A DNA stretch of 64,000 nt, taken from positions 601,827 through 665,826 of the forward strand of contig CAYRKM010000001.1 in NCBI GenBank assembly GCA_964425075.1, in the 5' to 3' direction. The notes below the pieces were generated by a model. That model ran no database searches, was not told the origin of the DNA, and saw nothing but the letters and a program-made list of their open reading frames with translations. Below are positions 1-64,000 of the stretch, piece after piece. The position numbers were made by a program, and so were the translations under genes. Positions within the stretch are counted from its first letter, which is position 1. Every line of letters starts with the position of its first letter. This DNA comes from an uncultured Gammaproteobacteria bacterium. Its GTDB lineage: Bacteria; Patescibacteriota; Microgenomatia; Levybacterales; GWA1-39-11.

Positions 1-921
1 ATTGTTGGAAAAAGAGGCATCTTTCTAAGAGCATCAATAATTATTACAATTATTTGTTTTGTTTGTATTTTATTGTTCAGGTTTAAACCCTCCATTGAAT
101 TTACTGGTGGTTCACGTCTCGAAGTATTGAGTGCACAAAAAATAGATATTGCAAAAGTTGAGCAAGTACTTGAAAAGAACAATATAAATGTAGTAACCAT
201 ACGTGAAAATAGTGATAAAGACATTACCATAAGAACCGATACAATCTCGGATAAAGAGAAAAATGACGCTGTTAAGAAACTCAATGATTCGGGTCTTAAG
301 GTACAAGAAAAGAGCTTTGAAACATTGGGACCCACGATTGGAGCAGAAACTCGCAACAATGCTTTAAAGGCAGTTGGAATTGCAATAATTGCAATTACTC
401 TTTATATAGCATTTGCATTTAGGCAAGTTTCTAAGCCTGTATCATCATGGAAGTTTGGAGTTTCCGCAATAATTGCATTAATTCACGATGTTTTAATTGT
501 CCTTGGAACATTTGCAATACTTGGTCATTTTGCTGGAGTTGAAGTGGACACTTTGTTTATTACCGCGGTTTTGACAATTATGGGTTTTTCAGTTCACGAT
601 ACCATAGTGGTATTCGATAGGATTCGCGAAAACCTTGTAAAAAACGTAAGACATTTATCCTTTGAAGAGGTGGTTAATAATTCATTTAATGAAACACTTG
701 CTCGCTCACTCAACACGTCAGTGACAGTGGTTTTGGTGCTGTTAGCTTTACTTTTGTTTGGAGGGGAGTCAACTAGATGGTTTATTGTAGCTTTTATGGT
801 TGGTATGATTGTGGGAACATATTCTTCGATTTTTATTGCCTCCTCAATTTTAGTTGAATGGTATAAATTAGACGAGCATGGAGGATTTAAAAAATTAAAA
901 TTTCTTAAAAAAAGAGGTTAA
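1..921 (+). CDS. secF: Protein-export membrane protein SecF (5' partial; frame open to window start, track ORF begins at TTG 73)
   Basis: KPSIEFTGGSRLEV motif and multiple C-terminal TM helices typical of SecF; in-frame upstream TM segment with no stop back to position 1. Confidence 0.75.
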   Translation: MVGKRGIFLRASIIITIICFVCILLFRFKPSIEFTGGSRLEVLSAQKIDIAKVEQVLEKNNINVVTIRENSDKDITIRTDTISDKEKNDAVKKLNDSGLKVQEKSFETLGPTIGAETRNNALKAVGIAIIAITLYIAFAFRQVSKPVSSWKFGVSAIIALIHDVLIVLGTFAILGHFAGVEVDTLFITAVLTIMGFSVHDTIVVFDRIRENLVKNVRHLSFEEVVNNSFNETLARSLNTSVTVVLVLLALLLFGGESTRWFIVAFMVGMIVGTYSSIFIASSILVEWYKLDEHGGFKKLKFLKKRG

Positions 922-1367
922 GCCAGCTTTTCTCTAACAAGTTTTGAAACTAATTGCCCGTCTGCTTTGCCTTTTGTTTTTGGCATCAAAGCTCCCATGA
1001 CCTTTCCCATGTCAGAAATTGTTGTTGCCCCAGTTTCAGAAATTGCTTCTTCTATCAATTTTGTTAATTCTGCCTCTGACATTTGTTCTGGTAGATATTC
1101 CTGAAGTATTACTAACTCCCTTTTTTCCTTATCAGCAAGTTCTTGTCTTTGGCCTTTCTCATAGAGCTCAATTGATTCTCGACGCTTTTTAATTTCTCTT
1201 CCAACTACTTCAATAACGTCCTCATCTGTTGCAGTATATCCTGCGCCACCTTTTTGTATTTCGTGATATTGAATCGCTGACTTTAACATTCTAATGACAG
1301 ATAATTTTTCTTCGTCTTTTGAACGCATTGCATCAGCTAAATTTTCTTGAATTTTATCTTTTAACAT
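918..1367 (-). CDS. GatB/YqeY domain protein
   Basis: MLKDKIQENLADAMRSKDEEKLSVIRMLKSAI...EYLP pattern matches YqeY/GatB C-terminal domain family. Confidence 0.8.
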   Translation of the reverse strand: MLKDKIQENLADAMRSKDEEKLSVIRMLKSAIQYHEIQKGGAGYTATDEDVIEVVGREIKKRRESIELYEKGQRQELADKEKRELVILQEYLPEQMSEAELTKLIEEAISETGATTISDMGKVMGALMPKTKGKADGQLVSKLVREKLA

Positions 1368-1382
1368 AACAACAATTATACC

Positions 1383-2870
1383 CTACTTATTTAATTCCTC
1401 CAAACGTGATAGCAAATACTCTCTTGTATTTCTTGAAAGATCTTCATCAACTTCTTCAAAGAGTTTTTGTAAAATCTCTCCAATTTTTTTTCCTGGTGGA
1501 AGTTTTAATTCTCTCATTATGTCATTTCCGTCAATTGCCAAGTCATTAATTGAAAAAGGTGGATTGAGTTCTTTCTCAATCTTTTCTTTAAATTGTTTGA
1601 GTCGCCAGCTCTCAGCAGTTTTGGTTCCGCTACCAAGTCTATCGCCAATTCGAAGGTCTATCATATCAGTTACATTCTCAAGCTCTACGCGTCTTATAAA
1701 GCGTCTTACTGCACTATCTGTAATATGCTCATCAACCGTGAACATGTGCCATCTTATGAGAGTGTATAATTTTTCTTTCTGTTTTTTAGAAAGTCTTAGA
1801 CGGTCTGCAATAATTTGCGAAAGCTTTGCTCCTTCAACTTCATGGTTATAGAAGATTACATACCCCTCGTTATCAGTAGAGGCAATATACGGTTTACCAA
1901 CATCATGAATTAGGGCAGCAAATTTAACTAATGGGTCCTCTGAGGGACAATATTTTAAAGACAGTAGATTATGAGTAAACACATCGCTTGTGTGATGCCT
2001 GCCAGGACGCACCTGAGAAACTCCTTTTCCTTTCGAGAGCTCCGGAAGGATTATATCAAGAAGTCCAACTTCATCAAGCAAAAGCATTCCATCATATGCA
2101 TTTGGAAGGCTTAGAATTCTAAATAGTTCGTCGCGTATTCTCTCGTTTGATACGTGGGAAATGAGCGACGCATCATTTTTGATTGCAGATAATGTTTTCT
2201 CTTCAATCGTAAAGCCAAGTTGGGTTGTAAAGCGAATTGCTCTTAAGAGCCTAAGAGCATCTTCCTTAAAACGTTCATCGGGATTGCCAACTGCCCGAAG
2301 TATTTTATTTTGAAGGTCTTTTTGTCCATTTACCAAATCAACGACTTCAGCGTTGTTATCTTTATCCAGTTTTATTGCAAGAGCATTTACGGTGAAGTCT
2401 CGTCTTTTGACATCCTCCTCAAGGGTAGTTCCCCATTCAACTTTTCCAGGGTGTCTAAAGTCAGTGTATCCATTCTCTGTTCTAAAAGTTGTAATTTCTG
2501 CATATTCTTTTCCGGATTCATTTGGAGTGTTGTACTTAACCCCCACAGTACCAAATGAATTATCATCACTCGCTAATTCATTTGTAGTGTTGTACTTAAC
2601 TCCCACAGTACCAAATGAATTATCATCACTCGCTAATTCATTCGGAGTATTGTACTTAACTCCCACAGTACCAAATGAATTATCGTAGAAAGAGTCAGGG
2701 AAAACTTGTTGAATTTGCTCAGGAGTGGCGTTAGTTGTCATGTCCCAATCAGTAACTTCATGAGAGAGCAAGAGGTTTCGTACGCACCCACCCACAAGAT
2801 ACACTTCATATCCTGAGTCAGTTAATTTTCTATAAATTCTTACTACCTTTTCAGGTATATTTTTTTGCAT
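1383..2870 (-). CDS. cca: CCA tRNA nucleotidyltransferase / polyA polymerase family with HD domain
   Basis: N-terminal LVGGCVRNLLL head motif, RRDFTVNA, C-terminal HD (HDVGKP); contains 3x in-frame 20-aa repeat insertion. Confidence 0.8.
   Translation of the reverse strand: MQKNIPEKVVRIYRKLTDSGYEVYLVGGCVRNLLLSHEVTDWDMTTNATPEQIQQVFPDSFYDNSFGTVGVKYNTPNELASDDNSFGTVGVKYNTTNELASDDNSFGTVGVKYNTPNESGKEYAEITTFRTENGYTDFRHPGKVEWGTTLEEDVKRRDFTVNALAIKLDKDNNAEVVDLVNGQKDLQNKILRAVGNPDERFKEDALRLLRAIRFTTQLGFTIEEKTLSAIKNDASLISHVSNERIRDELFRILSLPNAYDGMLLLDEVGLLDIILPELSKGKGVSQVRPGRHHTSDVFTHNLLSLKYCPSEDPLVKFAALIHDVGKPYIASTDNEGYVIFYNHEVEGAKLSQIIADRLRLSKKQKEKLYTLIRWHMFTVDEHITDSAVRRFIRRVELENVTDMIDLRIGDRLGSGTKTAESWRLKQFKEKIEKELNPPFSINDLAIDGNDIMRELKLPPGKKIGEILQKLFEEVDEDLSRNTREYLLSRLEELNK
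2514..2686. repeat. 60-bp tandem direct repeat (~2.9 copies) inside cca coding region, in frame
   Basis: Units at 2521-2580, 2581-2640 and partial 2641-2685 nearly identical; encodes DNSFGTVGVKYNTPNELASD x3. Confidence 0.9.
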
Positions 2871-4550
2871 GTGATATTATTAGTTAATCAAAAAAAGTAT
2901 ATCATGAAACGCTGGAATATATTACAAAACAAACCACTTTCAACAAGTAAGGAAATAGTAGATATCCTTCTTAAAAATCGTAATATTGGTAAAAATGAGA
3001 AAGCAGAATTTTTACATCCCAATACCCAAACCATTATTCTAGAAAATGTTGGTCTCGAAAGAAAGGAATATAAAAAGTTTGAAAAAAGAATTAAATCTGC
3101 CATCAAGGATAATGAAAAAATTATTGTGTATGGTGACTATGATGTTGATGGAATAACTGGAAGCGCAATATTGTTTGAAACACTTTATTCATCTACCAAA
3201 CAAGTTACTGCATATATTCCAGGTAGAGTCGAGGAAGGATATGGTCTGTCTATGAAAGGAATTGACAATGTTTTAGAAAAATATCCTGACGCAAAATTAA
3301 TAATAACCGTTGATAATGGAATTGTTGCAAACAGTGCAGTTGATTATGCGAATAAAAAAGGAATTGACGTTATTATAACTGACCACCATGCAAAAGGAGA
3401 AAAATTACCCGAAGCATTTTGTATTCTTCATACGACTCAACTTTGTGGTGCAGGGGTTGCTTGGGTGATAGCAAAAGAAATGAAATTCGAATCAGATGAA
3501 AAGATCCATCAAAAACTGGAACTTGCAGCACTTGCAACAGTGGCAGATCTCGTACCTTTAATTGGGGCAAATAGAGCAATAGTGAAAGAGGGATTGGAGG
3601 TTCTTAAAAAAACTAAGCGTTTGGGTCTTAAAGAATTATTTAAACACGCAAGAATTGATTTAAATTCAATTTCCGTATACACAATTGGACATCAAATTGC
3701 ACCCCGGCTTAATGCCTCAGGAAGACTTACGCATGCACTCAACGCACTAAGACTTTTGTGTACAAAAGATCCTGAAAAAGCCACAAAGTATGCAAAGATG
3801 CTAGATGATACCAATCGTGACAGGCAGTTTCTCACTGAAGAAGCAGTGCAGCATGCAAAATTACTTGCGCTGGAGCATAAGTTGAACACTAAAATTATGC
3901 TTGTTTCACATAATTCATACAACCAAGGAATAATTGGTCTTGTTGCGTCGAACTTGGTTGAAAGTTATTACAGACCATCTTTTGCAATATCAATTGGGGA
4001 GGATGGGATATCAAAAGGTTCAGCGAGGTCAATTAGTGGTGTAAATATAGTTGAAATGTTACGAATGGTTTCTCATATTTTGGATGAAGTTGGAGGGCAT
4101 CCGATGGCAGCAGGATTTAGCTTAAAGACTGAGAAAATTGAGGAATTGCATATAGCTTTAGCAAAAATTGCAGAAAGATTAGTTACTGATGAGGTTGTTG
4201 AAAGAGTTTTAAGAATTGATGCTTTACTCAAGTTTGAATTGTTAGATAAAAGTTTGTTCAAAAATTTGCAAAGCCTTGCTCCTTTTGGAATGGGAAATCC
4301 TGAGCCAGTTTTTGCGACAGAAAAAGTAACGGTGGAGGAATGTAGAAAAATCGGTAGAGAAGGAAATCATCTCAAGTTGATTGTTTCAAAAGACGGGAAC
4401 AAATTTGATGCTGTGGGTTTTGGACTGGCAGATAAATTCGAAATTTCGAGTGGTGACACCATAGATGTCGCATACACAATTGACGTAAACGAATGGAATG
4501 GAAAGACTACTCTCCAGTTGAAAGTAAGGGACTTGAAAATTAAAGAATAG
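2865..4550 (+). CDS. recJ: Single-stranded-DNA-specific exonuclease RecJ (start may be Met14 near 2904)
   Basis: DHH family motifs (YGDYDVDGITG, ITDHH), DHHA1-like C-terminal region GGHPMAAG. Confidence 0.85.
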   Translation: MHVILLVNQKKYIMKRWNILQNKPLSTSKEIVDILLKNRNIGKNEKAEFLHPNTQTIILENVGLERKEYKKFEKRIKSAIKDNEKIIVYGDYDVDGITGSAILFETLYSSTKQVTAYIPGRVEEGYGLSMKGIDNVLEKYPDAKLIITVDNGIVANSAVDYANKKGIDVIITDHHAKGEKLPEAFCILHTTQLCGAGVAWVIAKEMKFESDEKIHQKLELAALATVADLVPLIGANRAIVKEGLEVLKKTKRLGLKELFKHARIDLNSISVYTIGHQIAPRLNASGRLTHALNALRLLCTKDPEKATKYAKMLDDTNRDRQFLTEEAVQHAKLLALEHKLNTKIMLVSHNSYNQGIIGLVASNLVESYYRPSFAISIGEDGISKGSARSISGVNIVEMLRMVSHILDEVGGHPMAAGFSLKTEKIEELHIALAKIAERLVTDEVVERVLRIDALLKFELLDKSLFKNLQSLAPFGMGNPEPVFATEKVTVEECRKIGREGNHLKLIVSKDGNKFDAVGFGLADKFEISSGDTIDVAYTIDVNEWNGKTTLQLKVRDLKIKE

Positions 4551-5070
4551 TCAACGGAATATTGAGTTGCATACATAATTCTATCTGTGCAGTTTCAGTA
4601 GGCAGTAAATTAACAGATCCATCAGATAGAGTTTCAACAGTATTATTTTCGCAGCCTTGAATTACCCTTCCTCCATGTCTTGTGCTGTATTCTAGTAGGG
4701 GAATAAGTGTTTCATTTTCAGGGTAGTCCTCAGTGACATCAACCACTGCCTCTGTTAACTCATCATCAAGGGCGCCATCATCAATGGTTCCGTCAGGACG
4801 GTAGGTAGTATCTCTGTGAACATCAAGATGCGGCAATTTAGGTCTAATTGCGTCAATTCCTATACCACCACTTGGTTTCCCGCCAGACTGAATTCTTGTT
4901 CTTGCTAAATGAGTCTCAATAACAAATGATGTTGCACCAGAGTCATGTAATATTTCGTTAATTGTCATATTTTTAACCCTTTCTATATCTGCCTGGACCG
5001 CCAGGAATTCCATGTTTTGAAACATGATTGCTCCAAGGTTTTCCTTGTGATTTGCCTCCAACAGGTTCAA
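4540..5070 (-). CDS. Hypothetical protein
   Basis: ORF only; overlaps next ORF in a different frame. Confidence 0.3.
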   Translation of the reverse strand: MNLLEANHKENLGAIMFQNMEFLAVQADIERVKNMTINEILHDSGATSFVIETHLARTRIQSGGKPSGGIGIDAIRPKLPHLDVHRDTTYRPDGTIDDGALDDELTEAVVDVTEDYPENETLIPLLEYSTRHGGRVIQGCENNTVETLSDGSVNLLPTETAQIELCMQLNIPLTIL

Positions 5071-5338
5071 GTATTGGTTCTGAAGTTATAGTAGGTTTAA
5101 TTGGGGGTTCAAATTTTGGCTTTGACTGAGCTGCCTTTTTTAGATCCTCCTCTGTTGCAGGTTTGATTTCAAAACCCCCATCTCGAGCGATGACAGCCAC
5201 TGGCTTTTTGCTTCTCTGCGCCATAAGTGATGCTACATCATGCAACTCCCTATCTCTTGTGTCATCCTGAGGCACATCAGTTCTAACTGCCTCATTTGGT
5301 TTGACTATTTCTTTTACTTCAATACCTTCTTCATTCAT
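4973..5338 (-). CDS. Hypothetical Pro/Lys-rich protein (possibly N-terminal part of a frameshifted gene continuing in 4540..5070)
   Basis: ORF only; 98-bp out-of-frame overlap with downstream ORF suggests frameshift or miscalled start. Confidence 0.25.
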   Translation of the reverse strand: MNEEGIEVKEIVKPNEAVRTDVPQDDTRDRELHDVASLMAQRSKKPVAVIARDGGFEIKPATEEDLKKAAQSKPKFEPPIKPTITSEPILEPVGGKSQGKPWSNHVSKHGIPGGPGRYRKG

Positions 5339-5350
5339 ATTTTTTGCCCA

Positions 5351-5386
5351 AAAAAAACTCCCTTTTTTAGGGAGTCGTGTTTTTCT
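5351..5386. terminator. Intrinsic-terminator-like hairpin flanked by A-tract and T-tract (bidirectional)
   Basis: aaaaaaaACTCCCttttttaGGGAGTcgtgttttt; 6-bp GC-rich stem with oligo-A upstream and oligo-T downstream. Confidence 0.45.
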
Positions 5387-5557
5387 AAAACTTTTTCACA
5401 CGTCTCCCCTAGCCTCTAAAGGCTTGGAGGGAGATAATAATATTCACGTGAGCGAAAAGTTTCATAACAATAAGAATTATATGTTCATGAAAACATTGTT
5501 GTCAAGTAGACTTTTTGAGGTGAAATTACCTTATTTCTATGATATGATAGCAAAAGA

Positions 5558-6913
5558 ATGGAAAAGAGAATATTAACAAAAGATTGTCTTGATAAGGTTG
5601 GCGAAACAGTCATGCTAGCCGGATGGATAGAAAGAGTGCGTTCACACGGAAAGATTGCTTTTTTTGACCTCCGAGACCGAAAAGGTACTCTTCAAGTTGT
5701 AGCTTTAACCCCTGAGACAATTACATCTGTAGAAAATGTTTCACCTCAAACCGTTGTTTCAATAACTGGGAAAGTAAAGGAGAGGGGAGAAAAGTTTGTT
5801 AACAACAATATAGAGCTTGGTGGAATCGAAGTAGAGCTTTTGGAGCCTTTAGAAATTCTTTCGGTTGCGGAAGAGATGCCATTTGATATGGGAGGAGTTG
5901 AGTTAAATTTACAACTGCCAACACTGCTTGATTATCGAGCACTAACATTGAGAAATGATAAAATTGCCAACATTTTTAGAGTGCAAGCAGCTGTTCTTAA
6001 AGGATTTAGAAAAGCTTCAAAAAAATTAGGAGCGGTAGAAATTGTTGTTCCTACAATTTCGGCTTCAGCAACTGAAGGAGGAGCTGAGGTTTTTTCCGTT
6101 GATTATTATGGATACAAAGCATATCTAACCCAAAGTCCTCAGCTTTACAAACAAATGATGGTGCCAGTTTTTGAAAGAGTGTTTACGATATCTCATGCAT
6201 ATAGGGCAGAGCCTTCGGTTACAACCCGTCATCTTTCAGAAAATACTCAAATGGATATGGAAATTGGATTCGTGGATTTTAATGAACTATTAAACATATT
6301 AGAACAAAACATAACCTCAACCCTAAAATATGCAGAGGAAAAATGCGAGAAGATTTTAAAAGAATATAACATTGAACCTATGGCTTTTGGAAGCATACCA
6401 CGATTAACTCTTGCTGAGGCACAAGAAATTATTTTTAAGGAATTTGGAAGGGACAGCCGTGGTGAGAAGGATTTAGCTCCACAGGATGAGATAGATATTT
6501 CAAAATGGGCATTGGACAAGCACAATTCCGATCTTGTTACAATTACTCATTTCCCAACTAAAAAAAGAGCATTTTATACAATGCCCGATCCAGAAAACCC
6601 TGAATTAAGTTTGTCATTCGATGTTTTATTCCGTGGAGTTGAGATATCGAGTGGAAGTCAGCGAATTCATGAATACGCTGACTTAGTAGCTGCAATTAAA
6701 GACAGAGGAATGGATCCGAACAACTTCAAATTGTATCTTCAAGCTTTTCAGTATGGCATGCCACCAGAGGGTGGATTTTCATTTGGTCTTGAAAGAATTA
6801 CAATGCATATATTGGGACTTTCTAATGTGAGGGAAGCCTCACTTTTCCCAAGAGATATGGAGCGCGTTGATGAAAGACTCTCAGTTATCCAGCCAAAAGA
6901 AGATAAAAAATAG
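5558..6913 (+). CDS. aspS: Aspartate--tRNA ligase, archaeal/eukaryal type (likely non-discriminating)
   Basis: N-terminal OB fold; class II motifs; LTQSPQLYKQ and FPRD signatures typical of archaeal-type AspRS rather than AsnRS. Confidence 0.8.
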   Translation: MEKRILTKDCLDKVGETVMLAGWIERVRSHGKIAFFDLRDRKGTLQVVALTPETITSVENVSPQTVVSITGKVKERGEKFVNNNIELGGIEVELLEPLEILSVAEEMPFDMGGVELNLQLPTLLDYRALTLRNDKIANIFRVQAAVLKGFRKASKKLGAVEIVVPTISASATEGGAEVFSVDYYGYKAYLTQSPQLYKQMMVPVFERVFTISHAYRAEPSVTTRHLSENTQMDMEIGFVDFNELLNILEQNITSTLKYAEEKCEKILKEYNIEPMAFGSIPRLTLAEAQEIIFKEFGRDSRGEKDLAPQDEIDISKWALDKHNSDLVTITHFPTKKRAFYTMPDPENPELSLSFDVLFRGVEISSGSQRIHEYADLVAAIKDRGMDPNNFKLYLQAFQYGMPPEGGFSFGLERITMHILGLSNVREASLFPRDMERVDERLSVIQPKEDKK

Positions 6914-7841
6914 TATTCCTAAAATTTCCCATTGGTACTCCAAAATACACCTGTACCATTTATTGGCTGTTGTATTTATTCTTAATTGCGTTGCCCTTTT
7001 ATTAATAGTTCTTTATTTTAGACAACTCCAGAATTTTGTACTCCCTCAGGACACGCCCAATTTTGTGAGTGTTCGCTCTATTCCCAACCTTTCAACAAAT
7101 ATCGATTCAATAAATGCTTCCGCTGCAGCATATGTTGTTTATGATACGGATTCCCGAAGTGTGGTTGCAGGTAAAAACCAAAACCTACGATTCACTCCAG
7201 CCTCAACTGCAAAGATTATGACTGCAATTCTGTCTTTAGAATATTATCCTCTTGAGCAATTACTTTCTGTTCCAAATGTTTCAGGTGTACAAGGTTCAAA
7301 AATGAATCTTATATCTGGTGAAAAACTTAGAGTAATTGATTTATTATATGGGTTAATGCTGCCTTCAGGAAATGATGCGGCATATACTCTCTCGTATAAT
7401 TATCCTGGTGGAAGAGGGGCCTTTATTGAAAAAATGAATAGTAAGGCAGATGAATTAGGTCTTACAAACACTCATTTTGTAGACCCTGCGGGGTATGAGG
7501 ACACGAATTACACAACAGCTGTTGAATTATCTCGTCTTGCATCATATGCAATGGAGAACCCAGCATTTACAAACATAGTAAAAACAAGGAGCATTACTGT
7601 TTATGATTCCACATTTCAACATGAATATTATTTGCAAAATCTTAATGAACTACTTTCATACCCTCACGTTTTGGGGGTTAAGACCGGATTTACCAATGAA
7701 GCAGGTGGGGTTCTTGTAACAGCCGTAAGACACGAAGGTAAAATATTGATTGTAGTTGTTTTAAAGAGTGAAAATAGATTTTTTGATACAGAGGATTTAA
7801 TGAAATTTATTGATCAGAAGGTTATCTATTCTTTACCCTAA
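6867..7841 (+). CDS. D-alanyl-D-alanine carboxypeptidase (serine-type, PBP5-like)
   Basis: N-terminal TM; STAK (SxxK), SGND (SxN) and KTGFT (KTG) motifs. Confidence 0.75.
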   Translation: MMKDSQLSSQKKIKNSIPKISHWYSKIHLYHLLAVVFILNCVALLLIVLYFRQLQNFVLPQDTPNFVSVRSIPNLSTNIDSINASAAAYVVYDTDSRSVVAGKNQNLRFTPASTAKIMTAILSLEYYPLEQLLSVPNVSGVQGSKMNLISGEKLRVIDLLYGLMLPSGNDAAYTLSYNYPGGRGAFIEKMNSKADELGLTNTHFVDPAGYEDTNYTTAVELSRLASYAMENPAFTNIVKTRSITVYDSTFQHEYYLQNLNELLSYPHVLGVKTGFTNEAGGVLVTAVRHEGKILIVVVLKSENRFFDTEDLMKFIDQKVIYSLP

Positions 7842-8878
7842 TTTTCCTCTAAATTTAAGGACGAATTCGGAATAGCCTGGACATATCCAGAAAAGTTAAT
7901 ACCCGTAAATAGATAAACAGGGAGTAAATAACCCTTCATATCTTTTCCCATATAATATCGAAGCGCTACGTTGGTGATGTCAACTGAGGATAATGCTTGA
8001 GGATTAAGCATGTAAGCATCTCCCTTTTTTAAATCCTCTAAAGCTTGCGCGACAGTCTTTATGGGATAGTCAGATTTTTCATCAGACGCTCTGTAGTGGA
8101 AAAATTGTCCTTCGACTAACTGAATATTTGTTGAGCCAGGATAAGAGACAACAAAATTTAAAAGTGAGGAAGTTGGTGTTTCATACACTAAAGGTATTTT
8201 TTCAATATCGTTTTGGACTAATTGAACTCTTGCAAATCTGGCATTTCCCAAATTTTCAGCTTCAACCAATTTACCACCGTTATTTTGAAGATATGTAACT
8301 GTAGATTTTTCAATATTTATATCTGTGGTGTCGACTTCCATTATTTGAAGAAAAGACAATATATCTTTTTTTACGTCTTCCTCAGAAGGCATAATTGAGG
8401 TCGATGTTAGATTTGGGTTGGTAAGATAGTCTGATGAGATTGTGAAATTTTTGGTGACTATGTCGTATTGAATAATTACTCCAGTACTTGTTTGGGTCCA
8501 CTGATATAAAGTGTCGGAAAGCTTTCTTTGATTTTCAACAAAACCTGCAGACTCAAGTATTTCTTTTGAATTGGCTAGATCAAGTAGGCTTGCTTGAGGC
8601 ATTATTAGTTTATAAACATTTGCTCTGTCTGGAAAAGCTGGAAGAGTTCCGTCAATGGTATTAATCTGAAACTCAATTCCAGGTGTACCAGCTGAGGGGA
8701 ATGAAGTTGAGGGTAATTTCCCATATGCTTGCATTGGTGGTGCGGGTGGGCTTGTGAGTTTCTTTATAAAAAGATATCCCTGAACAAAAAAATAAATCAA
8801 AAACCCCAAACCTAAAAGTGCTCCTCCTATTTTAAGAACTAAGCGAGTTTCGCGTGTAACGTTTGCTAAATTTGCCAT
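7838..8878 (-). CDS. Hypothetical membrane-anchored secreted protein
   Basis: N-terminal TM helix; no recognisable catalytic motifs. Confidence 0.4.
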   Translation of the reverse strand: MANLANVTRETRLVLKIGGALLGLGFLIYFFVQGYLFIKKLTSPPAPPMQAYGKLPSTSFPSAGTPGIEFQINTIDGTLPAFPDRANVYKLIMPQASLLDLANSKEILESAGFVENQRKLSDTLYQWTQTSTGVIIQYDIVTKNFTISSDYLTNPNLTSTSIMPSEEDVKKDILSFLQIMEVDTTDINIEKSTVTYLQNNGGKLVEAENLGNARFARVQLVQNDIEKIPLVYETPTSSLLNFVVSYPGSTNIQLVEGQFFHYRASDEKSDYPIKTVAQALEDLKKGDAYMLNPQALSSVDITNVALRYYMGKDMKGYLLPVYLFTGINFSGYVQAIPNSSLNLEEN

Positions 8879-8922
8879 ACTAATATTGAGTATAGGAATA
8901 TTGTACGGTACAATGCAAGAGT

Positions 8923-10164
8923 ATGAACCCTGAAAAACTTAATATCGCGGGTAACGTTAGGGTAAGATTTGCACCCAGCCCGACAGGAATTCCTCACGTG
9001 GGCAACATTAGAACTGCCCTTTTTGACTTTTTTTTGGCAAAAAACAAAAAAGGGACATTTATATTAAGAATTGAGGATACCGATCAAGCAAGGAAAATTG
9101 AAGGTGCAATTGAGGCTATTAAAGAAAGTCTTTCCTGGCTTGGAGCACAATGGGACGAATTTATAGTACAGTCTGAAAGGCTTGATGAATACAAAAAATA
9201 CGCACAGGAATTAGTGGAGAGTGGACTGGCAAGAGAAGAAGAGGGTGCAGTGCGTTTTATTATCCCAAAAGACTCAAAAGAGATTAAATGGACGGATTTG
9301 ATTGGTAATAAAGAAGTTTCATTTAATCTTGACGACGTTGAAGATTTTATAATTTTAAAAGCAGATGGATTCCCAACATACCATTTGGCAAATGTAGTCG
9401 ATGATCATTTAATGGGAATAACCCACGTCATAAGAGGCGAGGATTGGATTCCTTCTACTCCAAAACATCTATTGTTATATAGAGCATTTGGATGGAATGC
9501 TCCAGAATTCGCGCACGTACCAAATGTTTTAGGAACTGATGGCAAGAAGCTTTCAAAGAGAAAAGGCGCTAAGAGCGTTCTGGATTTCAAAAAAGAGGGA
9601 TATTTACCAGAAGCACTCCTGAATTACCTAATGCTCTTGGGGTGGTCACCAAAAAATGATCAGGAAATCTTGTCAAAGGACGAAATTATAAAAGAATTTT
9701 CACTTGAGAAGGTAAATAGTGCGCCATCAATATTTGATGAAAGAAAATTGCAATGGATGAATGGAGAATATATAAGAAAAACTCAAAATTCAGAACTCAA
9801 ATCTCAACTTCTAGAATTCGACCCGTTACTAAAAGAATTTGACGAGGATTTACTTGAGGCTCTTATAGAGCCAGCAAAAACTAGAATGAAGTTACTGTCT
9901 GAGTTTGTGAATTTAGTTTCACCATTTCTTACAACATCAAGAACACCATCTTCAAAATTAAAATCTGAGCTTGAAAGTAAATTTAATCAAATTAAAGTTT
10001 GGAATAAAGATGAAATTTTGATTGCTCTTAAAGACTTTATTGGCGAAAACAACTTAAGCTTTCAAGACATTTACACAATGATAATTGGGCAAAAACAAGG
10101 ACTCCCACTTGCTGATGTTTTTGAAATCCTTGGAAAAGAAAAAACCCTCTCCCTCTTGAAGTAA
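8923..10164 (+). CDS. gltX: Glutamate--tRNA ligase (short form)
   Basis: HIGH-type motif PSPTGIPHVGN and KLSKR (KMSKS) motif; 413 aa with truncated anticodon-binding region. Confidence 0.9.
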   Translation: MNPEKLNIAGNVRVRFAPSPTGIPHVGNIRTALFDFFLAKNKKGTFILRIEDTDQARKIEGAIEAIKESLSWLGAQWDEFIVQSERLDEYKKYAQELVESGLAREEEGAVRFIIPKDSKEIKWTDLIGNKEVSFNLDDVEDFIILKADGFPTYHLANVVDDHLMGITHVIRGEDWIPSTPKHLLLYRAFGWNAPEFAHVPNVLGTDGKKLSKRKGAKSVLDFKKEGYLPEALLNYLMLLGWSPKNDQEILSKDEIIKEFSLEKVNSAPSIFDERKLQWMNGEYIRKTQNSELKSQLLEFDPLLKEFDEDLLEALIEPAKTRMKLLSEFVNLVSPFLTTSRTPSSKLKSELESKFNQIKVWNKDEILIALKDFIGENNLSFQDIYTMIIGQKQGLPLADVFEILGKEKTLSLLK

Positions 10165-10190
10165 AACTTCACTTTCTATATCCTTAAAGC

Positions 10191-10769
10191 ATGAAACAAT
10201 TTGCAAATATTCTGACTTTTTTAATTCATCCCGCTGTTCTTTCCCTTCCTGCGGTTTTTCTAATTGTTTTTCACGAAGTTGGTAGTTTTAATGAGGCATT
10301 GCTTTGGATGATAGTTACGTTAATTGCAGTAGGAATAATTGGAGCATATGTTTTATTTGGGGTAAAAAGGGGCTTTTTTAATAATGTCGATGTTTCAAAT
10401 AGGAAGCAAAGAGTTTTGCTTTACCCATTTGTAGCTGGTGTAGTAATTTTTTTTGTAGGATGTGTTTATTTGCTTAAAGGTCCACCTGTGTTAATTTTTG
10501 GTGGATTTTTTTTGGTAATTTCTTTGCTTGTCTTTGATGCTATAAACACAAAAATAAAAGCAAGTGTTCATGTTGCTTCAATTACCTCTTTAAGCATTAT
10601 CCTAATTTCTCTATATGGTGGTTGGTCATATTTGGCATTACTTTTTGTTCCAATAGTTGCATGGGCTAGAGTAGTTGAGAGGAGACATACATTAAAAGAG
10701 ACAATCGCTGGAGGGGTAAGTGGCGCGATTTTAACAATTATTACGCTTATTGTTATACAATATCTTTAG
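10191..10769 (+). CDS. Integral membrane protein, possible PAP2-like phosphatase
   Basis: 5-6 TM helices; weak PAP2-like K...H...R...H pattern; adjacent to dgkA. Confidence 0.35.
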   Translation: MKQFANILTFLIHPAVLSLPAVFLIVFHEVGSFNEALLWMIVTLIAVGIIGAYVLFGVKRGFFNNVDVSNRKQRVLLYPFVAGVVIFFVGCVYLLKGPPVLIFGGFFLVISLLVFDAINTKIKASVHVASITSLSIILISLYGGWSYLALLFVPIVAWARVVERRHTLKETIAGGVSGAILTIITLIVIQYL

Positions 10770-10775
10770 ACAACT

Positions 10776-11141
10776 ATGTTAAACCCGAAAACATTTTATC
10801 GTTCATTTGGTTATGCCCTAGAAGGATTAAAACTTGCGGTAACACTTGACCAGAATGTTAGGATACATTTAGTTCTTGCTTTGCTCGTAATTCTTCTCTC
10901 AATCTATTTTCAGATATCAAAGTTTGAATTTTTGTTTGTAATTTTTTCAATTTTCTTTGTAATCATTACGGAGCTTGTAAACACAGCAATTGAGGAGATG
11001 ACAAATTTAATAGTTAATGAGCATAGAAGAGAGGCAAAAATTGCAAAGGACGTTGCAGCTGCCTCAGTCCTTCTTGCTGCTATATTTGCTTTAACTGTGG
11101 GAGTTGTTATATTTCTTCCCCGAATTTTAGAATTATTTTGA
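10776..11141 (+). CDS. dgkA: Diacylglycerol kinase / undecaprenol kinase (DgkA family)
   Basis: 121 aa, three TM helices, conserved ITELVNTAIEE motif of prokaryotic DAGK. Confidence 0.75.
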   Translation: MLNPKTFYRSFGYALEGLKLAVTLDQNVRIHLVLALLVILLSIYFQISKFEFLFVIFSIFFVIITELVNTAIEEMTNLIVNEHRREAKIAKDVAAASVLLAAIFALTVGVVIFLPRILELF

Positions 11142-11233
11142 GAGTGAATAACTCGCAACTCATTGCGAGGATGAGAGCGAGAAACAAACTTTTCTTAAAG
11201 AATTTTCTAGCTTTTAAGCCAGAGTAGTTTATT

Positions 11234-11506
11234 CTAATTTTTCTCCCGAGTTTCTGAATGCCCGTGGGTAAGTGCCAAAATTTCAGACAATTTTTTTACA
11301 AATTTTTGCGCATGAACCCTGCTCATTCCAATTCTCGCAACAACTTGAATTTGATCAGAGCTTCCAACTTTTTGGCAAACATCAAAAGTTACTCCATCAT
11401 CATTTACATTCATGAAAATTGTATCAGTGTACATGATGGGAGTAGTTTCTGAATTTAATTTTATTTGGAATTTTCTTGCTGGTTTGTCTGCCATATTATT
11501 CACCAC
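11234..11506 (-). CDS. DUF3467-like small protein
   Basis: ~90 aa with IMYTDTIFMNVNDDGVTFDV...ARIGMSRVHAQKF pattern reminiscent of DUF3467. Confidence 0.45.
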   Translation of the reverse strand: MVNNMADKPARKFQIKLNSETTPIMYTDTIFMNVNDDGVTFDVCQKVGSSDQIQVVARIGMSRVHAQKFVKKLSEILALTHGHSETREKN

Positions 11507-11830
11507 CTATCGAATTCGAAGGCCTGGCTCTACTTCTTTCTCTGGAGTTAAGAGAGAAATATTTTCTATGTCGTCTCCAGCGGCAAGTATCATTCCTTGA
11601 CTTTCAAGTCCCATCATCATTCTTGGTTCTAAATTTACAATTGCTACAATTTCCTTTCCGACCATTTCCTCGGGTGTATATGATTTTCCAATACCTGCAA
11701 GAATTTGTCTCTCTTCCTCACCCGCATTAACTGTTAGTCTCAATAGCTTATCAGAACCTTCAATTCTTTCAGCAGTCAAAACTTTTACAATTCTAATATC
11801 GCATTTTGCAAAATCATCAATTGAAATCAT
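11507..11830 (-). CDS. tRNA-binding protein (CsaA/Trbp111, EMAP-like OB domain)
   Basis: DIRIVKVLTAERIEGSDKLLRLTVNAGEE...LEPRMMMGLESQGMILAA matches tRNA_bind domain. Confidence 0.8.
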   Translation of the reverse strand: MISIDDFAKCDIRIVKVLTAERIEGSDKLLRLTVNAGEEERQILAGIGKSYTPEEMVGKEIVAIVNLEPRMMMGLESQGMILAAGDDIENISLLTPEKEVEPGLRIR

Positions 11831-11852
11831 AGGTAGATTATATACTATAAAC

Positions 11853-13283
11853 TTACTCTTTTACATAAACCTCATAATCCCCAAAGGAGGTAAAGTATGA
11901 ATAATATTGCCTTATATAAAAAATAATTTTTTCGTTTCTACCTTTTTGGATAAGCACTATTGGAACTTTTTTCTTTGATAAATTAAGAATCACGTTATAC
12001 TCATATGTTTTTTCATCAAAATCATAAGTTAGATAATTATGTTCAGTTGCTTCAATTCTATTCGAAATGAAATAAAACATAGGAGCGTAAGCATTTATAA
12101 ATAAATAGTCATTTGTTTTTGAGTTACTGTTGGTAATTTCAAGGAAATTTGAAAAGTCGTTATTTGTCTTTTCATTTACAAAAACAAATACTCTTGGATT
12201 ACTATAAAAATAATTATGTTTTATCAAAGGGTCTTCCCATCGATAGTATCCTTTAAATAAAGCAGTTTGAAATCCTAACGCTATCAAACCAGCTAGTCCT
12301 AAAATTATCAAAATTCTCAATGTCGAATATGTATTTAGTCGCAAAAATAGAACGGATGGAATTCCAACAAGCGAAAGAAGAGGGACAAGATGGAGATAAT
12401 CTGTTGTAGGACGAATTCCAAGAATATAAAAAAGGATTACAAATACTGTAAGGTGCAGGAGGTGGTAGCGTTTTCTGATAAAAATAATAATTAAGGCAGA
12501 TAAAGAAATAATAAATGGAGATAGATAAAGTAGGGTTCTTAAAAACGATTTTGTTAAAGTATCATAATAAATAAATGAAGTATTTAGATCCTTTTGAAAA
12601 ATAATTCTTTCAAGAGTAAATTTGTGCATGTCATAAACAAAATAAGCAAAGGAATTAGTTGTGAGTAAATATATGCAAAACAATATCAAGCTCCAGAAAA
12701 AACCATAGAGAAAAGAGAGAATAGAGGAAATTTTATGTGTTTGTTCTACAAATATAAAAAAGATAATTACGGCTCCAATGCCGGCAACTCCAAAATTCTG
12801 CTTGAAAAGAAATAATAAGAATGCCGAAACTCCTGCAAAGAACAAATATCTTTCAAGTTTTGTTTCAAAAAATTTAAGAAGAAGATAGCAAAGCGCAATA
12901 CCTAATGGAATACAAAACATAACCGGCCACGAAAAGTTAATATGAGTAGGTCCCCAAGCAACATAAACTAAAACAGATAGTATGGCATAGAGTTTATTTT
13001 TTGTTGAAAGAAAAACTGTTTTATAAATAAGAAAGGAAGATAGAAGAGAAACTCCAATCATTAAAATCCTAGTTGATAGAATACTTGGAGAAAAAAGGAA
13101 AAAAGAAAGCGAGGTTATAAAAATACTTCCTGGTGTATAAACGAAGTGAAAGTCTTTGTATGGAATTTCTCCATGTAAAAATCTAAGTGCGGATTGGAGG
13201 ATGTAGCCCTCATCATGCATCACAACGCCACGGGTATGAAAGAAAATAAGAATAAGAAGAATTAAAAAAATAAGAACCCTCAT
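11853..13283 (-). CDS. GT-C fold glycosyltransferase (family 39 / ArnT-PMT-like) integral membrane protein
   Basis: ~12 TM helices, N-terminal HDEGY...YKDFHFVYTPG loop typical of PMT_2/ArnT-like enzymes. Confidence 0.45.
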   Translation of the reverse strand: MRVLIFLILLILIFFHTRGVVMHDEGYILQSALRFLHGEIPYKDFHFVYTPGSIFITSLSFFLFSPSILSTRILMIGVSLLSSFLIYKTVFLSTKNKLYAILSVLVYVAWGPTHINFSWPVMFCIPLGIALCYLLLKFFETKLERYLFFAGVSAFLLFLFKQNFGVAGIGAVIIFFIFVEQTHKISSILSFLYGFFWSLILFCIYLLTTNSFAYFVYDMHKFTLERIIFQKDLNTSFIYYDTLTKSFLRTLLYLSPFIISLSALIIIFIRKRYHLLHLTVFVILFYILGIRPTTDYLHLVPLLSLVGIPSVLFLRLNTYSTLRILIILGLAGLIALGFQTALFKGYYRWEDPLIKHNYFYSNPRVFVFVNEKTNNDFSNFLEITNSNSKTNDYLFINAYAPMFYFISNRIEATEHNYLTYDFDEKTYEYNVILNLSKKKVPIVLIQKGRNEKIIFYIRQYYSYFTSFGDYEVYVKE

Positions 13284-13360
13284 GTATTAAGGGCAGTAGA
13301 GAATTTTTATTATACTATATGTGGAGCAAAGTTTTCTTCAGCTTTTTCGTGGGAGATTAT

Positions 13361-14557
13361 CTATTTTGCGTTATTTCTTTCGTTGTGAATAAAAGTAAGA
13401 TAGGGTCTTCCTACAAAAAATATAGCAGCAGTTACAATCCCTGACAAAACAAATGGGAGGCTTAAGTTAATAGAACCTAGTGCTCCACCAAGTAAAGGTC
13501 CAAAAATCATACCCATAGATCCAATGCTTTGTGTAACCCCTAAGACTATGCCTTGTTCTTCCTGCTTTGATTCAAGTGAAATGAGGGCTTGAGTGTTAAT
13601 CATAATAAGACTAACTGCAAAGGGAGTGGTCGCCCCAACAATTATCATTAGCCATTGGAATGGAGAAAGACCCATTATAAGAATTGAAATGCAGAATGTA
13701 AAAAGTCCAATTTTTATCAAATCAATTTCACTAAACTTTTTAAGTAGGAGTCTAACTAAAAACATTTGGGTGATAAAGGAGCTCATCCCGATAAGCCCAA
13801 AAAACATACCGTTTTGAGCTTGGGTCCAACCAAATTTTTGACTTCCAAGAAGCGAAAATACTCCGACAATAAGTGACAGCGAGAAATTAACGAAAAAGAA
13901 AAGTAAAAGAAGAAAGCCTATGTTCTTTGGTCTCATTACTTCCCTTGTAACCTTCCAGTTGAAAAGTTGGATTTTTATATTTTTTTGCAATGCTTTGTTA
14001 GATTCAGGAAGAATGAAGAAGATAAGTATTGCGTTAATAAGAGATAGTGCAGCCGGAATTGCAAATGCTGCAGAAATAGAAAACATCTCAGAAACAATTC
14101 CACCAAGCAATGGGCCCACAACAAACCCCAAACCAAAAACTGCCCCCATTGTTCCAAGGGTTCTAGTGCGTTCATGCGCGGTTGAGGAATCTGCAATATA
14201 AGCTTGCGCAACAGAGATATTGGCGCTTCCTATTCCAGCAAGCATACGAGCAACAAAAAGTACCCATATCTGCGGAAATAGAAAAATCAGAAAATAAGAA
14301 ATTGAATTTAAAATTGAACTAAGTATCAAAACTGGTCTACGACCATATTTATCTGAAAATCTTCCCAAAATTGGCGCAAAGATGAATTGAAATAAGGAAA
14401 AGGAAGCAATAATTGTCCCAACCAGGAATGTGTTTCCTCCAGATTCGGTTACCAAAGTTGGGAGAATTGGAATCACAATCCCAAACCCAATCATGTCTAT
14501 AAAAACTACAAGCAGAAGTGTTAAGATTTTTTTACTCATGACTATTAATTGTAGCAT
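13361..14557 (-). CDS. MFS transporter
   Basis: 12 TM helices; GRFSDKYGRRPVL signature motif A of major facilitator superfamily. Confidence 0.8.
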   Translation of the reverse strand: MLQLIVMSKKILTLLLVVFIDMIGFGIVIPILPTLVTESGGNTFLVGTIIASFSLFQFIFAPILGRFSDKYGRRPVLILSSILNSISYFLIFLFPQIWVLFVARMLAGIGSANISVAQAYIADSSTAHERTRTLGTMGAVFGLGFVVGPLLGGIVSEMFSISAAFAIPAALSLINAILIFFILPESNKALQKNIKIQLFNWKVTREVMRPKNIGFLLLLFFFVNFSLSLIVGVFSLLGSQKFGWTQAQNGMFFGLIGMSSFITQMFLVRLLLKKFSEIDLIKIGLFTFCISILIMGLSPFQWLMIIVGATTPFAVSLIMINTQALISLESKQEEQGIVLGVTQSIGSMGMIFGPLLGGALGSINLSLPFVLSGIVTAAIFFVGRPYLTFIHNERNNAK

Positions 14558-14744
14558 GAATTTTTATGACTATGACTATTATTTGCTCTTCAAGAAAACC
14601 CCGTCTTTAATAAAGACGGGGATGAATTGAAGAAAGAAAACATCTTTCCTTAGGGAATACCCCAAGTTTTAACTTGGGGAAGATGTTATTTTTATCTTTT
14701 AAGATTAGGGATATAATGTGTTCATTGAATAAGAGCTTGTAAAA

Positions 14745-16550
14745 ATGAAATCATTAAAAGCAGTAGCACAACTAGAACGCTTGGTATGGGCAGATGTATT
14801 AAGAGTAGTAGCAATTTATTTGGTACTTGTAGTTCATGCTTCCACAATGCCCTCATCAGCCTTTCCATTAAGTAATTCTTGGCCATACATAATTTCCTTT
14901 TCAATTGCAAAAATATGCGTGCCACTTTTTGTGATGTTAAGTGGCGCACTTCTTTTGGAAAAAAAGGAAACTTATAAAATGTTTTTCAAAAAAAGAATTT
15001 TAAAAGTGCTAACCCCTTGGATTGTTTGGACAGCGATTTATATGGGAATTAATTACTACACTAGAGATTTTCAACCACAAACTTTTTCTGAATGGAAATA
15101 TTATTTTACGCTGACTTTCTTTACTGAATTGTGGTTCCTACCTCTTATTTTTTCCATTTATTTATTAACTCCTATTATAAGACTTACCATTCCGTTATTA
15201 AAAAAAACTGACAAGATTTACATCATAATTTTGTGGTTTGTGTGGGTGTCGATTTTACCTTTCTTCAATTCAAGTCCCGCTTTTCCAAAACCATTCAACT
15301 CAGGACTTCTTTCATTGGCCGTATATTTTTCCGGGTACTTTCTTTTGGGCCATTTTTTAACAAAAATTAAGTATCCCAAGAATACTTTATGGTTCTCAAG
15401 TGTACTAATTATATTAGGCATACTAATTAATTTTGTTTCACTCTTTTTAGTTAATGAAAACGAATTAGTTCAATACCAAAGTTCTATTTTTGACTATATA
15501 GCACCTGATGAGTGGGGTTCAAACTCAATTGTTATTTCAAAATATGGAGCCAGAATAACCGTCGCATCAACTGAACAAAGCATAAGAGGATTAAGACACG
15601 GTGAGTATCGCCCAGACTTAGTCATATGTGATGATGTGGAAGATTTGAATAGTGTTAAAACACGAGAAGGTAGAGATAAAACATTTCAATGGTTAGTAGG
15701 AGAAGTTTTGCCAATTGGAGATCAGGGGACAAAGATTGTCATTGTAGGAAACCTACTACATGAAGATAGTCTCTTAATGAGATTGAAACAAGGAATCGAA
15801 AACCAAAAGTTAAATGGTAAGTTTTTTGCTTATCCACTCTTAGGCAAGGATAATGAAATTGCATGGAAGGATAAATTTCCTTCTCAAATCGATGTTGAGA
15901 AATTGCGCTCAAGTATAGGAACTGATTCAGCATGGTATAGAGAGTACCTTCTTCGAATCATCTCTGATGCAGAACGACTAGTCCATCCTGAGTGGATTGC
16001 CTATTACGATAAATCGCCTTCTGAAAGAGCTAATGGATTTAGATTTATTGCAACAGGTGTTGATCTTGCTATATCGCAAAAGGACTCAGCCGATTTCACA
16101 GCAATGGTGTCTGCAAAAATATTCGGACAGAAAGATGATCTAAGAGTTTATATCTTACCTTTCCCAATTAACAAAAGACTTAGTTTTCCAGAAACTTTTG
16201 AACAAGCAAAGAATCTTTCTGAAAATTTAGGAAATGGTCTTTACACAATGCTCTATATTGAAGATGTTGGGTATCAACAATCTTTAATCCAACACTTACA
16301 GGGGAATAATATTCCTGCAGTTGGAGTAAAGGTGTCAGGACAAGACAAAAGAGCAAGGCTTGCTTTAATAACCCATCTTATAAAACAAGGTAAAATACTT
16401 TTCCCGAAAAAAGGAGCAGAAGAATTAATACAACAGCTTACAGGTTTTAGCATTGAGAAGCATGACGATTTGGCAGATGCATTTTCCCTTCTAATTCTCA
16501 AGATTCAGGAGATGGATAATAAGCCTACATTCGATTACAGTTTTATCTAG
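14745..16550 (+). pseudogene. Chimeric ORF: acyltransferase-3 family membrane protein N-terminus (aa 1-~246) fused in frame to C-terminal ~355 aa of a phage terminase large subunit (lacks ATPase Walker A)
   Basis: N-terminus has Acyl_transf_3 pattern (LRVVAIYLVLVVHA, VPLFVMLSGALLL); from ~15483 the protein is ~85% identical by eye to residues ~132-490 of TerL at 29787..31313. Confidence 0.6.
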
Positions 16551-16551
16551 G

Positions 16552-16767
16552 CTAAAACAAATCAGACATATTAACCCTCAAAGCTTTAGCCAGCTTTGTC
16601 ATCACCTTAAGCGATGGTGATTTTCTTCCTTGCTCGATGTGACCCATGTGAGTCCTGCTGATATGAATTTTCTCGGCCAACTCTTCTTGAGATAAGCCCA
16701 TATTTTTTCTGAGCTTCTGAATCCTTTTACCCAGCCTTTCTTTTGTTTGTTTTTGACCTAAAATCAT
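16552..16767 (-). CDS. XRE-family HTH transcriptional regulator
   Basis: LRKNMGLSQEELAEKIHISRTHMGHIEQGRKSPSLKVMTKLAKAL helix-turn-helix. Confidence 0.8.
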   Translation of the reverse strand: MILGQKQTKERLGKRIQKLRKNMGLSQEELAEKIHISRTHMGHIEQGRKSPSLKVMTKLAKALRVNMSDLF

Positions 16768-16885
16768 AAGTTAATTTTGATAGCTATAAGCAATCAACTC
16801 TACTAGCTTAAAGCGAGCAATTAGCTTCAAATACTGCTTGCTTTTATGTTCACTTTCGCTTATCATTCAAATTAGAGGAATAAAT

Positions 16886-17386
16886 ATGGCATTATCTGAA
16901 GAACAGAAAATCAAAATTAAAGAAGAAGAGAAAAAGAAGCTTGAGGAAGAGAAATATAGAGAGAATGTAAAGAAAAATCTTAAAAAGGGACCTTGGTGGA
17001 AACCTAGGGGAGTATTAGCGTGGGTCGCAGTAGTCTTTATAATTGGATGGATTATTTATGCTGTATCTACCAACTCTTCTACAAGTACACCTCCTAAAGA
17101 TACAACTAATCTAGATGGAAATGTTTCCTATAATGATTTGCAATTCAAGGTAAGTAATACCGAACAAAAAGATTGGGAATATTGCCACTTTACTCTAAAT
17201 AATGATTATCATTATCCGGGAAGCTCTTTTAGCGATAAAGCTGGGCCAATTAAGGCTGGTGAAACTGTGTTTATTAATGCGTCAAATTTTGCAAAAAGCG
17301 ATGGTACGAGATTTAATCCCTATTCGGTAAAGCCACAGGCTATAAATGTAGATTGCAACGGAAGATTCGGCTACTGGAAATGGTAA
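16886..17386 (+). CDS. Membrane-anchored DUF4352-like protein with Lys/Glu-rich N-terminal coiled coil
   Basis: KKGPWWK then TM helix then beta-rich extracellular domain; positional equivalent of DUF4352 gene at 31663. Confidence 0.4.
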   Translation: MALSEEQKIKIKEEEKKKLEEEKYRENVKKNLKKGPWWKPRGVLAWVAVVFIIGWIIYAVSTNSSTSTPPKDTTNLDGNVSYNDLQFKVSNTEQKDWEYCHFTLNNDYHYPGSSFSDKAGPIKAGETVFINASNFAKSDGTRFNPYSVKPQAINVDCNGRFGYWKW

Positions 17387-17456
17387 ACCTCAAGCTATCC
17401 TTATAAGATTCTCCTACTAGACTTCACAAAACACCTGCGGTACCTTGTGTCCTGAG

Positions 17457-18797
17457 ATGGATAACAGTAACGTATTAGCAAGAGCACCTATAGTTTCATT
17501 ACCTACAACTGAATACTGTCTTTATGCCAGAAAATCGACAGAAGATGACGAAAGACAAGCTATGTCAATCGATTCTCAAATTAAGGAGATGAATGATATG
17601 GCTATACGAGACGGTCTGTTTATCAAAGAAATCCGCCAAGAGAAACATTCGGCTAAAATGTCTGGACAAAGGCCAGTATTTGCAAAATTAATTGAAGATA
17701 TTCGAATTGGAATGTTTACAGGCATTTTGACATGGGCGCCAGATAGATTAAGTAGAAACGCAGGCGACTTAGGGATGTTGGTAGATCTTATGGATCAGGG
17801 AAGCTTACATCACATAAAAACCTTTTCTCAAAGTTTTTCTAATAATCCGAATGAGAAATTTTTACTTATGATCCTATGTTCTCAGGCGAAATTAGAAAAT
17901 GATCAAAAAGGAATAAATGTTAAAAGAGGAATTCGTGCAAAATGTTCAATGGGCTGGCGTCCAGGGATGCCGCCCATCGGTTATTACAATAGAGCTTTTA
18001 ATGGAGTGAAAGATATAATTGTAGATCCTGATAGAGGCCCAATAATCAGAGAAATGTTTGATCGAGTAGCAAAAAATGGAGATAGTGGTAAGACTTTAAA
18101 GAAGTGGCTAGACACTTGCTTAACCACTAGAGCTGGAAAGAAAGTGACACTAAGCCAGATTTATATGATGCTTAAAAATCCTTTTTACTACGGGGAATTT
18201 GAATATCCTATAAACAGCGGCAATAGATATAAAGGAGCTCATCCACCTTTAATATCTAAGGAAATATTTGATGAGGTACAAAATCAACTAACTGCACCCA
18301 AGAGAGGCTGGGGATTTAAAACATTTGCCTTTAAAGATTTATTTAAATGTGGGAATTGTGGGTCAAGTGTAATTGGAGAAGAAAGGTGGAGAAAGAGAAA
18401 AGCAAGACCCCCAGTTCATCACGTCTATTATCATTGTACGCGGCAGAAAAATTGGGATTGTAAAGAACCGTATCTAACGGAGGAAAAATTAATAAAAGAA
18501 TTACTACGATATATCAATTTTAACGTTATTGCCCATCCACAAACTATAAATATTACTCCGGAGCTAAAAAGATATATGAATGAATACGAAAAAGCTAGAG
18601 AAATAACCCTCCTCCAGCAAGATATTGATCCAGACCACATCCAGTTTGGAATCTATGAATATTCTCAATATGCACTTAAGAACGGCTCAATTGAGGAGAA
18701 AAGAGAAGTAATAACTTCAATAAAAACACAGCTGTATATTCACAATCAGTTTATTAGTTCATTATCTAAAGTAAATGATGCACTAGTATCTAGTTGA
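17457..18797 (+). CDS. Large serine recombinase (resolvase catalytic domain + recombinase domain + zinc ribbon)
   Basis: YARKSTEDDERQ nucleophile-serine motif, recombinase domain, CGNCGS...YYHCTRQ zinc ribbon; ~80% identical by eye to paralog at 47374. Confidence 0.85.
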   Translation: MDNSNVLARAPIVSLPTTEYCLYARKSTEDDERQAMSIDSQIKEMNDMAIRDGLFIKEIRQEKHSAKMSGQRPVFAKLIEDIRIGMFTGILTWAPDRLSRNAGDLGMLVDLMDQGSLHHIKTFSQSFSNNPNEKFLLMILCSQAKLENDQKGINVKRGIRAKCSMGWRPGMPPIGYYNRAFNGVKDIIVDPDRGPIIREMFDRVAKNGDSGKTLKKWLDTCLTTRAGKKVTLSQIYMMLKNPFYYGEFEYPINSGNRYKGAHPPLISKEIFDEVQNQLTAPKRGWGFKTFAFKDLFKCGNCGSSVIGEERWRKRKARPPVHHVYYHCTRQKNWDCKEPYLTEEKLIKELLRYINFNVIAHPQTINITPELKRYMNEYEKAREITLLQQDIDPDHIQFGIYEYSQYALKNGSIEEKREVITSIKTQLYIHNQFISSLSKVNDALVSS

Positions 18798-18832
18798 TTT
18801 TGTTAGTGGATATCATGTTATGATAGTTACAT

Positions 18833-21505
18833 ATGCCACAACTATTCAAATCAATATATTTCCCTGATTATAATTCTGACAACAAAGAATCAAAATCATT
18901 TACGTTGGCATTTTCAGATAAGGATCAAGACATTTATGAACTATTAAGGACATCATCGAGCTTAGAGGTAAGAAGTTTATTATCAGTATTTTCATTTTCG
19001 GAATTAATTGATAAAGCTAATCAAGAAAGTCTACCTTTAAATACCTACTGTTTATGGAAAATCAGAAAAAACTTACAAAAGATTACCAGTCAAAATAAAA
19101 CTAACATCCAAACTAACTTATTTCCGCTAGATCCAGTACAGGTTACATTTGAAGGAGGAAAAAACTTACCCCTTCAATCTTGGTATCCCTACCTTGAAGG
19201 ATATTCTCCAGATTTTGTCGAGCACATTATAAAGAATTATTTAACACAGAACACAAGAACAGTTTATGATCCTTTTTCTGGATCTGGAACTACCCCTCTT
19301 GTAGCCTCATCTTTGAAGTATGATTCTTACTATTCAGAAATAAATCCCTTATTGCAATTTTTATCACAAACAAAATTCAGAGCTAAAAACATTAAAGATA
19401 AAAAAAAGACTATATCTAAGCTCACGATAATAAATAACACTCTTAAAAGTAAGATTCTAGCTTCTGATGAAGATATAGATCTTCGAGAAAACTATATTAG
19501 AACCTTTGGAAAGAGTAAGTTTTTCGATGATAAAGTTTTCTCTAACGTTTTAAGGACAAAGACGTATCTTAGGAGACTCGCTAAGCTAGATAGCTTGACA
19601 GCGGATTTAGTATGTACGGCAATCCTAGGAAGTTTAATAAAAGTATCTCTTTTAAAAAGGCAAGGTGATCTAAGGTATAAAACTAAAGATGAATTATCTA
19701 AAACAAAGACAGCTGAATATTTTGAAACTATACAGGCAAATCTGCAAAACATAATAAATGACATTTCGAATCTAAAGAAAGCTCCAGAGCCTATCTTCCT
19801 TACAGATGATGCAAGAAAAATAAAAGATTTAGACAAAATTGGTATAGACGCAGTAATAACTAGCCCCCCCTATCTGAACGGTACTAATTACTTTAGGAAT
19901 ACAAAGTTAGAGTTATGGTTTTTGGGATATTTAAAATCATTAAGTGATTTGACTGACTTTAGGCAACAGGCAGTAACTGCGGGTATTAATGACGTCTCTT
20001 TAAAAATTGAAAAGCAAATAGAAAATGAACTTCTTAAGGAGCTTTTGAAAGAAATTAATAAATCTGCATACGATCGAAGAATTCCTAAAATGATTCATGA
20101 TTATTTTGCAGATATGCAAACTATCTTTGAAGGATTAAAGAAACATTTAAATGATAATGCAGTTTTGGCTATCGATTTGGGAGATTCAATTTACAGTAAT
20201 GTTCATGTTAGAACTGACGAAATCCTGATTTCAATATTAAAACAATTAGGATATGAATTTGAGAGAAGCATTGTTTTGCGAAGACGGATATCCAAGAATG
20301 GCGAAGAACTGAGACAGGTGTTATTAATATTTAAATATAGACAATCCAAGCAGCCCAAAATAATCCCTATGAATAAATCTAATAAATGGGATCAGGATTG
20401 GAGTAAGTTTAAAAACGATTTGCCTCATCAGCAAATTCCATTATCAAAGAGAAATTGGGGAGATCCTATACATTCTTTGTGTTCATATCAAGGTAAGTTA
20501 AAGCCTTCTATTGCTCATATGTTAACCTCGATTTTTGTACCACCTAATGGCTCAGTATTAGATATTTTTGCAGGAGTTGGAACTATTCCACTAGAAGCCT
20601 CTCTCCAAGGAAAAAAATCATTTGGATTTGATATAAGTGCTCCTGCTGTTGCGATATCAAGAGCAAAATTATCTAAGATTTCAAGCGATAAAACTTATGA
20701 AATAATAAATGATCTTGAACAATATATTTTAAGCGGTAGAACTGACAAGTCTGAGCTTTCAAAAGCCCAAACATTTGGATTCAATAAGAAATTAATCGAT
20801 TACTTTCATCCAAATACATTAAAAGAGATTTTGTTAGCACGGGAATACTTCGGGAAGATAGGATATGATACACCAGAAAAGTCTATAGTTCTTGCCTCTA
20901 TTCTTCACATTCTTCATGGAAATAGACCGTATGCATTGAGTAGAAGATCTCACGGAATTACACCCTTTGCGCCTACAGGCGAATTTGAATATAAAAACCT
21001 TATAACTAAACTCAAAGAAAAAGTTTCCAGATCATTAAAATATGTTGATAGAAGTAATTTTGTAGAAGGAAATATGTATTTTCAAAATGCTCTAAATGAG
21101 TGGCCTAAAGAGATAAAGAATTTAGATGCAATCATCACAAGTCCGCCTTTCTTTGATAGTACGAGATTTTATCTTTCTAATTGGATGAGGATATGGTTTG
21201 CTGGCTGGGATGAAGAAAACTTCAAAACAGACTCTGTCGATTTCATAGAAGAATTACAAAAGAAAGATTTTTCCGTATATGACTCAATTTTTAAACAAGC
21301 CCGTGAGCGATTGAATAAAAATGGCGTATTTGTGATGCACTTAGGGAAAAGTAACAAGTGTAATATGGCAAAAATATTATCAGAAAAATCCAAGCCGTGG
21401 TTCAATACTTACGATATCTTTGAGGAAAGTGTAAGGACGGGAGAATCACATGGAGTCACAGATAAAGGAACAGTAGTCGACCATCAATATTTGGTATTAA
21501 ATTAG
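18833..21505 (+). CDS. Tandem two-domain DNA methyltransferase (two alpha-class N6A/N4C MTase domains)
   Basis: Motif I VYDPFSGSGTT + motif IV ITSPPYLNGTNYF in first half; VLDIFAGVGTIP + ITSPPFFDSTRFY in second half. Confidence 0.8.
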   Translation: MPQLFKSIYFPDYNSDNKESKSFTLAFSDKDQDIYELLRTSSSLEVRSLLSVFSFSELIDKANQESLPLNTYCLWKIRKNLQKITSQNKTNIQTNLFPLDPVQVTFEGGKNLPLQSWYPYLEGYSPDFVEHIIKNYLTQNTRTVYDPFSGSGTTPLVASSLKYDSYYSEINPLLQFLSQTKFRAKNIKDKKKTISKLTIINNTLKSKILASDEDIDLRENYIRTFGKSKFFDDKVFSNVLRTKTYLRRLAKLDSLTADLVCTAILGSLIKVSLLKRQGDLRYKTKDELSKTKTAEYFETIQANLQNIINDISNLKKAPEPIFLTDDARKIKDLDKIGIDAVITSPPYLNGTNYFRNTKLELWFLGYLKSLSDLTDFRQQAVTAGINDVSLKIEKQIENELLKELLKEINKSAYDRRIPKMIHDYFADMQTIFEGLKKHLNDNAVLAIDLGDSIYSNVHVRTDEILISILKQLGYEFERSIVLRRRISKNGEELRQVLLIFKYRQSKQPKIIPMNKSNKWDQDWSKFKNDLPHQQIPLSKRNWGDPIHSLCSYQGKLKPSIAHMLTSIFVPPNGSVLDIFAGVGTIPLEASLQGKKSFGFDISAPAVAISRAKLSKISSDKTYEIINDLEQYILSGRTDKSELSKAQTFGFNKKLIDYFHPNTLKEILLAREYFGKIGYDTPEKSIVLASILHILHGNRPYALSRRSHGITPFAPTGEFEYKNLITKLKEKVSRSLKYVDRSNFVEGNMYFQNALNEWPKEIKNLDAIITSPPFFDSTRFYLSNWMRIWFAGWDEENFKTDSVDFIEELQKKDFSVYDSIFKQARERLNKNGVFVMHLGKSNKCNMAKILSEKSKPWFNTYDIFEESVRTGESHGVTDKGTVVDHQYLVLN

Positions 21506-22548
21506 TATCCTAAAAGTTTTTTATTTGCGTCAGAAAGTTGTTCGACTAAATTATAGTCTTCAAGTAATTTCTTAATATCGTCAATTCTCCTACTTAAGTC
21601 CGTTGCAGATCTCACTGTCAGTAATCTTGTTACACACGCATTTACATCAATACGAGGATTAAGAATAGGCTCTCTTTTTGATATTAGCGATAAATCAGCT
21701 CCTGTAATCTGAGCTAAGCGTATAAGTTCCTCATTGGTATAAAAATCACTAGGCCACTTGTCGTTTTTCGCTGCATTTGCTTTTGTTGAGAGTAATGCTG
21801 CATTTTGTGAACTGAGAGGATAAAGCCACCTAGATGGCAAAATGTGATCGATTGCCCACGATCCTCTATCAGATTTGTCAATAATGATACCGGTTTTAAA
21901 ACATTTAGAATCAAATCGTTCAAACAATTCGTCTAAATCGACGGTTTGATTCTCACCCTCAAGTAGTAATTCAGCGGCTCTACGTTTGCTGGAAGATTCA
22001 TGTAGTTGTTGTTGCGTTCTTAGTGGGTTTAAGGTTGTGTTAATAACGGCTTTACAGCTTCTGCATTCAAGTTGTTTCTCCAGAGGTCCCCATCCAACGT
22101 GACGATCGAACGCCGACCCGGGAAGAACTCTACCACAGGTTCCGCACTGTTTCCAATAATTAGCTTTATCTGCTACTGCAATTCTAAAAAACGCTCTCCA
22201 AAATCGTTCTATATGCAAATCTCCTGGTAGGGTGTATTCTTCCTTCCAGTTTGTAAAAGGTGTTTCCTTGCCTGACGCATCAGTTAATGGTAATCCTGAC
22301 TGTCTTGAGTGAATATATCCACAAAAATCACATTTCCATTCTTCATTATCGTAAGCTTCTGTTTCCGATAGCAATCGTTCACCAATAGAATGCTTGTTAA
22401 GCATGTTACAACGTAGGCAATTAAAAATTACCCAGACATCATTGGGTTTTGCCCCAGCAATCCTAGGAATTTCCGTCCTGTTTGTAGTTGATCTTCTTGG
22501 CATATTGTTGCTTGTATTATATCCTAAGTGCCTTCTAAAGAAAAACAC
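21502..22548 (-). CDS. HNH-family endonuclease with zinc-ribbon (candidate restriction endonuclease partner of tandem MTase); start uncertain
   Basis: Multiple CxxC pairs (CLRC, CDFCGY, CGTCG, CRSC) and AIDHILP...N HNH-like motif; convergent and 4-bp overlapping with MTase. Confidence 0.55.
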   Translation of the reverse strand: MFFFRRHLGYNTSNNMPRRSTTNRTEIPRIAGAKPNDVWVIFNCLRCNMLNKHSIGERLLSETEAYDNEEWKCDFCGYIHSRQSGLPLTDASGKETPFTNWKEEYTLPGDLHIERFWRAFFRIAVADKANYWKQCGTCGRVLPGSAFDRHVGWGPLEKQLECRSCKAVINTTLNPLRTQQQLHESSSKRRAAELLLEGENQTVDLDELFERFDSKCFKTGIIIDKSDRGSWAIDHILPSRWLYPLSSQNAALLSTKANAAKNDKWPSDFYTNEELIRLAQITGADLSLISKREPILNPRIDVNACVTRLLTVRSATDLSRRIDDIKKLLEDYNLVEQLSDANKKLLGY

Positions 22549-22692
22549 CTATGATTGGAATTCGAACCGCAACCTCGGTATTCAGATGTTTAAAGGTGTG
22601 AATAGTGAGGGTACGGTGAGATACTAACACGTGCTTGCTGAGAGGCTCGGTCTAGAACCTTCTTATCCTTATAACGATTGTCTCACATCAAG

Positions 22693-22730
22693 GCTAAATG
22701 AGACAAACGAGACACTATAAAAAAGGGTGT
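22693..22730 (+). repeat. Copy A of conserved hairpin motif (aGGCTAAATGAGACAAAyGAGACACyATAAAA)
   Basis: Near-identical 38-nt stretch also at 53786-53822; contains GTCTCA...TGAGAC stem. Confidence 0.6.
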
Positions 22731-22788
22731 CTTATTTTCTATAATATCCCATAACAACACAACAGATAAATGATATATTTTGATATAG

Positions 22789-23382
22789 TTGTGTTTCTGC
22801 CCTTTAATTATGGCAAGGGCAAGAAAATATACAACATTTAATAGGGCAAGGCTTATGTTATTTACTCATTCATATGCCTGTTATGCTATTACTTGCCATG
22901 TAAAAACGAAATATAAAATTAATGATAACCTAACGCCACGAGAATTACGAAAGAGATATATCAATAAGAGAATTATTCCAGAAATTTCTAGGCTTTCTTA
23001 TTCGCTACATTTTGACTACGAAGTTCTATGGAGAGCAATACTATTGAATAAAAAGCCGCTACTGAGTAAGCAGGTAAGAAGCAGTGATGGAATTAGGTTA
23101 TATCTTGCCATCGAGGACGAACTGATTGCTCTTGCCGAATCAAAAAGGCACAGATCACGAGACTTTTTCGACCCTGATTATGAAAATGAATATGCGCTAC
23201 TCAGTATTGCAATAGAACGAGCAGCAGGAAGTCTTCTTAATGACGTAGAGGATGACTTTGTCTTTGATCAGCAATGTGAAGAAATGAAGAAGATATGTTT
23301 CAAGTGGTATTACAAAATTGCGTATCGATATAAACTGCCGACAACAAGAATTGTCCCGTTTGTTTTGAGACTTATCAGCTGA
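22789..23382 (+). CDS. Hypothetical protein (start uncertain)
   Basis: ORF only; convergent with helicase gene, 4-bp gap. Confidence 0.35.
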   Translation: MCFCPLIMARARKYTTFNRARLMLFTHSYACYAITCHVKTKYKINDNLTPRELRKRYINKRIIPEISRLSYSLHFDYEVLWRAILLNKKPLLSKQVRSSDGIRLYLAIEDELIALAESKRHRSRDFFDPDYENEYALLSIAIERAAGSLLNDVEDDFVFDQQCEEMKKICFKWYYKIAYRYKLPTTRIVPFVLRLIS

Positions 23383-23385
23383 AGT

Positions 23386-26300
23386 TTATTGACTGGCTAT
23401 CACTTCTAAGTTTATTGCGTGTGTTTCTTTAAGATAATTTTCTGTAACGGCGAGTAGTTCTAGTTGACTATTACTTGCTTGGTTTTTAGATAAACCTGGC
23501 TGAACAACTGTGATTGTAAATTCAGGAATAAGATAAGGTACTTTATTTCTTATTTCTTCGAGTTTTTCTAAATCACCTTTTTCAAATCTTGAAACCAATC
23601 CTTTCTTTTGTCGACTCACCTCACGTAAAGTTAAGTGATCGATAAGTTTTTGTATATCATCTCTCCAATGAACACTTTTTTGTGCTTGACCGCAAACTGC
23701 ATATAGATCTTCGACTCTTGCTCCGGGAGTGGCAGATTGGGAGAACTTACAATGGTATAAATCAACTATTAATTTCTCCTCTGTCATTTTAATTCCTATT
23801 ACATCCGCAGCTTCATAGGAATCGTCATCGTCAAAAACGACATCATATTGTGAATCGTGGGTATCCTTTAGTGCCTCTTGTATGACTCGATATTGTATTG
23901 AGTCAGTATCTTTATTTACTGTCTGCGATTCTTTACTCAAATCAATACCATTCCAGTCCCATATTTGAATCTTATCCTTATCAAAAGGTGCAGGCGGATC
24001 AGCAGGATTTTCAAAAAGAACGTTGTATTGTAGGTATGAATCGTTTTCAAAACGAACAATAGGAGAATTCTCTTTTAACCAATCAGGAAGGGATTGTGGT
24101 TTTCTCGCAATTATAATTTGTGCAGTGTCTTGCCCAGTCGGTAAATACTCAACATTGTTATTATTAAATGCAATTTTATATTCAACACTTTTGTTTTCAC
24201 TAAAAACCTGGAACTTTATTGGGCCTGTTTTATTAAAGTCCGTTAACTCAATACCTGCTTCATACAATGGAATCGTCTCTCCCGCGATATTTAGTTCAAC
24301 AGTTTCCTCGCTTTTCAAGAGTAAGTCTTCTGGCCACTCTATTGTTAGCGGTACGAGGTTTGGCCGTTGTGTTATTAAAGTTGGGCGCAATACATATTTA
24401 AGAATATCTGTTGCAGAAAAAGTATCATCAAGTAATTTTGTGCCTGTTTTTCGGCACCATTCAATCCATTCCGAGATATCATCTGCTATTTTATAAGACC
24501 AAATCCTCCCTTTGTAAGATGACCCGATGCTTGTTTTACTACCATTCTCAAAACCTCTTCCAAAAAGATTGGATTTAATCCTATTTTGTTGCTGAGCGTC
24601 CGAGATTGCTGATAGTATGTCTGATCCAACATACATTGTGAATCGCATTGCTCGATTTAAGGAATGTGTTAAGCCAAGATTCATAAGGCTTAATCTATTG
24701 ATCCCAGAGAGAGTACGAAACACTTGTTCTCCACGAACTATTTCAACATCATCGCCACAAATAGCTTTTGCTAATTCCCCATGGAAGGACCTGTTGTTTG
24801 AGCTATTGATAAATAATAATTTTTGAGCTTCATCCCAATGAATCAAATACAGATCCCAAATCGTATTATGGATATCCTTAAAATTGCCCCAAGAAATTGG
24901 TTCTTTCTCGCAGGTAACAAAGAACACGACTTTTTCTCCTTGATTTACAGTAGGGTCAATAAAAAGCCTAGATTCTTTTACTACTTTTGGTATGTTTTCG
25001 GGAGTCCACCGCGTATTATTTGTTTTATAAACAACAGTGCTCATTTTAGGCAAAATATTTTGAGGTAAGAATTCTGGAGGCAAATCCACAAATCCTTCAA
25101 AAAACTGAGATAGCTTTTCCTGTTTGGTAGTCGCTCCTTCACTTAAGTTCCGTAGTAATTTATCCCAATCAGCATCTTCTGCATATAAGTCTTTTAACGC
25201 TTCTTCAACACCAGGGTTGGCGATATTTGCAACAATCGTTGCGGAACCAATATTTGGTTTTGTTCTTGTAAATCTTCCTGTAAACTGCAATGTAATGGCA
25301 AGACCTTTATGCACATCATGGAGTGCTGCAATTTTTAATTCAGGTAAGTCAAAACCTTCTCCAAACATGTCAACACATACAATAATTCTTGATTTTCTTT
25401 CATTTATTTCATTAAGAGATTGGCGTTTTTCAGCCACTTTTTTCTTACTATGAAAAAGTTGAGGATTATGATTTGCGCCGTGTTGTTGGTAAATAGCAAA
25501 TATATCTCGCGCACGAGTTATACTATCTGCTCGCGCCAAGATAATATGGTCTAGATTTTGTGCAAGGTCTTCTTCCAGCTTTTTGATTGCTCTTTTGGCA
25601 ATAGTCTCATCGGCACGTTGTTTATTATAATCTCTTACACCAATAAAACTGATTTGCTTGAAATACCCTTCGCTTTGCGCTTTTCGTAATGGATAATTAA
25701 AAATTACCTTTCCATCAATATGTCTTCCATCTCCTCTAAAAGGTGTGGCGGTAAATTGTAATATGGTTTTTTCTTTGAAGAATTTTCTGAATTTTTGCCA
25801 AGTTGGTGCTGAAATATGATGTGCCTCATCTATAAAAAGGTACGTAGCTGTTCCAGCCATTGCCTTTTGAATTTCTTCTGAGCATCCACCTACTATTGCC
25901 ATTGTCGTTATCACCACATTGCATGACCCAAAAAATTTATTTACCTCATCTACTGTTTTGAGTCGATGCTCGAGGGTCCCCACGATAGGATTTTCTGCTT
26001 TCCTTCCAACAGCTCCAATTTTTCTTAATAATCCGAGACCTAGGAATTTATTCGTGATCTGATCTCTTAGCGCATCTGTTGGTACAACTACTAGGATTTT
26101 ATCTATTCGCTCGCAAACCATAAGTGCAAGCATTGTTTCCGTTTTTCCTGTACCAGTAGGCATAACAATGGTGGCTGATGCGTTTGTTACTTTCCAATGA
26201 GCGAGTGCGGCATGGAGTGCACCGATTTGGGGCGGACGCAATCCTTCTTCAAGAATTTGATCATTTTCTCGTTTTTCTTCGACGAAAGAGAATTGCTTAT

Positions 26301-26466
26301 CCCAGGATTTAATTACTTTTTCGCAAGATCTGGGGAATGTAGCAATTCTTCTATTACTAAGTGTTAACGCTCTAGGTTTATCGCCGGAAAATGTAGCAGA
26401 TTTATTAACCTGCCTAATAGGATTACCTAATACTTTTGTGTTGATTATAAATTGATCATTATTCAC
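23386..26466 (-). CDS. SF2 helicase (DEAH, Type III Res-like) with ~500-aa C-terminal extension containing a PD-(D/E)xK-like motif
   Basis: Motif I MPTGTGKT, motif II FIDEAHH, motif III TATP, motif VI QFTGRFTR; C-terminal DVIGIKMTEEK pattern. Confidence 0.75.
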   Translation of the reverse strand: MNNDQFIINTKVLGNPIRQVNKSATFSGDKPRALTLSNRRIATFPRSCEKVIKSWDKQFSFVEEKRENDQILEEGLRPPQIGALHAALAHWKVTNASATIVMPTGTGKTETMLALMVCERIDKILVVVPTDALRDQITNKFLGLGLLRKIGAVGRKAENPIVGTLEHRLKTVDEVNKFFGSCNVVITTMAIVGGCSEEIQKAMAGTATYLFIDEAHHISAPTWQKFRKFFKEKTILQFTATPFRGDGRHIDGKVIFNYPLRKAQSEGYFKQISFIGVRDYNKQRADETIAKRAIKKLEEDLAQNLDHIILARADSITRARDIFAIYQQHGANHNPQLFHSKKKVAEKRQSLNEINERKSRIIVCVDMFGEGFDLPELKIAALHDVHKGLAITLQFTGRFTRTKPNIGSATIVANIANPGVEEALKDLYAEDADWDKLLRNLSEGATTKQEKLSQFFEGFVDLPPEFLPQNILPKMSTVVYKTNNTRWTPENIPKVVKESRLFIDPTVNQGEKVVFFVTCEKEPISWGNFKDIHNTIWDLYLIHWDEAQKLLFINSSNNRSFHGELAKAICGDDVEIVRGEQVFRTLSGINRLSLMNLGLTHSLNRAMRFTMYVGSDILSAISDAQQQNRIKSNLFGRGFENGSKTSIGSSYKGRIWSYKIADDISEWIEWCRKTGTKLLDDTFSATDILKYVLRPTLITQRPNLVPLTIEWPEDLLLKSEETVELNIAGETIPLYEAGIELTDFNKTGPIKFQVFSENKSVEYKIAFNNNNVEYLPTGQDTAQIIIARKPQSLPDWLKENSPIVRFENDSYLQYNVLFENPADPPAPFDKDKIQIWDWNGIDLSKESQTVNKDTDSIQYRVIQEALKDTHDSQYDVVFDDDDSYEAADVIGIKMTEEKLIVDLYHCKFSQSATPGARVEDLYAVCGQAQKSVHWRDDIQKLIDHLTLREVSRQKKGLVSRFEKGDLEKLEEIRNKVPYLIPEFTITVVQPGLSKNQASNSQLELLAVTENYLKETHAINLEVIASQ

Positions 26467-26539
26467 GGTGTTTTGAAGCTGTTCCTTTTATTAGCTGAAT
26501 TATATACAATACGAATGTATAAAGCTAGAATTATGGGCT

Positions 26540-27283
26540 ATGAAAAAAGACTATTTTGCTGAAAAAACGAAGCGACTGAAACAGGAAATAAAAGTGCTTG
26601 TCAGCAGACCTGCATTTCAGAAAGAAATTGCTGACCTCAGGAAAAAATGGAATATTCCTTCCGAAGGAATAAAGAATGAGGATGACAATTTAGAATGGAA
26701 TCATAAGCTTGATATTGCAACTGACGAGTATTACAAAACAGAATGGCCGAAGTGTCGAGCAGAGATTGATAGCTTAAATAAAGAGAAAAAGTTCCTAGAA
26801 GCTGAGGATAAAAGAAAAGAGTGTAACGCTAAAGCTCCAATGCATGCATTTCGTGAGGATGTATGGGGTGTCGTCAGAAAATATCGCCTTTCTCCACGTT
26901 GGCACACTGGTATTCGTCGCTACCTTTTATTTAATGATCCCGATAATCTGAACTTGACCGCAGGAGTAACTATGGTTACGACATGGGAAAACGGTATGAA
27001 AAGACTTTCGCTTGAAATTGATGGCGATACGACCCTCAATGACATCAGGCATATTTGGCCGTGGGTGAAGCGAATGCAGAAAGATTTAATGTATAGGAAG
27101 GCTGATAAGTTCCAGCCTATTAAGAACTTTGACCGAGATCAAAGAATTTATGAGCTTGAACAAGAAGGAAAGTCGGAAAAGGATATTGGGGATATCATAC
27201 AGCAAGAATTTGGTGACTCACTTGATTACAACGAAATAAATATAGCTATCAACCGCTACAAGAAACGCCTCAACATCAATTAG
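26540..27283 (+). CDS. Hypothetical protein (phage-like, basic/acidic mixed)
   Basis: ORF only. Confidence 0.4.
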   Translation: MKKDYFAEKTKRLKQEIKVLVSRPAFQKEIADLRKKWNIPSEGIKNEDDNLEWNHKLDIATDEYYKTEWPKCRAEIDSLNKEKKFLEAEDKRKECNAKAPMHAFREDVWGVVRKYRLSPRWHTGIRRYLLFNDPDNLNLTAGVTMVTTWENGMKRLSLEIDGDTTLNDIRHIWPWVKRMQKDLMYRKADKFQPIKNFDRDQRIYELEQEGKSEKDIGDIIQQEFGDSLDYNEINIAINRYKKRLNIN

Positions 27284-27333
27284 TCACAATTGTTGTTTAT
27301 ACACAAGCCCTTTTTCATCCTATTATTGATAGT

Positions 27334-28626
27334 ATGTTGAACGCACATACTAAACAAGAGAACCCATATTCTATCGTTTATGTTTCAGCTCAAGAACTTC
27401 GCCCCGCTGAATACAATCCAAGAAAATGGGATGAGGAAGCTGCCAAGCAATTAACGGAGAGTATTAAGCGCTTCGGATTGATAGATCCCATTATTGCGAA
27501 TGGTGCATCTAATCGAAAAAATATTGTAATTGGTGGACATTTCAGACTCGAAGTAGGAAAAAGACTAGGTATAGAAAAAGTACCTGTGGTTTATGTTAAT
27601 ATCCCCAATCTTCAGAAGGAAAAGGAGTTGAATCTACGTCTTAACCGCAATACTGGAGAATGGGATTTTGAACTTCTGAAATCATTTAATGTCGAGCTGT
27701 TACTTGATGTTGGATTTGATGATAGCGATCTTTCACACATTTGGGATGATAACTTGGGAGTCGAAAATGACGACTTTGATGTTAAAAAAGAAATTGAAAA
27801 GATCAAAGAACCAAAAAGCAAATGGGGAGATATATACCAGCTTGGATCGCACCGACTTATTTGTGGAGACGCGACAGATCCCGAAGTACTCAAAAAGCTA
27901 GTACAGGATGACAAGATATCCATGCTCTACTGCGATCCCCCATATAATATCTCGCTCGATTACAGCAACGGGATTGGAACAAATGGAAAATATGGCGGGA
28001 AAACGAATGACAAGAAATCTGAAGAAGAATATAAAGCGTTTCTCAAGAAAACGCTTGAAAATGGGCTATCAACTGCTTTTCCTGATGCACACGTGTTTTA
28101 TTGGTGTGATGAAAATTACATTGGACTAATCCAGGGAATATACAAGGAACTTGGGATTATAAACAAACGAGTTTGTCTTTGGATTAAGAATAACCAGAAC
28201 GTCACTCCACAAACTGCATTTAATAAAGTGTATGAACCATGCGTTTATGGTATTCAAGGTAATCCGTATCTTTCCGAATCAGTCAAAAACCTGAATGAGG
28301 TTCTCAATAAAGAGGTAGGAACAGGAAATCGACTGACAGATGATATCCTTGACCTTTTTAATATATGGCTAGCAAAACGTCTTCCTGCACAAGAATACGA
28401 ACATCCGACAGAAAAACCACCAACACTCCATGAAAAAGCATTACGTCGTTGCACGAAAGCTGGAGACATCGTGCTTGATGTATTCGGTGGCTCCGGATCT
28501 ACTCTCATTGCGTGTGAACAACTCAAACGCAGAGCATATCTTTGCGAAATTGAGCCTATTTTTTGTGACCTTATTATCAAGCGCTTCGAGAAGTTGACTG
28601 GACAGGAGGCAAAGCTATGCAAATAA
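27334..28626 (+). CDS. ParB-like nuclease domain fused to beta-class DNA methyltransferase
   Basis: N-terminal ParB/Srx fold (VIGGHFRLEVGKRLG); motif IV CDPPYNI then motif I VLDVFGGSGSTLIA. Confidence 0.8.
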   Translation: MLNAHTKQENPYSIVYVSAQELRPAEYNPRKWDEEAAKQLTESIKRFGLIDPIIANGASNRKNIVIGGHFRLEVGKRLGIEKVPVVYVNIPNLQKEKELNLRLNRNTGEWDFELLKSFNVELLLDVGFDDSDLSHIWDDNLGVENDDFDVKKEIEKIKEPKSKWGDIYQLGSHRLICGDATDPEVLKKLVQDDKISMLYCDPPYNISLDYSNGIGTNGKYGGKTNDKKSEEEYKAFLKKTLENGLSTAFPDAHVFYWCDENYIGLIQGIYKELGIINKRVCLWIKNNQNVTPQTAFNKVYEPCVYGIQGNPYLSESVKNLNEVLNKEVGTGNRLTDDILDLFNIWLAKRLPAQEYEHPTEKPPTLHEKALRRCTKAGDIVLDVFGGSGSTLIACEQLKRRAYLCEIEPIFCDLIIKRFEKLTGQEAKLCK

Positions 28627-29372
28627 AAATAGGTGATGTTCTACAACTCGGTGATCATCGCTTGGCGTGTGGAGATGCAAAAGACTCAGCGTTGTTAAAG
28701 AGGCTTATTTTAGATGATCGAATCTCTCTCCTTCTGACGGATCCGCCCTACGGCGTGGCTTATGTTGAAGGAAAAGCTGAACTTACGGAAATTAAGAGTA
28801 ATAAAAAGATAGCCAACGATCACAACCAAACAGAAGGAACGTATCGCCATTTTACGAAGGAATGGCTAGAAGCAATAAAGCCATATCTTGCCAAGAAAAA
28901 TTCTTTTTACATTTTTAACTCAGACAAAATGGTGTTCTCCTTGCGAGATGGCATTGTTGATGCGGGTTTTCGACTCACACAACTACTTGTGTGGATCAAA
29001 AACAATGTTGTCGTCGGACGGCTTCACTATTTACCACAACATGAGCTGATCGCATACGGATGGTTTGGAAGTCATGAGTTCTATAAAGCAAAGGACAAAA
29101 GTATCCTCATCTATCCAAAACCTAATAAAAGCCCACTTCATCCAACCATGAAGCCAGTCGGACTTCTCAGAAACTTAATCCTTAATAGCTCGAAAATTGA
29201 TGACTATGTCTATGACCCATTCGGCGGATCGGGATCAACACTTATTGCTTGCGAACAAACGAAAAGGAAATGCCTCATGGTGGAGATAGATCCGGAGTAC
29301 TGCCAAGTGATTATTGATCGCTTTGAAAAAGTTACAGGTTACAAAGCAGAAAGGACAAAAGATGGAAAATAA
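28617..29372 (+). CDS. DNA methyltransferase (beta-class N4C/N6A)
   Basis: Motif IV LLLTDPPYGV followed by motif I VYDPFGGSGSTLIA. Confidence 0.8.
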   Translation: MQIKIGDVLQLGDHRLACGDAKDSALLKRLILDDRISLLLTDPPYGVAYVEGKAELTEIKSNKKIANDHNQTEGTYRHFTKEWLEAIKPYLAKKNSFYIFNSDKMVFSLRDGIVDAGFRLTQLLVWIKNNVVVGRLHYLPQHELIAYGWFGSHEFYKAKDKSILIYPKPNKSPLHPTMKPVGLLRNLILNSSKIDDYVYDPFGGSGSTLIACEQTKRKCLMVEIDPEYCQVIIDRFEKVTGYKAERTKDGK

Positions 29373-29790
29373 TCCGACGATTCAGAAGCGAATAGATAAA
29401 AATCAGGAACTACTTATTGAGCAGCTTAAGAAAACGCCAATTGTTCAAGTTGCGTGTGAGAAAGTCGGGGTAGGCCGAGCTACTTATTACCGATGGAGAA
29501 AAGAAAATGAAGTATTTGCCGAACAAGCAGATGAAGCAATAGCTGAAGGAGCGTTACTTGTGAATGACATGGCCGAGTCCCAACTCATGGCAGCGATTCG
29601 GGATAAAAATCTCACAGCCATCATTTTCTGGTTGAAGCACCATCACCCTCACTACGCAACGAAAGTTGAAGTGACGGCTAGACTAAAAGCTGATAACGAA
29701 GTTTTAACGCCTGAACAAGAAGCACTAGTAACGAAAGCATTAAAACTTGCCTCATTAATTCCTGAAACAAAGGAGGAAGTAAAACAATGA
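29362..29790 (+). CDS. Terminase small subunit-like HTH protein
   Basis: VACEKVGVGRATYYRWRKE helix-turn-helix; immediately upstream of and overlapping TerL. Confidence 0.5.
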   Translation: MENNPTIQKRIDKNQELLIEQLKKTPIVQVACEKVGVGRATYYRWRKENEVFAEQADEAIAEGALLVNDMAESQLMAAIRDKNLTAIIFWLKHHHPHYATKVEVTARLKADNEVLTPEQEALVTKALKLASLIPETKEEVKQ

Positions 29791-31313
29791 TTGTTGGAGC
29801 AATTACAGATAACGTGCTCGAAGGAATAAAAAGAGAAAGATCCGTGAGACGAGAAGTCGCAAGAAGTAGCCATCTTTGGTTTTTCTCAATATACCTTGGA
29901 CACTATATCAAGTATCCATTTGCGCCGTTTCATTCAGAAATGTTTGCGCTGACGGAAAATGCTGACATACGATTATCAGTTCTTGTAGCATTTCGTGGTT
30001 CTGGAAAATCAACGCTTATAACTCTGTCTTATCCAATCTGGGCAATTGTGGGAGCACAGCAAAAGAAGTTTGTGCTCATCCTCTCTCAAACCCAAACGCA
30101 AGCAAGACTTCATATGGCAAACATAAAACGAGAGCTTGAGAGTAATGACTTATTAAAAGCAGATATTGGACCATTTGAAGAAGTAAGTGACGAATGGGGA
30201 TCAAATTCAATTGTCATCTCAAAATATGGCGCACGTATTACTGTTGCCTCAACGGAGCAGAGTATTCGAGGATTAAGACATGGGGAGCATCGACCTGATC
30301 TGGTTATTTGTGATGATGTGGAGGATTTAAATAGTGTAAAAACCCGGGAAGGACGAGACAAAACATTCCAATGGCTGGTTGGTGAAGTGCTCCCAATCGG
30401 AGATCAAGAAACAAAGATTGTAATTGTTGGAAATCTTTTGCACGAAGACAGTCTCTTAATGCGACTGAAAAAAGGAATTGAAAATGAAAAACTTAATGGA
30501 AAATATTTTGCCTATCCACTCCTAGATATAAATAATACTATTGCATGGCAGGCTAAATTTAAAACTTTAGAGGACGTTGAGAGATTACGGGCAAGTATTG
30601 GAACAGACTCTGCGTGGTATCGAGAGTATTTATTACGAATAATTTCTGATGCGGACCGCTTAGTCCATCCTGAATGGATTCAGTATTATGACCGGATACC
30701 ATCTGAAGATAGTGGTGACTTCCATTACACTGCAACTGGTATTGATCTGGCGATATCTCAACGGGAGTCTGCAGACTATACTGCAATGGTTTCAGCTAAA
30801 GTATTTGGCTACTATGAGAAATTAAAAATATACATCCTGCCCCATCCCGTAAATGAACGTTTAAGTTTTCCTGAAACCTACGAGAAAGCAAAACAATTGT
30901 CCAAAGATTTAGGGGACGGTCACTATACTAAATTATTTATCGAAGATGTAGGATATCAAGCTGCTCTTATCCAAGACTTATCAAATCACAATGTTCCAGC
31001 AGAAGGGGTAAAGGTATCAGGACAAGATAAAAGATCAAGACTTGCTTTGATAACGCATCTTATTAAGCAAGGAAAAGTTCTCTTCCCTAAGGGAAACCAA
31101 GCTGAAGAACTTATTATGCAACTTACCGGGTTCGGTATTGAGAAACATGACGATTTAGCTGATGCGTTTTCGCTTCTACTTCTAAAGATCCTGGAAGAGG
31201 ATCAAGGAGAGCCAAGTGTCTATATCATCGATATGGGAAGCAGTCTTTATGATAGATATTCACCACTCGGGAATCTGAACGAAGACCGTTTTACACTTGA
31301 TACAAAATTTTAG
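29787..31313 (+). CDS. Phage terminase large subunit (ATPase + nuclease)
   Basis: Walker A AFRGSGKSTLI, Walker B LVICDDVED, C-terminal RNaseH-like nuclease with DDLADAF. Confidence 0.85.
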   Translation: MIVGAITDNVLEGIKRERSVRREVARSSHLWFFSIYLGHYIKYPFAPFHSEMFALTENADIRLSVLVAFRGSGKSTLITLSYPIWAIVGAQQKKFVLILSQTQTQARLHMANIKRELESNDLLKADIGPFEEVSDEWGSNSIVISKYGARITVASTEQSIRGLRHGEHRPDLVICDDVEDLNSVKTREGRDKTFQWLVGEVLPIGDQETKIVIVGNLLHEDSLLMRLKKGIENEKLNGKYFAYPLLDINNTIAWQAKFKTLEDVERLRASIGTDSAWYREYLLRIISDADRLVHPEWIQYYDRIPSEDSGDFHYTATGIDLAISQRESADYTAMVSAKVFGYYEKLKIYILPHPVNERLSFPETYEKAKQLSKDLGDGHYTKLFIEDVGYQAALIQDLSNHNVPAEGVKVSGQDKRSRLALITHLIKQGKVLFPKGNQAEELIMQLTGFGIEKHDDLADAFSLLLLKILEEDQGEPSVYIIDMGSSLYDRYSPLGNLNEDRFTLDTKF

Positions 31314-31580
31314 CTAAACAGTCGAAGGATACAAATCATCAACTTTTACCTTCAATGCTTTGGCAATACGATAGAGCGTGTAGGATGAAGGTGTTCTTTT
31401 CGCAGTCTCTACAAGATTAATATATGTCCGATAAAAACCACATTCAGCAGAAAGTTGATCTTGAGACCACCCCTTCTTCTTTCTCGCCTCCCTTATATTG
31501 TTACCGACAATTTCGGTAAACTTATACTTACTCAGCATATAGCATATTTTCCTAGGCTCTCCTACAACTGTGCAACGCAC
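31314..31580 (-). CDS. XRE-family HTH transcriptional regulator
   Basis: NNIREARKKKGWSQDQLSAECGFYRTYINLVETAKRTPS helix-turn-helix. Confidence 0.75.
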   Translation of the reverse strand: MRCTVVGEPRKICYMLSKYKFTEIVGNNIREARKKKGWSQDQLSAECGFYRTYINLVETAKRTPSSYTLYRIAKALKVKVDDLYPSTV

Positions 31581-31662
31581 TATTAGTAGAATTACTGCTT
31601 GATTTCCTCTATAATTAGCGATAATGTTGGGTTTAACCTATAAAGAAAGGAGGTGCTAAAAC

Positions 31663-32223
31663 ATGAAGAAATTACTTAAATGGGGAGGAATCGGACTCAT
31701 AATTATTATTGTGCTTGCAGTAATTGCAAGTAGCGGTGGAGATAAATCAGGTAACCAATCCACAACTGACTCAAACTCAGCGGGATCGCCTGATAGCAAG
31801 CAGGACAATACTGCTAAAACATACGGTCTTAATGAGACTGTCCAGGACGGAGATCTTGCTTTTACCGTTACCGGTGTTGAAACAGCCAAAACGCTTGGAA
31901 ATCAATTCACCGAGAAAGATTCTCAGGGCACGTTTTACGTTGTAACCCTGAAAATTGAAAATAAGGGAAACAAAACCGCAACCTTTGATAGCTCAATGGC
32001 GAAAGTAACAGACGACCAAGGCCGTGAATTTGAACGCTCTATCGAAGGCCAAACCGCCAAAGGTATGGCGCAGGGTAGTGTGGATTTATTTCTACAGCAA
32101 ATTCAACCATCATTATCTGTAACAGGAGACTTGGTGTTTGATCTGCCAGCGGATATGCAAAATCCAATGCTGGTTGTTAAAGGTTCACTCTTTGCAAAAG
32201 GAGCGAAAATTAAGCTTCAGTAA
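31663..32223 (+). CDS. DUF4352 domain membrane-anchored protein
   Basis: N-terminal TM, Ser/Thr-rich linker, FTVTGVE...YVVTLKIENKG...DDQGREF pattern of DUF4352; strong SD AAAGGAGGTG 8 nt upstream. Confidence 0.6.
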   Translation: MKKLLKWGGIGLIIIIVLAVIASSGGDKSGNQSTTDSNSAGSPDSKQDNTAKTYGLNETVQDGDLAFTVTGVETAKTLGNQFTEKDSQGTFYVVTLKIENKGNKTATFDSSMAKVTDDQGREFERSIEGQTAKGMAQGSVDLFLQQIQPSLSVTGDLVFDLPADMQNPMLVVKGSLFAKGAKIKLQ

Positions 32224-32224
32224 A

Positions 32225-32274
32225 AATAACGGATCCGTTATTTTCAAAAGCCCCTTCTTTAAGGAGGGGCTTTT
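32225..32274 (+). terminator. Two tandem intrinsic terminators after DUF4352 gene
   Basis: AATAACGGATCCGTTATTtt perfect palindrome then AAAAGCCCCTtctttaaggAGGGGCTTTT hairpin with T-tract. Confidence 0.6.
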
Positions 32275-32279
32275 AGTTC

Positions 32280-32306
32280 TTGACACACTACTACACAATG
32301 TAGTAG
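32280..32306 (+). promoter_or_regulatory. Promoter -35 TTGACA with overlapping cop-box-like palindromic operator CTACTACA-caa-TGTAGTAG upstream of csoR
   Basis: TTGACA at 32280-32285; perfect 8-bp inverted repeat at 32288-32306; same motif recurs 3 more times in island. Confidence 0.5.
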
Positions 32307-32326
32307 ATTATCTCTATGGGGGGTAT

Positions 32327-32599
32327 ATGTCATACAGGCCTAAAGATACACAAGAGCGAATAATCCACCGTCTCAAGATCGCAAAGGGGCAACTAGAGAA
32401 AGTAATCAAAATGGTTGAAGAAGATACATATTGTATTGATATCCTTCACCAATCGCACGCTATACAGAAAGCCCTAAAAGAGACAGATCATCTCATGCTT
32501 GAGAATCATCTACAAAAATGTGCCGCTGATGCTATTGGCAAAGGTCGCAAAGATGAAGCAATAAAAGAAGTAATGCAAGTTTTCAAAAAATCTCAATGA
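32327..32599 (+). CDS. csoR: CsoR/RcnR-family metal-sensing transcriptional repressor
   Basis: ~91 aa from Met64 of track ORF; conserved C-x24-H-x3-C style residues (YCIDILHQSHAIQKAL) of CsoR family. Confidence 0.75.
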   Translation: MSYRPKDTQERIIHRLKIAKGQLEKVIKMVEEDTYCIDILHQSHAIQKALKETDHLMLENHLQKCAADAIGKGRKDEAIKEVMQVFKKSQ

Positions 32600-33384
32600 A
32601 AGTGATTTTAATTATTGTTATTTTATTCTTTGCCATAGCCGCGTCAGGATTTCTATATTTTACGGTTAATAGAAATGGCACGAAAGCTCAAGAGAACTCA
32701 AGAACAAAAGTTCAGCAGAGTAATTCAAGCTTACAAGATCTCGTTGTTGCTCCACAAAAACCCACGGATAAAGTAATTGTAGAAAAAGTTACTCTCAAGA
32801 AAGCTGGATTTCTTGCTCTACGTGAGATGGAAGGAGACACACTGAGCCAAATTGTTGAGATAAGTACTTTCTTAAAGGTAGGAACACACACTGATGTGGA
32901 GATTCCTCTTAACAACGTGGATATTACGGATAAGGATCTTATTGTAATGGTTTATGAAGATCAAGAAAATGATCAGGTTTTTAATGATCTTGAGATTCCG
33001 GCAGTCAATGAGAAAGGTTCTTTGATTGCAAGATATGTAAAAACTGGTGAACCCCTTCCAGAAAATCTAGTTGAAGGAAATACATCTGACATGCCTGCAC
33101 ACAGCATGGAAGGAATGGTAACAGTAAAGTATACAGATAATGGATTTACACCAAATAAGATAGAAATTAACGAGGGAGATATGGTTGAATTTCGAAATGA
33201 GAGTAACAGGAATATGTGGGTTGCCTCAGCCAATCACCCGGCACATGAAGTTCTACCTACTTTTGACCAATTCAGAGCGTTTACGAAAGGTTCTGTATAT
33301 CGCTATGTATTCAAAAAGACAGGTTCATGGGAGTATCACGATCACTTAAGTCCAACTTTAGGAGGAGTAGTTGTCGTAAATTAA
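32596..33384 (+). CDS. Membrane-anchored protein with C-terminal cupredoxin-like domain (putative metal-binding)
   Basis: N-terminal TM; C-terminal beta-rich region with His cluster EYHDHL; context in copper island. Confidence 0.35.
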   Translation: MKVILIIVILFFAIAASGFLYFTVNRNGTKAQENSRTKVQQSNSSLQDLVVAPQKPTDKVIVEKVTLKKAGFLALREMEGDTLSQIVEISTFLKVGTHTDVEIPLNNVDITDKDLIVMVYEDQENDQVFNDLEIPAVNEKGSLIARYVKTGEPLPENLVEGNTSDMPAHSMEGMVTVKYTDNGFTPNKIEINEGDMVEFRNESNRNMWVASANHPAHEVLPTFDQFRAFTKGSVYRYVFKKTGSWEYHDHLSPTLGGVVVVN

Positions 33385-33422
33385 ATGTAAATATTGAAAT
33401 GTAGGACATAATAACTTTTACT

Positions 33423-34580
33423 ATGCAATTATCAAAACACATATATACAATTGCTTCATTTGTTTTTGTAATATTCGTATTGGGACTAGCCTTTTTCTCC
33501 GATAAAATAGCTGCTACTAATAACTCAACTGTTAAACAAAATCAAGCCGCAGAAAAATTATATGTAGCCTTAGAGGATGATGGTGCAATCGCTGTGATTG
33601 ATACAAAAGATAATTCACTTCTTGGCAAAATCGATCTTACAGAAAAGAATGGGGAGATGGAAGTCGGTTACTCAGCTCATAATGTGCAGGTAGCACCGGA
33701 TGGCAAAAGTGTTTGGGTAACTGCAAACTTTATGGGTCTTGGGGGACATGAAGGAGAAAATGATACCACTGAAAATGAAGAAACAAAAGAAGCATTTTCA
33801 GACCAAGTGATAATCATTGATCCCCAAAAGGATTCTATAGTAAAACGTATTGATATAGGAGCTGATCAGCATCTTGCCCACATAGTTGTAACCAGGGGCG
33901 GAAAAACTGCCTTTGCTACCGCGCAGGAACCAGGACTGGTATATAAAATAAACGGTGTAACATACGAAGTCGAGAAAACTATCCCTCTTACAAAAGATGC
34001 AGAGCCGCATGGTCTAAGACTTTCAGCAGATGACACAAAAGCTTTTGTTGCACTTATAGATGGAAAAGGCATTGGTGTAGTCGATACCAGAACAAATGAA
34101 GTAAAAACTGTCCCACTTTCAGGAAGCGCTGTACAAACAGCGGTTATTCCTAATACTAACTATATTGCAGCTTCGGTGTACGATACAAAGCAGATAGCAT
34201 TTTATGATACCGTTACAGGGGAAGTTTCCTATGTAGATTTACCTGCTGAATCTGAAGGCGCAATCCAATCATATGCTACACCAGATGGAAGGTATTTATA
34301 TATTGCAGATCAAGGATATTACTTCGGCAAACCAACAAGTGATTATGTGTATGTTATTGATGTTCAAGGGAAGCAGGTTGTTGGCAAAATTCAGGCAGGT
34401 GTTGCGCCTCACGGTGTTGTAGTGTCCCCTGATGGGAAAAGAGCGTATATTACAAATCTTTTAAGTGATGACATTTCAGTTATTGATACAGCCACTGATA
34501 AAGAACTTACCAAAATAAAAGTTGGAAAAATGCCAAATGGTATTAGCTTGTGGTCACACCAATCGGGAGGTACACCTTAA
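33423..34580 (+). CDS. Secreted YVTN-family beta-propeller repeat protein
   Basis: Signal/TM then repeated ~40-aa units (YVxxxxDxxIxVIDT) typical of YVTN beta-propeller. Confidence 0.55.
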
Positions 34581-36859
34581 TGGAAACGAAAACATTTCAA
34601 GTTAAAGGGATGCACTGCGCATCCTGCGCAAATATCATAAAAAGAAAATTAGAAAAGCTCGAGGGAGTTACAACTTGCACTGTTAATTTCGGAACAGAAA
34701 AAGCAGAAGTAGCATTTGATGCTACGAAAGTTGGGTTGCTTCAGATGAATGAGCAAGTTAACAAGCTTGGGTATACTCTTAATACTACTGAAGCTCCTAA
34801 TGCTTCTGAACAATCACAAGTTTCGACAGAAAATGAGGCAAAAGAGCAAAAGCTTAAAGAACTTGAAGAAATGAGGCAGAAAACAGCCTTTGTCATGCCG
34901 ATTGCAGCAGTTGTTTTTGTCTTGATGCTCTGGGAAATTCTTGTCTCTAGGGTAGCGTTTCTTCCTACCTTTCCTCTTTCAATGGATGCATTTAACAGAG
35001 CATCATTTATATTGGCAACTCCTGTCATGTTCTGGATCGGGAAACCTTTTATTAACGGCGTGGTACGGTTTATTAAGTATAGAGCCGCAAATATGGATAC
35101 ACTGGTTGGAATTGGTACATTAGTTGCATACTTCTACAGCAGTATTATGCTTCTTTTTCCTGAAATAAAGACGCTTCTAAACGCTCCTGAAGGGTTATAT
35201 TATGATGTAACAATTGTCGTTATTGGATTTATTACGTTAGGTAAGTATCTTGAAGCAAAATCAAAACTTAAGACTGGTGAGGCAATTGAAAAACTTTTAG
35301 GGCTTGCGGCAAAATCTGCTATTGTGATTCGCGATGGAAAAGAATTAGAGATTCCCATTGGACAAGTAGTTGTCGACGATACGCTTATTGTGAAACCAGG
35401 TCAAAAAATCCCAGTAGATGGAGAGATTATTCAAGGAAAATCCTCAATAGATGAGTCCATGATTACAGGAGAATCAATACCAGTTGATAAAACTGTTGGG
35501 GATACCGTGATCGGTGCAACTATTAATAAACACGGCGCATTTCAAATGAAGGCAACACAGGTAGGAGGACAAACAGTTTTGTCTCAAATAATAAAAATGG
35601 TTGAGGCGGCTCAAGGATCAAAAGCGCCTATTGAAAGGATAGCCGATCAAGTATCAGGAGTTTTCGTTCCCATTGTTTTGGTATTTGCAGTTATTGTCCT
35701 TCTTTTATGGCTCACTGTTGGATCTCAATTTATGCCATTCTCTCAAGCTCTCTCGCTTGGTCTTATTAGCTTTGTAGGAATTTTGGTTATCGCCTGTCCA
35801 TGCGCAATGGGTCTTGCAACTCCCACCGCTGTCATAGTCGGCGTTGGTAAAGCAGCGCAAAATGGTATCTTAATTAAGAATGCAGAAAGTCTTGAGAAGT
35901 TTCAAGGTATTAACTTTGTTGTGATGGATAAAACAGGCACGATTACTAATGGAACACCCGCAGTAACGGATATAAAAGTGACTGCAAAAATAGCGCAAAA
36001 AAAGATATTACAGCTGCTTGCGTCTTTAGAAAAACAATCAGAACACCCATTAGCTCAGGCAGTAGTTGATGCGGCAAAAGATGAAAATATTAGCTTCTTA
36101 TCAGTTTCTCACTTCAAGGCATTGGAAGGAAAGGGGCTTGAAGGAAGTATTGCCGGAACGCATTACTTTGCCGGAAATCTTAAATTAGCAGATGATCTTG
36201 GGTTAAAAGTTGATACAAATTTGATTAAAAAATTAACTTCGCAAGGAAAAACACCAGTAGTCTTTGCAACTAAAAAAGCAATTATTGCCTATGTTGCTAT
36301 AGCCGATACCATCAAAGAAGACGCAAAAGAAGCAGTTGCAGCGCTTCATAAGCTTGGTATCAAAGTTGCAATGCTAACAGGAGATAACAGACGTACTGCA
36401 GAACACATTGCAAAGCAAGTTGGCATTGATCGGGTTATTGCAGAAGTGCTACCAAGCGATAAGGCGAAGGAAGTAAAAAAGCTACAGGATGAAGGGTATA
36501 AAGTCGCAATGGTAGGTGATGGTATTAATGATGCACCAGCGCTTGCTACGGCTGATGTGGGAGTGGCAATGGGCACAGGAACTGATGTGGCTATTGAGTC
36601 TGCAGGAATAACCCTTCTTGGCGGTCACATTTCTAAATTACCAAAAGCAATAAAGCTTTCCCGTAAAACTATGCGGGTTATCAAACAGAATCTGTTCTGG
36701 GCATTTTTCTATAATATTGTCGGGATCCCGGTAGCTGCGGGAGCGCTATATCCATTTATAGGTATTATGCTTTCTCCTGCGATTGCAGGGGCAGCGATGG
36801 CCTTTAGCAGTGTTTCAGTCGTGACCAATTCACTTCTTCTAAAACGTCATAGACTTTAA
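34580..36859 (+). CDS. copA: Copper-translocating P1B-type ATPase (CopA-like)
   Basis: N-terminal [13 protein letters not shown]6 CPC ([11 protein letters not shown]), [15 protein letters not shown]. Confidence 0.9.
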
Positions 36860-36863
36860 CTTT

Positions 36864-37589
36864 ATGAAAATTCTCAAGTTGGTAATAATTTGTATTTTTT
36901 TATTGGCCGTTATAGGAGGAGTTATTGTTTGGCAAAAAACAAACTTCTCTCCTTCAAGCCAACAAATAAATAATACTCAAAATCTTGATAAGGAGTATCA
37001 ACTAGCTGAAGGAAAAATAACTATTCTGGATAGACATAATAAGAAAGAAATAGCCACAATCGACTTAGCTGCAAAAGAAGGAGATTTCCTCATTAAATTT
37101 TATCCCCATGACATTACAACGGTAGATGATAAAAATCAGATTTGGATAACAGTAAGTGCATCACAAGAAGAAATACAGACAATAACCAAAGAACTTGTCG
37201 AAAAAACACAAAGAGATCAGCACGTTATGATGGCTACAGATCAGGTAATTGTCATAGATAAAACTTTAGACAAGATTGTAAAAAGAATCCCAATAGGAGT
37301 AAGTTTAGGATTAGCAGATATTATCATTGCGCCAGATAATAGAAACGCTTATGTTACAGTAGAGGCGAGTGCTGTTTACAAAGTTAACATAGATACCCAT
37401 AAAGTGGAATTAATACAACTGCCTCCTGAAAGTAAACCTCATCAGCTTGCTTTATCAGCTTCAGGAGCAGAACTTTACACAAAAAATCAGGTAAATGGTA
37501 GTGTTTATCTAATTTCGACAAAAACAAATGAAGTTAAGAACTTAAAAGATACTGAAGAGATAAAAAATCTTAGATGGTCGAGTCACTAA
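36864..37589 (+). CDS. Secreted beta-propeller-like protein
   Basis: N-terminal TM; partial YVTN-like repeats (VIVIDKTLDKIVKRIPIG). Confidence 0.4.
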   Translation: MKILKLVIICIFLLAVIGGVIVWQKTNFSPSSQQINNTQNLDKEYQLAEGKITILDRHNKKEIATIDLAAKEGDFLIKFYPHDITTVDDKNQIWITVSASQEEIQTITKELVEKTQRDQHVMMATDQVIVIDKTLDKIVKRIPIGVSLGLADIIIAPDNRNAYVTVEASAVYKVNIDTHKVELIQLPPESKPHQLALSASGAELYTKNQVNGSVYLISTKTNEVKNLKDTEEIKNLRWSSH

Positions 37590-38581
37590 ACGAAATAGTA
37601 ATTATGAATAGAAAGTTAATAATCTTATTTGTATTATTAGTTATTTTTGCAGGAGCATTTTTTCTCTGGCAAAGAAATAACTTCTCTGTCTCGAATCAAC
37701 AAATAGGCACTCCCCAAAATACAAATCCTGAGAGTGATCAGTTATCAGATACTAACAATAATCAGTCGTTTATTGAAGGCTTACAAAATAGGGAGTTTAA
37801 AGGCGGAGAAATAAAAATTGAAGAAACACTAGCACATAATAACTCCTATACAAGTTATATTTTTTCTTATCCCTCAGATAATTTAAAAATTTACGGCATG
37901 ATGAATATTCCCGAAGGAGATGGACCGTTTCCGGTTATTGTTCTTAATCATGGTTACTATAATCCTTCAAGTTTTAATAGCGGTGATGGTACACGAACAA
38001 TGGCAGATATTCTTGCGACAAATGGCTACATTACAGTTGCTTCAGATTATAGAGGACATGGACAATCAGAAGATGATGGACAAAGACGAGGAGGTCATCG
38101 ACCGGAGTTTGCAATTGATGTTTTAAATCTTATCGCTTCAATAAAGAGTATTGATAAAGCAGATCCAAATAGGATTGGTATGTGGGGACATAGTATGGGA
38201 GGAGAGGTGGCTTTGAGAGTTGCAGAAGCAACAGATAAAGTAAAAGCAATTGCATTGTGGGCACCAACGAGCGCAAATGCTTCAGATAATGCTAATTTTT
38301 ATGGAGGAAGGCATAATCCTAATACAAATAATCCTGAGAATGATGGTATATCACCTATTAACTATTTACAGTACATCTCAGCACCAATTAGCTTACATCA
38401 GGGATTAGTTGACGTAGAAGTAAAACCTGAGTGGTCAAAGCAATTGAATGATGCTTTGAAAAAAGAAGGAAAGCAGGTTGAATATTTTGAGTATGAAGGG
38501 CAAGATCATAACTTTAGAAATTTAGGTTGGGATTTGATTTCTCAAAGAACTTTAGAGTTCTATAACAAGTACCTAAAGTAG
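37574..38581 (+). CDS. Alpha/beta hydrolase (dienelactone hydrolase / S9 peptidase-like esterase)
   Basis: GHSMGG nucleophile elbow, downstream Asp and His (QDHNF). Confidence 0.65.
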   Translation: MVESLNEIVIMNRKLIILFVLLVIFAGAFFLWQRNNFSVSNQQIGTPQNTNPESDQLSDTNNNQSFIEGLQNREFKGGEIKIEETLAHNNSYTSYIFSYPSDNLKIYGMMNIPEGDGPFPVIVLNHGYYNPSSFNSGDGTRTMADILATNGYITVASDYRGHGQSEDDGQRRGGHRPEFAIDVLNLIASIKSIDKADPNRIGMWGHSMGGEVALRVAEATDKVKAIALWAPTSANASDNANFYGGRHNPNTNNPENDGISPINYLQYISAPISLHQGLVDVEVKPEWSKQLNDALKKEGKQVEYFEYEGQDHNFRNLGWDLISQRTLEFYNKYLK

Positions 38582-38598
38582 TGATTTGTTATCTAACC

Positions 38599-38615
38599 TG
38601 CTACAATATGTAGTA
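38599..38615 (+). promoter_or_regulatory. Cop-box-like operator tgCTACA-ATA-TGTAGta overlapping TACAAT -10 and start codon of blaI-like gene
   Basis: Inverted repeat CTACA/TGTAG with 3-nt spacer; TACAAT hexamer inside. Confidence 0.45.
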
Positions 38616-38992
38616 TGAAACCTAATCTTGGTGAGCTTGAGCAACAGATCATGGACATTGTTTGGGAGCACAAAAACTGCTCTGCTCGTGATGTTCTTAA
38701 TATGATTGAGAAAGATAAAAAACTTGCATACACCACCGTCGCAACAATCTTACAAAGACTCTTCGATAAAGGTCTTCTTACTCGAAATGAAAATACTGCT
38801 GGACATATTTACTCTCCTAAGGTTTCAAAGGAAAAATACACAAAAAATGTCGCTCAGTCGTTTTTAAAGAACTTCATAAATTCTTTTGGTGATACCGCAA
38901 TCGCCTCATTTGCGGACAGTATTGATAAGCTGCCGGAAAAAAAGAGAAAGTATTTTTTAAAAGTTCTCGACGAGTATGATAAAAATAAATAA
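38615..38992 (+). CDS. BlaI/MecI/CopY-family winged-helix transcriptional repressor
   Basis: LGELEQQIMDIVWEHKNCSARDVL...AYTTVATILQRLFDKGLL matches Penicillinase_R family; lacks CopY C-terminal Cys motif. Confidence 0.8.
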   Translation: MKPNLGELEQQIMDIVWEHKNCSARDVLNMIEKDKKLAYTTVATILQRLFDKGLLTRNENTAGHIYSPKVSKEKYTKNVAQSFLKNFINSFGDTAIASFADSIDKLPEKKRKYFLKVLDEYDKNK

Positions 38993-39983
38993 AAATCTTT
39001 CCTTATTTTCGGGGTTATTTCTTTTATTGGGAACGCTTTTACTTTACACGCTTCAAAAGTTTTCTCCACTTTTAGGTCACGTTACATATTACTGTCAGTC
39101 ATTACTAATAGATGCAAATATGGTCCCGATACCCTATTACCTTAGTATGATTCCATTTGCTTTACTTTTCATTATTTTGGCAATTTCTGTAATAAAGTTT
39201 CTTGTTCTAAACATTAAAGTACAATTTCTTAAATTTAAATTAAAAGGAAGTGTTGCTATTGATACTAGCACTTATAAACTAATCAGTCGGCTTGGATTAC
39301 AAGATAAAGCAATCCTTGTAAAGTCAGATAAGCAGTTTGCATTTTGTTTAGGCGTCAGAATGCCCAAGATTTACTTTTCAACTGGTTTACTTACTCAGTT
39401 GTCACAGAAAGAATTAGAAGCAGTGCTATTACATGAACAATATCATTTAGAAAATTATGATACATTTACTATGATTGTCGCATCAGTCGCGCAATCACTG
39501 TTTCCTTTTTTCCCATTGATTAATGATCTTATTAATAAATACAGGATTGAAAGAGAAATAGCTGCTGACAAATTTGCAGTTGACAAGTTAGCTGACAAAT
39601 ACATACTTATATCGGCCCTTAAAAAACTTCTTGCGTTTCCTACTGTTCAGGCAGCACCAGTTGCTGCTATTGCAGACCAGGATACACTAGAACCAAGAAT
39701 TTACTCGCTTGTAAATAAACCATATGTCAGGCGACACTTTAAACTAAAACATGCATTTATAACCTTATTTTCTTGTTTGGTACTTGCAGCAGTTATTGTT
39801 ATGCCAGTACATGCCAAAGAGCTTCACCACGAAGAACATGATGTCATGATGCTCTGTACAGATGGAGAATGTATGAACTCATGCACAAGCGAAAAGAACT
39901 TGAATAAACTTTATTCTGAAATACCAGGTGCTGAAGTGAATCAGTCAATCTCATCACAACCATACAGTCCAATTCATAAGTAG
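38976..39983 (+). CDS. BlaR1/MecR1-like M56 peptidase membrane protein with Cys/His-rich C-terminal tail
   Basis: 4 TM helices, HEQYHL (HExxH) zinc-protease motif; C-terminal HHEEHDVMMLCTDGECMNSC instead of a penicillin-binding sensor domain. Confidence 0.75.
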   Translation: MIKINKNLSLFSGLFLLLGTLLLYTLQKFSPLLGHVTYYCQSLLIDANMVPIPYYLSMIPFALLFIILAISVIKFLVLNIKVQFLKFKLKGSVAIDTSTYKLISRLGLQDKAILVKSDKQFAFCLGVRMPKIYFSTGLLTQLSQKELEAVLLHEQYHLENYDTFTMIVASVAQSLFPFFPLINDLINKYRIEREIAADKFAVDKLADKYILISALKKLLAFPTVQAAPVAAIADQDTLEPRIYSLVNKPYVRRHFKLKHAFITLFSCLVLAAVIVMPVHAKELHHEEHDVMMLCTDGECMNSCTSEKNLNKLYSEIPGAEVNQSISSQPYSPIHK

Positions 39984-40021
39984 CCTCTAATAAATTTACC
40001 CTTGACAACACTAGAATTATA

Positions 40022-40040
40022 CTACTACAATATGTAGTAG
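40022..40040 (+). promoter_or_regulatory. Cop-box-like operator CTACTACA-ATA-TGTAGTAG within promoter (TTGACA 40002-40007; TACAAT 40026-40031) of dsbA-like operon
   Basis: Perfect 8-bp inverted repeat with 3-nt spacer; overlaps -10. Confidence 0.55.
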
Positions 40041-40058
40041 GCAGTTTTTAACAGTAGT

Positions 40059-40862
40059 ATGACAGAACAAAAAGAAAATAATTATATAACATTACGTGTT
40101 CCAAAGTTTCATAAAACACAACTTTTATTAACAATTGCTTTGATGGTCGCTGCATTTCTTATTGGCTCACTCTGGACAAAACTTCAATACTTGGAAAAAG
40201 GTGGAACTCTTACAAAGGGAGCGACTACTGCAAATGCCCAAGGTGCAGCGCAACAAGTACCACCTCAACAAGCTCCTCCAGAAGACACTACTCCTAAAAA
40301 AGTATCAATTGATGATGACCCGGTTTTAGGTGATAAAAATGCTAAAGTTACACTTATTGACTTCACGGACTATGAATGTCCATTCTGTAAGCGATATTAT
40401 GATGAGACTTTTTCTCAAATAAAAAGAGACTATATTGATACTGGTAAAATGAAATATGTCGTTCGTGATTTACCTTTAAGTTTCCATGCAAATGCTCATA
40501 AAGAAGCGCAAGCTGCAGAGTGCGCACGAGAACAAGGTGGGGACGAAGCATATTTCAAGTATCACGATGAAATATTTAAAAGAACAACCTCAAACGGAAC
40601 AGGTATTGCGCTTGATAAACTTTCAGTAATAGCAAATGATTTAGGCTTAAGTGGTGATACACTACAATCATGTCTTGACGCAGATAAATTTAAAGCAGAG
40701 GTTGATAAAGACTTGGCAGATGCTTCGGCAGTAGGAGCAACTGGCACACCAACATTTTTTATCGGAAAATCAACATCTGATGGTATTATTACAGGTACAA
40801 AAATAGTAGGAGCACAACCATACAGCGCATTTCAGGCAGAAATTGATAAACAACTGAAATAA
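40059..40862 (+). CDS. DsbA-like thioredoxin-fold protein, membrane-anchored
   Basis: N-terminal TM, CPFC active site (DYECPFCKRYY), Thioredoxin_4-like. Confidence 0.75.
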   Translation: MTEQKENNYITLRVPKFHKTQLLLTIALMVAAFLIGSLWTKLQYLEKGGTLTKGATTANAQGAAQQVPPQQAPPEDTTPKKVSIDDDPVLGDKNAKVTLIDFTDYECPFCKRYYDETFSQIKRDYIDTGKMKYVVRDLPLSFHANAHKEAQAAECAREQGGDEAYFKYHDEIFKRTTSNGTGIALDKLSVIANDLGLSGDTLQSCLDADKFKAEVDKDLADASAVGATGTPTFFIGKSTSDGIITGTKIVGAQPYSAFQAEIDKQLK

Positions 40863-40864
40863 TT

Positions 40865-41899
40865 ATGAATTTAGGAGCAGTTTTTTTAACAGGGCTATTT
40901 ACAGGCGGACTTACTTGCCTTGCTGTGCAGGGTGGACTTCTTGCTACAACAATTGCCCAGCGTGAAGAGGAAAAACTTAAGGAGAAAACTAAAACATCCG
41001 GTAATGCCCTGCCAATTCTTTCCTTTCTTGTTGCAAAAGTGGTTGCCTACACTATTCTCGGGTTCTTATTAGGCTGGCTTGGTTCGGTTGTTCAGTTATC
41101 TTTAACAGCTACGGTTATTTTGACAGTTGCAGTCGCTATCTTTATGATCGGTACTGCATTGAACCTTTTAAATGTTCATCCAATATTCCGTTACTTCATT
41201 ATCCAGCCACCTAAGTTTCTAACAAGACTCGTGAGGAATCAGTCAAAAAGTAACAGTATTTTTGCACCAGCTATGCTTGGAGCATTTACTGTATTTATTC
41301 CATGCGGGACTACACAGGCAATGATGGCATTAGCAATTGCCTCTGGTAACCCCCTATATGGAGCAGCAATACTTGCCGCATTTACGTTAGGCACTTCTCC
41401 AGTATTCTTTACACTTGGGTATCTTGCAACAAAACTTGGAGACGCAATGCATCGAAAATTCTTGAAGGTTGCAGCCTATGCGCTTATTCTTCTTGCTGTC
41501 TATAATCTGAATGGAGCAATAGCTCTAACTGGAAGTAACCTGACGCTTGAGAATGCATGGACAAATTTTTACTGCACATTCACTTTCTGTGAGAGGGATT
41601 TTGCACCAACAGCGCAAGCTGCAGTCCCTGTATCAGATGCCACTATAACAATTAATAATGATGGATATAGCCCGAATAACCTTACTGTCAAAGCAGGATC
41701 AAAAGTTACTTTGAAAATTGTCAATGAAGGTGGTGGAGGTTGTACCCAGGCCTTCACCCTACCAAAATATAATATTCAAAAAATAGTTCCGATAGGAAGT
41801 TCTGATCAGGTAACCTTTACTGCGCCGAATGAACCTGGCACGCAACTTGCTTTTATGTGTAGTATGGGGATGTACCGGGGAACAATTAACGTGATATAA
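40865..41899 (+). CDS. CcdA/DsbD-like thiol-disulfide transporter membrane domain fused to C-terminal cupredoxin-like domain
   Basis: Cys in TM1 (GLTCLAVQ) and TM4 (FIPCGTTQ) as in CcdA; C-terminal beta-sandwich with Cys/Met (GGGGCTQ...FMCSMGMY). Confidence 0.55.
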   Translation: MNLGAVFLTGLFTGGLTCLAVQGGLLATTIAQREEEKLKEKTKTSGNALPILSFLVAKVVAYTILGFLLGWLGSVVQLSLTATVILTVAVAIFMIGTALNLLNVHPIFRYFIIQPPKFLTRLVRNQSKSNSIFAPAMLGAFTVFIPCGTTQAMMALAIASGNPLYGAAILAAFTLGTSPVFFTLGYLATKLGDAMHRKFLKVAAYALILLAVYNLNGAIALTGSNLTLENAWTNFYCTFTFCERDFAPTAQAAVPVSDATITINNDGYSPNNLTVKAGSKVTLKIVNEGGGGCTQAFTLPKYNIQKIVPIGSSDQVTFTAPNEPGTQLAFMCSMGMYRGTINVI

Positions 41900-41903
41900 A
41901 CTT

Positions 41904-42131
41904 ATGCAAACAGTAAAATTAAACATTTATGGCATGCATTGTACGAGTTGCGCTTTCAATATTGATGGTGAGCTTGAAGATATGGAAGGAGTTAAAGAAT
42001 CAAAGACAAATTATGCAAAGCAGCAAACTGAAGTAACTTTTGATCCTAAAAAAATTTCACCAGATAAGATTATAAGCATTATTAAAAAGCTTGATGATAG
42101 TTATGATGCTGAAGTTAATAAAGAAGAGTAA
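41904..42131 (+). CDS. copZ: Heavy-metal-associated (HMA) copper chaperone CopZ-like
   Basis: 75 aa with GMHCTSCA MxCxxC motif. Confidence 0.85.
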   Translation: MQTVKLNIYGMHCTSCAFNIDGELEDMEGVKESKTNYAKQQTEVTFDPKKISPDKIISIIKKLDDSYDAEVNKEE

Positions 42132-42136
42132 CATGT

Positions 42137-42646
42137 ATGACAACAGAAAAGAAAGTAATCGGCGGTATTGCACTTTTAACTATAGCCATATTAGTTGGTG
42201 GAGTTTTCTTTTTGTCGGCTAGCTCTAATCAATCCACTTCTGGTAACTCAAATAACAATTCCGATACATCTGTCCCCGAAAGTGAAATTGTTGTTCGTAA
42301 TGGTATGCATTGGCATCCGAAACTATCGATCTATATTAACGGAGAAAAACAGCCTTTCACAAACGGTATTGGTTTAAATGGTGCAGTACATAACCCTATT
42401 CATACTCATGATGACGCTGACAAAGATATTGTTCACATGGAGTTTCAGGGTGTTGTTAGCAAGGAAGATACAAAATTAAGTAACTTCTTTAAGATATGGG
42501 GTAAAGACTTTTCATCAACTCAGATTTTTGATAAGAAAAATGGAGAAGAAGGAACTGTTAAAATGATGGTTAACGGAAAAGAAAACACAGAATTTCAAAA
42601 TTATATGATGAAGGATGGCGATAATATTGAGATACGCTATGAATAA
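42137..42646 (+). CDS. Secreted His-rich hypothetical protein
   Basis: N-terminal TM; HNPIHTHDDADKDIVHMEF His cluster. Confidence 0.35.
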   Translation: MTTEKKVIGGIALLTIAILVGGVFFLSASSNQSTSGNSNNNSDTSVPESEIVVRNGMHWHPKLSIYINGEKQPFTNGIGLNGAVHNPIHTHDDADKDIVHMEFQGVVSKEDTKLSNFFKIWGKDFSSTQIFDKKNGEEGTVKMMVNGKENTEFQNYMMKDGDNIEIRYE

Positions 42647-42851
42647 AGAAATAAAAACAATCGCTCATCTTGCTTGTCCGAAGTGCGGAAAATTACAAAC
42701 AGCAAAAATGCCTACAGATGCCTGTCAGCATTTTTATAAATGTCAAAGCTGTGGTGAAACCATAAAGCCAAAAGAAGGAGATTGTTGTGTATTCTGTTCT
42801 TATGCTGATACAAAATGTCCGCCAAAACAAGCGGAGCAAATGATGATATGA
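42642..42851 (+). CDS. Small Cys-rich (zinc-ribbon-like) protein
   Basis: CPKCG...CQSCG...CCVFCSY Cys pairs in ~70 aa. Confidence 0.4.
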   Translation, partial: NKEIKTIAHLACPKCGKLQTAKMPTDACQHFYKCQSCGETIKPKEGDCCVFCSYADTKCPPKQAEQMMI

Positions 42852-44458
42852 ATACTATGCAAAGAATACTTATTGCTGTCGTTATAGGTATTGCGCTTCT
42901 GGGAGCAGGAATATATTTGTATTCAAATTCTCAGAGGCAAAGAGAAGGATCGAGTAAGACGGGAGAATATTCAAAAGCGGTAAAGAATTATCCTGAAGCA
43001 AAATCTTCTGAGGTTGTAGAGCTAAAGAATGGTGATTCGTACAATTTAACGGCGAGTATAGTAAAGAGAAAAATTAATGGAACAGAAGTAAAAATGCTCG
43101 CCTATAACGGCTCGATTCCAGGCCCACTTATCAAAGTACCACAAGATGCTGAAATTACCATTAATTTCAAAAACGACACTGATGTAGATACAGCCCTACA
43201 TTCACATGGAGTCAGGCTTGAGAATCAATTTGATGGGGTGGTAGATGTTACCCAGAAGGCAATTCCAGTTGGCGGTACTTTTACTTACAAAGTGAAATTT
43301 CCGGATGAAGGGATCTTCTGGTATCATCCTCACTTTCGAGAAGATTATGCTCAAGAACTTGGACTCTATGGTAATTACCTTGTAGCACCTGAACAAAAAG
43401 ACTATTGGGCTGAAGTAGATCGAGAAGAAGCGCTGTTTTTAGATGATATTCTTTTGCAAAACGGGCAGGTAGCAGCTTTCAGCAGAGCAGGGGCAGATCA
43501 TACCTTAATGGGAAGATTTGGGAACGTCATGCTTGTGAATGGTAACGACAATTATAAATTATCGGTTAAACAAGGAGAGAGGATCCGTTTCTATATAACC
43601 AATTCAGCTAATACCAGAGTATTTAATTTTTCTATTCCCAATGCCCGAATGAAGTTAGTAGGCGCGGACAATGGCAAATACGAGCGCGAGGAGTGGGTCG
43701 ATTCGATTGTAATCGGACCGTCTGAACGCTCAGTTATAGAAATCTGGTTTGATCAGGCAGGAGATTATCAGATAGTTAATAAAACCCCTGAAAAAACATA
43801 CACGATGGGCACAATAGCCGTTGCATCTGCTCCAGTAACTACATCATATCTTCTCGTGCCTCGGGTAAATCAAGATTTTATTAATTCTTTATCCTCAATT
43901 CGTCCGCTCTTTACTAAACCTGCTGATAAGACACTTAATATGACTCTTACGATGATGGGAAATATGATGCAGCAAAATCAGAACAATGAGGGTATGCACA
44001 ACATGCATGGAGGCCAAATGATGCCAAATGAAGAAATGCCTTTGAATGACGGAACAGTTGAAAAAATAGAATGGGAAGATGATATGGGACAGATGAACGT
44101 AATGTCCAATACAAAAATGATTACATGGAAACTTGTTGACACAGAAACAAAAGCGGAAAATATGGATATTAAATGGCAGTTTAAAAAAGGAGACAAGATA
44201 AAACTCAAGCTTATCAATGATCCGAAAGCTCAACACCCTATGCAACATCCCATCCATGTTCACGGCCAGCGGTTCTTAGTACTGAATACAAATGGAGTAC
44301 CGAATCAAAACTTGGTTTGGAAAGACACAGTGCTCGTGCAGACCGGTGACACAGTAGAACTACTTGTCGATATGGATAATCCTGGCGACTGGGTGCTTCA
44401 CTGTCATATACCTGAGCATATGGAAGCCGGGATGATGTCACAGTTTGAAGTAATCTAA
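42815..44458 (+). CDS. Multicopper oxidase (CueO/laccase-like) with Met-rich insert (start may be Met12 at 42848)
   Basis: WYHPH and HCHIPEHMEAGMM copper-site motifs; Met-rich segment MMGNMMQQNQNNEGMHNMHGGQMM. Confidence 0.85.
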   Translation: MSAKTSGANDDMNTMQRILIAVVIGIALLGAGIYLYSNSQRQREGSSKTGEYSKAVKNYPEAKSSEVVELKNGDSYNLTASIVKRKINGTEVKMLAYNGSIPGPLIKVPQDAEITINFKNDTDVDTALHSHGVRLENQFDGVVDVTQKAIPVGGTFTYKVKFPDEGIFWYHPHFREDYAQELGLYGNYLVAPEQKDYWAEVDREEALFLDDILLQNGQVAAFSRAGADHTLMGRFGNVMLVNGNDNYKLSVKQGERIRFYITNSANTRVFNFSIPNARMKLVGADNGKYEREEWVDSIVIGPSERSVIEIWFDQAGDYQIVNKTPEKTYTMGTIAVASAPVTTSYLLVPRVNQDFINSLSSIRPLFTKPADKTLNMTLTMMGNMMQQNQNNEGMHNMHGGQMMPNEEMPLNDGTVEKIEWEDDMGQMNVMSNTKMITWKLVDTETKAENMDIKWQFKKGDKIKLKLINDPKAQHPMQHPIHVHGQRFLVLNTNGVPNQNLVWKDTVLVQTGDTVELLVDMDNPGDWVLHCHIPEHMEAGMMSQFEVI

Positions 44459-44535
44459 ATTGTGGAGGAGATGATGACTATGATGGATGAAAAGAGGCAT
44501 AAGCATTAAACAATATCAAGAGGAGAGATCAACAT

Positions 44536-45030
44536 ATGGCAAAGGAACATGAACATAATGTCGAGCCAATAAGAGGAAGCATTTTTGTTTTAACTCTAAA
44601 ACTTGCACTCATACTGCTTATTATAGACTCTCTTTACAGCCTTATATATTATCTCCTTAATTTAGGCTTTGGTATTCCTTTTGATTTCCATCACCACATT
44701 TCAGTAACGCTCTTTATCACACAAGTAGGAAAGATCATACTTGAAATTTTTCTGATTACTTATGTGGTTTTGCAGTGGGCAAATAATACCTATTTTCTTA
44801 CAGATAAGCATTTAATACGAAGAACTGGAATACTTAGCACCGAAGAAGATGTATTTCATTTCGAAAATATCAGATCTATTACAACACACCAGTCTTTATT
44901 AGGAAGGCTTTTTAACTACGGAGACGTTATATTAAAAACAAGTGCTTCAGGAGGGTATCAAGGCGAAGTTACCCTGACAGGAATCTCCAATCCATATAAA
45001 TACGAAAACGCTCTCAAAAAATCCTTTTGA
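44536..45030 (+). CDS. Membrane protein with bacterial PH domain (bPH_2/YdbS-like)
   Basis: Two TM helices then YFLTDKHLIRRTGILSTEEDVFHFENIRSI pattern of bPH_2. Confidence 0.6.
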   Translation: MAKEHEHNVEPIRGSIFVLTLKLALILLIIDSLYSLIYYLLNLGFGIPFDFHHHISVTLFITQVGKIILEIFLITYVVLQWANNTYFLTDKHLIRRTGILSTEEDVFHFENIRSITTHQSLLGRLFNYGDVILKTSASGGYQGEVTLTGISNPYKYENALKKSF

Positions 45031-45033
45031 CTG

Positions 45034-45054
45034 TGTACTACAATTAGTAGTACA
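45034..45054 (+). promoter_or_regulatory. Cop-box-like operator TGTACTACA-ATT-AGTAGTACA upstream of second P-type ATPase
   Basis: 8/9-bp inverted repeat arms; TTGACT -35-like hexamer at 45027-45032. Confidence 0.45.
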
Positions 45055-45081
45055 AATATATTATGCAGATGAGAAATAGTT

Positions 45082-47304
45082 ATGAGTAACAAAACATATA
45101 CCTGTCCAATGCATCCTGAAGTCAGAAAAGACAAGCCTGGTGTTTGTCCTAAATGTGGCATGGCACTTGTTGAAGTAAAGAATGATAAACATGGAATGCA
45201 TGAAAGTCATTTGAGCCATGAGCATACAATGAAATCCCTTGATCAAATGTCATTTTGGGAAAAATTCAAGATGAGTATGACTATGACAATGGGTATGGAC
45301 CATACAGGGAAAGCAGGACGTGAGATGGCGAAGCTAATGGAAGAGGATATTCGAAATAAGTTTTTGGTCTCTCTTCTTTTGACACTTCCAATTGTTGCCT
45401 ATTCTCCACTTGGAAAGAACATCTTTGGTCTTAATCTACCAACGCCGATTCCTGAGAATTGGTTAATGCTGTTACTGACAACTCCTGTTTATTTTTATTG
45501 TGGTTGGATATTCCTTTACTCAAGTTATATTGCTCTTAAACAAAAGACGCTCAATATGGCAGTTTTGATTGCCGTTGGCATTACTGCGGCCTATGTCTTT
45601 AGTATTGTTTTAACTCTTTTAGGATCTGAAGAATCTTTTTATGAAGCAGCAGCAATGCTTACTACTTTTGTCCTCTTTGGTCATTGGATGGAAATGAAAT
45701 CAAGGCGTGGCACAACTGATGCCCTTCAGGCCCTATTTAATCTCGTTCCCCCTCAAGCACGAGTAATGAGAAATGGCAAAGAGCAGTTAATTCCTACCTC
45801 AGAAGTTGTATTAGGAGATATTGTCGTTCTTAAGCCTGGCGATAAAGTGCCGGTTGACGGGGAAATTATAGAAGGAGAAACGTCAATAGACGAATCACTT
45901 GTTACAGGTGAATCAATACCTGTTGCCAAGAAAAAGGGAGATAGTGTCATTGGCGGTTCCATCAATACTTCAGGATCAGTACAATTCAATGCCACAAAAG
46001 TAGGAGGAGATACAGCGCTAGCACAGATTGTAAAGATGGTAGAAACAGCTCAGAACTCAAAAGCTCCCGGGCAGAAGCTTGCTGATAGGTTTGCCAAGTA
46101 TTTAGTTATTGTAGCTGTTGGAGGAGGATTACTAACCTTTGCAGTATGGTTTTTAATTCTCGGCCAACCATTCTTATTTGCAGTCACATTTGCCATTTCA
46201 ACAGTTGTTATTGCCTGTCCTGATGCTCTTGGACTTGCAACACCTACAGCGGTGGCAGTAGGAACAGGACTTGGAGCCAAACACAACATTTTGATTAAAG
46301 ACGCTCCGACACTTGAACAGGTATCCAAGATCCAAGCCGTAGTGTTAGATAAAACAGGCACTCTCACAGAAGGAAAGCCACAAGTGACAGGTATTGCAAC
46401 CGCAAAAGGGTTTTCAGAAAAAGAAGCACTAAGACTCGTGGGAGCCGCAGAGGTAAAATCTTCTCATCCTTTAGCAAACGCCGTAATCGAAGAGCTGAAA
46501 AAAAGAAAACTTGCTTTGCCTACATCAATAGAAAAATTTGAGAATCTTTCTGGGCTTGGCGTAAAAGCCACAGTAGAAGGTAAAAAGGTACTTGTCGGGA
46601 CAGTGAAATTGATGAAAGAAAATAGCGTTGATGTAAAGCCTCTCGAAAACAAAATTAATGAATTTTTAGAAAACGGAAATACTATCATGCTTCTTGCAGT
46701 TGAAGGTACCATTTCAGCTCTTGTAGGAGCTGCAGATCCAATAAAAGAGAATGCAAAAAAAGCTATAGATAAATTAAATGAATTAGGCATAGAAACTGCA
46801 ATGATCACTGGGGACAACGAAAAAACAGCACAAGTAGTTGCGAAGAAGATTGGTATCAAACGAGTATTTGCCGATGTCATGCCTGAAGATAAAGCTTCAT
46901 ATGTTAAAAAGTTGCAGCAAGAAGGAAAATTTGTGGCTATGGTTGGCGATGGTGTAAACGATGCGCCTGCACTTGCTCAAGCAGATATAGGAATTGCTAT
47001 TGGTGCCGGAACGGATGTAGCAATAGAAACAGCGAAAGTTGTACTTATGAAATCTGATCCAGCAGATGTGCTTCGCGCTATTAGACTCTCCAAAGCAACA
47101 GTAAGGAAAATGAAACAAAACCTATTCTGGGCATCTATTTATAATCTTTTGGCAATTCCTGTGGCTGCTGGAGTTCTTTACCCTGCTTTCCAGATTTCGC
47201 TACGTCCCGAAATATCAGCTCTTCTGATGAGCATTTCCTCAATCATTGTTGCAACAAATGCAGTCCTCCTTAATAGAGCAGAAAAAGACCTTATAAGTGT
47301 GTAA
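45082..47304 (+). CDS. Heavy-metal P1B-type ATPase with N-terminal CxxC x2 metal-binding domain, His-rich stretch and non-canonical CPD TM6 motif
   Basis: YTCPMHPE...CPKCGM; HGMHESHLSHEH; IACPDALGLATP; DKTGTLT; GDGVNDAP. Confidence 0.85.
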   Translation: MSNKTYTCPMHPEVRKDKPGVCPKCGMALVEVKNDKHGMHESHLSHEHTMKSLDQMSFWEKFKMSMTMTMGMDHTGKAGREMAKLMEEDIRNKFLVSLLLTLPIVAYSPLGKNIFGLNLPTPIPENWLMLLLTTPVYFYCGWIFLYSSYIALKQKTLNMAVLIAVGITAAYVFSIVLTLLGSEESFYEAAAMLTTFVLFGHWMEMKSRRGTTDALQALFNLVPPQARVMRNGKEQLIPTSEVVLGDIVVLKPGDKVPVDGEIIEGETSIDESLVTGESIPVAKKKGDSVIGGSINTSGSVQFNATKVGGDTALAQIVKMVETAQNSKAPGQKLADRFAKYLVIVAVGGGLLTFAVWFLILGQPFLFAVTFAISTVVIACPDALGLATPTAVAVGTGLGAKHNILIKDAPTLEQVSKIQAVVLDKTGTLTEGKPQVTGIATAKGFSEKEALRLVGAAEVKSSHPLANAVIEELKKRKLALPTSIEKFENLSGLGVKATVEGKKVLVGTVKLMKENSVDVKPLENKINEFLENGNTIMLLAVEGTISALVGAADPIKENAKKAIDKLNELGIETAMITGDNEKTAQVVAKKIGIKRVFADVMPEDKASYVKKLQQEGKFVAMVGDGVNDAPALAQADIGIAIGAGTDVAIETAKVVLMKSDPADVLRAIRLSKATVRKMKQNLFWASIYNLLAIPVAAGVLYPAFQISLRPEISALLMSISSIIVATNAVLLNRAEKDLISV

Positions 47305-47373
47305 TTTTGATTAATCCTCATAGTATTTTGCGTCTGGACTTCAAAGAACGGTTGCGGTACCTTGTCCCCTGAT

Positions 47374-48702
47374 ATGAACTACCAGAATGAATTATTACAG
47401 CAACCAACTCAAACACAACCGCTGGTTATTGAATATTGTCTCTACGCACGAAAATCCACAGAAGATGACGAGCGCCAAGCGATGTCAATCGATTCTCAAA
47501 TTAAAGAGATGACTGACATGGCGATCAAAGAAGGACTCTTTATCAAAGAAATCAGACGAGAAAGTCATTCTGCTAAAATGTCAGGACAACGACCAGTCTT
47601 CAATCAACTTCTCAATGACTTAAGAAATGGTCTATTCACCGGAATTCTCACATGGGCTCCGGATCGATTATCAAGAAATGCAGGAGATTTAGGAATGCTG
47701 GTTGATATGATGGATGGCGGAAAACTCATTCACATTAAAACATTTACGCAGGCATTCTCAAACAGTCCAAGCGATAAATTTTTACTCATGATTCTCTGCT
47801 CTCAAGCAAAACTCGAGAATGACCAAAAAGGGATAAATGTTAAACGAGGTATCAGAGCTAAATGCAATATGGGATGGAGACCAGGGATGCCACCAATCGG
47901 TTATTTCAACAGAGCAATGGCTGGGATAAAAGATATTATTCCTGACCCTGAAAGAGCACCATTTGTGACAGAAATGTTTGAAAGAGTTGCGAGGAACGGA
48001 GATAGTGGACGAACACTCAAAAAATGGCTGGATACATGCCTTACAACAAGGGCGGGAAAGAGAGTCACGCTAAGTCAGATTTATCTCATGCTCAAGAATC
48101 CTTTCTATTACGGGGAATTTGAATATCCAATTGGAAGCGGTAATTGGTATAAGGGATCACATAAGCCATTAATTACCAAAGAGCTATTTGATCAAGTCCA
48201 GAAACAACTTACAGTGCCATTTAAAAAAGCAAAATGGGGAAGCAAAATGTTTACCTTCAAAGAACTCTTTAAATGTGCAAGCTGCGGATCATTAGTAATT
48301 GGTGAGGACAGATATAGAAAGAGAAAATATGGAGAGCCGAGGTATCATATCTACTATCATTGTACTAGACAAAAGAAGTACGGCTGTCCTGAGCCATACT
48401 TAACAGAAGAAAAGCTTGTAAAGCAAATTCTTCGATATCTTAATTTTATGTACATGGCACACCCGCAAATATTTACCTTCAAGGAATTTATAAAACAAAG
48501 CATGGAAGCATATAAGAAAATGAGAGACGAAATTCTCTGGGCGCAAGATATAAACCCTGAGAATAAGCCTGTACATTTTATGGATTATGCAAATTATATT
48601 TTCAGAAATGGAACACTGCAAGAAAAACGAGAAATAACGAATATCCTCAATCGACAACTCTATATACACAACGAAACGGTCACTTCAGTACCCCTTATCT
48701 AG
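47374..48702 (+). CDS. Large serine recombinase (paralog of 17457..18797)
   Basis: Same motif set; conserved upstream TGCGGTACCTTGT..CCTGA.ATG shared with paralog. Confidence 0.85.
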   Translation: MNYQNELLQQPTQTQPLVIEYCLYARKSTEDDERQAMSIDSQIKEMTDMAIKEGLFIKEIRRESHSAKMSGQRPVFNQLLNDLRNGLFTGILTWAPDRLSRNAGDLGMLVDMMDGGKLIHIKTFTQAFSNSPSDKFLLMILCSQAKLENDQKGINVKRGIRAKCNMGWRPGMPPIGYFNRAMAGIKDIIPDPERAPFVTEMFERVARNGDSGRTLKKWLDTCLTTRAGKRVTLSQIYLMLKNPFYYGEFEYPIGSGNWYKGSHKPLITKELFDQVQKQLTVPFKKAKWGSKMFTFKELFKCASCGSLVIGEDRYRKRKYGEPRYHIYYHCTRQKKYGCPEPYLTEEKLVKQILRYLNFMYMAHPQIFTFKEFIKQSMEAYKKMRDEILWAQDINPENKPVHFMDYANYIFRNGTLQEKREITNILNRQLYIHNETVTSVPLI

Positions 48703-49267
48703 ATGATTTTCTCTTTCGTTTCTTTAAAACAAAAGCAACTAGTCCTAGTCCCAAAGCACCTCCAATGATGGGTAAAAGCATATTTGTATTAACAGACTTC
48801 TCTACAGTTTCACTTGTCTGGGAACTGGATAAATCCTGAGTATAACCATTTGGTGAATATCCACTGCCAAGAACTGCTCTATCTTCTTCCGAAAGATTTC
48901 CTGTAACTTCTTTATTTCCCATGCATGCATTTGTTTTAAGGTTACCTGAGTCCATTTTTAGAAAAAGGAGATATTTTTTGTCCTCTTCAAACGCAAAATC
49001 GACAGACGTTACTGTACCTGGAGCTTCTTGTCCACTTACCTCAATCTGAGAAGGTCCACCATGACCTTTAAAGTATCGCTCGACATTAAATATAGCTGGA
49101 GTATCAGCTATACTTGTTACTCTACCTAACACGACAATATCTGCCTGTTCTTTATATTCAGCTAATGACACAGCAGGAGCACAGGAAGCAAAGGCAACAT
49201 GAGGAGTAAAGGATAAGAGCGAAAAAAGTGCGATTATAAAGGTAAATAGTATATTTCTAAGTTGCAT
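48695..49267 (-). CDS. Secreted protein with signal peptide and C-terminal TM anchor plus basic tail
   Basis: N-terminal hydrophobic leader; C-terminal LLPIIGGALGLGLVAFVLKKRKRKSSR sorting-signal-like segment. Confidence 0.4.
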   Translation of the reverse strand: MQLRNILFTFIIALFSLLSFTPHVAFASCAPAVSLAEYKEQADIVVLGRVTSIADTPAIFNVERYFKGHGGPSQIEVSGQEAPGTVTSVDFAFEEDKKYLLFLKMDSGNLKTNACMGNKEVTGNLSEEDRAVLGSGYSPNGYTQDLSSSQTSETVEKSVNTNMLLPIIGGALGLGLVAFVLKKRKRKSSR

Positions 49268-49466
49268 GTTTATAAAAGGATTATACCAAAAATTTTCTGT
49301 TTGAATCCTAACTCTGCGGTTAAGTAGGACATATATGAACCTTAGCCTTAATATGGGGATTTTGAGGGTGTTTTGCCGGTCCGAATGTTTCCCGTCTTGA
49401 AGGGGATTTTAGCAAGCCCCTTCAAGCTAAATAGGGAATACGGTCACTCTAGGGTGCCCGTCTCAG

Positions 49467-49537
49467 CTGGGAGTCAGGGATTTGAACCCCAATAAACAGA
49501 TCCAGAATCTGTTGTCCTACCATTAGACGAACTCCCA
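49467..49537 (-). tRNA. tRNA-Gln (anticodon CUG), U1-A72, discriminator G, CCA not encoded
   Basis: Manual cloverleaf: acceptor TGGGAGT/ACTCCCA, D stem GTCT/GGAC, anticodon stem ACAGA/TCTGT with loop TTCTGGA, T loop TTCAAAT. Confidence 0.7.
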
Positions 49538-49658
49538 AAAAATTTGTTCGATTTATTGCCATTCGTCTAATGTCGAACTCATTAGACGAACTCCCATTGA
49601 GTTCACATATTTTACTAGATTTGATCATTTATTGCTATTCTAGTGATAAAATTATGAA

Positions 49659-49991
49659 ATGAGGATTTGGGATTTGGACCCTAAAATTTTATGTAGAAAT
49701 CACCTACTCGGGGAACATAGGGAGCTTCATGCTCTTTGGTCTATTATTTCTAACAACAAAAAAGGGTATTCTAGACACCCAGAAACCCTAAGATGGCAGG
49801 GCAAGCTTAATGCATTATATTTGCGCCACGAAAAATTAGTAAAAGAGATGGAAAGTAGGGGGTATTCTCACCACAGCCCTCTTGATAAGAAGCTAGCTAA
49901 AGGTGGAAATATTCAGGAAATTTATGTACATACACCAGAAGAGCAGAAAGAAATTTTACGTTTGAAAAATTGTGAATGTAAGTTGAAATGA
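49659..49991 (+). CDS. Pyrimidine-dimer DNA glycosylase (T4 endonuclease V / DenV-like)
   Basis: N-terminal MRIWDLDPKILCRNHLLGEHRELHALW resembles T4 endoV N-terminus (MTRINL...QHLMAEYREL). Confidence 0.55.
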   Translation: MRIWDLDPKILCRNHLLGEHRELHALWSIISNNKKGYSRHPETLRWQGKLNALYLRHEKLVKEMESRGYSHHSPLDKKLAKGGNIQEIYVHTPEEQKEILRLKNCECKLK

Positions 49992-50102
49992 GTCAATTTC
50001 GCCTTGACTTAGCGTAGTTATTCAATTATTCTATATGTGTCTTCTTCAAGATATTATTTAAGGAATTGACAATTAGCAATTGATTTGCTAAACTGCTAAT
50101 CC

Positions 50103-52505
50103 ATGGCACAATCATACTCAAACTACAGCGAAAAACAAATCCCAGTTATACCAATCCGCGACGGAATTGTATTCCCTCACACTGAATCCATACTTACCTT
50201 TGGTCGAGAAAGAAGCCTAGCTGCTCTTGAGGCTGCTTTTGCGGGAGAAAGAGTCGTTTGTTTTGTTTTGCAAAAAAATCCTAGACAAGAAGACCCCGAG
50301 CTTTCAGATCTTTACCAAATGGGTACAATTGCCCACATTGAACGCATGATAAGAGCAGATGGTGAGGTAAATGCACTCGTTAAAGGACTTTCTCGAGCAC
50401 AAATTGTTTCATACTCTGAGTCATCTCAATTTCTTCAAGCAGTAGTTCATGAAATTGACGATTTTGAACCTGAAAATCCTGAAGTAAGAGCTCTTATGAA
50501 TCAGCTTACTACTTTGTTCAAAAAAGCCTTAAGTCTTGGAAAACAAGCCGACTTTTTGGTTTTCATGAATATTATGTCTGAAATCAACGCTTCAGAGTTA
50601 GCTGACCAAATAGCTTCCACTCTGGACATAAAGGGAAGCGAGAGACAAGAGATTTTGGAAACCATACCTGTTAGAAAAAGACTTGAGAAAGTCTATGAAT
50701 ACCTTTCAAAGGAAGTAAAAGTATTGGAGCTTGAACGAAAAATTGCCTCAAAAACCCAAGAACAACTTGAGAAAAGCACGAAAGACGCAATTTTGAGAGA
50801 AAGACTTAAAACAATCGAAAAAGAGTTGGGGGATACTGATGAGGGTGGAGAGATAAAGGAGCTTTCTGACAAAATCAAGAAAGCAGGAATGCCTAAAGAC
50901 GTTGAGGAAAAGGCCGTAAAGGAGCTTAAAAAGCTTCAACAACTTACACCATATAACCCAGAATCAGGGTATATCAGAAATTATCTAGAGTGGATTGTTG
51001 CGCTTCCTTGGAATGTAAAGACTGAGCGCAAGATTAATATAAAAGATGCTGAAAAGATATTGGATGAAGGACATTATGGCCTTCAGAAAGTGAAAGAGAG
51101 GGTTGTCGAATACCTGGCCGTTCATCAACTCTCAGGGAAAATGAAGGGGCCCATCCTTTGTTTCTCTGGACCTCCTGGAGTTGGTAAAACTTCAATTGGT
51201 AAATCAATCGCAAAAGCTTTGGGTAGAGAATTTGTAAAAATGTCACTTGGAGGAATTCGGGATGAGGCTGAAATTCGAGGGCACAGAAGAACATATGTTG
51301 GTGCGCTTCCAGGAAGAATTATTCAAGGCATAAAAGACTCAGGGACGAAAAATCCTGTTTTTATGTTAGACGAGATTGATAAAGTAGGAGCTGATTTTAG
51401 AGGCGACCCATCTTCAGCACTTCTTGAGGCTTTGGATCCAGAGCAGAATAGTGGATTTTCAGATCACTATTTAGAAGTTCCTTTTGATCTTTCTGACGTG
51501 ATGTTTATAACAACCGCAAATATGCTTCATACTATCCCGCCTGCACTTCGTGATAGACTCGAAATTATAAATTTTGCAGGATACACACAGGAAGAAAAAT
51601 TTCATATTGCAAAGGACTTTTTGACCAAAAAACAAGTCCAAGCTCACGGGTTAAAACCATCTCAAGTAAGGATTTCTGATGATGCTATTCAGCATATTAT
51701 TAATCGCTACACAAGAGAAGCTGGAGTTAGAGGTCTTGAAAGACAACTTGCTGCAATACTTAGAAAAGTAGCAAGAAAAGTGGCTGAGGGTGGAAAAGGA
51801 AAGATTGTAATAACTGGTAAAAATATCACGAAATTCCTAGGTCCTGAAAAATTTGCCTCAACAATTGCCGAGAAAAAGGACGAAGTTGGAATGGCAACAG
51901 GACTTGCATGGACTGAAGTAGGGGGAGAGATATTGTTTGTTGAGGTTGCTCTTATGCCAGGAAAAGGACAGTTAATTCTTACTGGACAGCTTGGTGATGT
52001 GATGAAAGAATCATGTCAGGCCGCAATGACTTATGTTAGGGCAAGGGCTAAGAAATTTGGACTGGAAGATGACTTTTACAAGCAAATTGACGTCCATGTT
52101 CACGTACCAGAAGGCGCAACACCAAAAGATGGTCCATCAGCTGGAGATACAATAACCACTGCTTTGGTTAGTGCTCTTACCAAAATTCCAGTAAATAGAC
52201 TTGTAGGTATGACAGGGGAGGTAACCATCAGAGGCAAGATACTTGAAATCGGAGGAGTGAAAGAAAAAATTATTGCAGCACACAGAGCAGGGCTTCGAAC
52301 AATAATTCTGCCAAAAGATAACAGAAAAGACTTAGAGGAGATTCCAAAAGAAGTTGCAAAGGACTTAAGGTTTATATTCGTATCTCACATGGATGATGTG
52401 TTAAAAGTTGCTCTTACAAAACCTCTTCCTGGATTTAGAGAAATAAAGGGAGAAAAAGAAAAGAAAAACAATCTTACTACCCCAACCCCTACCCTTGCTG
52501 ACTAG
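50103..52505 (+). CDS. lon: ATP-dependent Lon protease
   Basis: Lon N-domain, Walker A GPPGVGKTS, S16 protease Ser site PKDGPSAG and downstream Lys. Confidence 0.9.
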   Translation: MAQSYSNYSEKQIPVIPIRDGIVFPHTESILTFGRERSLAALEAAFAGERVVCFVLQKNPRQEDPELSDLYQMGTIAHIERMIRADGEVNALVKGLSRAQIVSYSESSQFLQAVVHEIDDFEPENPEVRALMNQLTTLFKKALSLGKQADFLVFMNIMSEINASELADQIASTLDIKGSERQEILETIPVRKRLEKVYEYLSKEVKVLELERKIASKTQEQLEKSTKDAILRERLKTIEKELGDTDEGGEIKELSDKIKKAGMPKDVEEKAVKELKKLQQLTPYNPESGYIRNYLEWIVALPWNVKTERKINIKDAEKILDEGHYGLQKVKERVVEYLAVHQLSGKMKGPILCFSGPPGVGKTSIGKSIAKALGREFVKMSLGGIRDEAEIRGHRRTYVGALPGRIIQGIKDSGTKNPVFMLDEIDKVGADFRGDPSSALLEALDPEQNSGFSDHYLEVPFDLSDVMFITTANMLHTIPPALRDRLEIINFAGYTQEEKFHIAKDFLTKKQVQAHGLKPSQVRISDDAIQHIINRYTREAGVRGLERQLAAILRKVARKVAEGGKGKIVITGKNITKFLGPEKFASTIAEKKDEVGMATGLAWTEVGGEILFVEVALMPGKGQLILTGQLGDVMKESCQAAMTYVRARAKKFGLEDDFYKQIDVHVHVPEGATPKDGPSAGDTITTALVSALTKIPVNRLVGMTGEVTIRGKILEIGGVKEKIIAAHRAGLRTIILPKDNRKDLEEIPKEVAKDLRFIFVSHMDDVLKVALTKPLPGFREIKGEKEKKNNLTTPTPTLAD

Positions 52506-52517
52506 GGAAGATAAAAA

Positions 52518-53591
52518 TCATTCGTTATAAGGTGTAAATTTCGTTAGATAATTATTTTCAATATCTTCTTTTTTTGCCAAGGTTACATCAACTACTATTG
52601 CTCCAATGTTTTTTTGCCCGTAAATAACCAATGAGTTTAATGGTGCAAAAAGTACGCTTGGTATTACCAATAAGTCTTCCTCGCCAAATATTTTGATAGC
52701 TAATTTTATATTTTCTTTAAATGCTTTAGTGATTGTTTTTTGGATCCCTAGCGCCGTCCTTGAATTTATAGTGCCAGGCTTGTTATTAAGAGCAACATTC
52801 ATAGCTGGAAGTGATGCAAGAACATCATTTGGTATTTTGGTTCTGGAGTTAATATGATCATAAATTGAAATGTTCGGAATAATACCTTTCTTGACAAGGT
52901 TATAAACGACAATATCGCCCACTGCGATTATAAATTTATCCTTTAATTCAAATGGCGCAAATTCTTTAACTATATACCCAAGTGGTTTTTTAAATTCTTC
53001 CCTGTATTTTTCCAAAAGCGTAAAGCTTTCTGCCTTACCAAAAAAGTCAGCATAATGAATTCCAAAGTCATTTGTAAGACCGAGTCTTATATTGCTTGAG
53101 GAAATTATTTCTCCAGCCTCATTTTTTAGCATTTCGACTTTTATGATTTCAAGAGGTGGGAAATTAATTTTTATTCTCTCCTCATTTATTCTTTCTGCAT
53201 TTTTTATATTGTCCTCAGTTACAAAAATCGCATCGATATTTTTCTCCTCCAATGTTATTCCATAAATATTCTCGATTGGTATAATTTCTGCCTGGGTAAA
53301 TAGATTTTCTGTTTTAAGAAAATTAATAAGAGCCGATTTCCTATCTTCAAAGGGTGCAATGGGGGAAGGAGTTTTGTTTTGCACAAAGTTATCGGAAGTA
53401 AGGCCAATTATCACCTTGTGAGACTTTTCAAACGCACTTTTAATAAAAAAGATATGTCCATTGTGAAGATTGTCAAAAGTTCCACCAATGACTACAGTGT
53501 TAAATTTTTTCATGAAGAAAGTTTGTGCTCTGATTATATCAGAGCAATCTATTTGAGGACTGGGGGAGGTTCGAATTAAGCTAGTAAACAC
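52518..53591 (-). CDS. Cytidylyltransferase-like (archaeal-type PPAT-like) domain fused to DUF359-like domain (candidate archaeal-type CoA biosynthesis fusion); start probably Met27
   Basis: VVIGGTFDNLHNGH (GxFDxxHxGH) nucleotidyltransferase motif; C-terminal region with AVGDIVV pattern reminiscent of DUF359 GTP-dependent dephospho-CoA kinase. Confidence 0.5.
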   Translation of the reverse strand: MFTSLIRTSPSPQIDCSDIIRAQTFFMKKFNTVVIGGTFDNLHNGHIFFIKSAFEKSHKVIIGLTSDNFVQNKTPSPIAPFEDRKSALINFLKTENLFTQAEIIPIENIYGITLEEKNIDAIFVTEDNIKNAERINEERIKINFPPLEIIKVEMLKNEAGEIISSSNIRLGLTNDFGIHYADFFGKAESFTLLEKYREEFKKPLGYIVKEFAPFELKDKFIIAVGDIVVYNLVKKGIIPNISIYDHINSRTKIPNDVLASLPAMNVALNNKPGTINSRTALGIQKTITKAFKENIKLAIKIFGEEDLLVIPSVLFAPLNSLVIYGQKNIGAIVVDVTLAKKEDIENNYLTKFTPYNE

Positions 53592-53785
53592 GAGTTTGGT
53601 GTGGGTTTGGGTTTCGTCGTAGCATTAAATCTGTGACCCGTAGGAGAGTCGAACTCCTCTTACTAGGATGAGAACCTAATTTCATCGCTACCTTGATGCA
53701 AGCATCAAGGGTAACCAATAGAATGTGACCCAAACGGGTTCGGAACCATATAGGCCTTATAGCGGTTCTTTGGACTGTCTCACCT

Positions 53786-53822
53786 TGAGGCTAAATGAGA
53801 CAAATGAGACACCATAAAAGAG
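53786..53822 (+). repeat. Copy B of conserved hairpin motif (GAGGCTAAATGAGACAAATGAGACACCATAAAA)
   Basis: Matches 22693-22730 with 2-3 substitutions; preceded by weaker ~50-nt similarity. Confidence 0.6.
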
Positions 53823-53872
53823 AATCGTATAGTCTTAAAATGATATAGTTTGATATATTTAAGGCAGTGCTG

Positions 53873-54319
53873 CTAATGTAGCTCGTAGAATTTTACATTT
53901 TCTCCATATGAGTATGGTGAATCGAATATTTTATGTTCAAAAATCGGCCCATTTGACCATTTTGAGCGAACCATTCCTTTTCCAAGATAAATACCAGAAT
54001 GGTAGATGATTGGAGCGATTTCTCTTTCAGTATCTATGTATAAAATTATGCAGTTTAGTTTAGGTTGAGGTAGCTCAACTAAGTTACCATCTGTTAGTAG
54101 TTGAAAGACATTTGGTGTGGGAAACCAAACGCCTTTATTGAATGTGAAGCCGTGACAATTCATTTGTCTCTCGCGTGTATCCGGCTCGCCAATAATTTTA
54201 AGACTTGAGGGGATACTGCTTTCTACTTCATCAAAGAAATTAGCATCAACCATACCTCTTTTTTTCATCAACTGATCAAGGCTTATTCTGGAACCTTGGG
54301 AATATTTTTTAAAATTCAT
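53873..54319 (-). CDS. Hypothetical protein (possible Cys/His papain-like hydrolase)
   Basis: Weak CHGFTF...IIYHSGIYLGKG pattern only. Confidence 0.3.
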   Translation of the reverse strand: MNFKKYSQGSRISLDQLMKKRGMVDANFFDEVESSIPSSLKIIGEPDTRERQMNCHGFTFNKGVWFPTPNVFQLLTDGNLVELPQPKLNCIILYIDTEREIAPIIYHSGIYLGKGMVRSKWSNGPIFEHKIFDSPYSYGENVKFYELH

Positions 54320-54451
54320 AGATTAGTAAAAAAAAGGGTAAAAACTTGTTCCTCGCAAGAACACACCTCATATAAGCTACTCCGGTTGTTTTGTGAAGTC
54401 TTTACCCTCAAAAATATTATAACACTGGATTAAAAATAGAAAAAAACGAAC

Positions 54452-55453
54452 CTAACTTATGAGGGTAACATTTGGATCTTCTGGAGCATTGTTTCTGATA
54501 ATACTTATGTATTTAGAATCTTTTGCAATTTTCTGAACCTCATCTAGATAATTAACAGTGTTATCCTTTTCAAGGTATACGATATTTCTCTTATGCTTCA
54601 TGTATTTCTTAATCAGATCAAGAGTTTCCTCTTCCCTCAAGAACTCACTACTGTCCATTGTGATTGTTACTTTCATTGGATTAAAATCTTCAGAGGAGAA
54701 TGATAAAGCCCATTTTGCCTGCTCCTCAACAGTCATATATTCGTGATATTTTCCTTTAACCATGTAAGGGGATACGACTGCAATGCCTGAGAGTGCGAAA
54801 AGTTGGATAGTTAGTAAAAATCTGTCCTCTCTCAATTCGTTATCAAGAATATAAAATATATCTACTCCCCGGCTTTGTATTGCATCCCAGAACTCAGTAA
54901 TAACAGTTGCAAAGTATGCGCGAGTATAATCATCTACCTGAGTAGCAGATGATGAATAACGATATGTATGATCTACTAAGAATATTGCTAAACTTTTAAG
55001 TTTTTCTTTATCGGGACTTACATCACGGAAAAAATTCCAAATATAGTTAGTTAATTGTTTTGGCAGTTCGGTTTTGTCATCATTCTTTCGCATCTCTGCT
55101 AGATAAAGGTCAATTTTCTCAATAATATCTGTAATTTTTAAAAGAAGGGTGTCAGATTTGCCTGAGGGGCTATCGTGTTGGCTTTTACTCCTCTCAACTA
55201 CCTTAAGTGCCATTTCCTCTTTTATGACATCGGGGACATTAGTATGCAAGAATATATCTTCAATTTCTTCCTGAACATCCCACAGGTGTTTTTTAAGAAA
55301 GTGGTACTTTTTTTCACCATTTTCTATCACACTAGTTGCATATAAATCCCCGTTTTCATCTGCAAGTTTGTCTATGGTTTCAATATCAACATCCCAGTAT
55401 TCCTCAAGAATTTCATCAAAATCTTTTATGAATACCTTATTTTTCTTATTCAT
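54452..55453 (-). CDS. Hypothetical protein
   Basis: ORF only. Confidence 0.35.
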   Translation of the reverse strand: MNKKNKVFIKDFDEILEEYWDVDIETIDKLADENGDLYATSVIENGEKKYHFLKKHLWDVQEEIEDIFLHTNVPDVIKEEMALKVVERSKSQHDSPSGKSDTLLLKITDIIEKIDLYLAEMRKNDDKTELPKQLTNYIWNFFRDVSPDKEKLKSLAIFLVDHTYRYSSSATQVDDYTRAYFATVITEFWDAIQSRGVDIFYILDNELREDRFLLTIQLFALSGIAVVSPYMVKGKYHEYMTVEEQAKWALSFSSEDFNPMKVTITMDSSEFLREEETLDLIKKYMKHKRNIVYLEKDNTVNYLDEVQKIAKDSKYISIIRNNAPEDPNVTLIS

Positions 55454-55475
55454 GCTATTACAAATTGTTTTGTTA

Positions 55476-55802
55476 TTATTTGTTTCTTTGGTGAATTACT
55501 TCTACTAACGCGTCGGCTACTTGATCGAGGCATCTGTCAATAATCTGGTTGGTAACATAAAAAGTACTAAAATCATCACCATCAGAGTAATGGCTTCTCT
55601 TAAAGTCTCTTGTTATTTGTGTGGGATCTGTAAAGTGTTGTAAGCCATCAACTTCGATGAACAATTTTGCATCCAATACTGCAATATCAACAGTCTTGTG
55701 CCCATCGTTATATTCCAATACAGCATTGATTCCCCTGGCTGTTAATGCGTCATATAACATTTTTGAATGTTGACTTGAGGAATTATTAATAGCTTGATCC
55801 AT
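55476..55802 (-). CDS. DUF559 / Vsr-like endonuclease-fold protein
   Basis: VDIAVLDAKLFIEVDGLQH matches DUF559 hhD...hIExDGxxH core. Confidence 0.6.
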   Translation of the reverse strand: MDQAINNSSSQHSKMLYDALTARGINAVLEYNDGHKTVDIAVLDAKLFIEVDGLQHFTDPTQITRDFKRSHYSDGDDFSTFYVTNQIIDRCLDQVADALVEVIHQRNK

Positions 55803-55843
55803 GACTTATTAAAATATAGCAGATTTGATAATACTCTGAAGGA

Positions 55844-56245
55844 CTACTCTAGAATTTCCTCAATTAATCCAATGACTTCAAATGCAAAATCATCAAGATT
55901 TTTATAATCTTTGAAAACTATTTTCTGAATACCTTTTGCACGTAATTGGTCGTTATATTCAGGAATCGAAGATATTCCAATGATTTCAGAGTCTTTGTAT
56001 TTATTAAGATCAAGAGCATGGAATGAGCCTCCGGCTTTACAGTCGCGATCTAAAAGAATTACATCAAATTTTTCAGTTGTACTTGGATTAATATGTTCTT
56101 CAACCTGCCAGTATTCAGAAAGTACCGTGATAGCAATATCTCTCCCTTCGTTTTGGATCCTTTTTTCAAGGAGGGTAAAATGTTTCAGAAGTGTTGCAAG
56201 CGTTTCGAGGTCATCTTCAAGAATTAAAATGCGATGCATTTTCAT
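55844..56245 (-). CDS. Standalone response-regulator receiver domain protein
   Basis: ILILEDD acidic pair, VILLDRD phospho-acceptor Asp context, ~130 aa. Confidence 0.55.
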   Translation of the reverse strand: MKMHRILILEDDLETLATLLKHFTLLEKRIQNEGRDIAITVLSEYWQVEEHINPSTTEKFDVILLDRDCKAGGSFHALDLNKYKDSEIIGISSIPEYNDQLRAKGIQKIVFKDYKNLDDFAFEVIGLIEEILE

Positions 56246-56367
56246 ATATATTGACTTACCTTAGCATATATTTCTCTGTTTGTGTAGCCTCAAATTAAAG
56301 TCATTATAGATGATAGGATTTACAAAATATTTGCTTTGAAAAATAACAGCGAGTATACTTTTTAGGA

Positions 56368-56739
56368 ATGGATGAAGAAGCAAAAAAACAAATCGAAGAA
56401 CTCAAAACTGAGGTCGTAAGCTTACGAATTAGGGTAAAAAGACTTGAAGATTTTTACAATGCATTTCCAGATCCAGCAGAATATTTATATGACCATGATT
56501 TAGGACCTGGAGAAAGAGATGATCTATTCGAACAAGCTGTGAGGGTAGTAGCTCAACATGATAGAGCCTCCGCTTCACTAATCCAGAGAAGAATGCAGAT
56601 TGGATTTAATAGAGCCGCAAGACTATTAGAACAACTGGAAGAAGCAGGCGCAATAGGAGCTGCCGATGGATCAAAACCAAGAGATGTTTTGATAAAAAAT
56701 GCTGACGAGTTTTTAAAGAAACTTGAGGAAAATAGTTAA
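56368..56739 (+). CDS. Standalone FtsK gamma (KOPS-binding winged-helix) domain protein with N-terminal coiled coil
   Basis: DDLFEQAVRVVAQHDRASASLIQRRMQIGFNRAARLLEQLEEAGAIG closely matches FtsK gamma domain (DPLFDQAV...[30 protein letters not shown]). Confidence 0.85.
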   Translation: MDEEAKKQIEELKTEVVSLRIRVKRLEDFYNAFPDPAEYLYDHDLGPGERDDLFEQAVRVVAQHDRASASLIQRRMQIGFNRAARLLEQLEEAGAIGAADGSKPRDVLIKNADEFLKKLEENS

Positions 56740-56745
56740 TTATTC

Positions 56746-57459
56746 TTATTTATTCGCTAAATCAACAGCCCTATAAATTGCCCCAAGCTCGCGCACCGAT
56801 TCCATTTCATTTTCAAAAATTAACTTTTCGCAATCCTCTGGGTTATTTTTATAAAGTTTTTGGACACAAAAGACTAATGTTTTTAAGTCTCCAACAACCT
56901 GACTTGATGATTGATTATCAAAAAACATCACATAGAAGAACTGCATGCAAAATAGAGCTAAATTGAAAAGAAAAAAGTTAGGTAGAGCAAACAATAAGAT
57001 AATAAGTAGCACGCCGACCTCAGCCCCATTTCTAAATGCGTGATATTTGAAACCTACTGAATTATAGTGAGATATAACGTGCAGTGCCCCCTCTGGATTC
57101 TCTGACTCTGCATCGTCTATTTTCAAAGTTTTGATATTTTTTAAGTAATAATTTATACTTTTTCGTCTTTTGACATGGATCTTATACATCCACGACTTTT
57201 TCATTAGAAACCAGAAAGTATTTGACCATGCAAGACTAATAAATGTAGTTACACTGATGAAAAAGATTTTTATATAAATCAAAGGTAGAGTATAGGGGTC
57301 AGGATTAATTAAAATTGGGATTGTTAAAATAACGCAGACAATCAATATCAAAATACGCTTATTAATTGGTGGATTATCAATGATAACAGTTGCAAAATTC
57401 CAACAAGATTCAAAGTCTCCAATAATATCAAAAAATAAGGATTTAATTTTATTCAGCAC
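56746..57459 (-). CDS. Hypothetical multi-pass membrane protein
   Basis: Several TM helices; no motifs. Confidence 0.4.
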   Translation of the reverse strand: MLNKIKSLFFDIIGDFESCWNFATVIIDNPPINKRILILIVCVILTIPILINPDPYTLPLIYIKIFFISVTTFISLAWSNTFWFLMKKSWMYKIHVKRRKSINYYLKNIKTLKIDDAESENPEGALHVISHYNSVGFKYHAFRNGAEVGVLLIILLFALPNFFLFNLALFCMQFFYVMFFDNQSSSQVVGDLKTLVFCVQKLYKNNPEDCEKLIFENEMESVRELGAIYRAVDLANK

Positions 57460-57475
57460 AAATTATTTAATTGAG

Positions 57476-59686
57476 TTATTTAAGTTTTATCTGTTTTCCT
57501 GGTTTAAGAAATTGCTTTGAAATTTTCTCTACAACTTCATCCTTTACCCAATCAAACGATAAAAATGTAGCCAAATCAACAAGTTTACTACTGTTTTTGT
57601 CCCATCCAAACCCTACCCACTCTTTACATTTAGTGGAATATTTTTTCATGACTGCAAATGAATAGAGCTGTTTATATAGTTTTTCTGGATCATCGCGAGT
57701 ATCCATTCCAATAAAACAATATCCTAACGGCTTTTCATCAAGTACAAAAGAAAAACTTTCAAGTTTTTTCCCAGACGTAACTTTAGTTTTGAGAGATTCT
57801 ACGGATTTAACGAAATTTTCTCTTCCCTTATATCCAAGATCGAGTAATCTCATGGCACAATCTGTACTATAAGGAGTTCTGAGTTTAGTGATAGCTGATA
57901 AATAATCATCAAAGCCATCAGGTGATTGTTGACGAGGTTTGGTAGGATTTAAAGTTGTTTCATGCTTTTCAAAGATATATTTATCTACTTCTCCAGAAAC
58001 ACCAGAAAAACTCGCGGCGTTATATTGATCAAATTCGCCATCTTCAAAATAAATTCCTCTTGAGAAATACAGCCCGAGTAAGTCTATTTCATCAGCCATC
58101 AAATGAAAAGTCGTCTTTTCTATTGTCATTCTACGCGAAATGTAATGTAAAAATTGTTCAGGTGAGTCAATTATTTCCGTGATTGTACCAAGATCAGAAA
58201 GAGATACAGACCAAGGATATTTATTCTCTTCAAAAACTTTAAGGATAGAATTCGTATTCGAGAATCTCGTTGTAAAATTTTGGTAGCTATCTAGCGTAAC
58301 GCTTATTGGAAAAATCTTAGATATTTGTCGACTATCTACTACAATTTCTCCCTTTTCTACCTTGATTTTTACTGGCTTACCAGCCTCTAGGTAATTTTTA
58401 GCTTTTATTGCCTGGTCGAATGCACTTCGTATTCCTTTTGAAATATCACTTTTGATTGCTTCTATATTCATGCCTATTAATGATTCATGTTGCATCCGCT
58501 TTGTCTTATCTTGAAAGACCAAAACATATCTATCAAAAAGAACTAACACATCACACATTTCCGTACCATCTGGGTATTCAGGATTTAGAAAAATACAGTC
58601 TTTTGGAAATATTCTTTCAAGATATTCGGCTGTTTTCTCTTCGAGAGAGTTGGCGTAGGTTTTTGATCCACCTGAGTTCCAATATTGGCTATCTCCAATC
58701 AAATCATAGTAAAACGTATGATATAGAACTTCATAAAATAATGAAGGTATTGGAACATAATATTTTCCACCACGCCCAATAATTGGTTTTTCGTAGAGGG
58801 TGTTGTAGTCCCAAGGTGCAAGTTTTGCTTCTTCAAATGAATTGGGAAATCTTGGATTTTTGTATCCGAAATTTTGGCTCAGCCTAGATAAGAAAGCTTT
58901 GCAGATATCTTCTGGGAATCCTGAAAATGATACAAGCTCTTTCAACGAAAAAGAAAGAATTCGATCAGATTCTCCAAAAAAGTAGTAACAACCAACTCGC
59001 GTTATATATTTTTTCTCATCAAAAAGTGGATCGCTACTTTCTGGATGATCTTTTACATATTTCTTTGCTTTTTTGAGACTTAATTCTTTCTCAAGATTAA
59101 CTCTATCGTTATATTCTGAAATAATTGATTCGCTTATGCTTAGTGCCTCAGCGATAGTAAAGCCAAGCCTTTCCTTAAACCATTTATCATGAGTAGAGTA
59201 TAGACTAACTAATATATCTCTCAGTTGATGTTGGTATGATTCTCCTCGAACATAAAATGAAAATAACTTAGCACTTTTAAGAATAGCTTCAATTTCTTTG
59301 TCCTCTTCCTTTTCTATTAAGCTACCTGATGTGAGAAGGTCAGTCGTAATACTTTTTAGATATCTTTCAAGTGCTTTCTCTACAATCTCCAAATCCCCTC
59401 CATCTACTAATGATTTTGGGGCTATCGGGTAATCCTGGGAAAGATACAGTCCAGCAAGAAATTCTGACTTTCTGAGCCATTCTTCCTGTTCTGAATCTTC
59501 ACCATGAAATTCGTTTTCTGGAACTAATAAATATGTGAGATGAATTTGGCTCAGTAACTTAATCGGGTCGTATTTAGACAAAGTTTCTATTAGTTCCTTG
59601 AATGAAGTTTCAATTTCTTGGAGATTGTCTTTATTTACATCCGTAAGTTTTTTAGTAAATGCCTGTTGTTTTGGTAGTTTCTTCAT
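57476..59686 (-). CDS. Large uncharacterised protein (736 aa), possible PD-(D/E)xK-like segment
   Basis: ORF; GTEMCDVLVLFDRYVLVFQDK nuclease-like strand pattern; ATGA overlap with upstream gene. Confidence 0.45.
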   Translation of the reverse strand: MKKLPKQQAFTKKLTDVNKDNLQEIETSFKELIETLSKYDPIKLLSQIHLTYLLVPENEFHGEDSEQEEWLRKSEFLAGLYLSQDYPIAPKSLVDGGDLEIVEKALERYLKSITTDLLTSGSLIEKEEDKEIEAILKSAKLFSFYVRGESYQHQLRDILVSLYSTHDKWFKERLGFTIAEALSISESIISEYNDRVNLEKELSLKKAKKYVKDHPESSDPLFDEKKYITRVGCYYFFGESDRILSFSLKELVSFSGFPEDICKAFLSRLSQNFGYKNPRFPNSFEEAKLAPWDYNTLYEKPIIGRGGKYYVPIPSLFYEVLYHTFYYDLIGDSQYWNSGGSKTYANSLEEKTAEYLERIFPKDCIFLNPEYPDGTEMCDVLVLFDRYVLVFQDKTKRMQHESLIGMNIEAIKSDISKGIRSAFDQAIKAKNYLEAGKPVKIKVEKGEIVVDSRQISKIFPISVTLDSYQNFTTRFSNTNSILKVFEENKYPWSVSLSDLGTITEIIDSPEQFLHYISRRMTIEKTTFHLMADEIDLLGLYFSRGIYFEDGEFDQYNAASFSGVSGEVDKYIFEKHETTLNPTKPRQQSPDGFDDYLSAITKLRTPYSTDCAMRLLDLGYKGRENFVKSVESLKTKVTSGKKLESFSFVLDEKPLGYCFIGMDTRDDPEKLYKQLYSFAVMKKYSTKCKEWVGFGWDKNSSKLVDLATFLSFDWVKDEVVEKISKQFLKPGKQIKLK

Positions 59687-61350
59687 AATTCAATTGATTT
59701 TCCGTCTTTACCGCTAACCGTCATCTTTATATCAGATTTCTTTTTCGGATACTTCTTGAGAAATTCCTGATTTTCACTCACTAAGTAAACTGTGTAGTAA
59801 TCAGATCCATCTTGTCTCTTTAAATCCCTACCATGAAGCAATCCTTCTTTCATTAATTTACGAACAGATGATGGGTGAACTCCATGATTGGACTTTATCT
59901 GCCAACTCTCAAACCAATTACTTTTGTCATCATATCTGGGTGTTAATGATGGAATAACGCCTTCTTGAATGTTTCTCCAGCAATCTTTGCATCGTGTTCC
60001 GTCCAAATTCCACCACATTTCATTACCATAGTAGTGTTCACCACAAATAGTACATGTAAGTGGGCCTTCACTGGCTTCAAGGAAGAACCCTTCTGGTTCC
60101 TTTTCAAGTCTTCGCTTTCTCATATTCTCAATTCCTGCATACTTCCCAGTCATTCGCCCAAGTTGGACTAAGTTGTTTGAAGCGTACTTCTGGCGTTTTT
60201 CTTCATCAATTTTTGGTTTGGGCTTGGGCTCATCTGTTTTTCCAGCAAGTTTGAGCATATCTTCTTCTCGTTCATATCCTTTCAGTCGTCCCTCAAGATA
60301 TCCAAGTCGGTACATGACGCTATTGGATAATAACCGCCAATTAGTGTTTTCCAGAGCACCCTTAATCAGTTTTTCTAGTTCAGAAACGCTTACTCTGTCT
60401 CTCCGCGTGGAATCGTTGTCCTGAAGCGTAAAGGGAACAATGACATATTGACCAATCTCTGGTTTCTCAAATGAGAGTTTGGCGTATTTGGCTTTTTCGA
60501 GTGGTTCTAATAATAGTTTTTCCAGGTCTACAATGGTTGTTCTCTTTAGTTTAGTAACTCGCTCATAAACAGGGTTATCATACTTTTGCATCTCTTCTTC
60601 ATGAACAACATTAGCAACTTCCATAGCTTCAAGTGTTTCAACGTATTCTTTGCCTTCTTTGTCTGACAAACAAAATTCTACTCGGTACTTTTCAAGAAGT
60701 TTTTTACCTTCTTCTTCCTTTTTATCTTGTTCTTCTTGCCATTTCTTGTGCTCTTCATCGTGCTTGCTAAGATCTTCCACTTCAGTTTTTGAGAAGCCAC
60801 AAACTTTGCACTTATGCTTCCAAGTAATGGCTTTGCCTTTTCGAGTAGCCTTTATATCTATTCCTTTCTTGCACTTGGGACAAAGATCAGGTTTTGAAAC
60901 TCGTATTTCACCATCATCGAATACCCATTGTTGTTTATCGCAGTTGTTACACTTAAAAAGAAACATCATCCTTAGAATTGGACTATCGTATGAGTATTCA
61001 AGATGCTTTGAAGAGTTAAAAGACATTGAACCAACGCAGAAGGGACAAACAATTCCTTCTGGAGCGGGAGTAAGATCCTGTTTGTCTTGTTTTAGCTTAT
61101 CTTCCTCAATCCATTTCTGGATGGTTTCTTGTCTTTTCTCATATCTTTTTCCTTTTATAACAAAAAGTGTTCGATGGAGCATGAGATTTGAATCTTTTAA
61201 TTTGTCTTCTTGGGAAAGATGTTTAAGATCTTCGCTAACTAAGATTTTTTGATAAATATCTTGAAACATTTTTACATTATCAAGGCATTCTTCAATGGTG
61301 TGAAGGTCGTAACGATTTATATAGTGTTGTTCATCACGAAGATACTGCAT
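59683..61350 (-). CDS. Uncharacterised Lys/Glu-rich protein with multiple zinc-ribbon motifs (555 aa)
   Basis: CPFC...CNNC, CPKC...CKVC, CTIC...CKDC Cys pairs. Confidence 0.45.
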   Translation of the reverse strand: MQYLRDEQHYINRYDLHTIEECLDNVKMFQDIYQKILVSEDLKHLSQEDKLKDSNLMLHRTLFVIKGKRYEKRQETIQKWIEEDKLKQDKQDLTPAPEGIVCPFCVGSMSFNSSKHLEYSYDSPILRMMFLFKCNNCDKQQWVFDDGEIRVSKPDLCPKCKKGIDIKATRKGKAITWKHKCKVCGFSKTEVEDLSKHDEEHKKWQEEQDKKEEEGKKLLEKYRVEFCLSDKEGKEYVETLEAMEVANVVHEEEMQKYDNPVYERVTKLKRTTIVDLEKLLLEPLEKAKYAKLSFEKPEIGQYVIVPFTLQDNDSTRRDRVSVSELEKLIKGALENTNWRLLSNSVMYRLGYLEGRLKGYEREEDMLKLAGKTDEPKPKPKIDEEKRQKYASNNLVQLGRMTGKYAGIENMRKRRLEKEPEGFFLEASEGPLTCTICGEHYYGNEMWWNLDGTRCKDCWRNIQEGVIPSLTPRYDDKSNWFESWQIKSNHGVHPSSVRKLMKEGLLHGRDLKRQDGSDYYTVYLVSENQEFLKKYPKKKSDIKMTVSGKDGKSIEL

Positions 61351-64000
61351 TGTATTTTTCGTAAATCTCCCTCAGTCGAAGATTTCGGTGTTCAGCATAA
61401 AACACACATATTTGATTAGCAAGATCCTTTACTTCTTTCTCTTTTTTGCCTACGTTGTACAAAAAGGTAATAATTTCCACAATATTTTCCCATTTGTAGT
61501 CAGGTATTAACTCTTCTGCACCTTCAAGCATTTTGAGAAAAAGCAAACCGATATATTTGGCCGTTTTTTGTTGATCACCCTTATTCTTAATATCGTTTAG
61601 ATATTCAATGAAGTATGGTGAGTCAAAATCCACAGTTACAAATGGAGCGGAGATAAGTAACCTTTTATATCCTATTTCATCTAAGTTAGAAAGATAAATA
61701 GAAAACTTACCCATTTCACTTAACACTTTTTTATCATCTTCTGTTAAAGGCTTCTTCTTGCTAAATATGTCAAGAATATAATCCCAGAATGTGATAATTC
61801 TTGATTTAAATTCTGACTGTTCTTTCTGGACAGCTTCGTCCTTGCTTTTCTCAAAGATTATATAGTCTTTTTGATGCCACAGGAATTCAACTACCTGGCG
61901 AAGGTATACTGAGTCCTCTGTGGCAATAATTGTATCCATCAGGCTATCGCTTCCAAGCTTTTCATCTCCTCTTACATAGCCAACCGTTATGTGCTGAATA
62001 AGACGCTCTTGAATTCTTTTATCTTCAAAATTCACAGCAAGAGCTTTTTCATAAGCCTTTACTAACAATTTGTATAGCTTTTCATAAACTTTGCCAGTGA
62101 ATAAATACCCCTCCATGAATGTTTCAAACTTTTTATCTTCTAGGGTATGGATACTTTTTGACTTATTTTCAGCCCATTCTTTGTCGATGTAATGGAGGTT
62201 TGGTAGATACTGTCCCAATAATGTATATGCTTCCAAGATGTCTTGCTCTAAAGCTTTTTCAAAGTTACCTTTCAAAGATTTACTCCATTTTGAGGTTTTT
62301 TTCTCTTTGTTTTTGTCACTTAATCTTGCTTCTCTAAGACCTAAGTAAATAATAGCTATGAGCATTTTCCCCCAACTCGAGTTTAAGGCGTGATCAACCC
62401 CTGCGCCTTTGTATGTTTCATTATCATAAGGCAACTTATCAACAATAATATCAATGACCTTTTCTATGTCAGTATGTAGGGATTCATTAAAACTCCAGTC
62501 ATCAGCTCTGCAACCCTCCCGTATCAGATCTCCAATTGCTGAAAGTGTCCAAGCGTAATAATTTTGATGGCGTAATTTATCTTCTTCTGGAGGTTTCCAA
62601 AACCAGTCTTCTTGCAGCAGTTCAAGCGTAAATTTTATTACTTTATCCCAAGAAATATCTTTATGCTGTTTCCAGGCTTCCTCCAAGCCATTATAGAGAC
62701 TTAATAACAAGTGGTAGTCCTTAGTTTTAAAGGGAAATATATTCTGAGTAAATTTATTGGGATCAAGCTCTACAGCAGATTGCAATGTACTATATATTCC
62801 ATCCGGTGAAAAATTCGAGAATTGTCCTGAAGGTTTGTATTCTGCAACATACTTTACTATCCCGTCATTTTCTTTTGTCAAAAATTCTTCAGCCGAAACC
62901 GGTGACTTATCAAATTCCTCCTTAAATATTACTCCATCGTTGTATTCAGGCAATCTTACTTCCCGCTTAGTTACTTTCTTAATTTCTTCATACCTAGACT
63001 TAAACTCAGGATTTGTGTCAAGAATTTTATATAAGCTTTGTTTCCAATAAAGTTTATATTCTTCTTTCTTATTGTCTGGCAGCTCATCAGAAGGGCCTTT
63101 ATCAATTATTCTTTCGAGTTTATTTTTTTGTTTTTGTGTCAATTCGTTTGAATGTTCCCTTAGAAGGTGCGCAAGTTCCGGCTTAAATGCATCTCTATCA
63201 AAATATTTCTCTTTGTTGTCATCTAAAATAAGGTCGAAATACTTACTAAAATTTTTCCAATCCATAGAAATAAGTACTATTGCCAGACGTTTGAAAAGGG
63301 TATGGGGATATTCATCGCTTAAGAACCTATCAATAACTTCCATGCCTTCTTTCTTACTATGTTTTACCTTTTCTATTGCAATCTGACGGAGTATTATGGC
63401 AAGAAAGTGTTCAGGATTATAAATCGATTTTGTTTGATCTTTAGTCAAATCCCTAAGCCAAATATAAGAATAGTCATCAGTTTTATATTTCTTATTAAAA
63501 ATCCTCCGTATCTTGTTTGAGAGATTAAAAATAGGTTCGTTTGTGCATTTTTGTGCAATAAGCTGCGAATTATTTTTAGCAATAAAGCTTTCTTCAAGCC
63601 AATGAGTATCAATTTTTGTTTCTACGTCTATTGTGTCGCCGAGCGTGCTTTTTTTAACTTTTAAATCTTTAACATCAAGTAAAGCATCGACAAGTCTTTC
63701 AACCTTTTTAACATCTTCCGGATTATTAATTTGATTAAGATATGATGGCAATAGATCATCAGTTAGATCTGCACCAGGCAAAGTAAGGTTAAATTTAGAA
63801 TCAAGCCACACTGGCAGTGCTTGGTTAAATATTTTGTATGGAACTTTTGACAGAGGAATGTTAAGTAAGATTTTTACGAAATACCACCAAGTTCTGTAAT
63901 TATCTATGTGTGCGCCATTTTTTTTGTATAGCGATACCTCATCAATTATTTTTAGTAATTCATCATCAAGCTTCCTATACTTAACAGATAGTTTTTCAAG
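61334..64000 (-). CDS. Very large uncharacterised alpha-helical protein, 3' part (gene continues beyond window end; track Met at 63811 is an internal GTG)
   Basis: Reading frame stays open from 63811 to 64000 on minus strand (…KIFNQALPVWLDS…), no stop. Confidence 0.45.
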   Translation of the reverse strand, partial: LEKLSVKYRKLDDELLKIIDEVSLYKKNGAHIDNYRTWWYFVKILLNIPLSKVPYKIFNQALPVWLDSKFNLTLPGADLTDDLLPSYLNQINNPEDVKKVERLVDALLDVKDLKVKKSTLGDTIDVETKIDTHWLEESFIAKNNSQLIAQKCTNEPIFNLSNKIRRIFNKKYKTDDYSYIWLRDLTKDQTKSIYNPEHFLAIILRQIAIEKVKHSKKEGMEVIDRFLSDEYPHTLFKRLAIVLISMDWKNFSKYFDLILDDNKEKYFDRDAFKPELAHLLREHSNELTQKQKNKLERIIDKGPSDELPDNKKEEYKLYWKQSLYKILDTNPEFKSRYEEIKKVTKREVRLPEYNDGVIFKEEFDKSPVSAEEFLTKENDGIVKYVAEYKPSGQFSNFSPDGIYSTLQSAVELDPNKFTQNIFPFKTKDYHLLLSLYNGLEEAWKQHKDISWDKVIKFTLELLQEDWFWKPPEEDKLRHQNYYAWTLSAIGDLIREGCRADDWSFNESLHTDIEKVIDIIVDKLPYDNETYKGAGVDHALNSSWGKMLIAIIYLGLREARLSDKNKEKKTSKWSKSLKGNFEKALEQDILEAYTLLGQYLPNLHYIDKEWAENKSKSIHTLEDKKFETFMEGYLFTGKVYEKLYKLLVKAYEKALAVNFEDKRIQERLIQHITVGYVRGDEKLGSDSLMDTIIATEDSVYLRQVVEFLWHQKDYIIFEKSKDEAVQKEQSEFKSRIITFWDYILDIFSKKKPLTEDDKKVLSEMGKFSIYLSNLDEIGYKRLLISAPFVTVDFDSPYFIEYLNDIKNKGDQQKTAKYIGLLFLKMLEGAEELIPDYKWENIVEIITFLYNVGKKEKEVKDLANQICVFYAEHRNLRLREIYEKYNAVSS

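What the first reader, a model, noticed from the sequence alone, without database searches (positions are those of the whole stretch)
57476..64000. Translationally coupled operon of three very large uncharacterised proteins, one with multiple zinc ribbons
Genes at 61334..>64000 (>=888 aa, runs off the window), 59683..61350 (555 aa, six CxxC pairs, Lys/Glu-rich) and 57476..59686 (736 aa, nuclease-like strand motif) overlap by 17 and 4 nt (ATGA). No domain is recognisable by eye. Size, coupling and zinc-ribbon/nuclease hints are consistent with an undescribed multi-component system, possibly defence or nucleic-acid processing.
Basis: inference. Interest (0 to 1): 0.6.

Follow-up and report, generated by a model that had tools for sequence, protein, structure and literature searches.

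The report
Defence island: split Dsr1, anchor protein, nuclease
The three tightly packed large genes are not one three-part machine. They are three separable pieces of a phage-defence island in a Patescibacteria (CPR) genome: the sensor half of a known NAD-depleting system (Dsr1), an uncharacterised zinc-ribbon protein that recurs inside many such islands, and a stand-alone restriction-like nuclease.

Summary
In detail: three overlapping minus-strand genes with 17-nt and 4-nt (ATGA) overlaps, and six invariant CxxC pairs in the middle one.

- **Gene 1 (A)** is 957 aa in full, with only 69 codons off-window. It is the sensor part of Dsr1 (PADLOC E 4e-126). A contig identical to the window shows a separate 336-aa SIR2 gene directly upstream that matches the Dsr1 N-terminus. 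This makes it a gene-split Dsr1. About 20 other split loci exist, and at least 10 of them have no gene 2.
- **Gene 2 (B)** has no family or fold match. It belongs to a largely Patescibacteria-restricted family of 973 clusters at 50% identity. In about 75 loci its neighbours on both sides are different defence systems (CBASS, SIR2-HerA, RM, Shedu, RT systems). None of the 80 genome loci carries C, and none has a Dsr1-type sensor next to B. An orphan terminase/ParB-methylase module often lies divergently upstream.

The defence context is right, but the "three-component system" is not supported. B's function is unresolved. My best guess is a DNA-binding backbone or regulatory protein of a mobile defence island.

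The parts
61334..64000 (-). Gene A (3' 888 of 957 codons). Stand-alone sensor subunit of a gene-split Dsr1. Its SIR2 partner gene and A's first 69 codons lie beyond base 64000.
   Evidence: PADLOC Dsr1 PDLC04166, E 3.6e-110, model positions 393-1225 of 1227. The full protein P0219 is 957 aa and matches positions 308-1225, E 4e-126. L099 is identical to the window over 3547 nt and shows a 336-aa SIR2_2 gene upstream, overlapping A by 4 nt.
59683..61350 (-). Gene B, 555 aa. Uncharacterised conserved zinc-ribbon protein, the 'island anchor' family (long form).
   Evidence: No Pfam, NCBIfam, PADLOC or PHROG family. More than 817 close homologues at 55-87% identity, and 973 clusters at 50% identity. 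AF2 pLDDT 85.6. No PDB or BFVD fold match beyond one small domain.
60772..61062 (-). B residues 97-193: beta-rich domain with two Cys4 zinc ribbons (C102/105+C134/137 and C157/160+C181/184).
   Evidence: All eight Cys are invariant. The model shows beta-hairpins here. Zinc-ribbon Pfam hits are sub-threshold.
60271..60534 (-). B residues 273-360: (alpha-beta-beta)x2 ferredoxin-like domain, preceded by long Lys/Glu-rich helices (194-267). Probably an oligomerisation or interaction module.
59746..60063 (-). B residues 430-535: third Cys4 zinc ribbon (C433/436+C454/457) plus a winged-helix-like C-terminal domain. Absent from the short (~360 aa) form of the family.
   Evidence: Model secondary structure. 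Invariant Cys. Short-form homologues match only residues 1-370. The resemblance to an excisionase/MerR-type HTH is by eye only (inference).
57476..59686 (-). Gene C, 736 aa. Solitary large PD-(D/E)xK nuclease with helical N-terminal domain and winged-helix domains. Candidate single-protein defence nuclease.
58292..58741 (-). C residues ~316-465: nuclease core. Catalytic-type residues E349, E376, D379, D385, Q392, K394 and K396 lie within it (nt 58499-58561 for residues 376-396).
   Evidence: E349, E376, D379, D385, K394 and K396 are invariant and Q392 is at least 90% conserved in 60 homologues. The strand-strand-strand pattern in the model runs 365-393. Weak profile hit to the Can2 nuclease domain at 340-401.
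56746..57459 (-). Gene D, 237 aa, hydrophobic, 16 nt downstream of C. Listed as a neighbour, not as part of a system.
   Evidence: No family hit. Present after C only in the same strain (L001, L003). L004 has a different gene on the opposite strand.
53633..53706 (-). tRNA-Glu marking the inner edge of the variable segment (53.8 to beyond 64 kb) that holds the cluster.
   Evidence: ARAGORN. Lon and PPAT housekeeping genes lie on the other side. GC is lower, 0.33-0.37 against 0.36-0.41.

Best explanation
The cluster is a stretch of a Patescibacteria defence island made of three separable modules. They are packed head-to-tail because these genomes are compact.

(1) Gene A and the off-window SIR2 gene form a gene-split Dsr1.
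- Shown: the two genes together cover the whole Dsr1 profile.
- Inferred from published work on fused Dsr1: the large repeat sensor (A) recognises a phage protein (the major capsid protein for E. coli Dsr1). It then switches on the SIR2 NADase supplied as a separate subunit. NAD+ falls and phage replication stops.

(2) Gene C is an independent single-protein nuclease.
- Shown: a restriction-endonuclease-like PD-(D/E)xK core with invariant acidic and lysine residues, flanked by winged-helix domains, and solitary homologues in other phyla.
- Inferred: it cuts invading DNA, with the large N-terminal helical domain and winged helices giving target or trigger recognition.

(3) Gene B is not a subunit of either.
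- Shown: it is a conserved, largely Patescibacteria-restricted family that sits between different defence systems. It often has an orphan TerL-TerS-ParB/methylase module divergently upstream and defence cargo in between. It has no enzymatic domain, only three zinc ribbons, a coiled coil, a PilO-like interaction domain and a C-terminal winged helix.
- Inferred (about 40%): it is a DNA-binding backbone or regulatory protein of a mobile defence island, next to which cassettes are exchanged.

The confidence given is for the modular reading as a whole: three separable modules, not one three-part system.
For: Split Dsr1:
- PADLOC Dsr1 PDLC04166 matches A at model positions 308-1225 (E 4e-126) and the upstream SIR2 gene at 8-288 (E 8e-69).
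- L099 is identical to the window over 3547 nt.
- The same SIR2-then-A arrangement occurs in L095-L098 and in 20 of 33 metagenome loci.
- Homologues of A carry fused SIR2 or TIR domains, or none.
- The L099 SIR2 sequence has the GAGVS, TTNFD and HIHGS motifs (sequence).
- Published mechanism: Dsr1 depletes NAD+ (10.1101/2021.12.14.472415). The Dsr1/Avs7 sensor is triggered by the major capsid protein, and split proteins are mentioned (PMC12803255).

Independence of the modules:
- 0 of 80 B loci have C, and none has a Dsr1-type sensor next to B (one weak A-profile hit 5 kb away in L087).
- At least 10 split-Dsr1 loci have no B.
- C is solitary in L006, L007 and L136.
- In L004, SIR2-HerA replaces Dsr1 upstream of B-C.
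- Per-gene identities are incongruent. L095: SIR2 42, A 67, B 82. L100: 58, 54, 48. L004: B 64, C 88.

C as a nuclease.

B as an island hallmark:
- Neighbours at -1 and +1 include CBASS, type I/III RM, RT-Protease/RT-Toprim/RT-TIR, PbeA, Shedu (5), DUF4238, SAVED-HNH, Hhe and PDC candidates.
- 22 of 43 long-form loci have an opposite-strand ParB-methylase within 10 kb. 15 of these have TerS-like and 13 TerL-like genes beside it.
- Two copies per genome occur in three MAGs.
Against: - A and B are adjacent in five diverged lineages: window, L095, L097, L100/L101, and L121 (one gene removed). Identities roughly co-vary (A 30-67%, B 35-82%), so a functional A-B link in this sub-lineage is not excluded.
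- B is usually co-directional and tightly spaced with its upstream gene. 31 of 33 same-strand gaps are under 40 nt, against 67% in the background. This could mean B is a shared accessory subunit rather than a bystander.
- No experiment, complex prediction or expression data is available.
- B's function is inference only.
- The split sensor/SIR2 interaction is assumed, not shown.
- My gene calls in the loci come from a crude ORF picker.
- The 10-kb flanks truncate the architecture statistics.
Confidence: 0.72

Rival explanations
1. One reading: A, B and C are subunits of one undescribed three-component defence or nucleic-acid-processing system. A senses, B is a zinc-ribbon adaptor and C is the nuclease effector.
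For: The 17-nt and 4-nt overlaps. No internal minus-strand terminator. A lacks a fused effector, and C is a nuclease.
Against: A's effector is the SIR2 gene directly upstream. The triad occurs only in the window's own strain. C is solitary elsewhere. B-C follows SIR2-HerA in L004. Overlaps are the norm in these genomes.
Confidence: 0.07
2. B is a shared accessory or regulatory subunit that plugs into many different defence systems. It would act like a common adaptor or transcription factor co-transcribed at the 3' end of each operon. In the window it would modulate the split Dsr1.
For: B directly follows Dsr1, SIR2-HerA, CBASS (SAVED), RM and RT systems, co-directionally and with gaps of -59 to +38 nt in 31 of 33 cases. 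A-B adjacency persists over deep divergence. The C-terminal winged helix and zinc ribbons suggest nucleic-acid binding.
Against: 20 of 53 long-form loci have an opposite-strand gene upstream. These systems work without B in other phyla (published single- or multi-gene systems; split Dsr1 without B). The short form lacks the winged helix. Downstream partners are just as variable.
Confidence: 0.2
3. B is itself a stand-alone anti-phage protein of a new kind. It may be identical or related to LdgA or DdgA, two Patescibacteria-restricted defence proteins found by functional selection.
For: B sits between known defence systems on both sides. Its distribution is sporadic, with paralogous copies per genome. 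It is nearly restricted to Patescibacteria and has no sequence or fold homology. LdgA and DdgA are described in the same way (PMC12366544).
Against: B has no recognisable effector or enzymatic domain. Conservation is unusually high for a defence protein, with 65% mean column identity. Its position relative to the TerL-TerS-methylase module is conserved. The LdgA and DdgA sequences could not be obtained, so identity is untested.
Confidence: 0.25

Closest known systems
Dsr1 (defence-associated sirtuin 1; Gao et al. 2020; NAD+ depletion shown in 10.1101/2021.12.14.472415)
   Same: A plus the upstream SIR2 gene together cover the whole PADLOC Dsr1 profile, positions 8-288 and 308-1225 of 1227. The SIR2 motifs are intact in the L099 sequence.
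   Different: The effector and sensor are two genes with a 4-nt overlap rather than one polypeptide. The NCBIfam Dsr1 equivalog scores only 38 bits against a 1400-bit cutoff, so this is a distant relative. No activity data exist.
Avs7/Dsr1 shared repeat sensor that recognises phage major capsid protein (PMC12803255)
   Same: A belongs to the Dsr1 sensor family. Its homologues swap N-terminal effectors (SIR2, TIR or none), as that paper describes. The paper's methods mention split proteins.
   Different: The trigger of this sensor is unknown. The TPR/bilobed fold of A was not modelled here.
Upx and other single-protein PD-(D/E)xK defence nucleases; type IIS nuclease domains (N.BspD6I, FokI)
   Different: There is no sequence-level similarity. 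The profile search of the PDB returned only Can2, at E 0.12. The domain order and size differ (736 against 1212 aa). C has a QxK-type motif. A second nuclease domain was not established.
Defence hotspots flanked by conserved backbone genes in phage satellites and prophages (P4/P2 hotspots, PICIs). Recalled from memory, not tested.
   Same: Conserved genes (TerL-TerS-ParB/methylase on one side, B on the other) bracket 0-7 variable defence genes. LexA/CI-like and XRE regulators and serine recombinases recur nearby.
   Different: No capsid or tail genes, att sites or excision evidence were found. B has no homologue in phage databases. Element boundaries are not defined.
LdgA / DdgA, Patescibacteria-restricted defence proteins (PMC12366544)
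   Same: Same phylum restriction and the same lack of detectable homology as B.
   Different: No comparison was possible, so this is a lead only.

Membership tests
Dsr1 | Large C-terminal sensor region homologous to Dsr1 | tested here: met
   PADLOC PDLC04166, E 4.2e-126, positions 308-1225 of 1227 for full-length A. E 3.6e-110 for the in-window part.
Dsr1 | N-terminal SIR2 domain fused to the sensor in a single polypeptide (single-gene system) | tested here: not met
   Full-length A is 957 aa with no SIR2 or other Pfam domain. SIR2 is a separate 336-aa gene upstream that matches Dsr1 positions 8-288, E 7.9e-69.
Dsr1 | Score above the NCBIfam Dsr1 equivalog cutoff (NF041818, 1400 bits) | tested here: not met
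   38.2 bits.
Dsr1 | SIR2 NADase catalytic motifs present | tested here: met
   GAGVS, TTNFD and HIHGS are present in the L099 SIR2 translation. Their identification as catalytic Asn/His motifs rests on my knowledge of ThsA-type SIR2.
Dsr1 | Phage-triggered NAD+ depletion; major capsid protein as trigger | not testable with these tools
   Known for B. subtilis and E. coli Dsr1 only.
PD-(D/E)xK nuclease superfamily (gene C) | Restriction-endonuclease-like alpha/beta core fold | tested here: met
PD-(D/E)xK nuclease superfamily (gene C) | Conserved acidic residues and Lys on the core strands | tested here: met
   E349, E376, D379, D385, K394 and K396 are invariant and Q392 is at least 90% conserved in 60 sequences. 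The motif reads D...QxK rather than D...(D/E)xK.
Upx family (gene C) | Sequence homology to Upx and its dual-nuclease architecture | tested here: not met
Three-gene A-B-C defence system | Conserved linkage of the three genes across lineages | tested here: not met
   The triad occurs only in the window's strain.
IS1595-type transposase / TniQ (gene B) | Family score above threshold and presence of a DDE (or TniQ core) domain | tested here: not met
   Zn_ribbon_IS1595 scores 14.7 bits against a 25.4 cutoff, with no DDE domain. TniQ gives E 0.0033 over about 80 residues only.
Phage or satellite backbone gene (gene B) | Homologues in phage genomes or phage protein families; structural genes nearby | tested here: not met
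   No tblastn hit in 50,697 phage records, no PHROG and no BFVD fold match. Only 3 IMG/VR contigs carry B, and these look like the same islands. TerL and TerS are nearby, but no capsid or tail genes were seen.

The most novel reading that the evidence does not exclude
B and its ~360-aa short form would be the hallmark backbone protein of a previously undescribed, Patescibacteria-specific mobile defence island. The island would be built on an orphan terminase (TerL-TerS) and ParB-methylase module, a satellite-like element with no capsid genes. B would bind DNA and control or anchor the hotspot where defence cassettes such as Dsr1, SIR2-HerA, CBASS, RM, Shedu and RT systems are swapped. Alternatively, B would be a new effector-less defence protein (possibly LdgA or DdgA).
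Probability: 0.3. Interest if true: 0.7.

Novelty: new variant of a known kind. Interest (0 to 1): 0.45.

Why it matters
Patescibacteria (CPR) are a large, mostly uncultured part of bacterial diversity, and few defence systems have been described in them. This locus shows three things.

- A known NAD-depleting system (Dsr1) exists there as a two-gene split form. This is a natural test of whether sensor and effector can work in trans.
- A rare, confidently modelled nuclease family (C) is a candidate single-gene defence.
- A strongly conserved protein without detectable homology (B) marks these bacteria's defence islands and could serve as bait to find new systems in CPR genomes.

If B turns out to be the regulator or anchor of a terminase-bearing mobile island, that would describe how immune genes circulate in this phylum.

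Tried and rejected
- Exact-protein look-up of B (P0099) found no contig. The window's own 835-kb NCBI contig could not be fetched, so the sequence beyond base 64000 comes from an identical 5.7-kb Logan contig only.
- The afdb50 fold library was not available.
- C was not found in IMG/VR.
- The promoter/terminator scan was uninformative.
- No repeat of the tRNA-Gln 3' end (an att-like site) was found in the window.
- I tested whether B is a recombination mosaic, with its 5' half travelling with the upstream cassette and its 3' end with the downstream one. The sliding-window identities are suggestive but not conclusive, because L097 also has Dsr1 upstream yet has a divergent N-terminus.
- Supplementary sequences of LdgA and DdgA are not held.
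- Rejected: 'gene 1 runs far off the window with a fused SIR2'. The full protein has 957 aa.
- Rejected: 'B is a transposase'. It has no catalytic domain.
- Rejected: 'tight overlaps prove a complex'. The background spacing is equally tight.
Full report
**Observation**

- The window carries three consecutive minus-strand genes: C at 57476..59686 (736 aa), B at 59683..61350 (555 aa), and A from 61334 to the window end (888 codons, no stop up to base 64000).
- B's stop and C's start form ATGA, a 4-nt overlap. A's stop lies 17 nt inside B.
- B has six CxxC pairs, and all twelve cysteines are invariant in 51 homologues.
- The genes are real. C has 98 database homologues, B has 817 and A has 124.
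- Two corrections apply. The full-length product of gene A in the same genome (P0219) is 957 aa, so only 69 codons are missing. Overlapping or near-touching genes are the rule in these genomes, with a median same-strand gap of 10 nt and 67% under 40 nt in about 1000 gene pairs of related loci.

**Gene A is half of a known system**

- PADLOC's Dsr1 model PDLC04166 matches the in-window part at E 3.6e-110, model positions 393-1225 of 1227. It matches full-length P0219 at E 4.2e-126, positions 308-1225.
- P0219 has no SIR2 or other Pfam domain.
- A Logan contig (L099) encodes exactly P0219 and is identical to the window over their 3547-nt overlap. It extends the locus upstream.
- On L099 a 336-aa SIR2_2 gene overlaps A's start by 4 nt. 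It matches Dsr1 model positions 8-288 at E 7.9e-69.
- Together the two genes tile the whole Dsr1 profile, so this is a gene-split Dsr1.
- The SIR2 protein keeps the GAGVS, TTNFD and HIHGS motifs. Their catalytic meaning is from my knowledge of ThsA-type SIR2.
- The same arrangement (separate SIR2, then an A-like gene) is seen in L095-L098 and in 20 of 33 metagenome loci found with an alignment of A homologues.
- Other homologues carry fused SIR2 (1346-1358 aa) or TIR (1100-1226 aa) domains.
- Published work gives the mechanism for fused Dsr1. It depletes NAD+ on infection (10.1101/2021.12.14.472415). Its repeat sensor is shared with Avs7 and is triggered by the phage major capsid protein. The family carries exchangeable effectors, and the authors mention split proteins (PMC12803255).
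- The NCBIfam Dsr1 equivalog scores only 38 bits against a 1400-bit cutoff, so this is a distant relative.

**Gene C is a solitary restriction-like nuclease**

- C has no Pfam, NCBIfam or PADLOC family.
- An AlphaFold2 model built on 60 homologues is confident (pLDDT 91, pTM 0.90).
- E349, E376, D379, D385, K394 and K396 are invariant, and Q392 is nearly so. They lie on the helix and strands of the core, residues 333-393. A weak profile hit to the Can2 nuclease domain covers 340-401.
- Upx is a published single-protein PD-(D/E)xK defence (PMC13099982). C resembles it at fold level only.
- C homologues in three other contexts stand alone, next to integrases, IS elements, Fic, a TIR protein or a type ISP restriction enzyme. 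These are a Methanoperedens MAG (L006), a 3.3-Mb genome (L007) and a 43-kb contig (L136).
- None was found in IMG/VR.

**Gene B is the unknown**

- B matches no family in Pfam, NCBIfam, PADLOC or PHROGs and no PDB sequence.
- It gives no tblastn hit in phage genomes.
- The model reads as follows:
  - a three-helix N-terminal bundle (1-93)
  - a beta-rich domain with two Cys4 ribbons (97-193)
  - long Lys/Glu-rich helices (194-267)
  - the PilO-like domain (273-360)
  - a Lys/Pro linker
  - a third Cys4 ribbon (433-457)
  - a winged-helix-like end (482-533)
- No enzymatic domain is apparent.
- The family has 973 clusters at 50% identity. A few are the ~545-aa long form and most are a ~360-aa short form equal to residues 1-370.
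- Long-form members are unusually conserved, with 65% mean column identity.
- Of 80 loci from species-representative genomes:
  - 43 are titled as Patescibacteria/CPR lineages.
  - 26 are third-party MAGs titled Gammaproteobacteria or Pseudomonadales. These labels look doubtful. One is isolate 'HK-STAS-PATE-15', and its genes are over 90% identical to an IMG/VR contig holding the same kind of island.
  - 5 are titled only 'bacterium'.
  - 6 are assigned to other phyla.
  - Three MAGs hold two copies.

**What surrounds B**

- Look-ups showed B directly after CBASS (SMODS-HORMA-AAA-SAVED), after SIR2-HerA, after split Dsr1, before DUF4238 genes, and beside type I restriction-modification.
- I called ORFs in all loci with a simple picker, clustered them by BLAST and scanned the -1 and +1 neighbours.
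  - Upstream neighbours include DUF2779 nucleases (7), type I/III restriction subunits, RT-Protease, RT-Toprim and RT-TIR reverse-transcriptase systems, PbeA, methylases and PADLOC candidate systems.
  - Downstream neighbours include Shedu (5), LexA-like (6) and XRE (6) regulators, DUF5677, DUF4238, SAVED-HNH, Hhe, AAA_15/21 and further candidates.
- In 22 of 43 long-form loci with enough flank, a ParB_N/N6_N4 methylase lies on the opposite strand within 10 kb upstream.
  - 15 of these have a TerS-like gene beside it, and 13 have a TerL-like gene (phrog_38, E 1e-76).
  - 0-7 mostly co-directional cargo genes lie between it and B.
  - No capsid or tail genes were seen next to that module in L012, L095 or L097.
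- B therefore behaves as a conserved landmark between exchangeable defence cassettes.

**Linkage test of the proposed system**

- C follows B only in the window's own strain (L001-L003) and in L004/L005. There the upstream system is SIR2-HerA, not Dsr1, and B is 64% identical while C is 88% identical.
- None of the 80 genome loci with B has C, and none has a Dsr1-type sensor next to B. The only A-profile hit there is weak and 5 kb away, in L087.
- At least 10 split-Dsr1 loci lack B.
- Identities to relatives are incongruent between genes. L095: SIR2 42, A 67, B 82. L100: 58, 54, 48.
- The triad is thus a local juxtaposition.
- One caveat remains. A-B adjacency recurs in five diverged lineages (window, L095, L097, L100/101, and L121 one gene removed), with roughly co-varying identities. 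A sub-lineage-specific A-B relationship cannot be excluded.

**Most likely mechanism**

- *SIR2 + A (confidence about 0.8 that it is a functional split Dsr1).* The sensor binds a phage protein and activates the SIR2 NADase in trans. NAD+ falls and phage replication is blocked. Homology and gene order are shown. Trigger, complex formation and activity are inferred.
- *C (about 0.6).* An independent Mg-dependent DNA nuclease acting on invading DNA. Its large helical N-terminal domain and winged helices would handle recognition or auto-inhibition, as in other single-protein PD-(D/E)xK defences. Fold and motif are shown. Substrate and defence role are inferred.
- *B.* Non-enzymatic, probably oligomeric and nucleic-acid-binding. 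My ranking is:
  - backbone or regulatory protein of a mobile defence island, about 0.4
  - stand-alone defence protein, possibly the Patescibacteria-restricted LdgA or DdgA of PMC12366544, about 0.25 (sequences unavailable)
  - shared accessory subunit of the upstream systems, about 0.2

**Context in the window**

- The cluster lies in a lower-GC segment (0.33-0.37) that starts at a tRNA-Glu gene (53633-53706), next to the housekeeping genes Lon and PPAT.
- Between the tRNA and C are small unannotated genes, a DUF559/Vsr-like fragment and a stand-alone FtsK-gamma protein.

**Verdict**

- Gene A is a new (split) member of a known kind, and C is an uncharacterised nuclease family of a familiar kind.
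- B is the novel element and deserves follow-up, mainly as a marker for CPR defence islands.

Noticed in passing
L012:4469-7752; also L095:1-1931, L100, L016 and others: An orphan phage packaging module lies divergently upstream of B in 22 of 43 long-form loci. It consists of TerL (~515 aa, phrog_38 E 1e-76), TerS (~139 aa) and a ParB_N/N6_N4 methylase (~446 aa). Defence genes flank it on both sides, and no capsid or tail genes were seen.
   Followed up: partly
window 42815-49537: Multicopper oxidase, a CopA-type P-type ATPase and a large serine recombinase (47362-48702) sit next to tRNA-Gln (49466-49537). This looks like a separate integrated copper-resistance island. No repeat of the tRNA 3' end was found in the window.
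   Followed up: partly
window 53633-57459: tRNA-Glu (53633-53706) separates Lon/PPAT from a lower-GC variable segment. That segment holds small unannotated genes (148, 333 and 133 aa), a DUF559/Vsr-like 108-aa fragment (55476-55802), a stand-alone FtsK-gamma domain protein (56368-56739) and a hydrophobic 237-aa protein (56746-57459). None hits PADLOC.
   Followed up: partly
L074-L094; P0357-P0487: The ~360-aa short form of B (residues 1-370, no C-terminal ribbon or winged helix) is far more diverse than the long form. It likewise follows large restriction or helicase genes. In L101 and L121 a short B lies after a split Dsr1.
   Followed up: partly
P0344 (697 aa); L070:10001-12100: A B variant is fused to a C-terminal AAA_18/AAA_33 P-loop (kinase-like) domain.
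   Followed up: no
window 59683-61350 compared with L004, L095, L097: Divergence along B is uneven. Residues 1-200 are 38-44% identical to L004 and L097, whereas residues 250-500 are 60-90% identical. The last 55 residues are closer to L004 (which shares C downstream) than to L095. This could be recombination inside B, or simply a fast-evolving N-terminus.
   Followed up: partly
L015-L094 record titles: 26 of the 80 B loci come from third-party MAGs titled 'uncultured Gammaproteobacteria/Pseudomonadales', although their gene content is CPR-like. L094 is isolate HK-STAS-PATE-15, on a 1.08-Mb contig. These taxonomic labels are probably wrong.
   Followed up: no
L048, L049, L052, L053, L055, L057, L058, L063, L064, L133, L134: A DUF2779 nuclease (PD-(D/E)xK plus a DEDD-like exonuclease) is the commonest single neighbour family of B, at -1 or -2 in 18 loci. 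In one subgroup B is followed by a LexA-type repressor in conserved synteny.
   Followed up: no
L099:1-903: In the window's own strain, the gene upstream of SIR2 is a protein of at least 300 aa with an N-terminal excisionase/MerR-type HTH (PADLOC mad1 HTH, E 2e-5). In L095 and L097 an unrelated 187-195-aa protein occupies that position.
   Followed up: no
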